This document shows, piece by piece, positions 1 through 64,000 of a stretch of DNA of 64,000 nt; within the stretch, counting starts at the first letter, position 1, and every line of letters starts with the position of its first letter. Under the pieces are notes generated by a model. It ran no database searches. It worked only from the letters and a program-made list of their open reading frames with translations, and was not told the DNA's origin. The position numbers and the translations under genes were made by a program. The DNA comes from Thermoanaerobaculia bacterium. Lineage in GTDB: Bacteria; Acidobacteriota; Thermoanaerobaculia; UBA5066; Gp7-AA6. The DNA lies in assembly GCA_038229875.1 (NCBI GenBank), contig JBBROA010000002.1:1713-65712 (forward strand), written 5' to 3'.

Positions 1-3983
<3,983 letters not shown>

Positions 3984-3996
3984 GGACGGTCGCCTG

Positions 3997-5061
3997 GTGG
4001 ACGGTGGCCTGGTGAGCCCGGCCCGCAGCTCCGGCGCGCTCGCCTGCTTCGGCAGAGGACTGAGGCTCTCCCTTTCGAAGCCCTATCTCGCCGTTTCCCT
4101 GTGGCTCATCCAGCTCCTCCTCGCGTCGGTGCTGATCCTGCCGGTCTCGAACACTCTGCACGACCTGCTCGACGACTCCCCGGCGGCCAGCCGGATGGTG
4201 GCGAACCCGGATCTGGGATGGTGGGAAACGCTTCTGCGGACGCATCCCGATCTCCTCGGCAGTTTTCCGGACTTGCTCACCGGGCTCCTGACTCCCGAGG
4301 GCGTCACGGCTTCCAAGCTCGGCGGGCTGCATGGCATCGGCGCGACGGCCGTCTCCCTGGGGCTCCTCGCGATCGTGCTCCACGCGTTCGCGCTCGGCGG
4401 CGTCCTGGGGACGCTCCGGGAGCCGCACGGATCTCTCGTGACGTTCGGCCGGGAGGGGATGCGGCGCTTTCCGGCGTTCCTGGCGTTCACGCTGGCGGCG
4501 CTTGCGGCCGCTCTGTTCGCCTACCGCTGGGTGTGGATCGAGAGCGGAGTCGCCCTGCACGACCGTATGCGAGACCTGCAGAGCGAGCGGCAGGCGCTCG
4601 CGATCACGCTGGCGCGGCTCATCCTGCTCGCGCTCGTCCTCGCGACGATCAAGCTGGTGGCCGACTCGGTGCGCACCGTCTGGGTGGCGCGGCCCGATCT
4701 CCCGCCGATCTCGCGGTTCTTTGCCGGCATCGCGGGAGCGCTTTCGCGTCCGCTGCGGCTCTTCGGCGTGCTCCTCTCGGCGCTCGTCGCCATCCTGACG
4801 CTCTACGCGATCTGGATCGTCGCCGATCCGTCGGCGGGCGGAGAGGCGAGATTCGCGCTCGTCCCGCTGATCCTGACGCAGCAGGTCTTCGTCTTTCTTC
4901 GGCTGTTGATCAAGGTCGGGTATTACGCGGGGATCTCGGAGGCGCTGACGCGCACCCCGTCCCCCGAATACTCGTACGTCGCTGCGCCGCCGCCTCCCCC
5001 GTCACCGCGCCCGGCCGGCAACGACGAACCCGCTCTCGAGAACCAGGCCGGCGCCGTCTAG
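3997..5061 (+). CDS. hypothetical polytopic membrane protein with a Pro-rich C-terminal tail
   Basis: Track ORF with a GTG start. It has several hydrophobic helices and a PPPPPSPRP tail. It overlaps the convergent YdjM-like gene by about 60 nt, so the ends are uncertain. Confidence 0.5.
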   Translation: MDGGLVSPARSSGALACFGRGLRLSLSKPYLAVSLWLIQLLLASVLILPVSNTLHDLLDDSPAASRMVANPDLGWWETLLRTHPDLLGSFPDLLTGLLTPEGVTASKLGGLHGIGATAVSLGLLAIVLHAFALGGVLGTLREPHGSLVTFGREGMRRFPAFLAFTLAALAAALFAYRWVWIESGVALHDRMRDLQSERQALAITLARLILLALVLATIKLVADSVRTVWVARPDLPPISRFFAGIAGALSRPLRLFGVLLSALVAILTLYAIWIVADPSAGGEARFALVPLILTQQVFVFLRLLIKVGYYAGISEALTRTPSPEYSYVAAPPPPPSPRPAGNDEPALENQAGAV

Positions 5062-6060
5062 CCGCACGCGGTAGACGAAGGGCTGGCGGGTGTACTCGCC
5101 GTTTTTTCCGCGCGACCACGGCCCCGTGAAAAACGGCAGGAACCGGAGGTCCTCGAACGTCACCACCGCGCCGCCGTCGGGCGAGGCCGTCACCGTCTCG
5201 AGAGGAAAGCGGGCGAACGCCAGGTACGTCTGCACGTCCGGCAGCGCTCGCGCGCGACGAAGCGGGACGGAGTCGGGAGGCCGGTCGAAGCTGCGGATTC
5301 GCGCTCTCTCGGGCGGCGGATAGAAGTCGGGCAGGCGGCGAAGCGCCTCGGACAGCCGATCCGGAACGTGCGGCATGGGCACCGACCGGGCGAACGGTCC
5401 GATGTCGAAAAAGCAGGCGTGGACCGACCCGGCGTGCTCCGAGAGCGCGAGCCAGCGGAAGGGGGAAAAAAGCTGGGGCATGACGGCGACGACGGCGCCC
5501 GGCGGCGGCCGGTCGATGCGGCGCCACGCTTCGAGCGCCCCGCCGTGCAGCACGGCGCAGAAGGCGATGTAAGAGGCGAGCGCCCCGCAGCCCCACGCCG
5601 CGATCTTGCGGCCGCTCGCCGGACGGACGAGTGTCAGGAGAAGCGTCACGAAACCAATTCCGGAAAAGAAGAGGTCGATGATGAAGAGGAGATCGAGCGA
5701 GTAGCGGGTCCTGCTGAACGGCGTGAAGAACATCGTCCCGAATGACGTGATCCAGTCGAAGAGGATGTGGGACGCGATCCCGACGGCCGCGAACATCCAG
5801 AGGTCGAGGAATCTCGCCTTTCGAAAAAAAAGCCGCGCGAGCGCCGCGACCCCGACGGCGAACAGCGGGAGGTAGACGAAGGAGTGACTCCATCCCCTGT
5901 GATTGCGGAGATAGTCGACCTGCGAGCCCAAAAAAAACGTGTCCGCGTCCGGCAGCATCGCGGCGAGAAAGCCGATCCAGAGCGCGGCGCGCGCCCCGGG
6001 GCGGGACGTCATTGATCGCGTGAGCATCGCTCCCACGAGGCCGTGGCTCGGCGTATCCAT
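5002..6060 (-). CDS. YdjM/DUF457-family membrane-bound metal-dependent hydrolase
   Basis: MDTPSHGLVGAML...DADTFF...NHRGWSHS matches the YdjM family pattern. It has multiple TM helices. Confidence 0.72.
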   Translation of the reverse strand: MDTPSHGLVGAMLTRSMTSRPGARAALWIGFLAAMLPDADTFFLGSQVDYLRNHRGWSHSFVYLPLFAVGVAALARLFFRKARFLDLWMFAAVGIASHILFDWITSFGTMFFTPFSRTRYSLDLLFIIDLFFSGIGFVTLLLTLVRPASGRKIAAWGCGALASYIAFCAVLHGGALEAWRRIDRPPPGAVVAVMPQLFSPFRWLALSEHAGSVHACFFDIGPFARSVPMPHVPDRLSEALRRLPDFYPPPERARIRSFDRPPDSVPLRRARALPDVQTYLAFARFPLETVTASPDGGAVVTFEDLRFLPFFTGPWSRGKNGEYTRQPFVYRVRLDGAGLVLESGFVVAGRAR

Positions 6061-6089
6061 GCGCGGCGGATGATAATCTCGCGCCCGTT

Positions 6090-6824
6090 TTGGCCCCGCA
6101 GTCCGAGCAGACGCTCCGGGATCGCGTGGCGCTCGTCACGGGCGCCTCGTCCGGCCAGGGCCGCGCGTTCGCGGAGGGGCTCGCGCGCGCCGGCGCCAGA
6201 GTCTTCGCGGTCGCCCGGCGGGAAGAGCTGCTCCGCTCGCTCGTCACCGAGATTTGCGATTCGGGCGGTGAGGCCGCGTATCACGTCGTCGACGTGCGCT
6301 CCATTCCCGCCGTTTTCGACCTCGTGGACGTCGTGCTCGCCCGCTATCGCCGCATCGACATCCTGATCAACGCCGCGGGCATCGGCTACCGCGCTCCGTT
6401 GATCGAGCTCAAGCGGTCGCAGATCGAGGAGATGCTCGCGACCGATCTTGCCGGAGCGATCTACCTGACCTCGGCGGCGCTGCCGTCACTGATCAAGAGC
6501 GCTCCCGCGCACATCGTGAACGTGGCCTCGATCGCGGGGCTCGAGGGGTTCGCCGAGGGCTCGGTCTACTGCGCCGCGAAACACGGGCTCGTGGGCTTCA
6601 CGCGCGCGCTCGCGCAGGAATTGAAACCGCAGGGGGTGCGCGTGACGGCGCTCTGCTCCGGGTCGGTCGACACCGAGTTCTTCGACCGTTTCCGTCCGAC
6701 CACGGAGAAGAGCCAGCGACTGCGGCCGGAAGATGTGTTGGCCGCGCTCCTCGGAATCCTGACGTCGCCGCCGCACGTGCTGCATGGCGAAGTCGTGCTG
6801 CGGCCGAGGGTCGTTCCGGCCTAG
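6090..6824 (+). CDS. SDR-family short-chain dehydrogenase/reductase
   Basis: VALVTGASSGQGRA is the TGxxxGxG motif; NAAG; YCAAKHG is the YxxxK motif. The TTG start at 6090 could instead be GTG at 6126. A TGATAAT -10-like box lies at about 6071. Confidence 0.85.
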   Translation: MAPQSEQTLRDRVALVTGASSGQGRAFAEGLARAGARVFAVARREELLRSLVTEICDSGGEAAYHVVDVRSIPAVFDLVDVVLARYRRIDILINAAGIGYRAPLIELKRSQIEEMLATDLAGAIYLTSAALPSLIKSAPAHIVNVASIAGLEGFAEGSVYCAAKHGLVGFTRALAQELKPQGVRVTALCSGSVDTEFFDRFRPTTEKSQRLRPEDVLAALLGILTSPPHVLHGEVVLRPRVVPA

Positions 6825-6940
6825 TCACCCCGGCGTGCCGACGGCGTTGCGATTCGATGCCGGAAGGGCGCGCCTTCACGGACCTGCCTCGCCCCGCTCG
6901 GCCCCGGCCCGCTGATTGGCCCGCCCCTATAATCGAGGGC

Positions 6941-7633
6941 ATGAGCTCCGTCCTTCTCGTCGACGACACCGGCCTCTTCGACGCTGTCGCCGACGACATC
7001 GCGCGACGGACCCACTGCCGCCCGCTGCGCGCCAGGAACGGGACGGAGGCGCTCGCGACCGCGCGGCGCGAGAAGCCGGACCTGATCTTCCTGGACGCCG
7101 AAATGTCGGGGATGACAGGGATCGACGTGTGTCGGGTACTGAAGGCGGACTCTCACCTCGGGCACCGTCCGGTCGTGGTCGCGGCGGCGACGCCGATCTC
7201 GGCGGACGCGGCCCGCCGCGCCGGTGCGGACGAGTGCATCGACAAGCCCTTCGACACCCCGGTCGTCTTCGACACGATGCGGCGGTACCTTCAGCTCTCG
7301 CCTCGCGACGCGGCGCGGGCGGCGGTCGAGTGGTCGGTGACGTTCTGGCGCGACGGCGCGCAGCACGAGGGCACTCTCCGCGACCTCTCGCGCGGCGGTT
7401 TCTTCATCCGGACTCCCGTGCGCCAACCAGTCGGCGCCAGGCTCGAGATCTCGTTCGAGCTGCCCGGACAGAAAGGCCGGACGGTCGTCGCGGAGGCGAT
7501 CGTGGTGCGCGTCGGGCAGGAATCGGACCGCGGACTCGGGTGCCGGTTCTTCCGGCTGACCGCGGGGTCGCGGACGCACCTCGAGGAGTGCCTGCGGCTG
7601 CTGGAGACGCCGGTGCCGGCGGGAAAGCGCTAG
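6941..7633 (+). CDS. response regulator: receiver domain fused to a C-terminal PilZ (c-di-GMP-binding) domain
   Basis: MSSVLLVDDTG...DLIFLDAEMSGMTG...KP is the receiver part. RDGAQHEGTLRDLSRGGFFIRT carries the RxxxR and DxSxGG PilZ motifs. A TATAAT lies 7 nt before the ATG, so a leaderless start is possible. Confidence 0.8.
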   Translation: MSSVLLVDDTGLFDAVADDIARRTHCRPLRARNGTEALATARREKPDLIFLDAEMSGMTGIDVCRVLKADSHLGHRPVVVAAATPISADAARRAGADECIDKPFDTPVVFDTMRRYLQLSPRDAARAAVEWSVTFWRDGAQHEGTLRDLSRGGFFIRTPVRQPVGARLEISFELPGQKGRTVVAEAIVVRVGQESDRGLGCRFFRLTAGSRTHLEECLRLLETPVPAGKR

Positions 7634-7664
7634 CGGGTCTTCCGCTGACGGAACCCCCCGCCGG

Positions 7665-8117
7665 TCAGACGATCCTCTCCCCCGGCCCCGTTCCCTGCCC
7701 GAGGTCGATCAGCTCGATGCCCGCTTCCCGGGCGACCTGCAGAGACCGCTCGTCCCGGTAGAATTCGCCGTAGTAAACCCGCGCGATCCCGGAGTTCGCG
7801 ATCAGCTTGAAACAGGGCCAGCACGGACTGGCGGTCGTGTACAGCTCCGCGTCGCGGATCGCCACCCCGTTCCGCGCGGCCTGGAGGAGCGCATTCGCCT
7901 CGGCGTGCACGGTCGAGACGCAGTGGCCGTCCTCGACGACGCAGCCGACGTCCTCGCAGTGCGGAAGCCCGCGGATCGAGCCGTTGTAGCCGGTCGAGAG
8001 GATCGTGCGGTCGCGCACGATGACGGCGCCCACGTGCTTCCGTTCGCACGTGGCCCGCGTGGCCACCTGCCGCGCGATGTTCATGAAGTACGTATGCCAG
8101 CCGACGCGTTCGTTCAT
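7665..8117 (-). CDS. dCMP/cytidine-deoxycytidylate deaminase
   Basis: MNERVGWHTYFMNIARQVA...CVSTVHAEANAL...SPCWPCFKLI is the zinc-binding H-A-E / PCxxC signature. The track ORF 7665..9323 is this gene with a spurious upstream read-through. Confidence 0.85.
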   Translation of the reverse strand: MNERVGWHTYFMNIARQVATRATCERKHVGAVIVRDRTILSTGYNGSIRGLPHCEDVGCVVEDGHCVSTVHAEANALLQAARNGVAIRDAELYTTASPCWPCFKLIANSGIARVYYGEFYRDERSLQVAREAGIELIDLGQGTGPGERIV

Positions 8118-8246
8118 GGGCCAATTATGTTCCGACACCGCCGTACGCGAGCCGGGGGTTTCGGCGCCGGGCGCCGTGTCACCATCGCTCTTTGCCTCTC
8201 GGCCTTCGCCCTCCGCCGGCAAGGGCGCGATAGAATTGAGGGTCTT

Positions 8247-9470
8247 ATGGACAAACCCCGGCGCGTCGTCGTCACCGGTCTGGGCGCCGTGACGTCGATC
8301 GGCACGAACGTGACGGATTTCTGGAAAGCGCTCCTCGAGGGGACGTGCGGCATCCGGCCGTTTTCCCTGTTCGATCCTTCCGGTTACCGCACACAGACCG
8401 CGGCGCAGGTCCTGGAGATTCCGGACGGGTTTCTCTCCGCTTCGGAAAGAAAGCGCACGTCCCGCGCCGATCGAATGGGTCTCGCGGCGGCGCGCGAGGC
8501 CATCGCGCAGTCGGGCCTCGATCTCTCGCGGGAGAATCCTGCCCGCATCGGCGTCATCCTGGGAGGCGGGACGTCGGGCCTCCTCGATTCTGAGGCGTAT
8601 TACGAGCAGCACCTTCACGGAAAGAAGGGCCGGCCCTCGCACGTCCTGAACCACCTGCCCGACGCCATTACGGATCGCGTGGCGCAGCGGTTTCGCGTCG
8701 AAGGCATCAAGTCGACGATTACGACGGCCTGCTCTTCGTCGGCAAACGCGATGGGATTCGCGCACGACGCGATCGCGGCGGGGCTGGCGGACGTCATCAT
8801 CACCGGGGGATCCGACGTCCTCGCGCGGCTCACCTACGGCGGGTTCAACTCGCTGCGCTCGGTTGATCCCGAGCCGTGCCGCCCCTTCGACCGGGAGCGC
8901 CGGGGCCTCTCGATCGGCGAGGCGGCCGGCATCCTCGTGTTCGAGGAGTGGGAGCGGGCGAAACGGCGCGGCGCCCCGATCCTGGCGGAGTTCCTGGGCT
9001 ACGGCGTCACCTCGGATGCGCACCACATGACCGCGCCCGACCCGAGCGGGGCCGCCGGAGGGCGCACCGTCCGCTCCGCGCTCGCGGCCGCCGGGATCAA
9101 CGCGGAAGACGTCGATTACGTCAACGCCCATGGAACCGCGACGCCGCAGAACGACTCCGCGGAGACGGCGGCGTTGAAGATGGGACTGGGCGGCCGGGCG
9201 CGCGAAATCCCGATCTCCTCGATCAAGTCGATGATCGGTCATTGCCTCTGCGCGTCGGGGGCGATCGAGGCGGTCGCGACCGTTCTCACCGTCCGGGACG
9301 GTAAGATTCCGCCGACGATTCACTACGACAACCCCGATCCCGCCTGCGATCTCGATTACGTTCCGAACGCCGCGCGGGAAGGCGACATCGAGGTCGCACT
9401 CTCCGATTCGTTTGCGTTCGGCGGCAACAGCTCCGTCGTGGTTTTCGCGCGGGAAGCCGGCGTTTACTGA
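8247..9470 (+). CDS. beta-ketoacyl-ACP synthase, FabF/KAS II type (catalytic Cys-His-His present)
   Basis: MDKPRRVVVTGLGAVTSIG; Cys in TTACSSSANAMG; His in VNAHGTATPQND; His in SMIGHCLCASGAIE; ends FAFGGNSSVVVF. Confidence 0.9.
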   Translation: MDKPRRVVVTGLGAVTSIGTNVTDFWKALLEGTCGIRPFSLFDPSGYRTQTAAQVLEIPDGFLSASERKRTSRADRMGLAAAREAIAQSGLDLSRENPARIGVILGGGTSGLLDSEAYYEQHLHGKKGRPSHVLNHLPDAITDRVAQRFRVEGIKSTITTACSSSANAMGFAHDAIAAGLADVIITGGSDVLARLTYGGFNSLRSVDPEPCRPFDRERRGLSIGEAAGILVFEEWERAKRRGAPILAEFLGYGVTSDAHHMTAPDPSGAAGGRTVRSALAAAGINAEDVDYVNAHGTATPQNDSAETAALKMGLGGRAREIPISSIKSMIGHCLCASGAIEAVATVLTVRDGKIPPTIHYDNPDPACDLDYVPNAAREGDIEVALSDSFAFGGNSSVVVFAREAGVY

Positions 9471-9472
9471 GC

Positions 9473-10609
9473 TTGGCGTCGAGAGGGTGGATCACGGGGA
9501 CGGGCGCCGTCTCGCCCCTGGGGCGCGGCTCGCAGGAGTTCTATCGGCGCCTCCTCGCCGGCGAGACGGCCGTGCGCCCGATGACGGCGGAGGAACGCGC
9601 CGGGCTGCAGGCGACCGAAGTGGCGCGCTGCGACGGTTTTTCGCCGCAGCCGGAGATCCCCCCCATGAAGGCCCGCCGCTTCGACCGCGGAAGCCAGTTC
9701 GCGATCGTGTCCTGTCTCGAGGCGATTCGCGAGGCCGGCTTCAACATCGCCGACGCTCCCGAGGAGATCGGGATCGCAATGGGAACCGGGTCGGCCGGAG
9801 CGGGCGCGTTGACGGAGTTTCTGCGGGTGCTGTTCCTCGAATCGCCGGAGGCCGCGCCGCCGTTCCATTTTCCCAACACGGTCGCGAACGCCCCCGCCTC
9901 GCAGGTCTCCATCGAGCTGAAGCTGTTCGGGCCGAACGTCACGATCACCCAGAAGGATCCTTCCGCATTGAACGCGCTTCTGTACGCGGTTCTGGCGCTC
10001 GAATCCGGGAGGGCGCGCGCGATGCTGGCCGGCGCGGTCGACGAATGGAACGCAATCTACGCCCTCGGATTCGACCGGGTCGGCGCGCTGCGCGGCGAGA
10101 AGCGGCGCTCGGGCATCGTGCAGGGTGAAGGCGGCTTTGCGATGCTCGTCGAGACCGAGGCGGCCGCGCGCCTCCGGGGCGTCCGGCCTCTGGCGAGCCT
10201 CGCGGGAATCGGGTTCGCGGGGGTGCCCACGGACCCGTACCGCTTCGCTCCGGATCCTGCCGCGATCCGCCGGACGATCCAGGGCGCGCTCGACGACGCC
10301 CGCGTCGCGCCCTCAGAGGTCGGGCTGTGGCTCCCCTCCGCAAACGGCGTCGTCGAGATGGACCGCGCGGAGGCCGACGTGATGCGGGAGATTTTCGGAG
10401 CGCCGCCTCGCGCGCTCGCCGTCAAGCACGCGATGGGCGAAGCCGCCGCGTCCGGAGGCGGGCAGCTCGTGGCGGCGACGCGAGCGATCGCGGACCCGGA
10501 CGGGCCGTTCCCGGCGGACGGACGGCCGCGGCGGGCCCTCGTCAACTCGTTCGGCGCCGGTGGAAACTTTCTCGCGGCCGTCCTGGAATCGCCGGCGGCG
10601 GCCGCGTGA
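9473..10609 (+). CDS. ketosynthase-like non-catalytic partner (chain-length-factor analogue; Cys/His/His replaced by Asp/Asn/Glu)
   Basis: TTG start 2 nt after the KS stop. KS fold (ITGTGAVSPLG...FGAGGNFLAAVLE). At the aligned catalytic positions it has TITQKDPSALNAL (C to D), LPSANGVV (H to N), and KHAMGEAAASGGG (H to E). Confidence 0.8.
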   Translation: MASRGWITGTGAVSPLGRGSQEFYRRLLAGETAVRPMTAEERAGLQATEVARCDGFSPQPEIPPMKARRFDRGSQFAIVSCLEAIREAGFNIADAPEEIGIAMGTGSAGAGALTEFLRVLFLESPEAAPPFHFPNTVANAPASQVSIELKLFGPNVTITQKDPSALNALLYAVLALESGRARAMLAGAVDEWNAIYALGFDRVGALRGEKRRSGIVQGEGGFAMLVETEAAARLRGVRPLASLAGIGFAGVPTDPYRFAPDPAAIRRTIQGALDDARVAPSEVGLWLPSANGVVEMDRAEADVMREIFGAPPRALAVKHAMGEAAASGGGQLVAATRAIADPDGPFPADGRPRRALVNSFGAGGNFLAAVLESPAAAA

Positions 10610-11076
10610 GCGCAGTTCGCTCGGGCGCCGCTCCGCTGAAAGGCTTCGAGATCACGATCCCGGTGCGATTTGCGGAGTGCGATTCCTACGCGGTCGTGTG
10701 GCACGGGCACTACGCTCTGTACCTCGAGCAGGTGAGGGAAGCCTTCACACGGCGTTTCGGGTTTACGGCCACGAAAGCGTTGTCGATCGGATACCGCGTG
10801 CCCATCACCCGGATGGACATCCGGTACCGCCGCCCGGCTCTCGCCGACACGGACATCCGCGTCTGCGCCCGTCTTCGACCCCCCGCGGTCGCGCGGCTCG
10901 AGATCGACTACGAGATCCGCGATGCGGGAGGCGAGCTCCTCGCGAGCGCCGTGACTGAGCAGGTCGTCTTGAACGCGTCGGGAGAGCTCCTCCTGGCGCT
11001 TCCGCGCGACCTCCGGACGCTGGTGTCGGAGATGGTCGCATACCAGGAAGATCAGGATAGAAAGGGGATCGCGTGA
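10606..11076 (+). CDS. 4HBT/YbgC-like hotdog-fold acyl thioesterase
   Basis: GTG start overlapping the upstream TGA (GTGA). FEITIPVRFAECDSYAVVWHGHYALYLE matches the 4HBT D-x4-V-x-H-x2-Y motif. Confidence 0.75.
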   Translation: MSAVRSGAAPLKGFEITIPVRFAECDSYAVVWHGHYALYLEQVREAFTRRFGFTATKALSIGYRVPITRMDIRYRRPALADTDIRVCARLRPPAVARLEIDYEIRDAGGELLASAVTEQVVLNASGELLLALPRDLRTLVSEMVAYQEDQDRKGIA

Positions 11077-11642
11077 AGGGGGATCGCGTGAAGGATGCTT
11101 CTCCGGGCCCCGCCGACAACGGGGCCGACGCCGCGGCGAGAAAACGGCGGTCGTGGTTCTTTCTGGCCCGCTTCCTCGGTCTGCTGATCGGCTTCGCGCT
11201 TCTCGTCTCGTGGACCCCGGTAAACGATCACGCCATCGTGCCGTTCACCGCGGGCGTCGCGCATGCATCGGCCGCGGTCTTAAACGTGCTCCAGGAGCGC
11301 GTCAGCGTCGTCGGAACGGAGATTCGGGCGTCCGGCTTCGGTGTCGACATCGAGAACGGCTGCAACGGCGTCGAGACCGCGCTGCTGTTCTGCGCGGCGG
11401 TGCTCGCCTTCCCTGCTTCCTGGAAGGCGCGGGGTATCGGTCTCCTGCTCGGCTTCGTGGCGATCCAGGGCATCAACCTCGTCCGGGTGGTCTCGCTCTT
11501 CTGGATCGGCCGCCACCACCCCGCTCTTTTCTCGAGCGCTCACACGGTCATCTGGCAGTCGGCGGTCGTCCTGGCCGGCGTCCTGCTGTTCCTCCTGTGG
11601 GCCTCCCGGCAGAAGAGCGGGGCCTCTCCCGCAAACGCGTGA
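11073..11642 (+). CDS. minimal exosortase/archaeosortase-family protein (conserved Cys core only, 189 aa)
   Basis: GTG overlapping the thioesterase TGA; an alternative GTG lies at 11088 because of a 16-bp tandem duplication. GTEIRASGFGVDIENGCNGVETALLFCAAVLAF fits the exosortase G-N-x-I-x-L-P-x-G-x-F-x-V-x-E-A-C-S-G pattern. A downstream TM helix carries the N-L-V-R (NxxR) motif. It has 4-5 TM helices. Confidence 0.6.
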   Translation: MKGDRVKDASPGPADNGADAAARKRRSWFFLARFLGLLIGFALLVSWTPVNDHAIVPFTAGVAHASAAVLNVLQERVSVVGTEIRASGFGVDIENGCNGVETALLFCAAVLAFPASWKARGIGLLLGFVAIQGINLVRVVSLFWIGRHHPALFSSAHTVIWQSAVVLAGVLLFLLWASRQKSGASPANA

Positions 11643-12223
11643 CGGTCTCCCGCGCCGCGCGACGCGCGCTCATGCGCGGAGCCGCCGGGTTCGCCGTGGG
11701 TCTGGCGCTCTGGCTCGCCCTTTCCGCGCCCTACGAGCGGGCGGTCGCCTTCGCCGCGGAAGCGCTGCTGCGGCTGGGAGAGCATCCCGCGGTCACGCGG
11801 ATAACCCCTCGCGGCGGCGAGTTCGTGATCGACCGGAGCGATTTTCCTCCAGCCGCCCCGCGCCCCGGTCTCCCCGCCGCGGATCTCCACTTCAACCTGG
11901 TGATCCTTGCCGCGCTGCTCGCCGCGCTTCCGCCAGCCAGGGGCTCGCGCGTTCTGCTTGCGTTCGCGCTGCTGTACGTCGTGCACGTCGTCGCGCTCTG
12001 CTGCCAGGTGGAATCGCTTTACGCGACGCGGCTCGGGGCCTGGAGTGAGGCAAACTACGGGGCTTTTGCGCGCAACGCGTGGGCGGCCGCTTTCCACGTG
12101 TACCAGATCGCCGGACGATTCGCAGCGCCGTTTGCAATCTGGTGGCCGCTCGCCTGGCGGGAGCCCGCGGATCCGGAAGTCAGGAAAGGTCCGGCGAGAG
12201 GGAAGAAAAAGGCGAAGAGATGA
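11639..12223 (+). CDS. hypothetical polytopic membrane protein, last gene of the KS/CLF/TE/exosortase operon
   Basis: GTG overlapping the upstream TGA (GTGA). It has 3-4 hydrophobic helices and a basic tail RKGPARGKKKAKR. I recognise no domain. Confidence 0.45.
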   Translation: MTVSRAARRALMRGAAGFAVGLALWLALSAPYERAVAFAAEALLRLGEHPAVTRITPRGGEFVIDRSDFPPAAPRPGLPAADLHFNLVILAALLAALPPARGSRVLLAFALLYVVHVVALCCQVESLYATRLGAWSEANYGAFARNAWAAAFHVYQIAGRFAAPFAIWWPLAWREPADPEVRKGPARGKKKAKR

Positions 12224-12251
12224 GGAGTCCCGGGCAACCCGGGAAAGCCGG

Positions 12252-13328
12252 CTACGGGCGCTTGTTGCGGTCGCGGCGCAGGTAGCGGTAGTCGGGGACC
12301 TGATACTCCTTCAGCTTCGCGATCAGCGAGCCGCGCGAGATGTTCAGGACTTCCGCGCCGCGGCTCTGATTTCCCTGTACGCGGCGCATCGCGCGGTCGA
12401 TGACCTCGCGCTCGACGGTCTCGACGATCTTCTTCAGGTCGTCGGTCTGCCGCAGGACGGCGTCGATCTCATCCTCGTTCGGAGGCTCGACGACGACAGG
12501 CGAGGGCACCTCGGCGGGCCCTCGCTCGGAGCGGCGGACCGCGATTCCCGCCAGCTGGGCGGCCTCTTCGAGGAAAAGGATGGTCCTTGCGGGAAGCCTT
12601 GGGCTCTCGCGGACCAGGATCGCGAAGGCGCCGTCCGAAGCCGCGTTCTCGACAACCAGAGTGAGCACTCCGGCGACGCTTTCGGAGCGAACCACACGCT
12701 CGCCCCCGCGGACCTCCTCGAGAAGGCTCGGAGGAAGCGCCGGCTGGTCGACGAACGTCGAAGCGAGAAACCGGAACCCGTTTGCCGCCGTCACGTGGCC
12801 GACCGCCCACTCGCGCGGGGCGAATTCCTGATCCAGAAAATCCGTGAGAGCGATCGCGACTTCCTCCGGGCTGTCGTGCTGCCGGCACAGGCGGTAGGCG
12901 GAAAGCCGCAGGGCGCGATATTCGACTTCCGTCGCTGGCGCGGCAGACGCCTCAGGGGAGGACGATGACACGTCGTTGATGGGAATCTCGTGGACCGGCG
13001 CGGGCCGCCCGGGGTTGCTGCCGACCTGGACAACCGTGATGGTCGCCTCTCCGATCGTGATGCGATCGCCCGCCGCGATCGGCCCGCCCGAAAATTCGCG
13101 GCCGTTCACGGTGATGGCGTCGACGCCTTTATAGAGGTCGAGCTGGTAGCGGCCGTCCTTCTCGACGAAACGGATGTGGCGGCCAGCAACCCCACGCGCT
13201 CGAACGACGACTTCGTTGCCGGAAGAAGCGCCGACGGTGATCGCCGTGCCGAGCACGCGGTGCAATTCCGCCCCTCCCGCTCGTTTGCGGACTTCCAAGT
13301 TCAGCATTTTTGTCTTCTTGTCCGTCAA
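12252..13328 (-). CDS. FHA-domain transcriptional regulator with C-terminal Fis-type HTH
   Basis: The N-terminus ITVGASSGNEVVVRARGVAGRHIRFVEKDGRYQL is an FHA domain. The C-terminus RGAEVLNISRGSLIAKLKEYQV is a Fis-family HTH. The middle looks GAF-like. Confidence 0.72.
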   Translation of the reverse strand: MTDKKTKMLNLEVRKRAGGAELHRVLGTAITVGASSGNEVVVRARGVAGRHIRFVEKDGRYQLDLYKGVDAITVNGREFSGGPIAAGDRITIGEATITVVQVGSNPGRPAPVHEIPINDVSSSSPEASAAPATEVEYRALRLSAYRLCRQHDSPEEVAIALTDFLDQEFAPREWAVGHVTAANGFRFLASTFVDQPALPPSLLEEVRGGERVVRSESVAGVLTLVVENAASDGAFAILVRESPRLPARTILFLEEAAQLAGIAVRRSERGPAEVPSPVVVEPPNEDEIDAVLRQTDDLKKIVETVEREVIDRAMRRVQGNQSRGAEVLNISRGSLIAKLKEYQVPDYRYLRRDRNKRP

Positions 13329-13496
13329 TAACGTATATCAAACATGCCGGGATCTGAACAAAAATATGCACGCCACCGTACCAACCTCCAAAAAACCCTC
13401 CGGCGGGTCGGACGCACCGGATCTGGTATCCCCGCCCGCAATGGCCACAATAAGTTGTGGAACACTCCGGGGGCTTTTGCTAGATTCGTGAACACG

Positions 13497-16400
13497 ATGT
13501 TCAAACTCGAGCGGGTGCAGATCTCGGGCTTCAAGTCCTTCTACGAGAAGGTCGACCTCGCATTTCCGGGCAGCGTCACGGCGGTCGTGGGCCCGAACGG
13601 GTGTGGCAAATCGAACATCAGTGACGCGGTCTCGTGGGCGCTCGGCGAACAGAGCGCCAAGACGCTGCGTGGCGAGCGCATGGACGACGTCATCTTCAAC
13701 GGATCCGCCAGGCGGCGCCCGCTCGGAATGTGCGAGGTCATCCTGACGCTCTCGACCCGCGCCCGGGTGAGCGCGCGTCAGGACGGGAAGAGCAACGGCG
13801 ACGGGGACGGGGCGGACGGCGGCGGCGAAAACGGCCACGGCGCCGGGAACGGTAACGGGAACGGGGGAAGCGAGACCGACGGCGACCTGCTGCGGATCGG
13901 GCGTCGGGTGTACCGCGAAGGGACCGGCGAATACTTCTTAAACGACAAGCAGGTCCGGTTGAAGGACATCCAGGACAAGCTGCTCGGCACCGGTCTCGGC
14001 GTGCGCGCGTATTCGGTGATCGAGCAGGGACGGATCGATCAGGTGCTCTCGACCAAGCCGCAGGACCGGCGCCGGCTCATCGAAGAGGCGTCCGGCATCA
14101 CGCGATACAAGCTCAAGAAGCGGCTCGCGGAAGGCAAGCTCGAAGAGACGCGCGGCAACCTTCTGAGGATCTCGGACATCGTGTCGGAGATCGAGAAGAA
14201 CGTGGCGTCCTTGAAGCGGCAGGCGTCTCGCGCCGCGAAGTACCGCGAACAATCCGACGCGCTTCGCGGGAAAAAAGCGGCGCTCGCGAGAACGCGGCAC
14301 GACGTGCTCCAGGCGGCGGTCGCCGAAGCGGAGCGGACGCGGGACGCGCGGCGCGACGTCGAAGCCGCCGCCGCCGCCGCGCTCGGTCGCGCGGAGTCGG
14401 AGCTCGCGGCGGCGCGGCTCGCGGCGGCGGACCTCCAGGCCGAACGCGACCGTCTCCGGGACGCGGTCGCCGCGCTCGAAAACGCGATCCAGCGCGATGA
14501 CGCGCTGCTCGAGGGCAACCGTCGCGCCGCGGCGGATCTCGCCGACCGCCGCGCCTCGCTCGAGCGAGAAGGCCGCGATGTCGCCGCCGAGCACACCAGG
14601 TCCGCCGCGGAGCTCACGGAGCTGGAGGAGCGGCTCGAGCGCGCGGTGGCCGAGGCCCGCTCCCGCTCCCTGGCCCGCGAAGACGCGGACAGCCGGGCCG
14701 CAGCGGGCGCCTCCGCTTTCTCGGAGCTCGAGCGCGAGCTCGACCGGGCACGGGAGGACGCGCTTCTCGCCGCCGGCGAAAGAGTCACCGCCCGCAACGC
14801 GCGCCACGAGGTGGACCTCGAAGCCTCTCGCGCCACCGCTTCGCTGGCCCGGCTCGAGGAAGCGCACGCGCGGGCGGTCTCGGAGCTCGCGCTGCGGGAA
14901 AAGGAAGTCGAGGCCGCTCTCGAAGAGGAGCGGCGCCTGACCCGGGAGGCGGCGGACGCGCGGGCTGAGACCGAGGCCTGGGAGGCGGAGCTGTCCCGCC
15001 TCGCCGGCGCGCTGGCCGAATCCGAGGTCGCGCGAGAGACGGCGCGCGAGGGCCTCTCGATCTCGGAGCACCGCCTGGGAGCGTTGAACGAGATCTGGAA
15101 GAGCCGGCAGGGCAACCTCCACGCGGTCCGGGGCGCGCTGGCCACCGCCGGTATCGCGGAAGCGGGAGCGCTGGCCGACCGGCTGATGCCGGCCGTCGGA
15201 TGGGAGGAAGCGGTCGACCTTCTTCTGGGGGAAGACCTCGAAGCGATCGTGTGCGGCGGAGACCCCGAGGCCGCGGTCGAAGCCTCCCGGGGGCTCGCCT
15301 CCGCGACCTTCGTGCGAAGCGGTTGGACGGACGAGCGCGGCGCCTCGCGGGTCGCGGGAACCGAGGGTGGCTGGGAGATTGCACTTCAGAACTTCAACAG
15401 CCTCTCTCCCGCCGAGCGCGCGGCGCTCCCGCCCGTTGCCCTCGTTTCAACTTTCGCCGCCGCCCTCGAGCTCTCGGGCATCCACCCGGAGACGACGTTC
15501 GTGACGCGCCGGCGCGAGCTCGTCCGGGGCTCCCTGGTTCGCGTCGTCCACACGCCTCCCGAGGCGTCCGGCCTGTTCGCCCTCCGCCGCGACATCGACC
15601 GCCTCGGGCTCGAAACCGCCCGGGCCCGCGAAAGCGTCGCCGCGCTCGACCGGTCGATCGAAGACCTTCGCCGCGCGCGGCACGAATGCGAGGCGGCCAT
15701 GCCGGCCCGACGTGACCGGGAGCGTGAGGCCAGCGGCCGGCTTTCCGGGTTCGTGGCGCGTTTCGAAGAGCGGCGCGCCGAACGGGACCGACTGGCGCGA
15801 GAGCGAGAGACGCTCGAAACGGAGGCCGTCGCTCTCCGCCAGGAATCCGAACGCCTGGCGGGCGCCCGCTCCGCGCTCGAGGCCGACGAACGGGCTCACG
15901 GCACCCGGGAGGCGTCGATCCGCGAGCGCGCGGAAAAGCTCGCCAGCGCGCTGCCCGAGGCGCGCTCCTTTGCCGCCGCGGCGGCCGACGAGCTCGCCCA
16001 CCGGCGAACGGAGGCGGAGGTCGCGGCCGAAAGAAGGCGTTCGCTCGAAACCGCGCGCGAGAAGCTCGTCGAAGCTCGGGGCATCCTGGAGCGGCGGATG
16101 GGAGACGCATTCGAAGAGGGGCGGCGGCTCACGGAACGCGCGGAGGAGCTCGCGCGCGAGGAGTCGGAAGCCCGAGCGCGGCAAGCGGAGAACATCAGAG
16201 CGCGGGAGACCGCGTCGGAAGAGCTCGAGGCCGCGTCCGCGACAGCGACGGAAGCGGGAACCAGCGTGCTTACCGCCGAGGACGGCACGAAGGTCGAGCG
16301 CGCCACGCTCGACGCGGCCCGCGAAGCGCGATTCGAAGCGGAGGTCGGCGAGACACGGATTCGATCCGACTTCGACCACGCGACAGCTCAGGCACAGGAC

Positions 16401-17102
16401 GAATTCGGTGTGCCGCCGGCCTCCCTGGATGCTCCGGAAGATCGCTCTCCCGAGGCGCTCACGGCCCTCGAGGAAGAGGTCGCGACGCTCGCGGCGTCCA
16501 TCGAGAGACTCGGACCCGTCAACCTCCTCGCGCTCGAGGAGCATCGCGAAAGCTCGGAGCGGCTCCTCTTTCTGACCGCGCAGCGCGACGACCTGTTGAA
16601 ATCGGTGGCCGAGCTCCAGGATTCGATTCGCAAGATCAACGCGACGTCCTCGGAACGCTTCCGGCAGGCGTTCGAGGCGGTCAATGAGAACTTCAAGGCG
16701 ATGTTCTCGCGTCTCTTTCAGGGAGGCGCGGCCGAGATGCGCCTTCTGGACGACAACGACCTTCTCGAGTCCGGGGTCGAGATCATCGCGCAGCCGCCCG
16801 GAAAGCGAAACCAGTCGATTCAGCTTCTTTCCGGAGGCGAAAAGGCGCTGACCGCGATCGCCCTGCTGATGGCGATCTTCCGCTACAAACCTTCCCCGTT
16901 CTGCATCCTCGACGAGGTCGACGCTCCCCTCGACGAGGCAAACATCGACCGCTTCACGAAGCTCCTCCGCGACATGACCGACGACACGCAGTTCATCGCG
17001 ATCACCCATAACAAACGGACGATGGAAACCGCGGACGTCATGTACGGGGTCACGATGGAGGAGCCCGGCTGCTCGAAGATCGTCTCGGTTCGGTTCGACT
17101 GA
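13497..17102 (+). CDS. smc: chromosome segregation protein SMC
   Basis: MFKLERVQISGFKSFYEKVDLAFPGSVTAVVGPNGCGKSNISDA (Walker A); long coiled coils; a C-terminal LSGGEKALTAIALLMAIF...ILDEVDAPLDEAN signature/Walker B. Confidence 0.92.
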   Translation: MFKLERVQISGFKSFYEKVDLAFPGSVTAVVGPNGCGKSNISDAVSWALGEQSAKTLRGERMDDVIFNGSARRRPLGMCEVILTLSTRARVSARQDGKSNGDGDGADGGGENGHGAGNGNGNGGSETDGDLLRIGRRVYREGTGEYFLNDKQVRLKDIQDKLLGTGLGVRAYSVIEQGRIDQVLSTKPQDRRRLIEEASGITRYKLKKRLAEGKLEETRGNLLRISDIVSEIEKNVASLKRQASRAAKYREQSDALRGKKAALARTRHDVLQAAVAEAERTRDARRDVEAAAAAALGRAESELAAARLAAADLQAERDRLRDAVAALENAIQRDDALLEGNRRAAADLADRRASLEREGRDVAAEHTRSAAELTELEERLERAVAEARSRSLAREDADSRAAAGASAFSELERELDRAREDALLAAGERVTARNARHEVDLEASRATASLARLEEAHARAVSELALREKEVEAALEEERRLTREAADARAETEAWEAELSRLAGALAESEVARETAREGLSISEHRLGALNEIWKSRQGNLHAVRGALATAGIAEAGALADRLMPAVGWEEAVDLLLGEDLEAIVCGGDPEAAVEASRGLASATFVRSGWTDERGASRVAGTEGGWEIALQNFNSLSPAERAALPPVALVSTFAAALELSGIHPETTFVTRRRELVRGSLVRVVHTPPEASGLFALRRDIDRLGLETARARESVAALDRSIEDLRRARHECEAAMPARRDREREASGRLSGFVARFEERRAERDRLARERETLETEAVALRQESERLAGARSALEADERAHGTREASIRERAEKLASALPEARSFAAAAADELAHRRTEAEVAAERRRSLETAREKLVEARGILERRMGDAFEEGRRLTERAEELAREESEARARQAENIRARETASEELEAASATATEAGTSVLTAEDGTKVERATLDAAREARFEAEVGETRIRSDFDHATAQAQDEFGVPPASLDAPEDRSPEALTALEEEVATLAASIERLGPVNLLALEEHRESSERLLFLTAQRDDLLKSVAELQDSIRKINATSSERFRQAFEAVNENFKAMFSRLFQGGAAEMRLLDDNDLLESGVEIIAQPPGKRNQSIQLLSGGEKALTAIALLMAIFRYKPSPFCILDEVDAPLDEANIDRFTKLLRDMTDDTQFIAITHNKRTMETADVMYGVTMEEPGCSKIVSVRFD

Positions 17103-17174
17103 CGGCGCGGACGAGCCCGGTTCCGAGTCCCGCCGGGGCGAAGAGAGAGGCTCCTCCGGGCGCCCTTTCCGGCC

Positions 17175-17203
17175 GCTGACAAGCGCAACCGTCCCTGCTA
17201 AGA
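17175..17203 (+). promoter_or_regulatory. putative sigma70 promoter for tRNA-Thr (CTGACA - 17 nt - TAAGAT)
   Basis: The -35-like CTGACA and the -10-like TAAGAT are spaced 17 nt apart. The -10 ends about 20 nt before the mature tRNA 5' end. Confidence 0.4.
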
Positions 17204-17222
17204 TCCGCCGTCCGGTCATCCC

Positions 17223-17298
17223 GCCGACGTAGCTCAGTTGGTAGAGCAGCGGTTTCGTAAACCGCAGGTCCCCGGTTCAAATCCGGGCGTCGGCTCCA
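17223..17298 (+). tRNA. tRNA-Thr (anticodon CGU)
   Basis: The read is GCCGACGTAGCTCAGTTGGTAGAGCAGCGGTTTCGTAAACCGCAGGTCCCCGGTTCAAATCCGGGCGTCGGCTCCA. The 7-bp acceptor stem GCCGACG/CGTCGGC closes it. The D-loop reads AGCTCAGTTGGTAGAGC. The anticodon loop reads TTCGTAA. The T-loop reads GGTTCAAATCC. CCA is encoded. Confidence 0.9.
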
Positions 17299-17407
17299 TC
17301 ACCCGCTTCGGGCGTCGCGGTCCGCGTCGCGACGGCCGGTTCCCCCCGGAATCGTCCCGGCCTCACAATGCGGTGAGACGCCATTGCATCCGCGACGAAG
17401 GAGATCC

Positions 17408-17704
17408 ATGCGGATCGCTTTTCATGCCTTGCGGGCCGGCAGCCGGTTCGGCCGCCTCTTCACCGCCGTGGCGCTCTCTCTGGCGCTCCTGACCGTGCCC
17501 GCGTGCCACGGATCTGGCACCCCGCGACCGAAACCGTCAACGCTCTCGCCCGCGCGGCGAGGAATCCACACCTACCACTTGCGGCTCGGCGTTCGGGTTT
17601 CCCGAGCGGCAGTCAGAGATCCAATCACTAGTTCCAAACGAAGGACATTGACGTTCTTCGAGGGCTTTCCGGTCACCCTTCGGAAGCCCGAACCCGACTG
17701 CTAG
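17408..17704 (+). CDS. possible small secreted protein or lipoprotein (98 aa)
   Basis: AAGGAG Shine-Dalgarno 5 nt before the ATG. MRIAFHALRAGSRFGRLFTAVALSLALLTVPAC is a signal peptide with a Cys at a lipobox-like position. Confidence 0.3.
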   Translation: MRIAFHALRAGSRFGRLFTAVALSLALLTVPACHGSGTPRPKPSTLSPARRGIHTYHLRLGVRVSRAAVRDPITSSKRRTLTFFEGFPVTLRKPEPDC

Positions 17705-17976
17705 CCCCCGGCTGCGGCGGAGTCGGCGGAACGAGGCTAACCTGCTACGGCGGCCCGGAGGGAGTCTGTAGAAGTCGAAAAGAGATTCTCCGCGCGTATC
17801 TGGAGAAGCTCGCCGTGCGCGGTAAGGCTAAGGCCGCTAAGTACTCGACCATTCTTAGTATCAGGGTTTTCGCATCACGCGACCGTAAACCCTGACGAGG
17901 ACAATAAAGATCGTCAAGACGGCCAAGATTAATAAGACTTCAGGTAACCCGATCCGTCCAAACATAAGCGTCCCCC

Positions 17977-20340
17977 TTACCGTCCGCCGGGAGTAACGAA
18001 GCCCGGCCGGTCCTGTTGCCATGCGAGGCTGACGCCAGTCGTCATCGGAACGCCAATGATTCCGATCATGTCTTTGACATCTTTGTAAGGGTCGTAGCGG
18101 TTAGCGGCATCTCCGCCCGGTGAAAGCGCTAGGACCACGTACGATCCGGGAGAGAGCAAGTCACAGGCATGTACCTCGGAATTCATGTCAGGCTGCATTA
18201 ACGATTCGATTGACAGCCCGTTAGCAGCCGCGGCCTGCCGAAGCACGGAAATGGGTATTTCCATCCCGTTCCTGACGAAAAGCAGAATAGCGTCTCGACG
18301 TGGAACCCCGAGCTTCCCGAGCACCTTGAGGCCCGGACCTGAAACAAATGGCGACAAAGTTAAAGTTAACGTGTTTGTCTTCTCATCCGCAGACGGATCG
18401 GCGCTGGCGGGTAAGAGGGCGGTTTGAACGGTGAATCCAGGGGCGAATACGTAAACGGGGAGCATTTCCCCCGCCAGCTCCTCGAGGACAAGCTCACCTT
18501 GCCCGTCCGTAACACCGAGCGAGCGCAGCGGAGCCAGGCGAGGCGCCATGCGACGCGGATGGACCGGCACCATTACTTGCGCATTAGGAATGCCTTCGCC
18601 CCTGAGATCTCGAACGGCGACTCTGAACGGGGCCGCCTTGTCCAAATCGATCTCAAGGTTCCGAGTCTCCGTGCCAAGAGCGTCGACAAGGAGTTGTTTT
18701 CGCGAGTGGCCCTCGGCTCTTCCGGCGATCGTCAAGGTCCCGTCCTCGAGATCTCCGAAGGACGCTTTCCCGAACTCATCGGTGGGTTTCGTTTCCGAGC
18801 GGTGCTCTCCCGCCAGGCTTTCAAAGCTGGCATCCAAGAGCCCCGGAATGGGGCGGCCCGATGAGCGGTCTCGGAGGGTTACTGCGACAGTTCCACCCCT
18901 GAAAACGATATCGAAAAGCGTCTCGGGTTCCTTCGCCTCAACGCTACCCCCTCGGCGCGTTCCGTCCGGAAGCGACGCCGAAACGTAGACATGACATGCG
19001 CACCCTACAGTCAACGCGTAGCTACCATCTGCGCTCGAGATCGTTTCGCCTAACGTCGTACTCTCTTGACCCATGATTCTGGCGAACGGGATGATTCTGA
19101 TCGCGGCGTCAGCTGCGGGTTGGTCCCCGCGAAGTACCCGCCCTCTGACCACTCTCGAAGCAAACACCACTGTGAGACTTGGGTTCTCGGCTGTCGCGAC
19201 GTCCACGTCTTTTTCGCCGTAAGCCCACAAGCCGGCGGCTTTTCCCTCAGCCCTGTAATGCCCCGACTCGGAGATGGGTATCTCGACACTGTTCCCTTGG
19301 GCGAGATCACCTCGCCAGACGATTGTTTCGGAGCCCCTCCTGGTTACTTCCAACGCGTTGGCTGACGTAACGTTCTCTGTGATCTTCTTGAGGACGACAT
19401 TCACGTCGCCAGCAAGGGGCGAATCTGATTTCGCGCTCACCACCAATTTTGGAAGTGTTCTGAGTGCGATGTCAAAAAATCGGTCCCCCTGTGCCCTCGA
19501 AATCTCCCTGGCATTGACCTCCGCCGGACGATAACCTGCCACTCGGACATTCCAGGAATGAGGCACTTCGGGGAGACGATCTACGACAACATTTCCCGAA
19601 GCGTCTGGACGGAGTGTCCGAGATTCTAACCAGAGCGCGACCAGCCGCCCAGAAGCGGTTGATCCGGCAGAAACCCAGTTCACAGTGATTCTTGTCACAT
19701 CGCCGGGAGGTGGTCGAAGACGGATCGTTTCAGCGTGACCCCGTTGAGAGATCGGCGACGCAAGGCTCCTCGCTTCGCCCGGAAGTAGGGCAAGATCGGG
19801 GATGATGGCGGGGGCGGACTCGCCATCATCGAACAAAACGTCCCACCGGTCGGGTGGAAGAACGAACGCGACTACGCTTGGCGATGGCGATGACGTATCG
19901 GCTCGCATCTCCCGGCGCCCGTCCTGAGAACGTGCCACCAAAAGAGGGGGATTCGTCGCCCGAACCGGTCTTGGCAGCCTGATTTGCAGTGTAGCGAGCG
20001 CGTTGAATGTTACGGGCTGTCGCCATTGAGCCCGGGGTAGAGTGACGACATCAAACCCGGGCGCGGTGAGCGTCAGCTCGGTCATTGACTCTTCAACCGG
20101 CAGGACTATCGTATCGGCGTGCGGCGTCAGGATCTGGTCAAATGTGCGAATCCCCTTCACGCCGGCGCCGACTACACGGATCGACTTGGAAGCGGATCGG
20201 CCTACCCATCGGAGCGAGAGTCTGATCTGGCGGATCGATGCCTTTTCCGAGCCCGCCTGACTCGGGTTCGGTGGCGAAACGGGCTGGGAGGAAGTGATAG
20301 CCGCGAAAAAAAAGATGGTGGCAGCGCCGAGGTATCCCAT
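17977..20340 (-). CDS. large secreted protein with multiple carboxypeptidase-regulatory-like (CarbopepD_reg) Ig-like domains
   Basis: GGAGGA Shine-Dalgarno. Signal peptide MGYLGAATIFFFAAITSS. Repeated RGRVLRGDQPAADAAIRIIP...SADGSYAL modules. TAA stop. Local GC is about 55-58% against roughly 69% background. Confidence 0.7.
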   Translation of the reverse strand: MGYLGAATIFFFAAITSSQPVSPPNPSQAGSEKASIRQIRLSLRWVGRSASKSIRVVGAGVKGIRTFDQILTPHADTIVLPVEESMTELTLTAPGFDVVTLPRAQWRQPVTFNALATLQIRLPRPVRATNPPLLVARSQDGRREMRADTSSPSPSVVAFVLPPDRWDVLFDDGESAPAIIPDLALLPGEARSLASPISQRGHAETIRLRPPPGDVTRITVNWVSAGSTASGRLVALWLESRTLRPDASGNVVVDRLPEVPHSWNVRVAGYRPAEVNAREISRAQGDRFFDIALRTLPKLVVSAKSDSPLAGDVNVVLKKITENVTSANALEVTRRGSETIVWRGDLAQGNSVEIPISESGHYRAEGKAAGLWAYGEKDVDVATAENPSLTVVFASRVVRGRVLRGDQPAADAAIRIIPFARIMGQESTTLGETISSADGSYALTVGCACHVYVSASLPDGTRRGGSVEAKEPETLFDIVFRGGTVAVTLRDRSSGRPIPGLLDASFESLAGEHRSETKPTDEFGKASFGDLEDGTLTIAGRAEGHSRKQLLVDALGTETRNLEIDLDKAAPFRVAVRDLRGEGIPNAQVMVPVHPRRMAPRLAPLRSLGVTDGQGELVLEELAGEMLPVYVFAPGFTVQTALLPASADPSADEKTNTLTLTLSPFVSGPGLKVLGKLGVPRRDAILLFVRNGMEIPISVLRQAAAANGLSIESLMQPDMNSEVHACDLLSPGSYVVLALSPGGDAANRYDPYKDVKDMIGIIGVPMTTGVSLAWQQDRPGFVTPGGR

Positions 20341-20398
20341 TTGTCCTCCTCAACCCGTCGCCAGAATGTCGAATACAGTCGAACCTGAACGCTGACTG

Positions 20399-20767
20399 TT
20401 AATAGAGAGGCGATCGCATCAGGCATCCACCGTAAAGATCGGTCCACCAGCAGTCCAATCCAGGGCCGTATAAGGGATCACGATCCGGTCGGTTGTCAGC
20501 CGGGCCGTAATATTCGCACCTGTTCCCATTGGAGTTGCACTGGGGCCAAGGCGACATGAAGGTGTAGCAGTGATCGGTTCCCGGCGGGTCTCCATATGTG
20601 ACCGTGGCGCAAAACCCAGTTTGGAGCGTCTGGGTTCCGAGCTGTATCTCGTTGCAGGCTTCGCAAGCCGTTGCCTGCGTTGGATATAGCATCAACAAGA
20701 GCAGAGCTCCACTCAGAACGAGAAGACTTCGAGGGACCTTTCCCCCGCCCGGTCGGTAAGGACGCAT
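20399..20767 (-). CDS. small cysteine-rich secreted protein (8 Cys, about 90-aa mature peptide)
   Basis: AGGAGG Shine-Dalgarno 6 nt before the ATG. MRPYRPGGGKVPRSLLVLSGALLLLMLYPTQATA is the signal peptide. The mature part is ACEAC...GFC...DHC...PQC...NRC...LDC...GGC. It is co-directional with, and 58 bp upstream of, the large CarbopepD protein. Confidence 0.6.
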   Translation of the reverse strand: MRPYRPGGGKVPRSLLVLSGALLLLMLYPTQATACEACNEIQLGTQTLQTGFCATVTYGDPPGTDHCYTFMSPWPQCNSNGNRCEYYGPADNRPDRDPLYGPGLDCWWTDLYGGCLMRSPLY

Positions 20768-21268
20768 ACGCCCCCTCCTAATAGATCTGCGACACCAAAA
20801 GGATGCCGGATCTGACACCTTCTTGTCGCGAGGATCCAGAGACCGTAAGGCACCCCCCAATTGACGGTTGCGCAGAGGCCGTTCACACGAGAGTCGTCGT
20901 CTTGACCCGAACGCGACTGCAGTCGCCCCCTCGTCCTTCGTTGCCTACGGAGAACCAAAAGGACTCCCCCAACGTCCCCACAGTGGCACCGGGCGGCTAC
21001 GCCTCCGGGCGTCCCCCAACCCCGGGGCACTCCCCCCAGACTGCCGGACACGAGAACGAAGGCTGGTGGGCACACACCGAGCAGGGTTTACGCCGCGACA
21101 AACCCCCTCCGCGAGCTTTTTCCCCTGCTGAAGCTCTGGTGGTGTACGCTATCGTACATTAAAGCCGCCGCTGGCCTCTCCCGCATCGTTTCCACCCTCT
21201 CCGAGCGGCTCCTGGAAGGTCCGCCTGTCCGCGATTTTGAGGCATCCGCGCCCTGGCCGCGGAGAAGT

Positions 21269-22009
21269 GTGCCGACGGAACGGCGGATCGCGAGGGCGCC
21301 TTACGCGTCCGATTCGGGCCCGGAAAGAAGGCGGATACCCGGCGCGGCGACCGACGCGCGCGCTCTCGTCGTCGAGGACGACCCGGACCTGAACGAAGCG
21401 ATCTGTTTCCTGCTGGCGAGCGACGGATTCCAACCTGTCGGGGTCTTCAACGGCGCCGAAGCGCTGGCGGTCCTGGCGGATAAGACCGCCCCGCTCCCGT
21501 CCGTGATCCTCGCCGACCTCGCGATGCCGGTCATGAATGGATGGGAGCTCCGCGCGCGGCTCGAAGCGGACACTCGCGTCTCCCGGATTCCCCTGCTGGT
21601 CCTCTCGACGTTCGTCGATGACAACGTCGAAGTCTCCGGTGAACGCCCTGAAATGCAGCTGTCGAAACCCTTCGGCGCTGAAATGCTTCTGCTCTGCGTC
21701 AATCGTCTCGTGGGACCGCGGGTCGGCGTGGGACGCGCGCGCGTCTTCGAGAATCTCGTCTGCCGCCTTTCTAAAGATCAGAGCGCGGTCTCATTCCTTC
21801 TCGATGAAGACGACAAGCTACCCCTCTTTTCTCTGCCCGTCCGCCGATTCTCGATTCGCATCCTGCGCGAGATTGCATCGGGGTTGGTGCGTGGCAGCGT
21901 CGGGGCTCCCGAGCTCGGGGGGACGCGCCGGCTGCTTCTCTCCCGTACCTGGGGCGGCGCGGAGATCTTGAGCCGCTTCGAAGAGATTCGCGTCGACGGC
22001 GATCCCTGA
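21269..22009 (+). CDS. response-regulator receiver-domain protein with an uncharacterised C-terminal extension
   Basis: ALVVEDDPDLNEAICFLLASDGF...ILADLAMPVMNGWEL...LLVLS...KP is a receiver domain. GTG start. I see no recognisable output domain. Confidence 0.65.
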   Translation: MPTERRIARAPYASDSGPERRRIPGAATDARALVVEDDPDLNEAICFLLASDGFQPVGVFNGAEALAVLADKTAPLPSVILADLAMPVMNGWELRARLEADTRVSRIPLLVLSTFVDDNVEVSGERPEMQLSKPFGAEMLLLCVNRLVGPRVGVGRARVFENLVCRLSKDQSAVSFLLDEDDKLPLFSLPVRRFSIRILREIASGLVRGSVGAPELGGTRRLLLSRTWGGAEILSRFEEIRVDGDP

Positions 22010-22053
22010 CAGGTCGACCGGGACGCCGCGATCGAGCGGCGAATCTCTCGCGG

Positions 22054-22374
22054 TTGTGGCGCGGATCTCGCACAGACGCGGGCATGAGCGCGACGTCCCG
22101 CGAGGTGAAGTGTCGTCTAGAAAAGTCCGGGCACTCCCGCGTGATCGTGTTCCACCGCGAAGACGGCCAGGAGGTTCTCGTCCTGCCCGCGGAACGGGTG
22201 GACCTTCGGACTCTGGAAAAGCTCGAGGCCAATGAGGTCCGCTGCGCGGTTCAGGGCCCGGCGGCCGACGGGACGAGCGCGCTCGAGATGATGAGCGCCG
22301 AGGGGGACCTTCTCTTTCAGCAGAAGGTCTGGATCGGATCGGGTACCTGGAACCGCACCCTGCGAGCGACCTGA
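22054..22374 (+). CDS. hypothetical small protein (start possibly the internal ATG at 22084)
   Basis: Track ORF only. It is located on an unoccupied stretch between genes. No motif recognised. Confidence 0.3.
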   Translation: MWRGSRTDAGMSATSREVKCRLEKSGHSRVIVFHREDGQEVLVLPAERVDLRTLEKLEANEVRCAVQGPAADGTSALEMMSAEGDLLFQQKVWIGSGTWNRTLRAT

Positions 22375-22422
22375 AAAGGTTCCGCTTCGCGCTGCCCGCC
22401 GTGCGGGTTAGCCCCCCCGGAC

Positions 22423-23922
22423 TCAGCTCGAGATCGTCAGGATCGAGTCGAAACCTCCGAACGGATCGACGTCTCGCGCCCCATTTCCCGGATCTTCCCG
22501 CCAGTGGACTCCGTCGATGAGGAGTTTGTAGCGGTACCGCCCCGCGGCGGGAGCCTCGATGGAAACCTTCCAGGTTCCGTCGGGCTGACGCTCGTAACGC
22601 GCGCTCTGGCCGTCCCACCCGTTGAAATCGCCCGCGAGGCACACGCGCCGCGCCTGGTCGTCGCGATAGAGAAAGATGACCCGACCGTTCTCGACCCTCG
22701 GCGTGTGAAGCAGGGGCGCGACGCCGGGCGTTTGGCGGGATCCCTCTTCCGCTGCCGCCTCGACCGCCCGTCCCGCGTGCACGACGCCGAACCCCTGCCG
22801 TTCGGCTGGCGCGCCCTCTATCCGCTCGGCGGTCGAGACGAGCAGCGCCTTCACCTCGGCGGGCGTCAACGCCGGGTTTGCTTCCAGCATCTGCGCGACG
22901 ATAGACGTGACGATCGGCGCCGCGAACGAAGTGCCGTCGACGTGCTGGTAATGGGCGGCGACGATTTTTCTCTCCTTCAGCCTCATGTTGACGGCCTCCC
23001 GGATCGCTCCGGGCTCCGCGCCCCGGAGCTCTTCGGGGAGATCCGCGGTGTCGCCCAGCCGCGCGGAGAGCGATGGAAGCTCTTCGTCGTCCGCCGCGGC
23101 CAGCGCCGAGAGCGCCTCGGCGGCGCGGTACTCGGGTGTCTCGAGAGGGATGGGCGCCGCGACCTCCATCGCGGGGGCGATCAGCTCGGGCTTGGCCAGT
23201 CCGTCGGGAGTGCTGCCGAAGCTCGACGTATAGAGAGCGAACGAGTGTCCGTCTTCCGAGCGCCAGTCGTGGTAACCGCCCACGGTGATCACTGACGGCG
23301 CGGACGCGGGCGGCCGCGCCGTGTGCTCGCTCTGCCCGCCCGAATTTCCAGCGGCCGCGACGACGACGAGACCCCGCGACACCGCCTCCTCGGCGAGCTG
23401 ATTCACCCGGCTTTCGGGAAGCGCGAGGTCCTGGTCGCCTCCCAGGGACACGTTGACGATCCGCACCCCGAACTTTTCGAAGTTTTCGAGGAGCCATTCG
23501 AAGGCGCGGGCGATTTCCTCGTCGTGGATCGAGCCCTCGCGGCCGACTTTGACCAGGAGAAGCCGCGCGGAGGATGCCAGTCCCCGGTACGCCCCGTCCG
23601 AAAGCGTGCCGTCGCCGGCGGCGACGACGGACGTCTGGGTTCCGTGCCACTGCCAGGGCGCGACCAGGCCGGAGGGCGGGAGCTCCGCGGCCGGGTGCTC
23701 CACGTCGTGAAAGGCCACGACCCGGCCGCTCTCGAAGAGATCCGGGTGTGCCGTAAACCCGGCGTCGAGGAATGCGATCGTGATTCCACGCCCGGAGAAC
23801 CGGAGGTCTGCCTCGAGCCGCTCCGCCGTCGGAAGCACGGCGGCCGGGCCGGGCGAATGCGGAGGATGTCGGGGTTCGTTTTCCATGACTTCGCGAAGAG
23901 CGGGCAGGTTATCCCGGCTCAC
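22423..23922 (-). CDS. S8 subtilisin-like serine protease with C-terminal AMPK-beta/CBM48-like carbohydrate-binding domain; no signal peptide
   Basis: Asp in ITIAFLDAGF, His in HGTQTSVVAAGDG, Ser in GTSFAAPIVTSIVA. The C-terminus VIFLYRDDQARRVCLAGDFNGWDG...WKVSIEAPAAGRYRYKLLIDGVHWREDP is glycogen-binding-domain-like. Confidence 0.85.
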   Translation of the reverse strand: MSRDNLPALREVMENEPRHPPHSPGPAAVLPTAERLEADLRFSGRGITIAFLDAGFTAHPDLFESGRVVAFHDVEHPAAELPPSGLVAPWQWHGTQTSVVAAGDGTLSDGAYRGLASSARLLLVKVGREGSIHDEEIARAFEWLLENFEKFGVRIVNVSLGGDQDLALPESRVNQLAEEAVSRGLVVVAAAGNSGGQSEHTARPPASAPSVITVGGYHDWRSEDGHSFALYTSSFGSTPDGLAKPELIAPAMEVAAPIPLETPEYRAAEALSALAAADDEELPSLSARLGDTADLPEELRGAEPGAIREAVNMRLKERKIVAAHYQHVDGTSFAAPIVTSIVAQMLEANPALTPAEVKALLVSTAERIEGAPAERQGFGVVHAGRAVEAAAEEGSRQTPGVAPLLHTPRVENGRVIFLYRDDQARRVCLAGDFNGWDGQSARYERQPDGTWKVSIEAPAAGRYRYKLLIDGVHWREDPGNGARDVDPFGGFDSILTISS

Positions 23923-24263
23923 ACAAAAAAGGGGGCCCGGCCGGCACTCCTCGAGATTCCGTCAGAGCGGAGAAACCGTCAGCTCCTGGCCTACTGCGTC
24001 CTGCGCAGCCCCGTCCGCCACATGTTTTCCATCCTTTTTCGTGTCGTCGAAATGGGATGAGATCGCCGACCTCGAGCGCCGGCTCGGTGACGTTTCCATC
24101 TTTGTCGCTTCGGTCCACTCGAGCAGAACGAACATCGGGAGCGACAGGGTCGGGATCATGAATTCCCTGGAGTTCCGCATGCACGCCTCCGTCGAATTCC
24201 GAAGGAGGAACGGAGCCAGCAGCGCCTGTTCTTCGACTCAGGTGTTAGTCTTCAGATCGATTC

Positions 24264-24608
24264 ATGGCCATCGCTCTCGCCGAAGAAAGTCCCGAAATCC
24301 AGCACAAGTCTCAGCGGGCGAACTTCCGCTGGACGCTGGCTTCGCCGTGGGACGAACAACGCCTGGCGGCTTTCCTCATGGTCAAACACCGCCGCAACGA
24401 CGCGGACTGGACGAGGCGCTCTTCCCCGTTCTTCGCCTCGCTCGGCCAGGACACGGTCGAATGTTCGGTCCCGATCACCGGTCCCGACGCCCTCCCGGAC
24501 CTGGAAAAACTCCTGACGCGCGAACTGCTGGGAATCCTCACCGGCGCGAGCCGGATCCACGACGAAATGGAAACCGGCAGCGACTGGCGGAGAGTCACAC
24601 CGCCGTAG
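24264..24608 (+). CDS. hypothetical protein
   Basis: Track ORF. It is located on an unoccupied stretch and has no recognisable motif. It lies upstream of the repeat element and the DGQHR gene. Confidence 0.35.
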   Translation: MAIALAEESPEIQHKSQRANFRWTLASPWDEQRLAAFLMVKHRRNDADWTRRSSPFFASLGQDTVECSVPITGPDALPDLEKLLTRELLGILTGASRIHDEMETGSDWRRVTPP

Positions 24609-24716
24609 TCGATCGATGTCGAGCGTCGACCCTTCAGCGACTCGTCTTTCCCCGTACCCTTCCCCCGGACAGTTTCCGCCGCGCGCGCGAAATGCACGCA
24701 ACTCCCTTCGGGCCTT

Positions 24717-24951
24717 CTCACCCCGACCCTCTCCCCGAGCGCGGACAGAGGGAGGTGGCGTCTCTCATCTCAATCTCGAATACGCTCGCCCGGAGAGGAG
24801 TCTCCTGACCGAAGGGAAGGAGGAGCCTCTCCGGGCGGGAGCGAAGCGAGCGGAGGGAGAAGGCGGGCGGTCGAAGGCCGCACCCGGCCGAGCCGCCCGC
24901 CGGTGCCGTTCGCGGCCGCGAACGGCAGCTCCCGGAGCGAGCGGAGCGACG
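24717..24951 (+). repeat. structured dispersed repeat, copy A (about 235 bp)
   Basis: About 85% identical to copy B. Internal hairpins are CCCTCTCC...GGAGAGGG, GGCGGGCGG...CCGCCCGCC and GCCGTTCGC-GGCC-GCGAACGGC. It lies in the 5' region of the DGQHR gene. Confidence 0.75.
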
Positions 24952-24984
24952 TTCTATACTCCCCCCAAAGATAAGGGGGCCAGG

Positions 24985-26109
24985 ATGCTGTCCGTTCCCT
25001 CACTCCGACTGAACCAGTTCGGCGTGCGGTTCTATGAGGCTCTGCTTTCCGGAGCGGATCTCCAGACACTCGTTGGTTTTGAGGTGCTGTCCTTCGGGGC
25101 CGGCAGCCAGACGACCCGCGGAAAAGCGAAGGCCGGCGGGCGGGTCAACTGGGAGTTCCTGGAGAAGAAGATCGGCTCGTCCGAACAGGCTTTCCAACGG
25201 CCGATCATCCAGAAGAAGATCGAGGAGCTGGTCGCCTACTACCTCCAATGCGCCGACTCCGGGACCCTGCCGGCGATCGCAGGCAGCGTGCTGTTAGTGT
25301 CCGAGAAGCGCCTCGACTTTGCCCCGTCGGGCGGGCGAAGCGACATCGGGACCCTGAAGCTGCCCGACGAAGGCGGCATCCTTCGAGCCCTGGACGGCCA
25401 GCACCGCCTGCTCGCGCTCCACCAGCTCGCCGAGAAGCACAACCTGAAGGACTTCCAGGTCCCCGCGGTCGTGTTCGACGCCCTGACCGCAGACCAGGTC
25501 GTCGAGCTCTTCGTCACGATCAACAGCAAGCACACGAAGCTGAACCCCTCGCACCTGATCTCTCTCTCGGGGCGCCGGCTCTACCGAGACGAGAATCTCG
25601 CCGCGGCGCACGACGTCATCCGCAGCCTGAACGAGGACGAGCACTCGCCTCTGCGCGGACAGATCAAGGTGCTCGGCATCGGAAAGGGCGCCGTGACGCA
25701 GGCCTCGCTCGCGGACGAGCTCCGCGACGTGTTCGCCGCGATGGACGCGGCGGGCGGGCGCATGGCGAAGGAGTTTCGTGAGAACGCCCGCCGCTTCTTT
25801 CTGAACTACTTCAAGGCCGCGGGGCGCGCTTTCCCGGCGGCGTTCGCGGGACGGAAATATTCGATCAAGAGCGCGACGTCCCTGCGAGCGTTCATCCGGA
25901 TCGTGCCCTACGTCATCGCGATGATCCGGAGCCGCGCCGGAGACGTGTGGTCGTCGGGAGAGCTCGACGCGGCGCTGCGGCCCTGGTCCGAGGCCGTAGG
26001 CGACAAGCGCTTCGAGACGGAAGGCGCATGGAAAGAGAAGATGACCGGCGGGACGCGCTCGGCCGTCGAGATCCTCGCGCGCGAGCTTCGACAGGGCTTG
26101 AACACCTGA
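24985..26109 (+). CDS. DGQHR-domain protein (DndB/DpdB-like, ParB/Srx fold)
   Basis: AAGGGGG Shine-Dalgarno. MLSVPSLRLNQFGVRFYEALLSG...ILRALDGQHRLLALHQL...VVELFVTINSKHTKLN matches the DGQHR family. Confidence 0.8.
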   Translation: MLSVPSLRLNQFGVRFYEALLSGADLQTLVGFEVLSFGAGSQTTRGKAKAGGRVNWEFLEKKIGSSEQAFQRPIIQKKIEELVAYYLQCADSGTLPAIAGSVLLVSEKRLDFAPSGGRSDIGTLKLPDEGGILRALDGQHRLLALHQLAEKHNLKDFQVPAVVFDALTADQVVELFVTINSKHTKLNPSHLISLSGRRLYRDENLAAAHDVIRSLNEDEHSPLRGQIKVLGIGKGAVTQASLADELRDVFAAMDAAGGRMAKEFRENARRFFLNYFKAAGRAFPAAFAGRKYSIKSATSLRAFIRIVPYVIAMIRSRAGDVWSSGELDAALRPWSEAVGDKRFETEGAWKEKMTGGTRSAVEILARELRQGLNT

Positions 26110-26176
26110 ATCGGGCGGCGGGCGGCCGGAACTCGCCGGCGTCTTTTTCGTAAGTCTCAGAGAGGAGCGGACCGCC

Positions 26177-26758
26177 ATGGGAGCCATCGGAGGGTGCCTT
26201 CTGATCATAGTCGTCGGGGCGTTTGCCGCCGCGATCTGGGCCATCTCGCGTTACAACAACCTGGTCACCCTGAAGAACCAGGTGGCCAACGCCTGGAAGC
26301 AGATCGACGTCCAGTTGAAGCGCCGGCATGACCTGATTCCAAACCTCATCGCCTCGGTGAAGGGCGAGATGCAGTTCGAGCAGGACACCCTGGAGAAGGT
26401 CATCCAGGCGCGCAACAGCGCGGTCACCGCGCGCGGCGTGGCCGACACGGCGGAAAAGGAGAATCAGCTCACGCAGACCCTTTCCCGGCTGTTCGCGCTT
26501 GCCGAGAACTACCCGAACCTGAAGGCGAACGAAAGCGTGAAAGCCCTGATGGAGGAGCTGACCTCGACCGAGAACAAGATCGGGTTCGCGCGCCAGTTCT
26601 ACAACGACATCGCCACCCGCTTCAACACGGTTCAGGAGGTCTTCCCCGATCAGTTCATCGCGCGCGCGTTCAACTTCCAGCACGTCGAGCTGTTCGAGAT
26701 CACCGAGCCCTCGGAGCGCGACGTCCCGGCCGTCGACCTGAGCCTGAAGCCGAAGTAG
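26177..26758 (+). CDS. lemA: LemA-family protein
   Basis: An N-terminal TM helix followed by ISRYNNLVTLKNQVANAWKQIDVQLKRRHDLIPNLI...LFALAENYPNLKANE is a typical LemA sequence. Confidence 0.85.
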   Translation: MGAIGGCLLIIVVGAFAAAIWAISRYNNLVTLKNQVANAWKQIDVQLKRRHDLIPNLIASVKGEMQFEQDTLEKVIQARNSAVTARGVADTAEKENQLTQTLSRLFALAENYPNLKANESVKALMEELTSTENKIGFARQFYNDIATRFNTVQEVFPDQFIARAFNFQHVELFEITEPSERDVPAVDLSLKPK

Positions 26759-26825
26759 CTGTCAGCAACCGGCTATCAGCTATCAGACTCGAGCTCCTCT
26801 CGATCGTTTCTCGAGCTGCTCGTTT

Positions 26826-26850
26826 CGTTTTCGCGCGAAACAGTTTTTCC
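26826..26850 (+). terminator. putative intrinsic terminator after lemA
   Basis: TTTCGCGCGAAA is a perfect palindrome and is followed by CAGTTTTTCC. Confidence 0.45.
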
Positions 26851-26881
26851 CAGGCTGAGAGCTGAAAGCTGAGAGCCTCCC

Positions 26882-27856
26882 ATGACAAACCTCTACGACC
26901 AGCAGCGCCACAACCTCCGCCGCACCGCCGGCCTTCTGGCCGGCTTTATCGCCTTCGTCACCGTGCTCGGAATGGGAGGGGATCTTTTTCTCTACGGGTC
27001 GGGCGCGAGCCCCGGCCTGCCCGTCCTGACCATCGGGGCGCTTCTTTTCGGCGGCGGCTCGGCTCTCTGGTCGCTCAAAGGAGGCGACCGGGCCGTCCTG
27101 GAATCCACGCACGCGCGGCCGCTCGACCGGTCGGACCCCCGCCACAAGCTGCTCGACAACGTGGTCGAGGAGATGGCGATCGCGTCGGGACTTCCGAAGC
27201 CTGCGGTGTACATCGTCCCGGACCCGGATCCGAACGCGTTTGCGACCGGCTCCGGGCCGGAAAAGTCATCAATCGCGGTGACCGCGGGACTCCTCGACGT
27301 CCTGAACCGCGAGGAGCTTCAGGCCGTCGTTTCGCACGAGATGTCGCATGTGAGGAACTACGACGTACGCGTGATGACGGTCGTCGCGGCGCTGGTCGGA
27401 TCGGTGCTGCTGATCTCCGACTGGGGCAGTCGAGGGTTGTCGTGGGGAGGCGGCCGGTCGAACGACGACGACGACAGCGGCGGCGGCGGCGGGCTCGGCA
27501 TTGTCTTCTTCGTGCTGTGGGTGGTCTCGCTCGTCCTCGCGCCGATCATCGCGCAGATCGTGGCGATGTCGGTCTCGCGGGAACGCGAATACCTCGCGGA
27601 CGCCACAGGCGCCGAGCTGACACGCAATCCTCTGGCGCTAGCCTCCGCTCTCGAAAAGATCGCCGCGGCGGTCGAGCCGACACGCTCGATCAAGCAGGGC
27701 GTCGCCCATCTCTGCATTGAGGACCCGCGGGGCCGCGCGATCAACGAGCGGGCGGGGATGTTCTCGAACCTGTTCGCGACCCACCCGCCGATCGCCAGGC
27801 GCATCGCACTCCTGAGAGAGATGGCGTATCAGATCCCGGGAGGCGTGAGGGGTTAG
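26882..27856 (+). CDS. M48-family HtpX-like zinc metalloprotease
   Basis: N-terminal TM helices; AVVSHEMSHVRNYD carries HExxH; a second membrane segment and a downstream Glu in EREYLADATGAE. This pairing with LemA is common. Confidence 0.85.
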   Translation: MTNLYDQQRHNLRRTAGLLAGFIAFVTVLGMGGDLFLYGSGASPGLPVLTIGALLFGGGSALWSLKGGDRAVLESTHARPLDRSDPRHKLLDNVVEEMAIASGLPKPAVYIVPDPDPNAFATGSGPEKSSIAVTAGLLDVLNREELQAVVSHEMSHVRNYDVRVMTVVAALVGSVLLISDWGSRGLSWGGGRSNDDDDSGGGGGLGIVFFVLWVVSLVLAPIIAQIVAMSVSREREYLADATGAELTRNPLALASALEKIAAAVEPTRSIKQGVAHLCIEDPRGRAINERAGMFSNLFATHPPIARRIALLREMAYQIPGGVRG

Positions 27857-27877
27857 GGGTTAGGGGTCAGGCCGGGA
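27848..27877 (+). repeat. G-quadruplex-capable telomere-like heptad repeat at the 3' end of the htpX-like gene
   Basis: GGGGTTA, GGGGTTA, GGGGTCA, then GGCCGGG. This gives four or more G-runs. Confidence 0.6.
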
Positions 27878-27916
27878 AGGATCGGGCGCCAGGCGCGAAG
27901 CGCCGCAACGCTCTCT

Positions 27917-28204
27917 CTAATCCAGGTCGAAATCGCGGATCGGTCGCGAGTCGTCCTTCTTGGCCCGGTCGAAGAGCTCGTCGAACTTCCGGTTCAGCAC
28001 GTCCTTCTTCGACTTCTCCGCCTCGACCGAGGCGTTGAATTTCTTTTCGCGCTCGATGTCGTGCGTCTTTAAGGCGCCGATGGCGTCATCGACGGACTGG
28101 AACGTGCGGGCAACCTTCGGCGCCTCATGGGCGATGACCGCCTTCAGCTCCGGGTCGATCTTCAACCGCGCGTTGCAGCAGGGGCAGAGAAGCTCGAAGT
28201 CCAT
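27917..28204 (-). CDS. small zinc-ribbon-like protein (CPCC motif)
   Basis: MDFELLCPCCNARLKIDPELKAV...; 95 aa with a charged C-terminal half. Confidence 0.5.
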   Translation of the reverse strand: MDFELLCPCCNARLKIDPELKAVIAHEAPKVARTFQSVDDAIGALKTHDIEREKKFNASVEAEKSKKDVLNRKFDELFDRAKKDDSRPIRDFDLD

Positions 28205-28320
28205 GGCGGAAGTGTAACGGAGCGAAGGAGGGGAAGCGACCGGCGGAGGCTGAGTCGATTAGCGCTGCGGCTGATTTCGCGTAGTCAGGTGGGCTGAACA
28301 GCATCAACTGCCTGCGGCCC

Positions 28321-28548
28321 CTCACTCCAACCCTCTCCCCCGGCGCGGTGAGAGCTGCGCGCTCGCCCGCGGTGGCGAATACGCTCGCATCGAGAGGAGT
28401 CTCCCGACCAGAGGGAGGGAGGAGCCTCTCGATGCGGGAGCCGCAGCGAACGGAGGGAGCAGGCGAACGGTCGAGCCGACAGGCGAGCCGTTCGCCGGTG
28501 CCTTCGCCGCGACGGCGAAGGCAGCTCGCGCAGTGAGCGGAGGCGACG
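28321..28548 (+). repeat. structured dispersed repeat, copy B (about 228 bp)
   Basis: Homologous to copy A. Its hairpins carry compensatory substitutions: GGCGAACGG...CCGTTCGCC and GCCTTCGCCG-CGA-CGGCGAAGGC. Its 3' end abuts the TAA stop of the Hsp15-like gene. Confidence 0.75.
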
Positions 28549-28549
28549 A

Positions 28550-28945
28550 TTAGAACCCTTTCCGCTCACGGCGCTCCCGGCGCTCGCGCCGGTCGGGGCG
28601 GCCGGCGTCCTCGCGGGGCGCTAGCATCCGGTCCAGCCTTCTCGCTTCCGCCACCTCGGGAGACGGCGGCGGGGTTGTGTCCTCGTACAGCTGACGCGCC
28701 TGCGCCTTCGGGATCGATCGCGAGGCCAGCCCCTTGACGACCAGGATCCGGGAGTCTCCCCGCGAGGAGCTGATCGTGAGCCGATCGCCGATCCGGACCT
28801 CGCGGTGCGGCTTCGCACGCGCGCCGTTGACGTCGACTTTTCCTCCCTCGATCGCCGCTTTCGCCTGGGACCGCGTCGGGTAGACGCACGCCACATCGAG
28901 CCAGACATCGAGTCGGACGGTCGTCGCGGGGTCGGAGGCGCTCAG
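28550..28945 (-). CDS. Hsp15/HslR-like S4-domain RNA-binding protein (start uncertain, probably non-canonical)
   Basis: VRLDVWLDVACVYPTRSQAKAAIEGGKVDVNGARAKPHREVRIGDRLTI is an S4 domain. The C-terminus is Arg/Glu-rich. The only in-frame start after the EAL stop is CTG at about 28945. The longer track ORF reads through the EAL gene region. Confidence 0.6.
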   Translation of the reverse strand: MSASDPATTVRLDVWLDVACVYPTRSQAKAAIEGGKVDVNGARAKPHREVRIGDRLTISSSRGDSRILVVKGLASRSIPKAQARQLYEDTTPPPSPEVAEARRLDRMLAPREDAGRPDRRERRERRERKGF

Positions 28946-30126
28946 AGCTCGAAGCCCTCCTCCGATTTGAGGGACGGCGCGACTTCCGGCACCGGACTCT
29001 CCCCGCGGGGGGCCTCCGGACCTGGACCCGCGGCCGCCGCATGTGCGCCGAGCCACGAGAGAAACTCGGGCGTCGCCGTCCCCGGCTCTTCGGACGGACG
29101 GGCGAGAAAATATCCCTGCGCCGCGAAGACGCCTTCGGACAGACAGACGTCCAGGTCCTCGGGGTTTTCGATGCCTTCTGCGATCAGACCCACGGACGCG
29201 TCGCGGGCAACCTGCGCCAGGAGGCGGAGCACCGCCCGGCGCGGCGGATCGGCCGAGACGCCCCTCGTAATTTCGCTGTCCACCTTGATCCATCGCGGCG
29301 CGAGCCCCGCGCAGTAGCGGATGGTGTCGTAACTCGAGGTGATGTCATCGAGAGCGATCGAGACTCCGAGGTCGTGCGGCACCGCGAGCGCCGATCCGAG
29401 ACGCTCGAGCGATTCGACGCGTTCCACCTCGACGAGATCGAGCGCGAGGCGCGTGTACGGAAACTGCACGCGCTCGGCCTCGACGCCGAGGCCCGACAGG
29501 CCGCCTTCGCCGGCGAGCAGGCGCGGGTTGACGTTTAAGAAAAGCATGGAGTCAGCCGGCAGCCGCGATGCCGCCTCGAGGACGTTCACCCACGAGATCC
29601 GCTCGAACGCGAGCGCGATCCCAAGGCGCTGCGCCGCCGGGAAGATCTCGGCGGCGAGGCGAGTCGCCCCTTCCGGGGTGCGGACGCGAAGAAGTCCTTC
29701 GAAGCCGACGGTTTCACCCGTACGCAGGTCGAAGATCGGCTGGAACTCCACGAACAGCGCGCCCGCCGAGAGGGCGTCGACGAGCCACAGCGCTCCGACC
29801 TGCCGGGCCGACGCCGGAAGCGGGGCGAGATTCCCAATCGCGTCCCATTTCGTCTGTGCCGGGTCCTCGGGCGCCACGCGGACGTGCTCGGCGAGCGGCC
29901 CTAAGGCCTCCTCCATCCTGGCGAGGAGCTCCGCGGCCGAGCGCTCGACCGCAATCCGCCGGGACCGTCCATAGATCTGCCCTCGCGTCCAGACCTTTCC
30001 GAGCGCGGCGGAAAGCGCGCGCTCTGCATCCGGACCATCCGGCCGGACAAACAGCGCACGCGCTTTCCGCCAGCGTTCGAGTCGGGCGAGAGTCCGAGCG
30101 TCGAGAAGCCCGCCGGTGGAGAGCAC
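28942..30126 (-). CDS. EAL-domain protein (putative c-di-GMP phosphodiesterase) with uncharacterised N-terminal domain
   Basis: EFQPIFDL, LLRVR, FLNVN, ALDDITSSYD, WIKVDSE, LIAEGIENPED and AQGYFLARP cover most of the conserved EAL residues. Confidence 0.75.
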   Translation of the reverse strand: MLSTGGLLDARTLARLERWRKARALFVRPDGPDAERALSAALGKVWTRGQIYGRSRRIAVERSAAELLARMEEALGPLAEHVRVAPEDPAQTKWDAIGNLAPLPASARQVGALWLVDALSAGALFVEFQPIFDLRTGETVGFEGLLRVRTPEGATRLAAEIFPAAQRLGIALAFERISWVNVLEAASRLPADSMLFLNVNPRLLAGEGGLSGLGVEAERVQFPYTRLALDLVEVERVESLERLGSALAVPHDLGVSIALDDITSSYDTIRYCAGLAPRWIKVDSEITRGVSADPPRRAVLRLLAQVARDASVGLIAEGIENPEDLDVCLSEGVFAAQGYFLARPSEEPGTATPEFLSWLGAHAAAAGPGPEAPRGESPVPEVAPSLKSEEGFEL

Positions 30127-30174
30127 TGCTTGGAATTGTAAGCGACGGAGGGGGCGGAGCTGTCGGGGATCCAG

Positions 30175-30220
30175 TTCTCAGCTGTCAGCCACTCGTCTTC
30201 TCAGCTGTCAGCCACTCGTC
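30175..30220 (+). repeat. 23-bp tandem direct repeat, two copies (TTCTCAGCTGTCAGCCACTCGTC)
   Basis: Perfect duplication in the EAL/acs intergenic space. It contains the CTCAGCTGTCAGC core that is also seen at 26758 and, reversed, at 39881. Confidence 0.7.
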
Positions 30221-30250
30221 TCCCGGATCGAAAGGCCAGGCGATTCAACC

Positions 30251-32224
30251 TCATCCCTCTTTGTCCTCGTACTGACTCTTCAGGGACGACACCACCGTCG
30301 GATCCGCCAGGGTTGTCGTGTCTCCGAGGACCCGCCCTTCGGCGATGTCCCGCAGCAGGCGTCGCATGATCTTTCCCGACCTCGTCTTCGGCAGGTCGGC
30401 GGTGAAGAAGAGCCGCTCCGGCTTCGCGATCGCGCCGATCTTCTTCGCGACGTGCGCCAGGAGCTCCGCGCGGAGCCCGTTTCCGCCGGCCGCGGCCGCT
30501 CCCGTCTGGGACTTTTCCTTCAGGATGACGAATGCGGCAATCGCGGTGCCCTTGATTTCGTCGTTCACACCCACGACCGCGGCCTCCGCCACCGCGGGAT
30601 GATCGACGAGCGCCGACTCGACCTCCATCGTACCGATGCGGTGTCCGGCCACGTTCATGACGTCGTCGACGCGCCCGAGCAACCAGAAATACCCGTCCTT
30701 GTCGCGCTTCGCGCCGTCACCCGCGAAATAGGTCTCCTCGTTCCACTTCGACCAGTAGGTCTTCACGTACCGCTCGTCGTCGCGCCAGATCGTCCGCAGC
30801 ATGGCGGGCCAGGGACGTGTGATCGCGAGGTACCCTCCGCCCACACCGACCTTACGGCCGTCCTGATCCAGGATTTCCGCGCGGACTCCGGGGAAGGCCT
30901 GAGTCGCCGACCCCGGTCGCGTCGTCGTGATGCCCGGCAGCGGCGTGATCATGATCATTCCGGTTTCCGTCTGCCACCAGGTGTCGACGACCGGACACTT
31001 CCCGCCGCCGATGTGCGTCTGGTACCAGATCCACGCTTCGGGGTTGATCGGCTCTCCGACGGATCCTAAAAGGCGGAGCGAGGAGAGATCGTGCTTCTCG
31101 GGCCACTCCGTCCCCCACTTCATGAACGCGCGAATCGCCGTCGGGGCGGTGTACAGGATCGTGACGCCGTGGCGCTCGATGAGCTCCCAGAAACGCCCGC
31201 GCGTCGGGGCATCGGGCGCTCCTTCGTACATGAGACAGGTGGCCCCGTTCGCGAGCGGACCGTAGACCACGTATGAGTGCCCGGTGACCCAGCCGATGTC
31301 CGCCGTGCACCAGTAGACATCGTCTTCCTTCAGGTCGAACACCCACTTACTCGTGGCGTAGGTCCCGAGGAGGTACCCGGCCGTGGTGTGCAGGATGCCC
31401 TTCGGCTTTCCGGTCGTTCCGGACGTGTAGAGGATGTACAGGGGATCCTCGGAATCCATCTTCTCCGGGGGGCACTGCGACAGGGCGCCTGACATCAGCT
31501 CGGACCACCAGAGATCCCGACCCGCTTGCCAGCTCACTTCGGTCCCGGTCCGCTTGACGACGATCATCTTTTGGATGGTCGGGGTGTCGATCAGCGCCTC
31601 GTCGGAGATCTTCTTCAACGGAACGATGTTTCCCCGGCGCCATCCGCCGTCCGCAGTCACCAGGATCTTCGCGCCCTGGTCGTTGATGCGGTCCCGCAGC
31701 GACTCGGCGGAGAACCCCCCGAACACGACCGAATGGATCGCTCCGATCCGGGCACACGCGAGCATGGCGACCGGCAGCTCCGGGATCATCGGCATGTAGA
31801 GGGTGACGCGGTCGCCCTTTCCGACTCCCAGGGACTTCAGCACGTTCGCGAATCTGGAAACTTCGCGGAGGAGCTCCCGATACGTGATGGTGCGGGTGTC
31901 ACCGGGCTCGCCCTCCCAGATCAGGGCGGCCTTGTTGGCGCGGGGTCCCCGGGCATGCCGGTCGACGCAGTTCACAGACGCGTTCAGCTTGCCGCCGACG
32001 AACCATTTCGCCCTCGGCGGCTTCCAGTCGAGGACCTTTTTCCAGGGCTTCATCCACTCGAGCTCGCCCGCGAAACGCTCCCAGAACTTCTCGAAATCGC
32101 GGTCGGCCTTCGCGTACACCGCGGGGTTCGACACGTTTGCCGCCGCCGTGAAGGCCTTCGGCGGCTTGAAACGGCGTTTTTCGAGGAGCAGGGCTTCGAT
32201 CGTCTCGTCCGGTCTGGTCGCCAT
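30251..32224 (-). CDS. acs: acetyl-CoA synthetase
   Basis: Full-length match in pattern: [17 protein letters not shown], the C-terminal lysine region [10 protein letters not shown], 657 aa. Confidence 0.93.
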
Positions 32225-32643
32225 TGCCGACTCTTCTCTTTCCGAGGACGACCGCCCCGGGGAGGGACGAGACCTCGAGGACGAATGTTATTCCCAAATC
32301 CCCGCCGGAACCGAAGAAGCCTTGACTTCGGTTAAGCCTGTGAAACACAGTGCCCCCACGACTGGTCAATGCCCGGTGCCTGCCGCCGGCCGCCGCCCTC
32401 GCGGAGAGCGAGAACCGTCCGGGGCGACGGCTCCGGTGTCTCCGTTCCTGGACGTGCCCCCCCTCCCGGATCGGACTCCGCGGGCCGCGAACCCGGGACC
32501 GGACGCCCCATGAACGCCGGCGTACCGGGCGTTTCTCCTCTGCGAACGTGTCGTAGCTCCACAGTAAAATTCCCGGTCGAAGTCCCCGGCAACGCTCGAT
32601 TCGGACTTCGCGCATCTCTAAACTTTTAGGAGAGGGAGGGTTC

Positions 32644-34260
32644 ATGGCGACCGGAACCATGGAGAGACAGGCGCCCACCGGCGCCCTCACAGCGGATGAG
32701 AGACGGGTCATCTTCGCCTCTTCACTCGGAACGGTCTTCGAGTGGTACGACTTCTACCTCTACGCGACACTCGCTCCCTTTTTCGCCGCGCTCTTTTTTC
32801 CTCCGGGCAACGCGACGGCCGCCCTTCTGTCTTCTTTCGTGACCTACGCGGCCGGATTCCTCGTGCGTCCCTTCGGCGCGCTCTTCTTCGGACGCATCGG
32901 AGACCTCGTCGGGCGGAAGTACACGTTCCTCGTGACGATCGTGGTCATGGGCGCTTCGACCGCGGCGGTCGGTCTTCTGCCCACCTACGCCAAGATCGGC
33001 TTCGTTGCTCCGATCCTGCTCGTGCTCCTGCGACTCCTGCAGGGCCTCGCGCTCGGCGGCGAGTACGGCGGAGCCGCGACCTACGTGGCCGAGCATGCGC
33101 GGCCCGGCCGCCGCGGCTACAGCACGGCCTGGATCCAGACCACCGCGACTCTCGGCCTGTTCATGTCCCTCCTGATCATCGGGTTCTGCCGCTGGAAGAT
33201 GGGACCGGACGATTTCAAGGCCTGGGGCTGGCGGATTCCCTTCCTGCTTTCGGTCGTCCTGCTGGGGTTCTCGATCTACATCCGGTTGAAGCTGCAGGAA
33301 TCTCCGATCTTCAAGCGCATGAAAGCCGAGGGGAAGGGTTCCAAGGCTCCCCTGACCGAAAGCTTCGCCACCTGGTCGAACGCGAAGATCGTCCTGCTCG
33401 CTCTCTTCGGGGCGACCGCCGGCCAGGGCGTCGTCTGGTACGCGGGACAGTTCTACGCCCTCTTCTTCCTGACGCTCTACCTGAAGCTCGACTACCTGAC
33501 GGCCTACATACTGATCGCCGCCGCGCTCCTGATCGGGACTCCGTTCTTCATCGTGTTCGGATCCCTGTCGGACCGGATCGGCCGCAAGTGGATCATCATG
33601 GTCGGGTGCCTTCTCGGCGCGCTGACTTTCTTTCCCCTGTTCAAGGGGCTGACTCATTACGTCAACCCGGGCCTCGAGCAGTACGCCGCGGCGACTCCGA
33701 TCACGGTGGCTGCCGACGACTGCAGGATGCACATCTTCCCCACCCCCAAGACCGTGTTTTCGCCCTGCGACAAGGCCAAGGATTTCCTGACCAAGGCCGG
33801 GCTCTCCTTCACGTCGGGTCCCGCCGTCGCGGGCGAGCCCGTCGTCACGACGATCGGGAGCGCTCCCCCGCTTCACGGTTATGACGAGGACAAATACAAG
33901 GCGGCGTTGAAGGCGTCGGGCTACCCGGCCGCGCCGGACAAGGCCCGCATCAACTACCCCATGACTCTCCTGATTCTCGTGATTCTGGTGCTCTACGTCA
34001 CGATGGTGTACGGGCCGATCGCCGCGTTCTTAGTCGAGCTCTTCCCGACCCGGATCCGATACACCTCGATGTCTCTGCCATACCACATCGGAAACGGATG
34101 GTTCGGAGGGATGCTCCCGCTTCTGGCGACCGCGCTCGTCGCCTCCCGGGGAAACATCTACGCCGGTCTCTGGTATCCGGTCGTCGTGGCCGCCATCACC
34201 TTCGTCATCGGAGCGTTGTTTCTCAAGGAGACGAAGGACAGGGACATCCAGGCAATCTGA
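32644..34260 (+). CDS. MFS transporter, metabolite:H+ symporter (MHS) family
   Basis: 12 TM segments; GRIGDLVGRKYTF; a large central loop; AGGAGAGGGAGGG Shine-Dalgarno. Confidence 0.88.
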   Translation: MATGTMERQAPTGALTADERRVIFASSLGTVFEWYDFYLYATLAPFFAALFFPPGNATAALLSSFVTYAAGFLVRPFGALFFGRIGDLVGRKYTFLVTIVVMGASTAAVGLLPTYAKIGFVAPILLVLLRLLQGLALGGEYGGAATYVAEHARPGRRGYSTAWIQTTATLGLFMSLLIIGFCRWKMGPDDFKAWGWRIPFLLSVVLLGFSIYIRLKLQESPIFKRMKAEGKGSKAPLTESFATWSNAKIVLLALFGATAGQGVVWYAGQFYALFFLTLYLKLDYLTAYILIAAALLIGTPFFIVFGSLSDRIGRKWIIMVGCLLGALTFFPLFKGLTHYVNPGLEQYAAATPITVAADDCRMHIFPTPKTVFSPCDKAKDFLTKAGLSFTSGPAVAGEPVVTTIGSAPPLHGYDEDKYKAALKASGYPAAPDKARINYPMTLLILVILVLYVTMVYGPIAAFLVELFPTRIRYTSMSLPYHIGNGWFGGMLPLLATALVASRGNIYAGLWYPVVVAAITFVIGALFLKETKDRDIQAI

Positions 34261-34270
34261 GGCCATCTTC

Positions 34271-34299
34271 CCGGCGGCGATGAGCCGCCGGTTCTTTTT
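34271..34299 (+). terminator. intrinsic terminator after the MFS gene
   Basis: CCGGCGGC-GATGA-GCCGCCGG is a perfect 8-bp stem, followed by TTCTTTTT. Confidence 0.6.
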
Positions 34300-34337
34300 G
34301 AGGCGGAGTTCGTACGGAACGAAATAAGGAGGAGAGC

Positions 34338-35573
34338 ATGACTCGACGGTTTCTTCGATTCGCCCTGGTCGCGCTTGCGGTCGCCGGGCTTGCGCCCGCC
34401 GCAGCGCCGGCCCAGGTGGTCGTGAAGGTCAGCGATACGGTGAATCTCCGACTCGGCTTCCAGCTTCAGGGATGGGCGGAATTCCTTCAGGACCCGGTGA
34501 CGGAGGGCTACCAGAAAAACTTCAAGCTCCGCCGCGTGCGCCTGATCGTGGCCGGCCAGGTCGCGAAGAATGTGACGTTCTTCTTCCAGACCGACAACGC
34601 GAACCTGGGAGCGTCGGTCGGGACGGCCACAAAGGCGATCAACACCGGGCTTCTCATCCAGGACGCCTTCGGCGAGTGGCATCCATTCAGCAACGACCTG
34701 TTCATCCTCGACTTCGGCAAGATGCTCATCCCCTTCACCCGCAATTCGCTTCAGAGCACGTCGAGCCATCTCGCGCTCGACGGCGGCACGTGGACATTCC
34801 TCCAGGTCGCTGGCGAGCAGAGCGATGCGGGGCGCGATGTCGGCATCCAGCTCAAGACCTATCTGGCGGGCGATCACCTCGAGATCCGCACCGGCCTCTT
34901 CGACGGCTTTCGCGCTCCGACCAACACGGCCGTGGGCACCACGAACGGTTCGCGCAATCCCTACCGCTTCGCCGGCCGGATCGTTTACAACGTGTTCGAC
35001 ACGGAAAAGGGCTACGTCCCAGTCGGCACGAACCTCGGCAAGAAGAAAATCCTCGCCTTCGGCGCCGGATATGACTCGCAGGGCGGGTACACGGCGCCGT
35101 CGACGGCGACTCTTCCCTCCGGCGACGGTTACAAGGCGTACGGCGGGGACATCATGCTGGACTTGCCTGTGGGCCCGGGCGATATGAAGACGGGAAAGAG
35201 CGCGTTTACGGCCCACGCCGACTTCATCCACTATGACGGCGGCTGCGGCATCACGCCCCTGGGGACCCGCGCGACGAACTGCCTCATTCCGTCTCTGTCG
35301 CCGGAGCGGGAACTCTTCACCGACGTCGGCTTCTACTTCAAGCCGATCGAGCTCCAGCCGTTCGTGCGGTACGAGACGCTCCAGTTCACGGACAGCATCG
35401 AGCACGGGCGCAACATTCGGCGCTACATGGGCGGATTCAACTACTACGTCGCGCAGCAGAACATGAAGATCACGGCGGCGTACGAGCGAATCGTCCCCGG
35501 AACGAAGCCGGCGACCGCGGCGGTCAAGAACACCAATCACTTCGTGGTTCAGCTTCAGTTCTATTACTTCTAG
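34338..35573 (+). CDS. putative outer-membrane beta-barrel porin
   Basis: Signal peptide MTRRFLRFALVALAVAGLAPAAAPAQ. Alternating amphipathic strands. The C-terminus ends QFYYF with an aromatic residue. Confidence 0.6.
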   Translation: MTRRFLRFALVALAVAGLAPAAAPAQVVVKVSDTVNLRLGFQLQGWAEFLQDPVTEGYQKNFKLRRVRLIVAGQVAKNVTFFFQTDNANLGASVGTATKAINTGLLIQDAFGEWHPFSNDLFILDFGKMLIPFTRNSLQSTSSHLALDGGTWTFLQVAGEQSDAGRDVGIQLKTYLAGDHLEIRTGLFDGFRAPTNTAVGTTNGSRNPYRFAGRIVYNVFDTEKGYVPVGTNLGKKKILAFGAGYDSQGGYTAPSTATLPSGDGYKAYGGDIMLDLPVGPGDMKTGKSAFTAHADFIHYDGGCGITPLGTRATNCLIPSLSPERELFTDVGFYFKPIELQPFVRYETLQFTDSIEHGRNIRRYMGGFNYYVAQQNMKITAAYERIVPGTKPATAAVKNTNHFVVQLQFYYF

Positions 35574-35604
35574 TCGGGTGGGAACAGGGGGCGAAGGAGG
35601 ACCA

Positions 35605-36942
35605 ATGTCGAAAAAGAACAAAAACGGTCTGACCCGCCGGCAGTTCGTGAAGGTGACGGGAACGGGGGCGCTCGCCGCAGGGGTCGGCGCCAACTTCCTG
35701 TTCCCGGCGCGCGCTGCGGCGCAGCAGAAGACGCTTCGCATCATCCAGTGGAGCCATTTCGTTCCGGGCTACGACAAGTGGTTCGACAACACGTACACGA
35801 AGGAATGGGGCGCGAAGAACAACACGAACGTCGTCGTGGACCACATTGCGATCGGGGAGATCAACGCCCGCGCGGCCGCGGAGGTCTCGGCGAAGAAGGG
35901 TCATGACCTGTTCATGTTCCTCTCCCCTCCCGCGGCTTACGAAAAGCAGGTCATCGACCACTCCGAGATCTACCAGACCGTCGAAAAGAAGCACGGCAAA
36001 AAGATCGATCTCGCGCACAAATCGACCTACAACCCGAAGACGAAGAAATACTTCGCGTTCTCGGACTCCTATGTGCCCGACCCGGGCAATTACCGGAAGG
36101 ATCTCTGGGAAAAAGTCGGATACCCGAACGGGCCCGACACCTGGGAAGACCTCCGCATCGGCGGCAAGAAGATCAAGGACAGCGTCGGAAACCCGGTCGG
36201 AATCGGGCTCTCGCAGGAGCTCGACACCAACATGGCCGTTCGGGCGCTTCTCTGGTCCTACGGCGGGTCCGAGCAGGACGAGAACGGCAATGTCACGATC
36301 AATTCGAAGCAGACCGTGGAAGCCCTCAAGTACATGCGCGCGATGTTCAAGGAGTGCATGACCCCCGAGGTGTTCACCTGGGATCCCTCCTCGAACAACC
36401 GGGGCATCCTGGCCGGCAAGCTGTCGTTCGTCGCCAACGCGATCTCGGTGACGCGCACCGCGGAGAAGGACAACCCGGAGATGTCGAAGAACATCCAGGT
36501 GGCCCCGGCCTTGAAGGGCCCGGTCCGCCGGATCGCGGCGGAGCACGTCATGGACTGCTACGCGATCTGGAACTTTGCCGAGAACCAGGAGGGCGCCAAG
36601 CAGTTCTTAGTCGACTACATCGACAACTTCGGCGCGGCGTTCAAGGCGAGCGAGTTCTACAACTTTCCCTCGTTTCCGAGCACGGTCCCCGACATCAAGG
36701 CGCAGCTCGCGAACGATCCGAAGGGCGTTCCGAACGACAAGTACAAGGTCCTGTCCAACGTCCTCGAATGGGCGACCAACGTGGGATACCCGGGGTACGC
36801 GACCGCCGGAATCGACGAGGTCTTCAACACCTTCGTTCTGCCGACCATGTTCGCCCGCGCGGCGCGCGAAGAGGTCACGCCGGAGGAGGCCGTGAAGACC
36901 GCGGAAGCGGAGATCAAGCGCATCTTCGCCAAATGGAAGTAA
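35605..36942 (+). CDS. ABC transporter substrate-binding protein (Tat signal), operon 1
   Basis: GAAGGAGG Shine-Dalgarno. TRRQFVKVTGTGALAAGVG is a twin-arginine signal. It is a paralogue of the SBP at 55070. Confidence 0.85.
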   Translation: MSKKNKNGLTRRQFVKVTGTGALAAGVGANFLFPARAAAQQKTLRIIQWSHFVPGYDKWFDNTYTKEWGAKNNTNVVVDHIAIGEINARAAAEVSAKKGHDLFMFLSPPAAYEKQVIDHSEIYQTVEKKHGKKIDLAHKSTYNPKTKKYFAFSDSYVPDPGNYRKDLWEKVGYPNGPDTWEDLRIGGKKIKDSVGNPVGIGLSQELDTNMAVRALLWSYGGSEQDENGNVTINSKQTVEALKYMRAMFKECMTPEVFTWDPSSNNRGILAGKLSFVANAISVTRTAEKDNPEMSKNIQVAPALKGPVRRIAAEHVMDCYAIWNFAENQEGAKQFLVDYIDNFGAAFKASEFYNFPSFPSTVPDIKAQLANDPKGVPNDKYKVLSNVLEWATNVGYPGYATAGIDEVFNTFVLPTMFARAAREEVTPEEAVKTAEAEIKRIFAKWK

Positions 36943-36963
36943 GAAGGTAAGCTCACCCGCGCC

Positions 36964-38046
36964 ATGGCCATAGTCCAGACGCGGGCACTCACCAAAGTCT
37001 TCAAAAAGGGCGAGCTCGGCGCCGTGAACAGCGTGGACCTGGAGAGCCGGGAGGGCGAGTTCCTCGTCCTCCTCGGCCCGTCCGGGTCCGGTAAAACGAC
37101 CCTTCTCCGGATGATAGCGGGGCTCGAGGAGCCCACGTCCGGCGAGATCCTGATCGGCGGCCGCGTCGTCAACGACATGACGCCGCGCGAGCGCCGGATC
37201 GCGATGGTCTTCCAGAGCTACGCGCTCTATCCCCACCTGACCGTGCTCGGCAACATCGTCTTCCCTCTGAAGGCGCAGGGCATGGAAAAAGGAGAGCGCC
37301 AGAAGAAGGCCGAGTGGGCCGCGGGCCTTCTCGGGATCGGGCAGCTCCTCCATAGAAAGCCGCGGGAGCTTTCGGGCGGCGAGCGCCAGCGTGTCGCGCT
37401 CGCGCGGGCGATCGTGCGGGAGCCCTCGCTCTTCCTGCTCGACGAGCCGCTCTCGAATCTCGACGCGAAGCTGCGAGCCTCGGCGCGGACGGAGCTCGAG
37501 CAGTTCCAGCGACGCGTCGCCACCACGACCATCTACGTGACGCACGACCAGGTCGAAGCCATGGCGATGGGCGACCGCATCGTCGTCATGAACAAGGGAC
37601 TGGTCCGACAGATCGGCACGCCGGCCGAGGTCTACGACGAGCCGGCGGACACCTTCGTCGCCACCTTCCTGGGTTCGCCGCCGATGAACCTGATCGACCT
37701 CGGAGAGGTGACGGTTGGATTTCGGCCCGAGCACTTCTTCCCGGTGACCCATCTCGCGGGACAGGCCGCGGTGCCTGCCGATATGCGCGCGGACGCGCGC
37801 GTGGGCCCCTACGTTCCCCTGAAGTTCCGGCTGAGCCACGAGGAATACCTGGGCGCGGAGAGGATCCTCTACGGCCAGCTCGAGGGCGGGAAGTTCGACG
37901 GTAAGCCCGCCGTGTCGCGAATGTCGTCGACGCACGGCGCGGTCTACGAAAGCGGATCGGTGCACGCGTTCGCCGTCCGGCAGGAGGATCTCAAGTTCTT
38001 CGACCGGGAGAAGGGCACCCGGACCGAACCCGTCCCGCTTTCATGA
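36964..38046 (+). CDS. ABC transporter ATP-binding protein (MalK/UgpC-like), operon 1
   Basis: GPSGSGKTT, LSGGERQRVALARA, LLDEPLSNLD and a C-terminal TOBE-like region. Confidence 0.92.
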   Translation: MAIVQTRALTKVFKKGELGAVNSVDLESREGEFLVLLGPSGSGKTTLLRMIAGLEEPTSGEILIGGRVVNDMTPRERRIAMVFQSYALYPHLTVLGNIVFPLKAQGMEKGERQKKAEWAAGLLGIGQLLHRKPRELSGGERQRVALARAIVREPSLFLLDEPLSNLDAKLRASARTELEQFQRRVATTTIYVTHDQVEAMAMGDRIVVMNKGLVRQIGTPAEVYDEPADTFVATFLGSPPMNLIDLGEVTVGFRPEHFFPVTHLAGQAAVPADMRADARVGPYVPLKFRLSHEEYLGAERILYGQLEGGKFDGKPAVSRMSSTHGAVYESGSVHAFAVRQEDLKFFDREKGTRTEPVPLS

Positions 38047-38930
38047 GCGCTCTCGGGCGGCAGCGCTGGCTCGGGCCGGCCATGTTCCTCCTGGCCATCC
38101 TCTACGTGGTGGCGCTCGTTGGAGTTCCGTTCGTGCTCGCCTTTCTCTACAGCGTCGGCGACGTCAAGGTCGGCAGCGTCGGCTACCACTTCGTCGGCCT
38201 CGCGAACTTCAAGTCCGTCCTGCAGAACCCGACCTTCCTGCGCTCGCTGAGAAACTCCTTCGTCTTCACGATCTCTTCGCAGGTGCTCGTGCTCCTGGGA
38301 GCCAACATCCTCGCGATGGCGTTGAAAAACGTTTTCCCCGGGCGGCGCTTCGTCCGATTCCTGATCCTCCTCCCTTGGGTCGCCCCCGTTTCGATCGGCT
38401 CGATCGGCTGGAAGTGGATTCTCGATTCTCTCTACAGCGTCATCAACTGGGTGCTCATCCGGTTCCACCTCGCCAACGAGTTTTCGCCGCCAATGTATCT
38501 CGGCGAACCGAAGCTCGCCATGATCTCGGTCATCCTCGTGCACACGTGGCACATGCTCCCCTTCGCGACGGTGATCATCCTGGCGGGGTGGACCGCCATT
38601 CCGAAGGACATCCCGGAGGCGGCCGAGGTCGACGGGGCGAAGTTCTTCCGGAAGCTGTTCCAGATCGAGCTGCCGATGATGCTGCCGATCATCAACGTCG
38701 CGGTGCTCTTCGGCGTGATTTTCACGTTCACCGACATGACCGTGGTGTACATCCTGACCCGCGGGGGACCTTACGACACGACACAGGTTCTTCCGTCGCA
38801 GGCGTTCTTCACCGGGATCCTCGGAGGCGACCTCGCGGAGGGCGCGGCCATTTCTCTCTTCCTCGTTCCGCTGCTCGTGCTCGTTGCGTGGCTGATGCTG
38901 CGCTCGGCGCACCGCGCGGAAGTGACGTAG
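38043..38930 (+). CDS. ABC transporter permease (MalF/UgpA-like), operon 1
   Basis: 6 TM helices and an EAA-like loop (AAEVDGAKFFRKLFQIELPMM). ATGA overlap with the ATPase gene. Confidence 0.88.
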   Translation: MSALGRQRWLGPAMFLLAILYVVALVGVPFVLAFLYSVGDVKVGSVGYHFVGLANFKSVLQNPTFLRSLRNSFVFTISSQVLVLLGANILAMALKNVFPGRRFVRFLILLPWVAPVSIGSIGWKWILDSLYSVINWVLIRFHLANEFSPPMYLGEPKLAMISVILVHTWHMLPFATVIILAGWTAIPKDIPEAAEVDGAKFFRKLFQIELPMMLPIINVAVLFGVIFTFTDMTVVYILTRGGPYDTTQVLPSQAFFTGILGGDLAEGAAISLFLVPLLVLVAWLMLRSAHRAEVT

Positions 38931-38940
38931 GCAGGAATTC

Positions 38941-39792
38941 ATGGCGATTGGTCTGAAGGCGCGGAAAGGGTTCGGCCGGGTCGTCCACGTCCTAGTGCTG
39001 CTGTTCTTCTCGGTCGCGCTCGGATTCCCCTTCTACTGGATGGTGATCACGAGCTTCAAGCAGAACCCGGACCTTTACAACCTGAAGAACAACCCGTTCA
39101 TTTTCAGCATGAAGCCGACGCTCGATCACATAACGTTCCTGTTCCGGGAGACCCTGTTTCTCCGCTGGTTCGGCAACACGCTTTTCGCGGGGTTCTGCGT
39201 CGTCGTCATCACCCTTCTCCTCGCGGTCCCCGCCGCGTATGCGCTGACGAGGCTGACCGGACGCTGGGGCGGAAACGTCGGCATCGCGATCTTCCTGACC
39301 TATCTCGTCCCTCCGACGCTGCTCTTCATTCCCCTCTCCAGGATCGTCGCCCTCCTCGGGCTGCAGGACACACTCTGGTCGATCATCGTCGTGTACCCGA
39401 GCTTCACCATTCCTTTCTCGATCTGGCTCCTGATGGGGTTCTTCAAGTCGATCCCGCGCGAGCTGGAAGACGCCGCCATGGTGGACGGCCTGACACGCTT
39501 CCAGGCGTTCATCAAGCTCGTGATCCCGATCTCCGTGTCCGGAATCCTCACGGTCGTGATCTTCACCTTCACGCTGGTGACGCAGGAGTTCGTCTACGCG
39601 CTGACGTTCATCTCCTCGGCGTCGCATCAGACCGTCGGGGTCGGCGTACCGATCTATCTCGTCCGCGGCGACGTGTATTACTGGGGGTCGCTGATGGCGG
39701 CGTGCCTCATCTCGGCGCTTCCGATCGGTATTCTGTACAACCTGTTCCTCGACCGCTTCATCGCGGGGTTCACCGTGGGGTCGGTGAAGTAG
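38941..39792 (+). CDS. ABC transporter permease (MalG/UgpE-like), operon 1
   Basis: 6 TM helices and an EAA loop (DAAMVDGLTRFQAFIKLVIP). Confidence 0.88.
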   Translation: MAIGLKARKGFGRVVHVLVLLFFSVALGFPFYWMVITSFKQNPDLYNLKNNPFIFSMKPTLDHITFLFRETLFLRWFGNTLFAGFCVVVITLLLAVPAAYALTRLTGRWGGNVGIAIFLTYLVPPTLLFIPLSRIVALLGLQDTLWSIIVVYPSFTIPFSIWLLMGFFKSIPRELEDAAMVDGLTRFQAFIKLVIPISVSGILTVVIFTFTLVTQEFVYALTFISSASHQTVGVGVPIYLVRGDVYYWGSLMAACLISALPIGILYNLFLDRFIAGFTVGSVK

Positions 39793-39827
39793 GAAGTCGA
39801 GAGCTCCGCGTCGCGCGTCGAGCGTCC

Positions 39828-39853
39828 CGACGGAGACCGGGCGAACCGTCGGA
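39828..39853 (+). terminator. hairpin CCGACGG-N12-CCGTCGG in the convergent gap between ABC operon 1 and aguA
   Basis: Perfect 7-bp inverted repeat with no U-tract. It is followed by the CTGACAGCTGACAGCTGAGAGC motif, which abuts the aguA stop. Confidence 0.25.
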
Positions 39854-39901
39854 TCCGCTTCGACGATCCCAACCGCATATCTGACAGCTGACAGCTGAGA
39901 G

Positions 39902-40924
39902 CTACAGCGAAACCGGCTGCTGCCGCGTCAGGCAGTGAATCGTGCCGAGGCCCCAGACGAGGTCCCGGGCGTGGATCCCCACGACCGGCCGGTCGAAGAG
40001 CTCCCCCAGAATCCCGAGCGCGATCGGGTCGTTCGGGTCGTTGAACGTCGGCACGAGCACCGCGGCGTTCGCTATGTAGAAGTTCGCGTAGGACGCCGGG
40101 AGCCGGCGGCCGTCGAAGAAGACCGGGAAGGGCATCGGAAGATACGCGATCTCCGGACGGGTGCCGTCCTCGAGGCGGGCTCCTTCCAGGCGCTCCCGGT
40201 TCTCCTCCAGCGCACGGTGGTTTTCGTCCGCGGGATTCTCCTCCCGGCAGAGGACCACGGTGCGGGGCCCGGTGAAGCGGCAGAGGTCATCGACGTGTCC
40301 GTGGGTGTCGTCGCCGGCGATGCCCCGGCCGAGCCAGATGACGGTGCCGGCGCCCAGCGTCTCGCGAACGACCCGCTCATAGCCGGCGCGGTCGAGGCCC
40401 GGATTACGCACCTGGACTTCCGGGTCCAGCAGACACTCCTCGGTCGTCATCAAAGTCCCCCGCCCGTTCACGTCGATCGCTCCGCCTTCGAGCACGACGT
40501 CGCTTCCCTCCGCGGCCGCGGGCAGAAGAGGCATCTCCAGCGCGCGGGCGACGCGCTCCGGGACGCGGTCGTCGCACTTCCAGTCGGGATACTTTGCCCA
40601 ACCATTGAAGCGGAAATGTCGGATCGCGATCTCCGAACCGCGCCGCACGAACGCCGGGCCCGAGTCCCGGGTCCATCCCCTGTCCGTCGGCATCCGGAAG
40701 AATTCGACCTTCGACAGGTCGAGTCCGGACCGCCGCATGACCCGACGAGCGCGCGCTTCGTGCGCGGAGGACTCGACGAGCACCCGCAGGATTTCCCCGG
40801 GGAGGATCCAGCGGGAGATCTCCGCGTACGCCCAGGGAATCGGACCGAAACGGCCCGGCCAGTCCGACGTGTTGTGCGGCCAGCCGATCCACGTCGCCTC
40901 GTGCGGCTCCCACTCGGCCGGCAT
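39902..40924 (-). CDS. aguA: agmatine deiminase
   Basis: MPAEWEPHEATWIGWPHN...GAIDVNGRGTLMTTEECLL...GIHCLTRQQP follows the AguA/porphyromonas-type deiminase pattern. Confidence 0.88.
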   Translation of the reverse strand: MPAEWEPHEATWIGWPHNTSDWPGRFGPIPWAYAEISRWILPGEILRVLVESSAHEARARRVMRRSGLDLSKVEFFRMPTDRGWTRDSGPAFVRRGSEIAIRHFRFNGWAKYPDWKCDDRVPERVARALEMPLLPAAAEGSDVVLEGGAIDVNGRGTLMTTEECLLDPEVQVRNPGLDRAGYERVVRETLGAGTVIWLGRGIAGDDTHGHVDDLCRFTGPRTVVLCREENPADENHRALEENRERLEGARLEDGTRPEIAYLPMPFPVFFDGRRLPASYANFYIANAAVLVPTFNDPNDPIALGILGELFDRPVVGIHARDLVWGLGTIHCLTRQQPVSL

Positions 40925-40962
40925 CGCGAAGGCGCCGGCGGCGGAGCGGCGGCGGGAAGCTC

Positions 40963-41892
40963 TCAGCGGCGGTCGCCCCAGGATTCGCCCGCGAGGAAGC
41001 GCGACGTGATTCCGCCGTACGCGTCGATGCGGCGGTCGCGCAGAAACGGCCAGTTGCGGCGCACGTCTTCGATCCGTGCCGGGTTCACCTCCGCCATCAG
41101 GATTTCCTCACGATCCGCGGACGCCTGAGCGACGATCACTCCCTGAGGGTCCGCGATGAACGAGTTGCCCCAGAACTCGATTCCGGCGCCACCGCCCTCC
41201 GGGATCTCGTGGCCGACCCGGTTGGCGGCACCGACATAGAGGCCGTTAGCGATCGCGTGCCCTCTCTGGACGGTGCGCCAGGCGTCGAGCTGGGCGGCGC
41301 CCTGTTCGGCCTTCTCGTGCGGATGCCAGCCGATGGCGGTCGGATAGAAGAGCACGTCCGCTCCCTGGAGCGCCGCCATTCGCGCGCCCTCCGGATACCA
41401 CTGGTCCCAGCAGATCAGGGTCGAGATGCGGCCGGGGCCGACGTCGAAAGCGGGAAATCCGAGGTCCCCCGGCGTGAAGTAGAACTTCTCGTAGTACGCC
41501 GGATCGTCCGGGATGTGCATCTTCCGGTAGACGCCGGCGATCGAGCCGTCGGGCGCGATGATTGCCGCGCTGTTGTGGTACAGCCCCGCGGCCCGGCGCT
41601 CGAAAACGGGCGCCACGATGGCGACGTGCCCGCGCCGCGCCGCCTCGGAGAGTCGCGCCGTCGTGGGGCCCGGAAGGGGCTCCGCGAGGTCGAAAGTCGC
41701 GGCATCTTCTTTCTGGCAGAAGTACCTGGACCGGAAGAGCTCCGGAAGGCACACGACGGCGGCGCCCTGGCGCGCGGCCTCTTCAACCTTGAGAGCGCCC
41801 CGCTCGAGGTTCTCGTCCGGATCGGGCCCGCACGCCATCTGAACGAGCGCGATGCGGTAAGGCTTCTTCGCCGGGACGGCGGTCGTGGTCAC
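40963..41892 (-). CDS. aguB: N-carbamoylputrescine amidase (CN-hydrolase)
   Basis: RIALVQMA...VVCLPELF...CWDQWYPE carries the Glu-Lys-Cys nitrilase-fold triad. It is adjacent to aguA. Confidence 0.88.
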   Translation of the reverse strand: MTTTAVPAKKPYRIALVQMACGPDPDENLERGALKVEEAARQGAAVVCLPELFRSRYFCQKEDAATFDLAEPLPGPTTARLSEAARRGHVAIVAPVFERRAAGLYHNSAAIIAPDGSIAGVYRKMHIPDDPAYYEKFYFTPGDLGFPAFDVGPGRISTLICWDQWYPEGARMAALQGADVLFYPTAIGWHPHEKAEQGAAQLDAWRTVQRGHAIANGLYVGAANRVGHEIPEGGGAGIEFWGNSFIADPQGVIVAQASADREEILMAEVNPARIEDVRRNWPFLRDRRIDAYGGITSRFLAGESWGDRR

Positions 41893-41935
41893 GACCGAAT
41901 ACTACCGTCGCATCCGCCACGGCGGGCATGGCGCG

Positions 41936-41985
41936 CCACCTCCCTCCCCGCGCCCGGGGAGACGAGCGGGGTGAGGGGGCTCGGC
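41936..41985 (-). repeat. reverse-orientation fragment (copy D) of the structured repeat
   Basis: The reverse complement reads GAGCCCCCTCACCCCGCTCGTCTCCCCGGGCGCGGGGAGGGAGGTGG. This matches the 5' module of copy C, CGCCCCCTCACCCCGGCCCTCTCCCCCGGCGCGCGGGGAGAGGGAGCGG. Confidence 0.55.
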
Positions 41986-42013
41986 CCGCTCAGAATGCGA
42001 CAGTGAAACGGCG

Positions 42014-43309
42014 TCAGGGCGACCCCTTCATCACCCGCTCAACCTCCGCGAGCGACGGGTCGATCTCGATCGGGCGGTTCGCGCGTGCGGGAGGCGGATC
42101 CGTGTCCTGGTGGTAGCTCAGGATAGCGCCCGGGTCCTTCAGGATGTGCCCCGTGAGAACCGCCAGGACGCTCTCTCCCGGTCTGATCACGCCCTCTCCC
42201 ACCAGACGGCGCATTCCGGCAATCGAGGCCGCGCTCGCGGGCTCGCAGCCTATTCCGGCGGCATCCACTACGGCCTTCGCCTCCAGGATCTCCGCGTCGG
42301 CGACGTCCGTCACAACCCCTCCCGTCGAGCGGATCGCGGCGACGCCGCGGTCGTGCGACGCCGGGTCGCCGATGCGGATCGCGGTCGCGACAGTCTCGGC
42401 CTTCACGGGATGCGTCGCCGCGAAGCCGTCCCGGAAGCTCCTCGCGAACGGATTTGCGCCTTCGGCCTGCACCGCCGCAAGGCGCGGGACGCGGGAGATC
42501 AGGCCGAGATCCCGTGCTTGCGAGAGCGCCTTTCCGAAGGCGGACGTGTTTCCGAGATTGCCGGCGGGAAGCACGATCCAGTCGGGCGGCTCCCAGGAAA
42601 GCTGCTCGAGAGCTTCGAACACGATCGTCTTCTGCCCTTCGAGGCGGAAGGGGTTCACCGAGTTGACGAGATAGACACCCAGAGACTCGCTCGCCTGGAC
42701 TGCCAGCGCGAGGCACGCGTCGAAATCGCCGCGGACCACCAGCGTCCGCGCGCCGTACGCGAGCGTCTGTGCGAGCTTGCCGGTCGAGACCTGCCCCGCC
42801 GGGACGAAGACGAGCGCCGGAATCCCCGCGAGCGCCGCGTAGGCCGCGAGTGAAGCGGACGTGTTCCCCGTGGAGGCGCAGGCGACGGCCTTCGCCCCGA
42901 TGCGCCGCGCGACGGTCATTCCGACCGTCATGCCGCGGTCCTTGAAGGATCCGGTGGGATTGTGTCCCTCGTGCTTGATGGAGAGCTCGGCGACGCCCGC
43001 CCAGCGGGAGATCGCAAGGCTCCGCAGCAGCGGCGTGTTCCCTTCCGGGTGCGATACGACGTCGGCATCCGCTCCGGGCAGCACGAGCTCGCGATAGCGC
43101 CAGACCCCCGAAGCATCGAGGCCCCGCCGCGTCGCGGAACGCCCCGCGAAGAGCGCGGCAAGCTCCGCGCCGCGCTCTGCCGGCGTCGCGTGGCGGACCT
43201 CGAGAAGCCCGCCGCAGGAGGGACAGCGGGGTTTCGGATACGAGATCTCGATGTCGCGGCCCTCGCGCGGGCAGAACTGCCAGCTCGGACGGTCCGCGCC
43301 GACGGTCAC
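42014..43309 (-). CDS. thrC: threonine synthase
   Basis: PLP lysine motif HNPTGSFKDRGMTVG; 431 aa. Its ATGA start overlaps thrB. Confidence 0.9.
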   Translation of the reverse strand: MTVGADRPSWQFCPREGRDIEISYPKPRCPSCGGLLEVRHATPAERGAELAALFAGRSATRRGLDASGVWRYRELVLPGADADVVSHPEGNTPLLRSLAISRWAGVAELSIKHEGHNPTGSFKDRGMTVGMTVARRIGAKAVACASTGNTSASLAAYAALAGIPALVFVPAGQVSTGKLAQTLAYGARTLVVRGDFDACLALAVQASESLGVYLVNSVNPFRLEGQKTIVFEALEQLSWEPPDWIVLPAGNLGNTSAFGKALSQARDLGLISRVPRLAAVQAEGANPFARSFRDGFAATHPVKAETVATAIRIGDPASHDRGVAAIRSTGGVVTDVADAEILEAKAVVDAAGIGCEPASAASIAGMRRLVGEGVIRPGESVLAVLTGHILKDPGAILSYHQDTDPPPARANRPIEIDPSLAEVERVMKGSP

Positions 43310-44244
43310 GCAACCTCCGGAGACGTGAGCAGTCTCGCGCCCTCGCCGTCGACCGGCGTCACCCGCACCCGCGCGACGATTCCGCGCGCCGTGTACGCAT
43401 CCCGCATCGCGGCGGAGATCCGCTCCGCGCTCTCCGGCCCGTCCGCGAAGGCGAAGGCGGCCGGGCCGCTCCCCGAGATCGAGCAGCCGAACGCCCCCGC
43501 ATCGAGGGCGGCCGCCTTCGCCTCGACAAATCCCGGGAGAAGGGCCGCGCGGACGGGCTCCGCGATGCGGTCCTCGACCGAGCGCCGCAGCAGCGCGAAG
43601 TCTCCCGACGAGAGCGCGGCGACGAGAGCGCCGACGTTCGCGGCCTGCGAGATCGCGGTCTCCCGGCGGACCATATCGGGAAGCCGCGATCTCGCCTCCC
43701 CCGTCGAAAGCCGCTGCTCGGGCTCGGCAAGAACGACCAGCAGGCCGGGCGGCCAGCGGAGCGGCACCACGTCGGGCGGATCGAGCGACCGCACCAGGAC
43801 GACGCCCCCGAAAAGCGCGGGCGCGACGTTGTCGCCGTGGCGCCCGGAGACGGCTTCTTCCGCTTCGAGACAGGGCTCGAGCAGCTCTGCGCGCGAAAGG
43901 GGAGATCCGAGAAACGCGTTGACCGCGAACGCGGCGGCGACGGCAGATGCGGCGCTGCCGCCCTGTCCACCGGATAGAGGCAGCCCCTTCAGGACGTCGA
44001 GCGTGATTCCGGTTCCGTTCGCTCCCGCTTTCCGGCGCACGGCCGCCGCCGCGATCCCGGCCGTGTTGCCCTCGGGGTCGAGCGACAGCTCGAGATGTCC
44101 GGAGGTCCGGAGGACCAGGTCCCCTCCCGGCGCGGGAAACGCCGTGACCACGTCGCCCGCTCCGGAAAGCGCCAGGCCGAGGATGTCGAGGCCCGGGCCG
44201 ACGTTTGCCACGGTCCCTGGTGCGAAGGCCCGCGACACGTTCAT
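43306..44244 (-). CDS. thrB: homoserine kinase
   Basis: PLSGGQGGSAASAVAAAFA is the GHMP kinase motif. The stop overlaps the thrC start. Confidence 0.88.
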   Translation of the reverse strand: MNVSRAFAPGTVANVGPGLDILGLALSGAGDVVTAFPAPGGDLVLRTSGHLELSLDPEGNTAGIAAAAVRRKAGANGTGITLDVLKGLPLSGGQGGSAASAVAAAFAVNAFLGSPLSRAELLEPCLEAEEAVSGRHGDNVAPALFGGVVLVRSLDPPDVVPLRWPPGLLVVLAEPEQRLSTGEARSRLPDMVRRETAISQAANVGALVAALSSGDFALLRRSVEDRIAEPVRAALLPGFVEAKAAALDAGAFGCSISGSGPAAFAFADGPESAERISAAMRDAYTARGIVARVRVTPVDGEGARLLTSPEVA

Positions 44245-46760
44245 GCGCCGGCGAGCATAGCGACGTCGTTGAAGATCCCGCCTGCTGTGACCTCCAGGCC
44301 GGCGCCGGGCCCCTGGATGATCAGCGGATTGGAGCGGTAACGCGTGGTCGTGAACGCCACCTGGTTATCCGTGCCGGCGAGGCTCGCGAACGGCTCGCCG
44401 GGGGCGACCTCGACCAGCCCGACACGGATGCGGCGCCGCGTCACCGACGCGACATATCGCAGCACCCGGCCGCGAGAGCGAGCGGAGGCGACGCGCCGCT
44501 CCCATTCCGCGTCACCGGATCCGACCTGAGACAGGAACCGGGCGAGCGGCAGCCCGCGAGCGCGCGCGGGAACCAGGTTCTCGACCGGCACGGAGTCCGG
44601 CTCCCCCGCATAGCCGAGAAGGCGCCCCAGGATCAGCGCTTTTCTTCCGACGTCGGCGCCCGACAGGTCCTCCCGCGGGTCCGGCTCGGCATAGCCGCGC
44701 TGGATCGCCATCAGGAGCGACTCCGAGAACCGGCGGCCCTTGCCGACCTCCGTCAGCAGAAATCCGAGCGTCCCTGAAAGGCAGCCTTCGATCTTCAGCA
44801 CGCGGTCGCCCGACTCGACCAACTTGCGCCACGTGTCGAGGACCGGAAGTCCCGCTCCGACGGTCGCTTCGAAGCGCAGTCTCCGCCCGTTCCGCTCGAC
44901 CGCCGCGTGGACACCCCGCGCGTCCTCGCTGCGGCCCGCGAGCGGCCGCTTGTTCGCGAGCACCAGGTCGAAGCCGGCGCGCGCCGCTTCCTCGAGCAGC
45001 CCCGCCGTGTTTTCCGCCGTCACATCCACCAGGATCGGGCGTGAGAGCGCGTGCTCGGCGAGCGCGGCGATCGCGTGGCGAGCGGTGCGCCGCTCCCCCG
45101 CCGCCGCCACGGAGCCCGTTCGCGCCTTCGCCGAGACCAGCCGGGCGACCGCGGGCGCCGAGAAGCCGCCGGGCTGGAACCGGAGCCCGCCGCGGTCGAT
45201 CACCGCGACCAGGCGCAGGCGCTTTCCGCGCGTGGCGAGAAGACGCGCGAGCGTGCGGCCGACCTGACCGAACCCGAGCAGGACGACGTCGGCCCTCGAG
45301 TCTTCCGCGGCTGCGCCTCCCCCGATCTTCGAAAGCTGGAACGCCTCGTGAATCCGCCTCTGCGCATCCGCAGCCTGCGCCGACGACACCACGAATGAGA
45401 TGTTCAGCTCCGACGATCCCTGCGCGATGGCAACGACGTTGATCCCGGCGCGCGCGAGCGGGCTGAAGACACGGGCGGCGATCCCGGGAGTTCCCGCCAT
45501 GCCGAGCCCCACCACCGAGATCGTGGCGAGATCCGGCGAAACGTCCACGCGGTCGAGCTCGCCGCGCGCCAGCTCGCCGGAAAACGCCGCCTCGAGACTG
45601 TGCCGCGCGGCTTTCGCGTGCTCCGCCGGGACCGAGAGACAGATCGAGTGCTCGGAGGACGCCTGGGAGATGAGGGAAACCGAGATGCCTTCGTGCTGGA
45701 GAGCGGCGAAGGTCCGGGCCGCGATTCCGGGGACTCCGAGCATGCCGTTGCCGGTGACCGTCACGAGCGCCTGGGCGCTCATGGCCGAGATCGCCTTCAC
45801 GGGGTAGCCGGGAAGAGTGCGGCGCCGGGAAATCTCGGTCCCGCCCCGTTCGGGTTCGCCGAACGGGCGAACGAAAACCGGGACCCTGCGGCCGGCGAGC
45901 GGGATCAGGGCACGGGGCTGCAGGACCTTTGCGCCGTAATAGGCGAGCTCCGCCGCCTCCCGTACGTTCAACTGCGGGATCACACGCGCGTCGGAAACAA
46001 CCCTCGGATCCGCCGTCAGGAACCCGGGAACGTCCTTCCAGAGCAGGACGGCTCGGGCGCCGAGAGCCCGGCCGATCAGCGTGGCGGTCAGGTCGGACCC
46101 GCCGCGCCCGAGCGTCACCGGGCGGCCGTCCGAGCCGGTGCCGACGAAACCCGGAACGACCGGAGTCGTCCCCTTCGCAAGAAGCGGCCGGAGCCCCGCG
46201 CGAACCTTGCGGTCGGTCGAGGGGAGATCCGGGAATGCCTGCCCCGGACGCCCGTCGGTTGCGATCATCCCGACGGCGTCTACGTATTCGGCGACGATAC
46301 CGCGATCGGCGAGACCCGCCGCGAAGATCAGAGCCGCGAGTTGCTCGCCGCGTACGAGGATGTGGTCGACGCCGGACAGCGACAACTCGCGCAGAAATCG
46401 CGGCGCACCGACGAGCGCTTCGACCTCCGAGAAGGATCGGTCTATCTCTCCGAGGACCCGGCGTCGCGCCGCCGGATCGCGGACGACGAGCTTCGCGGCC
46501 GCCCGGTATCGCTCCCGCAGCGCCCGCGCGCGATCCTTGCCGGAGGAATCTCCGGACGACTCAGCGCGCGCGATCGCGAGGAGGGCGTCCGTGACGCCGG
46601 CAAAAGCCGAGACGACGACCACCGCAGGCCGGGACGCGCCCTGCACGAGGGTCAGGGCGTGCGCGAGGGCCTTTCCGTCGGCAAGCGAGGCGCCGCCGAA
46701 TTTGTGGACGGTCGGAGCGCCGGAGGATTTTGCCAAGATGCCGATTATGGCTGAGGGCAC
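44241..46760 (-). CDS. thrA: bifunctional aspartokinase / homoserine dehydrogenase
   Basis: VHKFGGASL kinase N-terminus, ACT regions, and a C-terminal NAD-binding LLGFGQVGRT with the HSD catalytic domain. 839 aa. Confidence 0.9.
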   Translation of the reverse strand: MPSAIIGILAKSSGAPTVHKFGGASLADGKALAHALTLVQGASRPAVVVVSAFAGVTDALLAIARAESSGDSSGKDRARALRERYRAAAKLVVRDPAARRRVLGEIDRSFSEVEALVGAPRFLRELSLSGVDHILVRGEQLAALIFAAGLADRGIVAEYVDAVGMIATDGRPGQAFPDLPSTDRKVRAGLRPLLAKGTTPVVPGFVGTGSDGRPVTLGRGGSDLTATLIGRALGARAVLLWKDVPGFLTADPRVVSDARVIPQLNVREAAELAYYGAKVLQPRALIPLAGRRVPVFVRPFGEPERGGTEISRRRTLPGYPVKAISAMSAQALVTVTGNGMLGVPGIAARTFAALQHEGISVSLISQASSEHSICLSVPAEHAKAARHSLEAAFSGELARGELDRVDVSPDLATISVVGLGMAGTPGIAARVFSPLARAGINVVAIAQGSSELNISFVVSSAQAADAQRRIHEAFQLSKIGGGAAAEDSRADVVLLGFGQVGRTLARLLATRGKRLRLVAVIDRGGLRFQPGGFSAPAVARLVSAKARTGSVAAAGERRTARHAIAALAEHALSRPILVDVTAENTAGLLEEAARAGFDLVLANKRPLAGRSEDARGVHAAVERNGRRLRFEATVGAGLPVLDTWRKLVESGDRVLKIEGCLSGTLGFLLTEVGKGRRFSESLLMAIQRGYAEPDPREDLSGADVGRKALILGRLLGYAGEPDSVPVENLVPARARGLPLARFLSQVGSGDAEWERRVASARSRGRVLRYVASVTRRRIRVGLVEVAPGEPFASLAGTDNQVAFTTTRYRSNPLIIQGPGAGLEVTAGGIFNDVAMLAGA

Positions 46761-46824
46761 CCGGGTTTACGCGAGTTGCAACCGGCGTCTGTGACGAGTC
46801 CTGTCAGGCCTGATTCGCCGCCCC

Positions 46825-46922
46825 CTCACCCCGGCCCTCTCCCCCGGCGCGCGGGGAGAGGGAGCGGAAGGGAGCAGCGAGCGGAGCCGCCCTTGCGCCT
46901 CAGGGAGTGAGCGGAGGCGACG
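46825..46922 (+). repeat. structured dispersed repeat, short copy C (about 98 bp)
   Basis: CCCTCTCCCCCGGCGCGCGGGGAGAGGG forms a perfect 10-bp-stem hairpin. The 3' end GAGTGAGCGGAGGCGACG is shared with copies A and B and supplies the last 8 codons plus the stop of the tautomerase gene. Confidence 0.7.
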
Positions 46923-47298
46923 CGTAGGACGCGAGTCCCTTCCCGAACGACCAGTTCTCCTTCGGCACTTCGACGAGCGTCACCAGGATGTCCTCCGGCC
47001 GGACGCCCGGATCGGCCGCCAGGTTCTCGGCAATCGCCGCGTAGAGCGCGCGCTTTTTTTCGAGCGTTCGCCCGGCGTTCAGCGTGATCTGAATGACGAG
47101 GAACCCCGCGCCTCTCGCGATCCCGAGATAGCCCGGGTCGTAGATCAGCTCGTCTTCCTCGTGTTCCGAAAAGATCTGAAAGCGGTCGTCCGGCGGGACG
47201 TCGATCGTCTTGACCATCGCCCGGTGGATACCGTCTCCGACGGCGGCGCGGAAGGCGGAAGGCTGTCCTTCGCGAATCGAAACTCGGACCAGCGGCAT
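46900..47298 (-). CDS. tautomerase-superfamily protein (N-terminal Pro1)
   Basis: MPLVRVSIREGQ...; about 130 aa. It resembles a 4-oxalocrotonate tautomerase-like tandem fold. Confidence 0.68.
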   Translation of the reverse strand: MPLVRVSIREGQPSAFRAAVGDGIHRAMVKTIDVPPDDRFQIFSEHEEDELIYDPGYLGIARGAGFLVIQITLNAGRTLEKKRALYAAIAENLAADPGVRPEDILVTLVEVPKENWSFGKGLASYASPPLTP

Positions 47299-47347
47299 CG
47301 GCTACCCTCCTGTCGGAGCCGGTCTCCGGCTCGGGGGGCAACTTACA

Positions 47348-47381
47348 CCCGGGACGAGAGCACGCGTGCTCTCGTCCCGGG
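47348..47381. terminator. perfect 34-bp palindrome CCCGGGACGAGAGCACG|CGTGCTCTCGTCCCGGG
   Basis: Two 17-nt arms with zero mismatches. It lies about 14 nt after the stop of the small membrane-protein gene and about 50 nt upstream of the tautomerase start. Confidence 0.4.
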
Positions 47382-47393
47382 AAGTTCGCCGAT

Positions 47394-47630
47394 TCAGTCG
47401 AGCTGCAGGTCCAGGTTGTCCCGGTCCGCATCCGCTGCCAGGGAAGGCCCGCTGTCGGGGGAGGCGGCGGCGCTCGCGGAAGACGTCTCGGGGGTCGCGG
47501 GAGCGTTCGAGGACGTTCCTCCCATCGTGAGCAGCGCCGAGCCAATCAGCGTGATGCCCATCGCGACGCCCATCCACCCTTCGCTCCAGGAACTCCGGCT
47601 CTTCACCACGTGCAGCTTCGTGTCCGTCAT
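47394..47630 (-). CDS. small single-pass membrane protein (78 aa)
   Basis: AAGGAGG Shine-Dalgarno 5 nt before the ATG (MTDTKLHVVKSRSSWSEGWMGVAMGITLIGSALLTMGG...). A candidate sigma54 promoter lies upstream. Confidence 0.45.
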   Translation of the reverse strand: MTDTKLHVVKSRSSWSEGWMGVAMGITLIGSALLTMGGTSSNAPATPETSSASAAASPDSGPSLAADADRDNLDLQLD

Positions 47631-47664
47631 GACCGCCTCCTTGTATTGGCCCACGCAGGGAGAG

Positions 47665-47686
47665 AGAGCAAGCGAAGGACCACAGG
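47665..47686 (-). promoter_or_regulatory. candidate sigma54 (-24/-12) promoter
   Basis: The minus strand reads TGTGGTCCTTCGCTTGC. The GG and GC doublets have the canonical 12-nt offset (compare TGGCACG-N4-TTGC). It lies about 38 nt upstream of the small-gene ATG, directly downstream of an NtrC-family activator gene. Confidence 0.35.
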
Positions 47687-47812
47687 ATTCCGCAGGAAGC
47701 CGTTTGAATCATCCGGTCTGTTTCCAGAGACTTCGCTCGTCTGGCTGCCCGAAGGGCCACGCGCCTGTCCGGATTCCGGACGACACCATTCCAGTTTCTG
47801 GACGACGCGCGA

Positions 47813-49179
<1,367 letters not shown>

Positions 49180-49183
<4 letters not shown>

Positions 49184-50553
49184 CGGGCAGGAAATGAAAC
49201 GCCCCGGAGGGAGGCGTCGAGAATCTCGATCGGGTGCGCGGCACGGATCTCACTCCCCTGCTCCCTCAAGATCTTCTGGATCTGAAGCGTGCACCCGGGG
49301 TTCGCGCTCGCGAGAAGGTCGGCTCCCGTGGAAAGCACGTTCGCCGCCTTGCGCCGGCCGATCTCGTCCGCGCTCGCGGGCTCCGTCAGGTTGTAGATCC
49401 CGGCGCTTCCGCAGCACTGGTCGCCCTCCGGGATTTCCAGGATCTCGAGACCCGGGATTCCCCGGAGGAGATCCCGCGGCTGATCGCGGACGCGCTGCGC
49501 ATGCGCGAGATGGCAGGCGTCGTGGTACGCGACGCGCATCGGACGGGGGTGCCGCGGCGCCGCGGGGCCGAGGGCCGCCAGGAACTCCGAGACGTCGCGC
49601 ACGCGCGAGGAAAACGCCGCCGCGCGCTCCGCCCACGAGCGATCCCCCGCGAAAAGGCGGCCGTAGTCCTTCAGGTGCGAGCCGCAACCCGCCGCGTTCA
49701 CGATGATCGCGTCGAGGTTCCGGTTCTCGAAGTGCGCGATCAGGCCGCGAGCGAACGCGAGCGCTTCGCCGTCTCGACCGGCGTGCATCGACAGCGCGCC
49801 GCAGCAGCCCTGCCACTTCGGGACCGACACGTCGCACCCCTCGGCGGAGAGCGCGCGAACTGTCGCCTGGTTCACCTCGGGAAAGAAGACACGCTGCACG
49901 CAGCCGGCGACCAGACCGACGCGGGCGCGCACCGGCGCGGCGGCGGCGGTCTTCTCCGGCAGATCCGAGGAGGCAACGCCCTCCCGGACCGGCGGCATCA
50001 GCGCCTCGAGTTGCGCGAGCCGCCGCGGGAGGATCGTGAGCAGGCCCGAAGCGTGGACGAGCCGCTGGAGCCCGACGGCCGAGTAGAGCGCGAGCAGCCT
50101 CCGGACCACCTTCAGACGCGCCGGGTACGGGAACAGCAGAAAAAGCGACCCGCGGTAGAGACGATCGCCGATCGGGCGGCGGTATTCCTTCTCGATCGCG
50201 GCGCGGGTCTCCTCGATCAGGACGTCGTAGCGCACTCCGGAGGGGCAGGCCGTCAGGCACCCCATGCACCCGAGGCAGCGATCGAAATGCGCCACGACGG
50301 TGTCGGTGAACGTGAGCTTCCCTTCCGCGAGCCCGCGCATCAGGTCGATGCGCCCCCGGGGCGAGTCCATCTCCTCGCTCCACGAGTTGTAGGTCGGGCA
50401 CGCGGGCAGGCAGAACCCGCAGTGGACGCAATCGTCGATCAGAGTGCGGGCGCCGGTTCGGGGGGGCGCGCCCTCTTCCGTCCCGGGCTGGAGACCGTGC
50501 GGTCCGCTTTCCACGACCACGCTACAACCCTCCGACGAAGCGGCCGGGAGCAA
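49180..50553 (-). CDS. glcF: glycolate oxidase iron-sulfur subunit
   Basis: CVHCGFCLPACPTY and CLGCMGCLTACPSG are two 4Fe-4S motifs. Cys-rich CCG domains follow. TTG start. Confidence 0.88.
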
Positions 50554-51721
50554 GGCGCCGGTCCGGGTCGAGGCGCGCCTTCATGGACTGCTGGAGCGGC
50601 CAGGACGCGGACCGCTCTCCCCAGACGTCGACGCGGGACCGGATCGAGGCGGGGGCTGCCTGCAGCGTGAGCGATCCGCCGAGTCCCGTGAGGACGGACC
50701 TCGCGGAGAGAAGCGCCGAGGCGGCGAGCTCGCTGCTCTCGGGGCCGGCGTCTCCGCCGAGGAAGCCGATTCCGAGAGTCGGATACCAGACGGCGCCGCC
50801 GCTCTCGAGGGCGTCCAAGACCTTCGGCACGACCTCCGCCGAGACGGCCTCGACTTCGGAGCGGGGCGCCGTCATCTTCGCGCGAACGGATTGGAGGCCG
50901 CGCACCGAGTCGTGCCGCGACTCGAACGCCGCGCGGGCGGCGGCGTCGACGATCTCGGCGCGCGCGCCCGATTTCATGAGTGCGAGGAAACGCTCGCGCT
51001 GCTGATCGACTCCCGCGGCGAACCCTTCGAACCGGACTCCGAGGTCGAAGACTCCGGGCCCCGACAGGATCGCGACGGCGGACGCGGGCTCCAGCTGCGC
51101 GCGGCGCATCTCGCGGACGACGTTCCTGAGGAGCGCGGCGGAGCAGCCCGGGACCTCGACCATCGCCGAGCTCTCCGGAAGCGGATGGAGCCGAAAAGTC
51201 ACCGTCGTGATGAGTCCCAGCGTGCCAAGTGAGCCGACCATGAGTTTCGGGATGTCGAAGCCAGCGACGTTCTTCACGACCTTCCCGCCGCCCCGCGAAA
51301 GGGTACCGTCGGAGCGCACGATCGAGACGCCGATGATGAGGTCGCGGATCGAGCCGTACCGCGCGCGCAGGGGTCCGAACGCGTTTCCCGCGACGAGGCC
51401 TCCGAGCGTTGCGCGCTCGGGCCACGGCGGGTCGAGGGCGAGCCTCTGTCCGTGCGCGCCGGCCACCCTCTGCAGGACCCCCAGCGGGACCCCCGCCTCA
51501 GCGACGACGATCTGATCCGACGGCGCGTGCTCGAGAATCCGCCCGAGCCCCCCGGTGCGGAGAACCGCGTCGATACCCTCGGCCGGGTGCCCGGAGTCGA
51601 GGTCCGTGCCGCCCCCGACGAAGAGGAGCCTCGCCGCGTCGCGCGCGCACTGCGCCATGACCTCCGCCGCCTCTTCGACGCTGTCTGGGGAAAAGACGAG
51701 CTTCGGCCGAGCGCCGAGCAC
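50522..51721 (-). CDS. glcE: glycolate oxidase FAD-binding subunit (start approximate: first canonical in-frame start after the glcD stop is GTG at 51721)
   Basis: FAD-binding PCMH domain (LLFVGGGTDLDSG...GGLVAGNAFGP...VKNVAGFDIPKLMVGSLGTLG). It lies between glcD and glcF. Confidence 0.72.
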   Translation of the reverse strand: MLGARPKLVFSPDSVEEAAEVMAQCARDAARLLFVGGGTDLDSGHPAEGIDAVLRTGGLGRILEHAPSDQIVVAEAGVPLGVLQRVAGAHGQRLALDPPWPERATLGGLVAGNAFGPLRARYGSIRDLIIGVSIVRSDGTLSRGGGKVVKNVAGFDIPKLMVGSLGTLGLITTVTFRLHPLPESSAMVEVPGCSAALLRNVVREMRRAQLEPASAVAILSGPGVFDLGVRFEGFAAGVDQQRERFLALMKSGARAEIVDAAARAAFESRHDSVRGLQSVRAKMTAPRSEVEAVSAEVVPKVLDALESGGAVWYPTLGIGFLGGDAGPESSELAASALLSARSVLTGLGGSLTLQAAPASIRSRVDVWGERSASWPLQQSMKARLDPDRRLAPGRFVGGL

Positions 51722-51818
51722 CGCGTCACTTTCGCGCCCTTCTCGAACAGTCAGATTCAGAGGAAGCTCCTCGGCTCCGAGACGCTCGCCGCGGAACGCT
51801 GAACGCTCAACCCTATTC

Positions 51819-53288
51819 TCATCCCCGTCCCGCCTCTCCCGAAAGCTCCGTCGGATGCGGCCGGTACGGGCCCGGCCGGTCGCCGCACAGCCGGGGCGTC
51901 GGGAACACCTTACCGGGATTGAATCGGTTCGCCGGGTCGAACGCGCAGCGCACGCGGCCCATCGTGTCGAGATCTCCCTCCGCGAACATCTCCGCCATGT
52001 ATGGCGCCTTGTCCGCGCCAACGCCGTGCTCCCCCGTGATCGATCCGCCCGATCGGATGCAGATCCGGAGGACTTCCCCGCCGAGCTCCTCGGCGCGCTT
52101 CTCCTCTCCCGGAACGCGCGCGTCGTAGAGCACGAGGGGATGCAGGTTGCCGTCGCCCGCGTGAAACACGTTCGCCACCCGCAGCCCCGCCGCGACCGCG
52201 AGCGCCTTGATCTCGCGGAGTACGGGCGCGATCGACGAGCGCGGGATCACCCCGTCCTGCACGATGTAGTTCGGGCTGATGCGTCCCACGGCGGCAAACG
52301 CGCTCTTGCGCCCCTTCCACATCAGCTGCCGCTCGTTCTCGTCCCGCGGGCGGCGGATCTCGATCGCGCCGGCAGCGGCGGCGAGGCGCGTCGCCGACTC
52401 CGAGGTGTGCTCGACTTCCGCCAGCGGCCCGTCCACGTCCATCAGCAGGGCGGCGCCGACGTCGGGCCAGTCCACGCCGGTCGCAGCCTTCGCGGCCACG
52501 ATCGCCAGCCGGTCCATCATCTCGATCGCCGCCGGCACGATCCCGGACGCGATGATCGCCGACACGGCGTGACCGGCTTCGTCGGTCGAAGGAAACGTCG
52601 CGAAGAACGTACGCGTCGCTTCGGGCTTCCGGAGGATCCGCAGCACGACCTCGGTGACGATGCCGAGCATGCCTTCACTCCCGACAAGGACGCCGAGCAG
52701 GTCATATCCCGGAGCGTCACCGACCGGCCCCCCAAGATCGAGGACCGAGCCATCGCCGAGGACGATCCGGGCCCCGAGGACGTGATTCACGGTGAAACCG
52801 TATTTCAGACAGTGCGCTCCGCCGGAGTTCTCCGCGACGTTGCCGCCGATCGTGCAGACGCTCTGCGAGGAAGGATCCGGCGCGTAGTAGTAGCCCTCGG
52901 GAGAGATCCGCTTGCTGACGTCCAGGTTGATCACGCCCGGCTCGACCCGCATCCACTCGTTCTCGTAATCGACCTCGAGGATCTTCTTCATGCGGGCGAG
53001 GCCGATGACGACGCAGCCGGCCACCGGGAGAGCGCCGCCGGACAACCCCGTCCCGGCTCCGCGAGCCACAATCGGAAGCCCGTCGTGCGCCGCGAGGCGC
53101 ACGACGGCGGCGACTTCCGCGGTCGACGCGGGCAGAACCACCAGCCCGGGCGTGACGCGGAAGCTCGCAAGGCCGTCGCTCTCGTAGGTTCGCAGCTGCT
53201 CGGGCTCGCTGACGCAGTGGCTCCTTCCGACGATCGCGGCCATGCCCGCCAGGACGCTCTCGGGGACCGCGGACGAGGAGGCGCTCAT
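51819..53288 (-). CDS. glcD: glycolate oxidase subunit GlcD (FAD-linked oxidase)
   Basis: PIVARGAGTGLSGGALP and the C-terminal ITGEHGVGADKAPYM are typical of GlcD/D-lactate dehydrogenase. Confidence 0.9.
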   Translation of the reverse strand: MSASSSAVPESVLAGMAAIVGRSHCVSEPEQLRTYESDGLASFRVTPGLVVLPASTAEVAAVVRLAAHDGLPIVARGAGTGLSGGALPVAGCVVIGLARMKKILEVDYENEWMRVEPGVINLDVSKRISPEGYYYAPDPSSQSVCTIGGNVAENSGGAHCLKYGFTVNHVLGARIVLGDGSVLDLGGPVGDAPGYDLLGVLVGSEGMLGIVTEVVLRILRKPEATRTFFATFPSTDEAGHAVSAIIASGIVPAAIEMMDRLAIVAAKAATGVDWPDVGAALLMDVDGPLAEVEHTSESATRLAAAAGAIEIRRPRDENERQLMWKGRKSAFAAVGRISPNYIVQDGVIPRSSIAPVLREIKALAVAAGLRVANVFHAGDGNLHPLVLYDARVPGEEKRAEELGGEVLRICIRSGGSITGEHGVGADKAPYMAEMFAEGDLDTMGRVRCAFDPANRFNPGKVFPTPRLCGDRPGPYRPHPTELSGEAGRG

Positions 53289-53310
53289 GCCCGAAGTCCT
53301 CCCATGCGCG

Positions 53311-54888
53311 CTATTCGAGGAGGCGATACGCCGGAAACGTCAGGAACTCGGTGAAGCGCGGACTCTCGACCAGCTCGTCCAGGATCTTCGCGGCCTCTCC
53401 GAGCTGCCCGGCTCCGCCACCGCCTCCTCCGAGCGCAGCCAGCTCTTCGGACCGCACTTTCCGGTAGAGCTCGAGCGTCACGCGGGTGCCGTCCGAGAGT
53501 GAGGCGCCGTTATGGATCCATTGCCAGAGCTGGGAGCGGGAGATTTCCGCGGTGGCGACGTCCTCCATGAGGTTGAAGATCGCCGCGGCGCCGTTGCCCT
53601 GCAGCCAGGAGCTCAAGTACTGGAGCGCAACGTTCACGTTGTTTCGAAACCCGGCCTCCGTCACCGAGGCGCCGGGGACGCGCGTGTCCGTGAGCATTGC
53701 CGCAGTCGTTTTCACGTCGTCGCGAAGCCGTTCCTTCTGATTCGGCCGGCCGGCGAGCGCCTTCTCGAAGACCTCTCGTGCGATTGCGACGAGACCGGGA
53801 TGCGCGACCCAGGTTCCGTCGAAACCGTCGGAGGCCTCGCGCTGCTTGTCCTGGCGCACTTTCGCCAGCGCGGCCTCGTTGACCTCGGGGTCTTTGCGGC
53901 TCGGGATGAAAGGCGCCATGCCCCCCATCGCGTGCGCGCGGCGGCGGTGGCACGTGGCAACCAGCAGCTCTGTGTACGCCCGCATGAAAGGGACCGTCAT
54001 CGTCAGCTGAGCGCGCTCGGGCAGCACGAGGTCTTTGCGCTCACGCAGGGTCTTGATTGTCGAGAAGAGGTAGTCCCACCGCCCGGCATTCAGCCCGCTC
54101 GCATGCTCCTTCAACTCCCATAGGATCTCGTCCATCGCGAACGCGGCGGGAAAAGTCTCGACGAGCACGGTCGCGCGGAACGTGCCCCGCGGGATCTCGA
54201 GCTTCTCCTGCGCGAACAGAAAGACGTCGTTCCACAGGCGCGCCTCGAGCGGGCTCTCCATCTTCGGCAGGTAGAAGTACGGCGCCGTGCCCCGGGCCAC
54301 GCGCTCGCGCGCGTTGTGGAAGACATACAGGCCGAAGTCGAACAGGCTCGCGGAGATCGGATTCCCGTCGACCTCGACGTGTTTCTCGGGGAGGTGCCAG
54401 CCGCGGGGTCGGACCATGAGAGTCGCGACCTCGGGATTCAGGCGATAGCTCTTCCCCTCCGGGCTGTCCCACGAGATCTCCCCCCGGACCGCGTCGATCA
54501 GGTTCAATTGACCGGTGACGACGTTCTCCCAGGTGGGCGAAAGCGAGTCTTCGAAGTCCGCCATGAAAACGTCGGCGCCCGAGTTCAGGGCGTTGATCAT
54601 CATCTTGCGCTCGACCGGTCCCGTGATCTCGACCCAGCGGCGCTCGAGGTCCGGAGGCGCGGGGGCGACCGTCCAGTCATCCCGCCGGACCGATTCGGTT
54701 TCGGAAGGGAAGTCCGGCAGCTCCCCGGCGTCGAAACGCGCCTGCCGCTGTGCCCGCCTCGCCAGAAGGTCCTGGCGTGTCGGCTCGAACCGCCGCGCCA
54801 GAGACTCGACGAAGGCCAGAGCGCCGTCGGACAGGACCGTCTCCGCGGATCCAAGCGATCTCCCGAGGACCTGAACTCCGCTCGCCAT
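53311..54888 (-). CDS. aceB: malate synthase A
   Basis: [15 protein letters not shown] and the full-length malate synthase A pattern. It sits 22 nt upstream of glcD. Confidence 0.92.
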
Positions 54889-55069
54889 GCTCTCCTCCCG
54901 GACAAAACCCTTCCGAGACTACCTCAGCCATTGGACAGCGCCCGGCCGCCTGCCCGCTTCTTTTTTGCCTTCGGGATGTCCGGCGTGTGGCATACGATTC
55001 GGAGCAATCGAAGAGGTCCCTGTATCAAGCGGGGGTCATCCATCTGATGGCTCCAGAGAGGGAGACGCC

Positions 55070-56374
55070 ATGAAGGATCGTCCGAAAAAAGAGAGCCGTT
55101 TCGGGATCGGCCGGCGGGAATTCCTGAAGGCGACGCTGGCGGCCGGCGCGGCCCTCGCGGCGCCGACGGTGTTCGTCCGCAACGTCTTTGCGCAGGACCG
55201 GGTGCTCAAGGTCGTGCACTGGAAACACTTCGTCCCCGACTACGACAAGTATTTCGACGTGTTCGCCAAGGAGTTCGGAGAGAAGAACAAGTGTCGGGTC
55301 GAGGTCGACTACGTCGCCACCGCCGACCTGCCGACGGCCATCGCCGCCGACATCTCGCGGCGCGGCGGCCACGATGTGTTCCATCTGAACGGCACCGGCG
55401 CGTGGCTCTACGACCAGATTTTGGTCGACGTGTCCGAGGTCGCGAACCGGCTCGGCAAGGAGTTCGGTGGCTGGCTCCCGGAGGCGAAGGACATCGGCAT
55501 GGTGCGCGGGAAGTGGCTGGCGGTGCCCTCCTGGTACATCGCCTATCCGTTCATCATCAATCGGGGCTACTTCAACCAGGTCGGGGCTGACTACACGGAC
55601 AAGACCACCTGGCAGGATCTTCTCGTCTCGGGCGCGAAGCTGAAGAAGGCCGGTTATCCCTTCGGCATCCCCTACTCGCAGACACCGGACGCCAACGACA
55701 ACCTCCTTCCTCTGATGCTTTCGTTCAAGGCGTACCTCTATGACAAGGACGGAAAGGTCAACTTCCGCAAGAAGGAGATCGTCGACGTCCTGAAGTTCGG
55801 CGAACAGTTCTTCAAGGAGACGATGACGGACGAGGTTCTCTCGTGGGACGACACCTCCAACAACCGTTTCATCGCGTCGGGTAAGGGCTCGCTGGTCTGC
55901 AATCCCATCAGCGCGTATCGCACGGCCGCGAAGGACAACCCGGACGTCTACAAGAATCTCGAAGTCGTCAAGACGCCCCTCGGTCCCGCCGGTCGGGTCA
56001 ACGGCGCCCGCACGATGTCGTACGGCATCTACAACTTCTCCAAGGCCCAGGACCTCGGCAAGGAATTTCTCTATGCGATGAATACCGCGGGCCTCAAGGG
56101 CATGGAAGCGTCCACCGGCTACAACCATCCGATGCTGAAGGCGTTCTGGAATAAGCCGATGCCGGTTCTCGGGCACGAGCCGAAGCTCGAGCTTCTGCAG
56201 GAGTTCCAGAACGACGTGAAGTTCATCGGCTATCCCGGCCCGATGACGAAGACGGCGACGACCATGTACGCCAAGTTCATCGTGCCGACGATGTTCGCGG
56301 AAGTCGCCAAGGGCAAGTCGCCCCGCGCGGCGATGGAAGACGCGGAGCAGAAGCTGCGGGCGGTTAGCGTCTGA
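55070..56374 (+). CDS. ABC transporter substrate-binding protein (Tat signal), operon 2 (paralogue of 35605)
   Basis: GRREFLKATLAAGAALAAP. It aligns along its length to SBP1 (HWKHFVPDYDKYFD against QWSHFVPGYDKWFD). Confidence 0.85.
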   Translation: MKDRPKKESRFGIGRREFLKATLAAGAALAAPTVFVRNVFAQDRVLKVVHWKHFVPDYDKYFDVFAKEFGEKNKCRVEVDYVATADLPTAIAADISRRGGHDVFHLNGTGAWLYDQILVDVSEVANRLGKEFGGWLPEAKDIGMVRGKWLAVPSWYIAYPFIINRGYFNQVGADYTDKTTWQDLLVSGAKLKKAGYPFGIPYSQTPDANDNLLPLMLSFKAYLYDKDGKVNFRKKEIVDVLKFGEQFFKETMTDEVLSWDDTSNNRFIASGKGSLVCNPISAYRTAAKDNPDVYKNLEVVKTPLGPAGRVNGARTMSYGIYNFSKAQDLGKEFLYAMNTAGLKGMEASTGYNHPMLKAFWNKPMPVLGHEPKLELLQEFQNDVKFIGYPGPMTKTATTMYAKFIVPTMFAEVAKGKSPRAAMEDAEQKLRAVSV

Positions 56375-56454
56375 AGGTGCGCGCCGGGCGCCGGGCGGGG
56401 GCGGAATTTCGCCTCTTCCCGGCGTCTGCTCTCCCCTCCTCGTAAACCTGCCCC

Positions 56455-57570
56455 ATGGCCGAAGTCGTCCTCGAGCGGGTGGAAAAGCGGTTCGGCGACG
56501 TCCGGGCGGTCGCCGGAATCGACCTGACCATACGCGACAAGGAATTCGTGATCCTGGTCGGCCCGTCCGGGTGCGGAAAAACGACCACCCTTCGGATGAT
56601 CGCGGGCCTCGAGGAAGTCTCGGGCGGCGACATCCGGATCAGCGGCCACTCGGTCACGCATCTCCCTCCACGCGACCGCGACATCGCGATGGTCTTCCAG
56701 AGCTACGCGCTGTATCCGCACATGACGGTCGCGCGGAACATGTCTTTTTCTCTCCGTCTGCGCGGCATGCCGCGCGACCAGATCAATCAGAGGGTCCGCG
56801 AGGTCGCTGAAATCCTGGGGCTCGCGGACCATCTCGACCGCAAGCCGCGGCAGCTCTCGGGCGGCCAGAGGCAGCGGGTCGCCGTGGGAGCGGCCCTCTG
56901 CCGGCAGGCGGGCGTGCTCCTCTTCGACGAGCCCCTCTCGAACCTGGACGCGAAGCTCCGCGTCCACATGCGCACGGAATTGAAGAGGCTGCACCAGAGC
57001 GTGCAGTCCACGATGGTGTACGTGACCCATGACCAGGTCGAAGCGATGACGATGGGAGATCGGATCGTCATCATGAACGCCGGCGTGATCTGCCAGGTGG
57101 GCACGCCGCTCGAGGTCTACGACCGGCCCGCGAGCCGTTTCGTCGCCGGATTCATCGGCAGCCCACCGATGAATTTTTTCGAAGGCGAGCTCGTGTCGGA
57201 TGGCTCGGCCGTCGCTCTCGCCCTGCCCGGCGATCTCAAGCTCGAGCTCCCCCGGCCGGAGCTCGCGTCCCGCGTGGGAAAGAAAATCTCGTTCGGCATA
57301 CGGCCCGAGCACATTTCCGTGGCACAGAGCGGCCGCGCCCTCTCCGATCTCGCGTGGGCCGCCGTTGCGAGCCCGGCAAAAGTCCCCGCGGTCATCGAGG
57401 TCGTCGAGCCGCTCGGGCATCGCGTCGTGGTCACGGCGCGCGGCGAGGCGGGCACCTTCCAGATGGAGACCGAGATCCACGCCGGTGTGCGACAGGGCGA
57501 CCGGGTGGATCTGTGGTTCGACATGAACCGCGCGTACCTCTTCGACGGCGAGACGGAGGCGACTCTCTGA
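56455..57570 (+). CDS. ABC transporter ATP-binding protein, operon 2
   Basis: GPSGCGKTT, LSGGQRQRVAVGAA, LFDEPLSNLD, TOBE-like C-terminus. Confidence 0.92.
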   Translation: MAEVVLERVEKRFGDVRAVAGIDLTIRDKEFVILVGPSGCGKTTTLRMIAGLEEVSGGDIRISGHSVTHLPPRDRDIAMVFQSYALYPHMTVARNMSFSLRLRGMPRDQINQRVREVAEILGLADHLDRKPRQLSGGQRQRVAVGAALCRQAGVLLFDEPLSNLDAKLRVHMRTELKRLHQSVQSTMVYVTHDQVEAMTMGDRIVIMNAGVICQVGTPLEVYDRPASRFVAGFIGSPPMNFFEGELVSDGSAVALALPGDLKLELPRPELASRVGKKISFGIRPEHISVAQSGRALSDLAWAAVASPAKVPAVIEVVEPLGHRVVVTARGEAGTFQMETEIHAGVRQGDRVDLWFDMNRAYLFDGETEATL

Positions 57571-58904
57571 GCGCGGCGCCGCCTCGCAAACCGCCCGCGG
57601 CAGCCCCAGCCCCGCCGCGAAAGCCGCGCGCGCGGCTCTTCGACCGCGAGGCGCCGCTCGGGTATGCGCTCGTGCTGCCCGCCGCCCTGTACCTCACCCT
57701 CTTCATCGCTTACCCGTTCGGCATGTCGATCTACCTCTCGCTCTCCGACGCCCAGGCCGGCAACCAGAAGTGGAGCTACATCGGAACCGCGAATTACTCG
57801 AAGATCCAGAGCTACGACCTCCTCGCGAACGACTTCGTGATCGGCCGGTTTTCCTCCGAAGCCGCTGCCCGCGCCTTTCTCGCCGGCCGCGCCGGCTTCA
57901 AGGTGGAGACCTCCGCGGCTCCGGGCGGAGGCTCCCGCGCGGCCATTGTCGCCGCCGGAAAATCCATCCCGCTCCTCGACATGGCCAAGGAGGACGACGC
58001 CACCTTCGCCGCGTCGACGATCCTCCAGGACACGGACTGGACCGTGCGCCCCTCCGGCGGTTACGCGGAGGTCGTCGCCCACGCGAAGGAATCCTCGATC
58101 ACGCTGGGGACGTTCGACACCCGCGCCGCCGTGGACCTCGCCGCGAAAAAGCTGCTCGTGCCCGCCACGACGCGCGTCGACATCCACGGCACCGGCGTCC
58201 TCCAAGACCCGAATTTCCTTCTCGCCCTGAAGAACACGTTCAAGTACACGTTCGGGACCGAGATCCTGAAGCTCCTGATCGGCGTGCCCTGCGCCCTGCT
58301 CTTGAACCGCAAGTTCGGAGGGCGGCGCCTGCTGCGCGGGCTCGTCGTGATCCCGTGGGTCATCCCGATCGCGATCAGCGCCCAGGCGTGGCTGTGGATT
58401 CTCGACTCGACCTACAGCGTCATCAACTGGTGCCTGGTGCACTGGGGATTTCTCTCTCCCCAGCACATCATCAACTTCCGCGGCGACAAGGACCTGGCGA
58501 TGCTGTCCGTCATCGCCGTGAACGTCTGGCGGGGATTCCCGTTCACGACGATCATCATCCTGGCGGGGCTGACGGCGATTCCGGACGAGATCCTGGAGCG
58601 CGCGAAGCTCGAAGGGGCGAACGGCTTTCAGCGCTTCGTGCACATCATCTCGCCGATGGTGCGGCCGATTCTCATGGTGTCCCTGCTCTTCTCGGTGATC
58701 TTCTCGTTCACCGACTTCAACACGATCTGGATCATCACCAAGGGCGGCCCGTTCGATCAGACGCAGGTGCTCGCGACGTACGCGTACCAGCTCGGCGTGA
58801 ACGCGGGCTACCTCGGAAAGGGAGCCGCGACGTCACTGTTCATGTTCCCGATCATGGCCATCATGGTGTTCTTCATGCTCCAGTTCCTTCGGCGGGAAGC
58901 GTGA
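57567..58904 (+). CDS. ABC transporter permease (MalF-like, large periplasmic loop), operon 2; start uncertain
   Basis: The in-frame region follows the ATPase stop directly. Candidate starts are CTG at 57567 or GTG further in (MLPAALYLTLF...). It has an EAA loop (AKLEGANGFQRFVHIISPMV). The long track ORF 57354..58904 includes an antisense 5' extension. Confidence 0.78.
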   Translation: MSAAPPRKPPAAAPAPPRKPRARLFDREAPLGYALVLPAALYLTLFIAYPFGMSIYLSLSDAQAGNQKWSYIGTANYSKIQSYDLLANDFVIGRFSSEAAARAFLAGRAGFKVETSAAPGGGSRAAIVAAGKSIPLLDMAKEDDATFAASTILQDTDWTVRPSGGYAEVVAHAKESSITLGTFDTRAAVDLAAKKLLVPATTRVDIHGTGVLQDPNFLLALKNTFKYTFGTEILKLLIGVPCALLLNRKFGGRRLLRGLVVIPWVIPIAISAQAWLWILDSTYSVINWCLVHWGFLSPQHIINFRGDKDLAMLSVIAVNVWRGFPFTTIIILAGLTAIPDEILERAKLEGANGFQRFVHIISPMVRPILMVSLLFSVIFSFTDFNTIWIITKGGPFDQTQVLATYAYQLGVNAGYLGKGAATSLFMFPIMAIMVFFMLQFLRREA

Positions 58905-60010
58905 GCTCGCGCGGGTATCTCCTCTGGCGCCGGATCCGGCCATCTCTCATCTCGTACGCGGGCCTCGCGCCGTTTCTCGCATTCGCCCTGTTCCCCTTCT
59001 ACTGGATGCTGATCACTTCTCTCAAGGCCGACCCGAACCTGTACGACTTGAAGCGCAACCCTTTCTGGTTCTCGAGCGTCGACGGCAACACGCACCGGCC
59101 GTACCACAAGGACATCATCGTGCCGGCGTCGTTTCCGGAGGGCGTCATCCAGTGGAAGGTGACATCAGGCGCGGCGACCACCCGCAGCGACAGCGTGCAG
59201 AACCCCGAGCCCATCGCCTTCATCGGCTCCCGGAAAGTCGAGAGCCCGGTGGACGGAAAGCTCGCGGCCATCCGCGTGCCGTCGGGTTCGATCGCGCATC
59301 CGAACGAGGTGATCGGGTTCATCGAAGTGGCCAGCCCCACCCTCACGCACTACCGGTATCTCGTCTCGACGCCGTTCTACCGGTGGCTGCGTGTGAGCCT
59401 GATCACCGGGCTCGTCGTGATGCTGATCACGCTGCTTCTCGCGGTGCCCGCCGCGTACGCCCTCGCGCGACTGAACTTCCGCGGCAACCGGATGCTCGGG
59501 ATCGTTATCTTCCTGACGTACCTAATCCCGCCGACCATCCTCTTCATCCCGTTCTCGCAGTTCGTCGGGGCGCTGAAGATCGACAACACGATCTGGTCGC
59601 TGATCCTGACCTACCCCACGTTCACGGTCCCGTTCTGCACGTGGCTCCTCATGGGCTTCTTCCGGAGCGTCCCGAAGGAAATCGAGGAGCGGGCGCTTTT
59701 AGACGGCGCGACGCGCATGCAGATGCTGCGGCTGGTCGTCATTCCCGTCGTACTCCCCGGCATCATCACAGCGGCGATCTTCGCCTTCACGCTCTCGTTC
59801 CAGGAGTACGTTTACGGGCTGACGTTCATCAGTTCGACCGTCAACCGGACGCTCCCGGTCGGGATTACTGTGGACATGGTGCGCGGCGACGTCTATTTCT
59901 GGGGACCCTTGATGGCCGCCGCGGTGCTGGGCTCGATCCCGGTGGTCATCGTCTACGCGCTCTCGCTCGACTACTTCATCTCCGGGATGACGACGGGGGC
60001 CGTGAAATGA
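58901..60010 (+). CDS. ABC transporter permease (MalG-like, with about 130-aa periplasmic insertion), operon 2
   Basis: GTG overlapping the upstream TGA (GTGA). EAA loop (ALLDGATRMQMLRLVVIP). The track ORF 57770..60010 is mostly a spurious upstream extension. Confidence 0.85.
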   Translation: MSSRGYLLWRRIRPSLISYAGLAPFLAFALFPFYWMLITSLKADPNLYDLKRNPFWFSSVDGNTHRPYHKDIIVPASFPEGVIQWKVTSGAATTRSDSVQNPEPIAFIGSRKVESPVDGKLAAIRVPSGSIAHPNEVIGFIEVASPTLTHYRYLVSTPFYRWLRVSLITGLVVMLITLLLAVPAAYALARLNFRGNRMLGIVIFLTYLIPPTILFIPFSQFVGALKIDNTIWSLILTYPTFTVPFCTWLLMGFFRSVPKEIEERALLDGATRMQMLRLVVIPVVLPGIITAAIFAFTLSFQEYVYGLTFISSTVNRTLPVGITVDMVRGDVYFWGPLMAAAVLGSIPVVIVYALSLDYFISGMTTGAVK

Positions 60011-60070
60011 CGCTCAGGTAGCCTCTCCGGACTCTCATACACCGCGGTGGCCTCCGGATAGGATTCCCGC

Positions 60071-61261
60071 GTGGAGCATCATCTCGACCCGGGATTTCTG
60101 CTCGCCTTTGCGGCGGCACTCGTCGGCGCCAAGCTCTTCGGAGAGATCGTCCAGCGGTTCGGTCAGCCCGCCGTTCTGGGAGAGCTCCTCGCGGGAGTGG
60201 CTCTCGGGCCCTCTGTTTTGGGTCTCGTGCCGCTTTCGGAGGGGATCTTTCTGCTCGCCGAAATCGGCGTGATGCTGCTGCTCTTCGAAGTGGGGCTCGA
60301 GACTGATCTCGGGGAGCTCGCCCGAGTGGGAGGCCCGGCCGTGCTCGTCGCGCTGCTCGGGATGGTGCTCCCTTTCGGAGGAGGCTTTCTGGTCATGAGG
60401 TTGCTCGGCTACCCGACGCTCGCGGCGGTTTTCGTCGGCGCCGCCCTGATGGCCACGTCGATTGGAATCACCGCAAGGATTCTCGGGGAGCTGAAGGTCC
60501 TGGCGACCCGGGAAGGCCAGATCATCCTGGGAGCGGCGGTGGCTGACGACGTCCTCGGGCTCGTGGTTCTCGCGGTTGTGAGTCAGATGGCGGACCGGGG
60601 AGCTGTCGAGTTTGGGGCGGTCGCCAGGTCGACCGGGCTTGCGATCGGTTTTCTGGCGGCGGCGCTCCTGCTGGGAATTCCGGTCGGAAAGCGGCTCGTC
60701 AAGGTCGTCGATCGCGCCGCCGTGCGTGGCATTCTCGTGGGAACCTCGGTTGCTCTGGCTCTGCTGCTGGCCTTCGCGGCCGCGAAGGCGGGCTCGGCGC
60801 CGATCGTCGGGGCGTTTGCCGCCGGACTCGTGCTCGCCCGGACCAACCGCCGTCACGAAATCGACACCGCATTGAAGCCGATCGTGGACATCTTCGCCCC
60901 GCTCTTCTTCGTTTTCGTCGGAGCGCAGGTGAACGTGGCCTTGTTGAACCCCGCGGTCGCTGAAAACCGGGCCGCGCTCCTGCTCGCGCTCTTGCTCACG
61001 GTCGTCGGGTTTCTCGGCAAGATGGCCGCAGGCTGGGGCGCCTGGGGAGGAGTCCGACGCGCCTTCATCGGAGCGGGGATGGTTCCGCGCGGTGAGGTCG
61101 GCCTCATTTTCGCGTCCATCGGACGCGCCACGGGAAGCCTTACCGAGCGCGTCTTCGTTGCGCTCGTTCTGACCGTCTTCGCGACGACATTCCTCGCGCC
61201 GCCGCTCTTGAAGGCCCTGCGGCCGCGTCCGATGAAACCATCCTCGCCGGCGGCCGTTTAG
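60071..61261 (+). CDS. cation:proton antiporter (CPA2 / Kef-type)
   Basis: 11-12 TM helices. GELLAGVALGPSVLG and LLFEVGLETD are the Na+/H+ exchanger family signatures. Confidence 0.85.
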   Translation: MEHHLDPGFLLAFAAALVGAKLFGEIVQRFGQPAVLGELLAGVALGPSVLGLVPLSEGIFLLAEIGVMLLLFEVGLETDLGELARVGGPAVLVALLGMVLPFGGGFLVMRLLGYPTLAAVFVGAALMATSIGITARILGELKVLATREGQIILGAAVADDVLGLVVLAVVSQMADRGAVEFGAVARSTGLAIGFLAAALLLGIPVGKRLVKVVDRAAVRGILVGTSVALALLLAFAAAKAGSAPIVGAFAAGLVLARTNRRHEIDTALKPIVDIFAPLFFVFVGAQVNVALLNPAVAENRAALLLALLLTVVGFLGKMAAGWGAWGGVRRAFIGAGMVPRGEVGLIFASIGRATGSLTERVFVALVLTVFATTFLAPPLLKALRPRPMKPSSPAAV

Positions 61262-62484
61262 ATGACGGCGCCCGGCGTCGCCGCCTTTCGGTCGGAAAAC
61301 TCCACCGGAAGTGCCTCGAGCCCCCGCAGGACCAATCCCCGCCGCCAGCGCAGCGCCTCCGGGGCGACGGCCAGTCGCAGGCTCGAAATGCGCCGGAACA
61401 GGGTTTCAAACGCGATCTGCCCCTCCAGGCGCGCGAGCGGCGCGCCCAGGCAATAGTGAACGCCCAGGCCGAATGCGAGGTGCCGGTTCGGCTCGCGCGC
61501 GATATCGACCGCGTCGGGGTCCGCGAATTGCCGCTCGTCCCGGTTCGCGGAGGCGAGCACCGCGTAGACGAGTGATCCTCCCGGAATCGTCACGCCGGCG
61601 ATCGTCACGTCTTCGCGCGCGAACCGTTCGGTCGCGGTCTCCAACGGGCCGCTGTGTCGTAGCAGCTCTTCCACCGCGGACCGAATCAGTCCGGGATCTT
61701 CTCGCAGCCTCTCCATCTGATCGGGATGCTCGAGGAGCGCCAGCGTGCCGTTCGCGATCAGGTTGACGGTCGTCTCGTGCCCGGCAATGAGGAGAAGGAA
61801 AACCATCGCCAGAAGCTCATCCTCACTGAGCTGTTCACCCGCTTCTTCGACCTGAACTAGAGCGCTCACGAGATCGGCGCGAGGTCTCGCCCGGCGAGCC
61901 TTCACCAGATTGCGTATATAGCGCAGGAACAGCACGGCGCTTGGGAGGGCCCGGATCATCCGCCAGCCGGACGGGTTGGACTGAACGATGGCGGCAGACC
62001 AGCGATGGAATTTGTGGCGGTCCTCGACCGGAACGCCGAGCATCTCCGCAATGATGGTCGTCGGGATCGGTAAGGCGTAATCGCGCACCAGGTCCATTTC
62101 TCCCCGCGCGACGCACCGGTCGAGAAGGTCCTCCGTGAGCTTCTGGATGCGCTCGCGCACCTGCTCGATCACGCGGGGCGTGAACGCCTTCTGGACCAGC
62201 GAGCGCAGCCGGGTGTGATCCGGCGGATCCACGTCCAGCATGTTGCGAGCCAACGGTCGGAACATGCCGGGGACCCACGGCTGTTTCGCCAGGACTTTTG
62301 ACCTGTCCTTCGCAAAACGATCGTCCTTCAAGACCGCGGCGACGTCGTCATACCGCGTCACGAGCCAGACAATCTGTTTGTCCGGTAAACGCACCGGGCA
62401 AACCGGCTCCTCGGCGCGCAGCCGCGCGTAAAACGGATACGGGTTGGCCTTGAAGGCAGGGCGCGCGATGTCCAGGCTGCGCAT
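61258..62484 (-). CDS. cytochrome P450
   Basis: [15 protein letters not shown] (heme Cys loop), AGHETT (I-helix), EELLR (ExxR). Confidence 0.9.
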
Positions 62485-62617
62485 CAGGATTATCAGGCGG
62501 CAGTGCCCGGATGGCGATTTCGCGACTCGGGGCCGCGAGAGGACAGAACCCAGGCATGAGGTCGGCTGAATGACAGTTCACACCTCCAGATCGGACGGCT
62601 CTCGGGACAGATCCCGG

Positions 62618-64000
62618 TCAGACCTCGGGCGTCCCCGGGCCCTCGCTCCTGGGTGGCCGCGGACGGCGCAAGACCCGCTCGGTCAGGCTGCCCTGTCGAA
62701 CCCGCACACCCGAACGGGTCAGCTCGCTGAAGGCGACGTCCATGGGGACATCCAGTCCGGTCGATTTCGACAAACCGATTTTCTGGCTCGCGTAAACGCT
62801 GCGGTGACCGACGATGAGAAAGGCAGTTCCGGCCGCGAGGGCGGCGTAAACGCCAAGCCCGACCGGCAGCAACTCCATCCCCATCACCGCCGCCGCGATT
62901 GGTGTATTCGCACCAGCGGCCACGAGGGCAACGAACCCAAAGGCGGCGAAGGCGCCGACCGGAAGATGGAAAACGCGCGCCAGCGCGGCTCCGCCGGTAG
63001 CGCCGACGAAAAAGAGGACTGTGATGATGCCGCCGCTTCCCCCCGTCTCGAGCGTGACGGCGGAAGCGATGATCTTACAGAGAAAGGCGAGCAGTGCGAT
63101 CTGCGCCGCGCCCGACAGGGCGGCCTCGATCGTTTCGGTTCCGAGCCCCGCATATTGTGCGCCCGCCAGTTGATAGAAGAGCGCCAGGAAGAGCCCTCCG
63201 GCCGCTGCGACGCGATAGGGGTAATGCTCGAATCGCCTGAGCCCCTTCTCGAGCGCCCGCATGGTCTCGATCAAGATCAGGGCCGCGAGCCCGAAAGCGG
63301 CGCCAAAGACGATCGCAAGAAAAACGACCTCGGTCTGCCGGAAGGATGCGAGCGACTCGTGTAAGACAGGGACCGGAGCTTGAACGCCGCAGACCAGATG
63401 AGCAACGATGGCGGACACCAGGCAGGGAAAAAGAACCGAATACTCGATTCGCCCGAGGTAGAGAACCTCGATGCCGAAGAGCGCGCCCGAGACCGGCGTG
63501 CCGAAGACCGCCGCGAATCCGCCGCCGATGCCGCAGATCACGAGACGGCGACGGTCTTCGTCGTTCAGCCGCAAGACGTCGGCGAAGAGGCTCGCGATCG
63601 ACGCCCCGATCTGGGCGCACGGCCCTTCTTTGCCAACCGAACCGCCGAAGGCGAGCGTCAGCACCGTCGCCAGGAGTTTTACCGGAGCGACCCTCCAATC
63701 GATCTTCCCCGAACTCTGATGGACGGCGGCTATGACCGCTTCCGTGCCGTGCCCCTTCGCCGTCGGAGCAAAGGTTCGGATCAGCCAAACGCAGCCTGGC
63801 AAGGCGAGTGGGAGCAAGAAGTAATACGGGAGCGGACCCATGCGGATCTTCGCTACGAGGCCGCTCGACGCCGCCAGCGCCCAGAGAAAGGCCTTCGTTC
63901 CCAAACCCACGGAAAGCCCCGCGACCGCTCCGAGAAGCGCCCACTTCAGCGTGCTGATGAGAAGCGCGGTGTGTTCGGTATACCAGCGGCTCTCGTCGGC
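62618..64000 (-). CDS. ClC-family chloride channel; N-terminus runs off the right window edge
   Basis: GSVGKEGP, GIGGGFAAVFGTPVSG and GIEVLY motifs. The reading frame stays open to position 64000 (…RWYTEHTALLISTLKWALLGAVAGLSVGLGT…), so the track start at 63910 is internal. Confidence 0.88.
   Translation of the reverse strand, partial: ADESRWYTEHTALLISTLKWALLGAVAGLSVGLGTKAFLWALAASSGLVAKIRMGPLPYYFLLPLALPGCVWLIRTFAPTAKGHGTEAVIAAVHQSSGKIDWRVAPVKLLATVLTLAFGGSVGKEGPCAQIGASIASLFADVLRLNDEDRRRLVICGIGGGFAAVFGTPVSGALFGIEVLYLGRIEYSVLFPCLVSAIVAHLVCGVQAPVPVLHESLASFRQTEVVFLAIVFGAAFGLAALILIETMRALEKGLRRFEHYPYRVAAAGGLFLALFYQLAGAQYAGLGTETIEAALSGAAQIALLAFLCKIIASAVTLETGGSGGIITVLFFVGATGGAALARVFHLPVGAFAAFGFVALVAAGANTPIAAAVMGMELLPVGLGVYAALAAGTAFLIVGHRSVYASQKIGLSKSTGLDVPMDVAFSELTRSGVRVRQGSLTERVLRRPRPPRSEGPGTPEV

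Follow-up and report, generated by a model that had tools for sequence, protein, structure and literature searches.

An apparently undescribed family of REP/BIME-like mosaic repeats between the genes of Thermoanaerobaculia

The 64,000-nt stretch of Thermoanaerobaculia DNA analysed here (the window) contains similar, hairpin-rich sequences at several separate places, which raises the question of whether these are mobile repeats, RNA genes or products of chance or duplication. An earlier note, made from the sequence alone, had reported four copies (A–D), and all four were found where it had placed them, although the repeat sequence of A and B extends approximately 30–45 nt further upstream than the starts given there, into an alpha linker. 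The description of all copies as intergenic holds except for copy C, which overlaps the end of a tautomerase ORF. Copies A and B are full-length members of approximately 240 nt; their identity, previously put at about 85%, was 75.8% over 240 aligned columns and reached 85% only in a 66-nt core. The features of the four copies are as follows.

24687–24715, + strand: alpha linker GCGAAATGCACGCAACTCCCTTCGGGCCT of copy A, upstream of H1; alpha-type flanks recur in the family
24716–24951, + strand: copy A, full-length
24716–24752, + strand: copy A, 5' box TCTCACCCC and partly decayed H1 (24727–24752)
24784–24842, + strand: copy A, long central hairpin H2; its compensated stem, CCCGGA/TCCGGG, is unique to this copy
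24862–24901, + strand: copy A, H3 hairpin GGCGGGCGG...CCGCCCGCC
24904–24927, + strand: copy A, H4 hairpin TGCCGTTCGC-GGCC-GCGAACGGCA
24928–24951, + strand: copy A, purine-rich 3' tail ..GAGCGAGCGGAGCGACG
28273–28317, + strand: alpha linker of copy B
28318–28548, + strand: copy B, full-length
28318–28354, + strand: copy B, 5' box CCCCTCACTCC and H1 (28331–28354) with decayed 3' arm
28383–28441, + strand: copy B, H2; its compensated stem, CATCGA/TCGATG, is likewise unique
28462–28496, + strand: copy B, H3 hairpin GGCGAACGG...CCGTTCGCC
28499–28523, + strand: copy B, H4 hairpin TGCCTTCGCCG-CGA-CGGCGAAGGCA, near the family consensus
28524–28548, + strand: copy B, 3' tail
41939–41979, − strand: copy D, solo diverged 5' box and H1
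46796–46922, + strand: copy C, with gamma linker (46796–46820), 5' box, perfect H1 (46835–46862) and 3' tail (46898–46922)

The tail of copy A stops 3 nt short of the −10 box TATACT (24955–24960) of a DGQHR-domain gene (ATG at 24985), and copy D lies between thrC (stop at 42014) and a carbamoylputrescine amidase gene (start at 41892). As had been claimed, the tail of copy B abuts the TAA (28550–28552) of an Hsp15/S4-domain gene, ending 1 nt before it with the gene on the reverse strand. The tautomerase ORF (46900–47298, − strand) takes its final 7 codons (ASPPLTP) and its TGA from the tail of copy C. Upstream of the alpha linker of copy B, a further tail-like stretch is visible at approximately 28218–28272, which is missing from the empty orthologous sites too. 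Matches to the 3' tail numbered three in the window against 0.46 expected, a count reached in 1 of 100 shuffles; the tail match at 44476, which falls within the coding sequence of thrA, does not exceed chance level and was rejected as a copy.

The build of the repeat is modular. H1 is a REP-like unit of approximately 45 nt, in which a C-rich box, CCCCTCACCCC, is followed by a hairpin, CCCTCTCCCC-loop-GGGGMGAGGG; the perfect hairpin previously read in copy C (CCCTCTCCCC-cggcgcgc-GGGGAGAGGG) was confirmed. The unit occurs solo, in direct tandem with an alpha or beta linker between, and in inverted doublets around a gamma linker, these being the three linkers that recur 5' of H1, and an alpha-type flank lies upstream of H1 in 63 of 146 family members. 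When present, a module of approximately 190 nt follows 3' of H1, comprising a small hairpin, H1b, and the large hairpins H2, H3 and H4, and terminating in a purine-rich tail, GAGCGRAGGCGACG(GTT). Copies A and B are accordingly alpha-H1-H2-H3-H4-tail, copy C is an internally deleted form without H2–H4 (gamma-H1-tail), and copy D is H1 alone. The loop and linker sequences within H2 are near-invariant between species, and the 3' boundary is conserved across many copies in several species, while the mosaic build leaves the 5' boundary unfixed, so that the exact unit and target are not definable.

A 27-nt pattern of the 5' module matched at least 112 stretches of DNA, nearly all from seven related MAG species of Thermoanaerobaculia (Acidobacteriota); the 112 stretches fetched contain at least 27 full and more than 100 partial copies. 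Many of the matched stretches are located at contig ends. An HMM built from the full copies gave 164 matches, merged into 155 elements, among which 27 were full-length, 49 consisted of H1 only, 18 of H1 and H1b, 9 of H1 with part of H2–H4 and 8 of H1 and tail with an internal deletion, while 41 were cut by the ends of the stretches; since the loci were retrieved via the H1 pattern, copies without H1 are under-sampled, and these copy-number classes and the conservation of H1 are biased. The sequences make up a large, apparently undescribed, lineage-wide family of non-coding mosaic repeats between the genes of Thermoanaerobaculia.

Selection on a folded structure had been proposed from two stems that differ between A and B but remain paired. 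Both were exact as quoted (GGCGGGCGG/CCGCCCGCC in A against GGCGAACGG/CCGTTCGCC in B, and GCCGTTCGC/GCGAACGGC against GCCTTCGCCG/CGGCGAAGGC), though the largest covarying hairpin, H2, had been missed. Across 23 full copies, 93.7% of cells were paired compared to 88.8% in shuffles, none of 500 of which reached the observed value, and pairing dropped to 46–54% when the partners were slid to shifted registers; double changes were found at 18 pairs, with 9.7 expected. H2 was 98.5% paired over 20 pairs, and among 49 copies its variable stem took 14 haplotypes, including eight distinct ones with perfect complementarity. Compensatory changes were present in all three large hairpins, and copies without H1 from more distant relatives have yet other compensated stems. 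Both A and B folded far better than shuffled sequences, with z values of −5.2 and −5.4, respectively, on the + strand and −3.6 and −4.9 on the − strand, and the consensus fold reached −140 kcal/mol on the + strand compared to −130 kcal/mol on the − strand. T.G wobbles are fixed at four positions (in 30/33 to 60/63 copies at each), which speaks against a mere copying of one arm of the palindrome onto the other. Conserved bulges persist as well, while pairing is maintained through many independent double substitutions. Sporadic G.U and A.C mismatches numbered 24 and 21, without strand asymmetry. Judged from these sequence patterns, the view that the hairpins are under selection for pairing is supported, with RNA, single-stranded DNA or both as the level at which it may act. 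One functional strand is hinted at by the fixed wobbles and by the + strand folding better; together with a random orientation to neighbouring transcription (18 sense, 21 antisense), this would fit a role at the DNA level better than the proposed RNA role.

The position of the elements relative to genes was not uniform. Between convergent genes, 24 of 72 elements were found, an enrichment over the background of 88/430, whereas elements between divergent genes were depleted (9/72 compared to 76/430). Of 34 copies, 27 had a TA no further than 16 nt from the tail, compared to only 7 of 34 control windows; TTA was the most common context, with a variable spacing of 0–13 nt between TTA and tail. 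This TTA or TA is usually the stop codon of a convergent gene or the −10 box of the gene that follows. When genes were called with a crude program, the tail was 1–18 nt from an opposite-strand stop in 10 of 30 cases, to which copy B was added, its Hsp15 gene having been missed by that program. The junction could reflect survival of insertions at gene boundaries only, rather than a target preference.

The history of the sites was followed in related contigs sharing the conserved cluster p114-DGQHR-LemA-HtpX...p95-Hsp15-EAL. In most orthologous loci, the A and B sites are short and empty: the A site measures 64–212 nt compared to 376 nt in the window, and the stretch from the hsp15 stop to the p95 −10 box spans a few to approximately 25 nt in most orthologs compared to approximately 330 nt in the window. 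Since most related contigs lack them at the corresponding sites, A and B are insertions. Empty A sites retain TATAAT, the AAGGGGG ribosome-binding site and the ATG, and no target-site duplication, which the earlier note had suggested looking for, was found at the A or B junctions by comparison with the empty sites. The A site is occupied too in one syntenic contig (L080), and the C site in another syntenic locus (L050) carries a long alpha-type copy. Two loci of 91% identity (L001 and L063) have three occupied sites in common but differ in module content; occupied sites are inherited between close species, with modules gained, lost and deleted.

In our judgement, the copies are probably REP/BIME-like, non-autonomous interspersed mosaic repeats that are copied in trans and whose hairpins are under selection. 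The copying enzyme would recognise the folded single-stranded hairpins and would most likely be REP/RAYT-like or IS200/IS605-like, and gene boundaries would be the only places where elements survive. Whichever strand was transcribed, the elements might form stable 3' stem-loops and thereby block read-through or shield mRNA ends, a role that would account for continued selection on pairing. No multi-copy transposase-like ORF or autonomous element was found in the fetched loci, and a tblastn search with an approximate RAYT consensus gave no match in approximately 1.18 Mb of DNA; as the genomes were sampled as fragments only, this absence is weak negative evidence.

A rather unlikely alternative is that the copies are structured RNA genes or cis-regulatory RNAs. 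The functional product would then be the + strand of approximately 240 nt, working for instance as a trans-acting sRNA, as a protein-sponge RNA with many GGA/GGAGG motifs or as an element of a leader or 3' UTR. Such a product is in keeping with the better fold of this strand and with its four fixed T.G wobbles (A.C mismatches on the other strand), but single-stranded DNA hairpins tolerate G.T wobbles too, and the sporadic mismatches are symmetric between strands. The strong covariation and the near-invariant H2 loops and linkers speak for this reading too, whereas it is opposed by a membership that is mostly truncated or modular, with modules varying between close species, and by copies that overlap gene ends and provide stop codons. 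Neither promoter-like nor terminator-like sites were present in A and B or around them, U-tract terminators were not seen, Rfam gave no match even at E <= 10 (HEARO and other transposon RNAs included), and orientation is random. On these grounds, the earlier suggestion of a small-RNA gene family is not supported.

We consider it improbable that the repeats derive from a non-autonomous IS200/IS605-type element (a palindrome-associated transposable element), which would use one strand, have subterminal hairpins at both ends and insert beside a short TAA/TTA target; H2–H4 could then be a relic or active transposon guide-RNA (omega-RNA-like) scaffold. Hairpins indeed lie near both ends (H1 at one, H4 approximately 25 nt from the other), yet the far end adjoins recurrent linkers rather than random flank. 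The TTA/TA is conserved at one junction only, as this reading would have it, but its varying spacing from the tail is unlike the exact cleavage sites of IS200/IS605, and the long conserved central fold matched neither HEARO nor other Rfam transposon RNAs. Imperfect hairpins with strand-specific wobbles and the absence of both terminal inverted repeats and target duplication are also in keeping with it, whereas no TnpA (Y1) or TnpB gene and no end pair around a coding region was seen in the fetched DNA.

For a classical MITE moved by cut and paste through a DDE transposase, the size of 100–300 nt, high copy number, intergenic location, presence/absence polymorphism and internal-deletion derivatives would be in order, but this reading is very improbable and already largely refuted, as terminal inverted repeats are lacking: the short inverted termini reported earlier amount, in the family consensus, to the 5 nt CTCAC/GTGAG shared by ends that are otherwise not inverted copies. 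Neither target-site duplications at the A and B junctions nor a related transposase gene was found. From the original proposal of a MITE/REP-like mobile element, the REP-like, dispersed nature and the insertion of A and B are retained, while the MITE part, for want of inverted termini, target duplication and an autonomous relative, is not. Chance GC-rich similarity, segmental duplication of one locus and small protein-coding genes, which the G+C content of 59–73% in 2-kb windows and the several reading frames open across the element might have suggested, are already refuted by these results, since the window holds four matches to the 5' module where chance would give 0.02, A and B can be aligned over their full length (BLAST E = 3e-35), boundaries as well as structure are conserved, dozens of copies lie in unrelated gene contexts in seven species with flanking genes that differ and are not duplicated, and the copies differ by frame-breaking 1-nt indels, a translated copy having no protein relatives in the search made.

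How, then, does the family compare with known repeats? BOX elements of Streptococcus pneumoniae and RIMEs (Rhizobium-specific intergenic mosaic elements) are, like it, modular intergenic repeats of 100–300 nt, and all share sub-units in variable numbers and combinations, several predicted stable stem-loops and no coding capacity. Their sequences are unrelated to it except for H1, the host phylum is different, and the terminal modules of BOX pair with each other, whereas the ends of the Thermoanaerobaculia repeat do not. A hairpin near-identical to H1 in architecture and sequence is located on Sinorhizobium meliloti pSymB (1467046–1467084; CCCCTCACCCT-AG-CCCTCTCCCC-GCGCGC-GGGGAGAGGG), and H1-like matches of 82–90% identity occur between genes in 134 plasmid or megaplasmid records. 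These alphaproteobacterial hairpins have few detectable copies per replicon and carry no alpha, beta or gamma linker; for the H2–H4 module, neither plasmids nor phages gave any match. As far as sequence comparison goes, the likeness may be due to common descent, transfer or convergence.

With REP/BIME of Escherichia coli and the REPINs of Pseudomonas, the family shares a short GC-rich imperfect palindrome (H1) in many intergenic copies. Mosaics of this unit with a small set of recurrent linker motifs, enrichment after gene ends and between convergent genes, mostly vertical inheritance with local gain and loss, and stems maintained by compensatory change are REP/BIME-like, and the inverted H1 doublets around a short spacer resemble REPINs. 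Most described REP families have a GTAG or CGTC tag beside the stem (PMC3733652); the Thermoanaerobaculia repeat has neither next to a stem. It differs further in that no RAYT gene was found in the available, fragmentary Thermoanaerobaculia DNA, H1 units commonly occur in direct tandem, REPs and BIMEs have no counterpart of the module of approximately 190 nt, with three more large hairpins and near-invariant loops, that often follows H1, and the tail ends at a conserved TTA/TA junction. As in the CGTC REPs (PMC3733652), no dedicated transposase was found nearby, and the reverse strand of the element begins with CGTCGCC. In those REPs, the tag lies directly beside an 8–9-bp stem starting with A/T pairs, with a 4–5-nt loop and a CCA tail (Di Nocera et al. 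2013, PMC3733652), whereas here CGTC is approximately 26 nt from the nearest hairpin and the stem is GC-rich and 11 bp long, and membership of that group was therefore rejected. The family represents a new example of bacterial repeats of the known REP/BIME type rather than a new kind of system.

The repeats of the window belong to a modular, non-coding, multi-species family at gene boundaries, whose hairpins are kept by compensatory evolution. All four copies placed by the earlier note were found; they are built from a REP-like hairpin unit (H1), linkers 5' of H1 (alpha, beta or gamma), and the large hairpins H2, H3 and H4 of a module of approximately 190 nt ending in a purine-rich tail:

24716-24951, + strand: copy A (H1-H2-H3-H4-tail, preceded by alpha), flanked by p114, a small conserved gene (24264-24608, +), and a gene with a DGQHR domain (ATG 24985, +)
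28318-28548, + strand: copy B (H1-H2-H3-H4-tail, preceded by alpha), flanked by p95, a conserved gene of 95 aa (27917-28204, -), and a gene with an Hsp15/S4 domain (-, stop 28550-28552)
41939-41979, - strand: copy D (H1 alone), flanked by two - strand genes, thrC and one for a carbamoylputrescine amidase
46796-46922, + strand: copy C (gamma-H1-tail), between thrA (start 46760, -) and a tautomerase gene (46900-47298, -)

The 5' module, CCCTCACCCC-GR-CCCTCTCCCC, has four matches in the window (24715, 28319 and 46823 on the + strand, 41956-41977 on the - strand), compared with 0.02 in shuffled sequence; the G+C content of the window is 59-73%. Copies A and B can be aligned over their entire length, where their identity is 75.8%, and the value of roughly 85% given earlier is reached only in a 66-nt core. 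The two long regions holding these copies had been described as intergenic; the repeat is indeed there, but each region also contains a real small gene (p114 and p95, respectively). Similarly, copy C does overlap the tautomerase gene, though it provides the last seven codons plus the stop codon and not eight.

The gap between thrC and the amidase gene (41893-42013) holds only the solo hairpin D, while the syntenic region of the related stretch L050 (5094-7510) is approximately 2.4 kb longer and encodes a ribose-5-phosphate isomerase A-like protein and an FAD-dependent oxidoreductase in the extra DNA. Copy D may be the scar of a deletion or rearrangement. Elsewhere in the window, two regions approximately 19.5 kb apart (35741-39099 and 55212-59065) share segments of 72-77% identity in the same order (repeat families D1, D4, D10 and D15). 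These are probably two paralogous ABC-transporter operons, as the ORF at 36943-38043 clusters with ABC-type ORFs present in several copies; the hairpin family is not related to them.

The fold of A and B is a chain of local hairpins, H1, the small H1b, the long central H2, H3 and H4, followed by the purine-rich tail. Fold energies were far below those of shuffled sequences for A and B on both the + strand (z = -5.2 and -5.4, respectively) and the - strand (z = -3.6 and -4.9). The arms of H1 are CCCTCTCCCC...GGGGAGAGGG, and the two flanks of the hairpin read CCCCTCACCCC-AA and GG-CAGAGC. The two compensated stems reported earlier are H3 and H4, exactly as quoted, whereas H2 had been overlooked; its arms read CCCGGA/TCCGGG in A versus CATCGA/TCGATG in B, each perfectly complementary.

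As a separate observation, the C-rich box CCCCTCACCCC nearly duplicates the 5' arm CCCTCTCCCC, and a single 3' arm, GGGGCGAGGGG, can as a result pair in two registers (24716-24752, 28318-28354 and 46821-46862 in the window; family consensus positions 1-45). The opposite strand of H1, GGGGAGAGGGTTGGGGTGAGGGG, has four G-tracts with loops of at most 3 nt, which is a sequence of the G-quadruplex/i-motif type. A quadruplex as the main fold of H1 was rejected, as ViennaRNA with G-quadruplex terms, a crude energy model, returned the hairpin as the minimum-energy structure on the G-rich strand; a quadruplex-containing fold was predicted once and marginally, for copy C with DNA parameters.

The distribution of the family was assessed with a search pattern fitting all four 5' modules, scanned against one genome per species. 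At least 112 stretches matched (numbered with the prefix L), and among the matches listed, all but three belong to seven Thermoanaerobaculia/Acidobacteriota MAG species. Very often the match lies at a contig end, as expected because repeats break assemblies. A hidden Markov model (HMM) from 24 full copies gave 164 hits in these stretches, which were merged into 155 elements.

Table. Forms of the 155 elements
Complete, from H1 through the tail: 27
H1 only: 49
H1 and H1b: 18
H1 and part of H2-H4, no tail: 9
H1 and tail, internally deleted (as in window copy C): 8
Truncated where the stretch ends: 41
Other class: 3

Only 15 of the 164 hits lie within called ORFs, and the elements are thus mostly extragenic. 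Nearly all of the 155 contain H1, though the loci were found through H1 itself, so that copies without it are under-sampled; such copies exist in the metagenomic relatives L113, L114 and L154. L080 (JBDUBI01) and L050 (JBBSGZ01) are syntenic with the window at approximately 75-83% nucleotide identity, which places the window in a related species of Thermoanaerobaculia. Segmental duplication was rejected as the source of the copies, as their flanks are not related. The H2-H4 module had no match in plasmid or phage collections, and full-text literature searches, including for the motif in bacteria, found no published description of the hairpin family or of Thermoanaerobaculia repeats.

The DNA 5' of H1 is ordered, consisting of three recurring linkers and not of random flank. 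The alpha linker, GATCACCGCAGTGGCGAAnACGCAnCGCCTGCCTGCGGGC, stands 5' of H1 in 63 of 146 members, A and B included, and a decayed H1 often lies 5' of it. The beta linker, GGGGACGCCGTAAGC...TTCTCGGCGCCGCCTTCC...AGTCCCG, follows another H1 in direct orientation, while the gamma linker, CTCGAGTCCTGTCAGGCTTGATGTGCCG, joins two H1 units in inverted orientation, as in the doublets of L031, L051, L027 and L053. Copy C carries the gamma linker at 46796-46820, with one H1 kept and the partner absent. Beta and gamma linkers recur across species, and tandem elements with a tail-GACT-H1 joint are also present. Successive H1 units do not alternate regularly in orientation, as alpha and beta form direct tandems and only gamma an inverted one. 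The build is that of interspersed mosaic elements, a palindromic unit with a small vocabulary of linkers, here fused to the multi-hairpin module of approximately 190 nt.

To test whether the pairing is conserved, 23 full copies were aligned and the 62 local pairs of the structure were compared with 500 shuffles. Paired cells amounted to 93.7%, compared with 88.8% in the shuffles and 46-54% when the 3' partners were slid by 1-3 columns; pairs changed on both sides numbered 18, compared with 9.7 and 1-8, respectively, and for neither measure did any of the 500 shuffles reach the observed value. For H2, with 20 pairs, the paired share was 98.5%, and six of the pairs covary. Its stem has a variable part that occurs as 14 haplotypes in 49 copies, eight of them distinct and perfectly complementary, and in one apparent recombinant haplotype the pairing is broken. 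More distant copies without H1 have further compensated stems, e.g. CGGCGCGAGG/CCTCGCGCCG in L113.

Simple copying of one palindrome arm onto the other should erase fixed wobbles and conserved internal loops. In the HMM alignment of 126 copies, the + strand has four fixed T.G wobbles (30/33 to 60/63 copies per position), and the internal loops are conserved as well. Of the two readings, selection for one particular fold is thus preferred. The fixed wobbles, together with the fold energies, favour the + strand. Sporadic mismatches show no strand asymmetry (24 G.U versus 21 A.C), and the data therefore fit a fold in RNA and a fold in single-stranded DNA alike.

The sites of A and B were compared across 80 metagenomic loci with an HtpX orthologue, in which p114-DGQHR-LemA-HtpX ... 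p95(-)-Hsp15(-)-EAL(-) forms a conserved cluster. At the A site, p114 and the DGQHR gene are 64-212 nt apart in the orthologs versus 376 nt in the window. In the orthologs, this gap includes the -10 box TATAAT, the ribosome-binding site AAGGGGG and the start codon ATG; in the window, the tail of A ends 3 nt 5' of the retained -10 box TATACT, and the element thus takes the place of the -35 region of the DGQHR gene. Many B-site orthologs read TGA-gcg-TAGACTT-ttctc-ATG, with the hsp15 stop codon, the p95 -10 box and the p95 ATG within 25 nt; in the window, approximately 330 nt of repeat extend from the TAA stop to the -10-like TTACACTT. Judged from these loci, copies A and B are insertions at gene boundaries. 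The filled and empty sites revealed TA-containing sequence at both B junctions and no target-site duplication at A or B, given an uncertain 5' boundary; the comparison did not fix the exact 5' boundary and target, since the intergenic sequences of the orthologs have diverged too far and the elements are mosaic on their left. The Hsp15-like gene of the window ends in ...KGF-TAA (28550-28560) versus ...KGW-TGA in nearly all insertion-free orthologs, and the arrival of B may have rewritten its last codon and stop codon.

The syntenic contig L080 likewise has an element at the A site and ends inside it, and at the C site L050 has a long alpha-type copy versus the short gamma-type copy of the window. 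L001 and L063, which are 91% identical, have three occupied sites in common; their differences are an H1-alpha unit gained or lost, a missing H3-H4-tail segment and a deleted H1 hairpin. These comparisons show mostly vertical inheritance with local turnover, plus lineage-specific insertions.

Other relatives carry, at the same two boundaries, unrelated long hairpins made of inverted arrays of short tandem repeats (heptamers), such as (GTCGGTA)n...(TACCGAC)n, (GTCGACA)n...(TGTCGAC)n and (GATTGAn)...(TCAATC)n, with predicted energies of -32 to -55 kcal/mol:

B-site equivalents: L113:3157-3329, L114:3950-4122, L115:6485-6658
A-site equivalents: L115:2476-2619, L127:3920-4066, L163:1464-1595

Different lineages fill the same gap between stop codon and -10 box with different hairpin elements, which supports some benefit of, or attraction for, strong hairpins there.

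The neighbouring genes deserve mention in their own right. The order and orientation of p114 (114 aa, function unknown), DGQHR, LemA and an HtpX-type M48 protease (window 24264-27856; loci L113-L192) are kept in dozens of soil-metagenome contigs, across which the DGQHR protein is 84-91% identical, unusually high for such a domain. The DGQHR domain is usually tied to DNA-modification or defence loci. The p95 protein (27917-28204, -) begins MDFELLCPCCNARLKIDPELK and has a CxxC motif. Its -10-like box, TAGACTT, TAAACTT or TTACACTT, lies just 5-6 nt 5' of the ATG in many relatives (window 28202-28217, -; orthologous loci L119, L128, L133, L138, L144 and L189), which suggests a leaderless or near-leaderless mRNA; at empty B sites the box begins 3-15 nt past the hsp15 stop codon.

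The 3' end of the element is sharply defined (...GAGCGRAGGCGACG) and often followed by GTT or a duplicated GTTGGCGACGG. A TA, mostly as TTA, was present within 16 nt past the tail in 27 of 34 copies compared with 7 of 34 control windows, and the spacing from tail to TTA varied between 0 and 13 nt. In 10 of 30 cases, according to a crude gene caller, the TTA serves an opposite-strand gene as stop codon and lies 1-18 nt away from the tail; copy B, correctly described earlier as abutting the TAA of the Hsp15-like gene, is an eleventh that the caller missed. Some of the remaining tails precede a TATAAT-like box of a same-strand gene. Elements are enriched between convergent genes (24/72 versus 88/430 in the background) and depleted between divergent ones (9/72 versus 76/430), and co-directional gaps contain 18 sense and 21 antisense elements. 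The junction fits either a preferred target or insertions that survive nowhere but at harmless AT-rich boundaries.

Taken together, we consider it likely that the family is a REP/BIME-like mosaic repeat under structural selection. The elements would be copied in trans by an enzyme recognising folded single strands, and their hairpins could secondarily serve as read-through barriers or protectors of mRNA 3' ends in either orientation. Confidence in any particular mobilising enzyme is low. A tblastn search with an approximate RAYT consensus gave no match in approximately 1.18 Mb of genome fragments, clustering of high-GC3 ORFs across 8-kb stretches yielded only housekeeping-type paralogue groups and no multi-copy transposase, and no TnpA/TnpB-bearing element with the same ends was present in the fetched loci.

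The near-invariant loops, the fixed wobbles and the one better-folding strand also raise a quite improbable candidate reading, in which the H2-H4 module is more than a passenger of a REP-like repeat and, folded as RNA or single-stranded DNA, would be the specific ligand of a protein of this lineage dedicated to it. It could then serve a transposon-derived nuclease or recombinase as guide or scaffold RNA, or be the structure recognised by a new system of hairpin-directed mobilisation that has no transposase nearby. The small-RNA gene family of the earlier note is not supported, as no promoter- or terminator-like sites were found in or around A and B and orientation relative to neighbours is random. 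Its suggested Rfam check gave only a tRNA at the gathering threshold in the window (17223-17295, RF00005, 74 bits), and for A and B only chance-level microRNA/lncRNA hits at E <= 10. A classical MITE is very unlikely, given the lack of terminal inverted repeats and of a visible target duplication; the short inverted termini claimed before reduce to CTCAC/GTGAG, the only part shared by the consensus ends CCCCTCACCCC... and ...GAGCGGAGGCGACG. Protein coding was rejected on account of 1-nt indels between copies and a translated copy without protein relatives (a 94-aa ORF across B had none among 5.8 billion proteins), and integron attC sites and CRISPR were set aside since the copies stand singly among housekeeping genes and are not arrayed.

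H1 look-alikes of 82-90% identity occur intergenically on alphaproteobacterial megaplasmids (134 plasmid records) of Sinorhizobium, Azospirillum, Rhizobium and Sphingomonas. A near-identical H1, CCCCTCACCCT-AG-CCCTCTCCCC-GCGCGC-GGGGAGAGGG, lies on pSymB of S. meliloti 1021 (1467046-1467084; L193:401-439). By homology or convergence, the unit is thus not confined to Acidobacteriota. In a further improbable reading, H1 would represent an ancient REP class common to Acidobacteriota and Alphaproteobacteria; if the units are homologous, that class would span phyla.

Thermoanaerobaculia are abundant in soil and sediment and known almost only as fragmented MAGs. The family explains many of the assembly breaks in these MAGs, because numerous copies lie at contig ends, and it provides a lineage marker. 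The eight compensated H2 stems and the orthologous presence or absence of copies offer a clean natural data set on hairpin selection in bacterial repeats. Moreover, copies reshape gene ends, i.e. stop codons and C-terminal residues (of the tautomerase and, possibly, the Hsp15-like gene), and copy A displaces the -35 region of the predicted promoter of the DGQHR-domain gene, effects which bear on annotation and regulation.

Compared with known systems, the family has the traits of REPs in its short imperfect palindrome (H1), high copy number and mostly extragenic location. It differs from REP-RAYT systems in having no tag next to the stem: no GTAG or CGTC adjoins H1, and CGTC is found solely at the far end of the long form, approximately 26 nt from H4. 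Membership among the CGTC-tagged REPs was rejected for this geometry, as the CGTC at the reverse-strand start stands approximately 26 nt away from the closest stem. In having a subterminal hairpin at either end (H1 near one, H4 approximately 25 nt from the other), without terminal inverted repeats or target duplication, the family recalls IS200/IS605-derived elements. The gamma-type inverted H1 doublets around a short spacer resemble REPINs, and the palindromic H1 with its limited set of conserved linkers resembles BIMEs, although the palindromic units do not alternate regularly in orientation here. By analogy, the closest known kinds are REP/BIME/REPIN, RIME and BOX elements; the repeat family is new, while the kind of system, the REP/BIME type, is already known.

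Follow-up and report, generated by a model that had tools for sequence, protein, structure and literature searches.

What does a DGQHR-domain protein do when no DNA-modification genes accompany it? DndB, DpdB, SspE and GmrSD all act inside DNA-modification or restriction systems. In the 64-kb stretch of DNA analysed here (the window), the gene at positions 24985-26109 on the plus strand encodes a stand-alone DGQHR-domain protein of 374 residues. The open reading frame was confirmed; exact-sequence look-ups of its product gave no record, and near-identical MAG proteins have already been named 'DGQHR domain-containing protein' by NCBI. Translation starts at the ATG at 24985: M[LI]SVP(S/A)LRLNQFG opens every ortholog at the same point, and a ribosome-binding site, GGGGG or GGAGG, lies just 5' of the start in orthologs. 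A longer in-frame ORF from 24616 merely reads through repeat DNA and was rejected as the gene. The whole protein is basic (pI 9.5), with a pI of 10.2 in its C-terminal third.

A preliminary description of this DNA had placed the protein in the DndB family and had proposed TIGR03187 and TIGR03233 as the models for comparison. The former, the generic DGQHR-domain model, is passed at 117.9 bits against a cutoff of 58.85, with a match that spans residues 7-308 of the protein and 2-273 of the 276 profile positions, whereas the latter, the DndB equivalog, is failed at 29.6 bits against 328. The Pfam DndB model PF14072 is also passed (56.2 bits against 29.1) and the family motifs are at their expected places, so that the broader placement holds. 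Two further equivalog models were failed: NF041060 for DpdB (43.2 bits against 300) and TIGR04172, 'DNA phosphorothioation-associated DGQHR protein 1' or DGQHR_dnd_1 (42.5 bits against 450). The best PADLOC match of the protein was DpdB, at 43 bits, and the PADLOC DndB model scored 30 bits over residues 66-189 only. Alignment by hhalign with a genuine DndB reached 96.8% probability across residues 3-221 only, leaving the C-terminal half unaligned; with a generic DGQHR protein it reached 98% across residues 62-313. GmrSD_N fell below the Pfam cutoff (21.1 bits against 33.2), and no DUF1524/HNH or other nuclease domain was found in the protein. Because both the DndB and the DpdB equivalog models are failed, the idea voiced earlier, that a stand-alone member may have a different role, is plausible.

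The hallmarks of the DGQHR domain are a conserved QR pair, a near-invariant DGQHR pentapeptide and an FxxxN motif (PMC4619093). All three are present, and invariant, in an alignment of 75 sequences (A8) drawn from two subfamilies that are 25-31% identical to each other. The QR pair is Q71-R72 (codons at 25195-25200, plus strand). The pentapeptide occupies residues 137-141 (25393-25407), with D137, G138, Q139, H140 and R141 each invariant, and begins the signature D137-G-Q-H-R-L-L-A144 (25393-25416, plus strand), whose A144 is at least 90% conserved. The FxxxN motif, F176 to N180, opens the segment FVTINSKHTKLN (residues 176-187; codons at 25510-25545, plus strand), which also holds T184 and N187; F176, V177, I179, N180, T184, N187, S189 and H190 are all invariant. 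In a DndB-like protein Box II reads 'GQHRVEA' (PMC12704722), and on this basis the DGQHR site can be mapped: the segment from D137 to A144 fits the ParB Box II pattern GxxRxxA and is predicted to be the motif that binds the NTP phosphates. The N-terminal ~230 residues thus carry invariant QR, DGQHRxxA (the ParB GxxRxxA) and FxxIN...TxxNxSH motifs. C89, the sole cysteine, is not among the residues that are invariant in both subfamilies of A8.

From structural modelling we infer that the subfamily adopts a ParB/sulfiredoxin fold, as in DndB, DpdB and the DUF262 domain of GmrSD/SspE. An AF2 model from 19 close homologues was too poor for use (pLDDT 39), and the 75-sequence, two-subfamily alignment was used instead. 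In the resulting model, of moderate confidence (pLDDT 73.8, pTM 0.56), the C-terminal half is helical and follows a strand-GxxR-helix core. Foldseek comparison with viral models returned DndB-like, AIPR, GmrSD-N/DUF262 and ParB/Srx matches with E values down to 8.5e-11; against the PDB it returned no significant solved structure, the best being the ParB-like PadC at E=0.35, and profile searches of PDB sequences gave no match. The ~145 residues that follow the N-terminal region are modelled as a basic, all-helical domain lacking a nuclease or HEPN signature.

Two candidate motifs were rejected. An HEPN motif (Rx4-6H) in the C-terminal domain is impossible because no histidine occurs after residue 220. 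The EHSP at residues 219-222 is wrongly spaced for the EHxxP motif of SspE, and orthologs differ at both its E and its H.

We next consider the company that the gene keeps. As described earlier, it is preceded by an ORF of 114 residues without a family match (24264-24608, plus strand) and followed by lemA (26177-26758) and an M48/HtpX peptidase gene (26882-27856), both on the plus strand. Only in the closest clade is the 114-residue ORF kept at this position, immediately ahead of the gene; it shows 63-76% identity across 11 loci, is missing in L002 and L003, and was dismissed as a partner because it is confined to that one clade. The order DGQHR-lemA-htpX is kept in 18 loci, again of the closest clade only (at least 84% identity), and is no longer seen at 75% identity or in other phyla. 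The co-occurrence check put forward in the preliminary description therefore speaks against a functional link, as does a terminator-like hairpin standing between the DGQHR gene and lemA; lemA and htpX are syntenic neighbours, not partners.

The absence of modification genes, on the other hand, was borne out well beyond the window. Searches by tblastn for DndC, DndD, DndE and HNH found none in the window and none in the 89 related loci, and no Dnd, Dpd or Ssp component was found in the 64 kb or within 10 kb either side of those loci. Genes dpdA-K, including the TGT-like DpdA, were absent from the called neighbourhoods of related loci. The PADLOC matches listed for 48 window ORFs were generic only (SMC, sigma-54 activators, subtilase), with no strong Dpd match and no unlisted match stronger than E=3e-6. 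Genuine DndB directly adjoins dndCDE, as in the operon at L090. Members of the present family are surrounded by housekeeping genes that differ clade by clade, no neighbour is common to all clades, and the flanks are not defence islands.

Some individual neighbours deserve mention. A ParB-like link to SMC, which lies 8 kb upstream (~3 kb in L006), was dropped because SMC is near the gene in only 3 loci. An RNase III gene overlaps the start codon in L029-L031, hinting at other links in a few loci, and stress-type genes (LemA/HtpX, OsmC, Usp) recur nearby in some clades.

Identity in the orthologous group, of ~375 residues, is 74-100% within Thermoanaerobaculia and falls to 50-59% in Vicinamibacterales, Rokubacteria/Methylomirabilota, Binatia, Myxococcota and Thermodesulfobacteriota. 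Over 17 genome pairs, mean identity was 87.4% for the DGQHR protein, 79.8% for LemA and 72.3% for HtpX. Each genome bin represented in the 80 retrieved loci had one copy. No close relatives were found on plasmids or phages, where the best matches were partial and 23-33% identical; remote relatives exist as orphan DGQHR genes on small lactic-acid-bacterial plasmids and in phages. A sister subfamily includes the cultured acidobacterium Pyrinomonas methylaliphatogenes. Together, the results show that strong purifying selection keeps the gene, singly, amid changing neighbours, and that it represents a strongly conserved single-gene family of the core chromosome of many uncultured soil bacteria.

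The 376-nt gap ahead of the gene contains, as the preliminary description stated, one copy of a structured repeat (about 24700-24952), and a second copy, 76-77% identical to it, lies downstream at about 28305-28546. The core element of the first, copy A (24780-24952, plus strand), belongs to a dispersed repeat and is not part of the gene. A second, smaller repeat type, CTCACyCCrACCCTCTCCCC... (24711-24760, plus strand; family D3, inverted pair I1), adjoins the core in both copies and recurs at 28315-28354, 46819-46866 and 41934-41980. Copy B, which comprises small repeat and core (28305-28546, plus strand), sits between two minus-strand genes, a 95-residue ORF and an S4-domain gene. The repeat had been proposed to act as a leader or regulator of the DGQHR gene, and three observations speak against this. 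At copy A it amounts to an insertion of ~300 nt that is missing from orthologous loci, where 50-170 nt without the repeat separate the 114-residue ORF from the start codon; it is located upstream of a conserved -10-like box; and its other copies occur in unrelated contexts and orientations. The repeat family is large: at least 120 soil-metagenome contigs carry it, none of them together with this DGQHR gene, and no Rfam family matches it even at E up to 1. We regard the repeat as an independent mobile or dispersed element whose insertion point lies immediately 5' of the putative core promoter of the gene.

The gene appears to form its own transcription unit, with a -10-like box and a short leader on one side and a terminator-like hairpin on the other. 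The box, TATACT (24955-24960, plus strand), lies 25 nt 5' of the ATG and marks a putative promoter. It is recognised solely by its conservation, a generic sigma-70 promoter scan having called no promoter: TATAAT or TATACT is equally spaced in L001, L006-L009 and L012 and, in the 75% clade, in L002, L004, L022 and L023. The 5' leader (24961-24984, plus strand) consists of a C-run (24961-24966), 8 nt, and a G-run that provides the ribosome-binding site (24975-24979). The two runs could pair, and the CCCCC...GGGGG arrangement recurs, with a variable loop, in L001, L006, L008, L009 and L012. A terminator-like hairpin with a T-run, predicted 12 nt past the stop codon (26121-26150, plus strand), suggests that the transcript is monocistronic.

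How, then, does the protein compare with known systems, and could one of them account for it? It might be a DndB- or DpdB-type regulator or ATPase whose phosphorothioate or 7-deazaguanine partner genes lie elsewhere in the genome. DndB (TIGR03233, PF14072), the regulator of DNA phosphorothioation, shares its QR, DGQHR and FxxxN motifs and has a similar length of about 365 residues; DpdB (NF041060), the ATPase needed for preQ0 insertion into DNA by DpdA, likewise joins a ParB-like N-terminal NTPase domain to a helical C-terminal one. The homology to both runs across the DGQHR domain, and Dnd components are at times unlinked, for example dndA (PMC3632139). However, the equivalog scores given above are far below their cutoffs; the window protein lacks the HEPN signature attributed to DndB (PMC3632139); and its motif is DGQHR, whereas that of DpdB is DGQQR (PMC10164549). 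Neither dpdA/TGT-like nor other dpd genes lie near it, and in the window and the 89 other loci, which span many phyla, its family never adjoins dndCDE, as genuine DndB does. High identity in changing housekeeping contexts is also unlike the patchy distribution of laterally transferred modification islands, and we regard a split cluster as very unlikely. An unlikely reading, too, is a lone effector of defence or abortive infection, akin to AbiU1/AIPR/DUF262 proteins, that senses foreign or modified DNA and depletes NTPs or nicks DNA. AIPR, GmrSD N-terminal and HNH-fused proteins are among the closest structural matches, orphan DGQHR genes occur on the plasmids and phages mentioned above, and NTP-degrading roles in conflict systems have been proposed for the ParB superfamily by the Aravind laboratory (PMC10853773). 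The DUF262/GmrS domain of GmrSD, BrxU and SspE belongs to the same DGQQR/DGQHR motif family, with sub-threshold GmrSD_N and fold matches here, but the window protein lacks their DUF1524/HNH nuclease domain. Generic DGQHR proteins (TIGR03187), whose domain model is passed here too, include some paired with HNH endonucleases in dnd islands; the window subfamily, by contrast, has no nuclease partner and is chromosomal and core-like, with a conserved C-terminal ~65 residues and an N-terminal beta-hairpin of its own. Also against a defence effector are the lack of any fused or adjacent nuclease domain, the missing HEPN and EHxxP motifs, flanks that are not defence islands, mobile-element relatives that are only remote, and a gene that outdoes its housekeeping neighbours in conservation and occurs once per genome bin in the 80 loci.

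Two other readings look to the neighbouring genes. The ParB/Srx fold supports chemistry on proteins or small molecules, sulfiredoxin being cited in PMC10164549, and the recurrence of LemA/HtpX, OsmC and Usp genes in some clades would fit a sulfiredoxin-like repair or kinase-like enzyme of envelope or oxidative stress. We consider such an enzyme quite unlikely: no neighbour is shared by all clades, C89 is not invariant in the two subfamilies, the C-terminal domain is strongly basic, and the characterised DGQHR/DGQQR relatives all work on or with DNA. Least credible, and indeed highly improbable, is a local transcription factor for lemA-htpX for which the upstream repeat serves as operator or as the previously suggested leader. 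DndB is an autoregulating repressor (PMC4507180) and the gene order is conserved in 18 loci, but the protein remains conserved in relatives of 75% identity and in all other phyla, where this order is no longer seen; the terminator-like hairpin follows the DGQHR gene; and the repeat is absent from orthologous upstream regions while residing on at least 120 unrelated contigs. The DGQHR placement and orphan status given in the preliminary description thus stand, whereas the LemA/HtpX link and the repeat as leader are not supported.

On balance we favour, with modest confidence, a distinct stand-alone DGQHR subfamily that acts as an NTP-gated chromosomal DNA-binding switch, with the upstream repeat a separate element. 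Its template would be DpdB, a homodimeric, DNA-stimulated ATPase (PMC10164549); a DndB-like protein binds ATP and GTP (PMC12704722), and DndB is an ATP-modulated DNA-binding repressor (PMC10853773, PMC4507180). By analogy with ParB, DpdB and DndB, a nucleoside triphosphate would be bound, and probably hydrolysed, at the DGQHR site. In ParB that nucleotide is CTP. In ParB/Spo0J CTPase clamps a GxxRxxA-type Box II likewise follows a beta-strand and precedes a helix, and ParB/Spo0J and PadC are weak fold matches; unlike ParB/Spo0J, the window protein has no sequence-level ParBc match, recognised HTH parS-binding domain or parA partner. The concept of a stand-alone NTP switch, developed for orphan ParB-fold NTP-binding proteins (PMC12704722), applies here. 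The protein is probably dimeric, and its relatives and charge suggest that the NTP may gate both dimerisation and the way in which the basic C-terminal domain binds or releases DNA; such gating would make it a chromosomal DNA-binding switch, either regulatory or nucleoid-associated, with no part in phosphorothioate or 7-deazaguanine modification.

The pattern seen here differs from that of the characterised DGQHR/DGQQR proteins: the subfamily stands alone, exceeds its housekeeping neighbours in conservation, extends over several soil phyla that have been little studied, and was not found on mobile elements. Automatic Pfam "DndB" labels on such genes are not evidence for phosphorothioation. If the protein is indeed a chromosomal NTP-gated DNA switch, it would widen the recently recognised diversity of ParB-fold nucleotide switches and assign a function to a gene that hundreds of uncultured species carry; the sister subfamily in a cultured acidobacterium makes experiments feasible. 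More tentatively, Acidobacteriota, Methylomirabilota/Rokubacteria, Binatia, Myxococcota and relatives could have in their core genome a so far unrecognised housekeeping ParB-fold NTPase. This NTPase, represented by the ~375-residue family and its Pyrinomonas sister subfamily, would serve as a nucleotide-gated DNA clamp or as a switch acting on the nucleoid or on gene regulation. Were that so, the DndB/DpdB branch of the ParB superfamily would have a chromosomal role beyond modification and defence.

The DGQHR-domain gene occupies positions 24985-26109 (+) of the window (66.7% G+C) and encodes a protein of 374 aa. A mechanical ORF list gives it a longer in-frame ORF starting at 24616, but the true start is the ATG at 24985: the orthologs all begin with M[LI]SVP(S/A)LRLNQFG at this point, and every locus has a G-rich ribosome-binding site ahead of it. 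In keeping with the preliminary description, which recognized a DGQHR-domain protein here, the product passes TIGR03187, the model of the generic DGQHR domain (117.9 bits versus a cutoff of 58.85; residues 7-308). It also passes Pfam DndB PF14072 (56.2 bits versus 29.1), with only profile positions 32-165 of 338 matched. It fails all the curated equivalog models, those for DpdB (43.2 bits versus 300), DGQHR_dnd_1 (42.5 versus 450) and DndB (29.6 versus 328), and PADLOC models gave equally weak, partial matches. The proposed assignment to the DndB family stood at the level of the DGQHR domain family and fell at that of the DndB equivalog; membership tests for DndB, DpdB, DGQHR_dnd_1 and GmrSD were all negative.

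Relatives are widespread. The 120 nearest proteins in the database share 74-100% identity with the window protein, are mostly 374-378 aa long, and come from Acidobacteriota/Thermoanaerobaculia MAGs; several are already named "DGQHR domain-containing protein" by NCBI. Of 1.84 billion cluster representatives scanned exhaustively with HMMER, only 912 matched at E≤1e-3 and 83 at E≤1e-30, with full-length relatives reaching down to ~25-35% identity. When one genome per GTDB species was scanned, at least 470 loci encoded relatives. Among the best 80 of these, all from MAGs, identities were 76-91% in Thermoanaerobaculia, 53-59% in Binatia, Myxococcota, Rokubacteria/Methylomirabilota, Thermodesulfobacteriota and one Verrucomicrobiia bin, and 50-53% in Vicinamibacterales and other Acidobacteriota. 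The window protein has a sister subfamily of equal length (~25-31% identical), represented in Polyangia, Binatia, Nitrospirae and a cultured acidobacterium, Pyrinomonas methylaliphatogenes; plasmids and phages carry only remote, partial relatives (23-33% identity). In 17 loci with LemA/HtpX synteny, mean identity to the window counterpart was 87.4% for the DGQHR protein, 79.8% for LemA, 72.3% for HtpX, and 81.1% and 67.8% for two small ORFs of 95 and 114 aa, respectively. The codon-position G+C of the DGQHR gene (0.67/0.51/0.82) is typical of the window. This pattern is the signature of vertical maintenance and functional constraint, not of an accessory defence gene that evolves fast.

We compared the regions upstream of 21 orthologs. 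A -10-like TATAAT/TATACT box lies 25-30 nt before the ATG both in the window's subgroup and in the clade of relatives ~75% identical to the window protein; the C-run/G-run leader behind it contains the ribosome-binding site. In other subgroups, a conserved GGTATACC box is located further upstream. One subgroup (L010, L011, L013-L015 and L018-L020) shares a conserved palindromic box, CCGGTATACCCT, 50-85 nt before the ATG; this box may be an alternative promoter or operator, and GC-rich hairpins and TAGGAGGTGGCC-ATG come after it. Beyond the stop codon, at 26121-26150, lies a terminator-like hairpin with a T-run. With its -10-like box, leader and terminator-like hairpin, the DGQHR gene therefore looks monocistronic.

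A structured repeat lies immediately upstream of this core promoter (copy A, 24780-24952, +, ending at ~24952 before the -10-like box), and had been proposed as a possible leader or regulatory element of the gene. Our comparison does not bear this out. The distance from the 114-aa ORF to the DGQHR start is 50-170 nt in orthologous loci where that ORF is called, versus 376 nt in the window, and the extra ~300-nt block is the repeat. Copy B (28305-28546, core 28379-28546, +) lies between two minus-strand genes, and a third copy (L021 145-289, -) is 10 kb from the DGQHR gene of that locus and in opposite orientation. The core GAGGAGTCTCCYGA...GGAGGAGCCTC, searched as an exact pattern, is present on at least 120 contigs from soil metagenomes. 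Many copies lie at contig ends, and some contigs hold two, sometimes in tandem; no homologue of DGQHR, LemA, HtpX or the two small ORFs was found on the 120 contigs listed. The element, which spans ~175 nt, has sharply defined ends (...TCGCGGCGCGAGGAGTCTCC... to a 3' end at ...GAGCGACG), folds much better than shuffled controls (z-scores -4.8 and -4.3), and shows compensatory changes at 12 of 24 predicted pairs in two hairpins. Its copies are mostly intergenic, without fixed orientation, and few lie between divergent genes; Rfam gave no family match even at E up to 1. Given its dispersal, structure, varied placement and absence from the orthologous gaps, the repeat is a dispersed structured element of REP or MITE type, inserted by chance directly upstream of the core promoter. 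Copy A might affect DGQHR expression in this one genome, but the gene family as such is not characterized by the repeat; the repeat family may merit separate study. A second short repeat (CTCACyCCrACCCTCTCCCC...GGGGAGAGGG-like; 24711-24760, 28315-28354 and 46819-46866, +; 41934-41980, -) lies directly 5' of both large copies and alone at two other intergenic sites.

To describe the protein itself, we aligned 75 sequences spanning both subfamilies. Forty-two columns are invariant, among them Q71, R72, D137, G138, Q139, H140, R141, F176, V177, I179, N180, T184, N187, S189, H190, S221, P222, L223, G231 and Q239; A144 is conserved at ≥90%. G138-xx-R141-xx-A144 matches the ParB Box II pattern GxxRxxA, and in a survey of the ParB-CTPase fold from 2025 (PMC12704722), "GQHRVEA" is given as Box II for a DndB-like protein able to bind ATP and GTP. 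AF2 reached a pLDDT of 39 with close homologues only, and 73.8 (pTM 0.56) with the diverse alignment. The latter model has an N-terminal β-hairpin, a mixed α/β core in which strand 133-137 leads through DGQHR into helix 139-152, and an all-helical C-terminal region (residues 203-373). Foldseek found 22 matches at E≤1e-3 among predicted viral structures (best 8.5e-11), including DndB-like, AIPR, GmrSD-N/DUF262, HNH-fused and ParB/Srx proteins, and nothing significant among solved structures (top, ParB-like PadC, E=0.35). In profile comparisons, a genuine DndB aligned only with the N-terminal ~220 residues (96.8% probability), and a generic DGQHR protein aligned with residues 62-313 (98%). The protein is basic (pI 9.5 overall, 10.2 in the C-terminal third). 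The HEPN Rx4-6H motif ascribed to DndB by Makarova et al. (PMC3632139) is ruled out in its C-terminal region, because histidine is absent after residue 220.

Four other readings are less likely than that of a predicted NTP-gated DNA-binding switch with a chromosomal role. A modification system could be encoded in trans; the preliminary description saw no partner genes in the window, and this was confirmed. Among 48 likely genes, picked across the whole window by length and third-position G+C and scanned jointly, Pfam recognized housekeeping functions (e.g., NAD-dependent DNA ligase, SMC, malate synthase, agmatine deiminase, acetyl-CoA synthetase, sugar ABC transporters and sigma-54 activators). 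PADLOC returned only generic matches (SMC-like ATPases, sigma-54 activators, one subtilase) and no credible Dnd, Dpd or Ssp component, as every unlisted match was weaker than E=3e-6. Likewise, tblastn with DndC, DndD, DndE and the adjacent HNH nuclease of a genuine dndBCDE operon (L090, on a Pseudomonas plasmid) found no match in the window or 89 related loci. The L090 island (12832-14743, NZ_CP133095.1) also carries a second DGQHR-domain gene paired to an HNH endonuclease, whose product gave 86 tblastn hits in the related loci versus 37 for L090 DndB. The protein might instead be a stand-alone defence effector; no SspE EHxxP nuclease motif was found in it, and no defence island among the neighbourhoods of 87 loci, for which ORFs were clustered and precomputed Pfam annotation of called genes was consulted. 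A non-DNA, Srx-like enzyme is also less likely, given the strongly basic C-terminal domain.

The fourth reading is local regulation of lemA-htpX. The neighbours named in the preliminary description are in place: LemA (scoring 182 bits) and then an M48/HtpX peptidase (scoring 115 bits) follow the gene, and a 114-aa ORF (24264-24608, +; no Pfam, NCBIfam or PADLOC match) precedes it. Wider co-occurrence, which that description asked to have checked, does not hold: the order DGQHR-LemA-M48 is kept in only 18 loci, all of the ≥84% identity clade, and no neighbour is shared between clades. Conservation of the 114-aa ORF directly 5' of the gene is confined to the closest Thermoanaerobaculia clade (63-76% identity, 11 loci); in long-read contig L001 it is apparently frameshifted. 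Ser/Thr kinases lie downstream in the 75% clade; Vicinamibacterales neighbours are acyltransferase_3, OsmC, a TonB-dependent receptor and LamB/YcsF; and those in Rokubacteria are a DAO oxidoreductase, EamA, a family-5 solute-binding protein and convergent GreA. In three Binatia/Myxococcota/Thermodesulfobacteriota MAGs (L029, 8892-10001; L030; L031), an RNase III gene (rnc) overlaps the DGQHR start codon by 4 nt, which suggests co-transcription in that clade. The sister gene in Pyrinomonas adjoins ilv, hom and met biosynthesis genes. The 95-aa ORF (27917-28204, -), with an N-terminal CPCC zinc-ribbon-like motif, a charged helical tail and no family match, is 77-86% identical in 10 syntenic loci. 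The DGQHR gene has an SMC gene 8 kb upstream (13344-17102, +), and in L006 one is found ~3 kb upstream (3642-7217); this proximity, seen in only 3 loci, is probably coincidental.

Together, the conserved, predicted nucleotide-binding motif, the modelled ParB-type core and the basic helical C-terminal domain point to a predicted NTP-gated DNA-binding switch, for which the CTP clamp of ParB, the homodimeric, DNA-stimulated ATPase DpdB (PMC10164549) and the ATP-modulated repressor DndB (PMC4507180, PMC10853773) offer precedents. The core-genome behaviour of the family suggests that such a switch would act on the chromosome, in a regulatory or nucleoid role. The window protein is a real, correctly recognized orphan DGQHR protein; since domain-level annotation already exists in databases, it does not represent a novel type of protein. 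The novelty lies in the picture of a DGQHR subfamily that is strongly conserved, stand-alone and chromosomal, spans several phyla, and is uncoupled from modification and defence systems.
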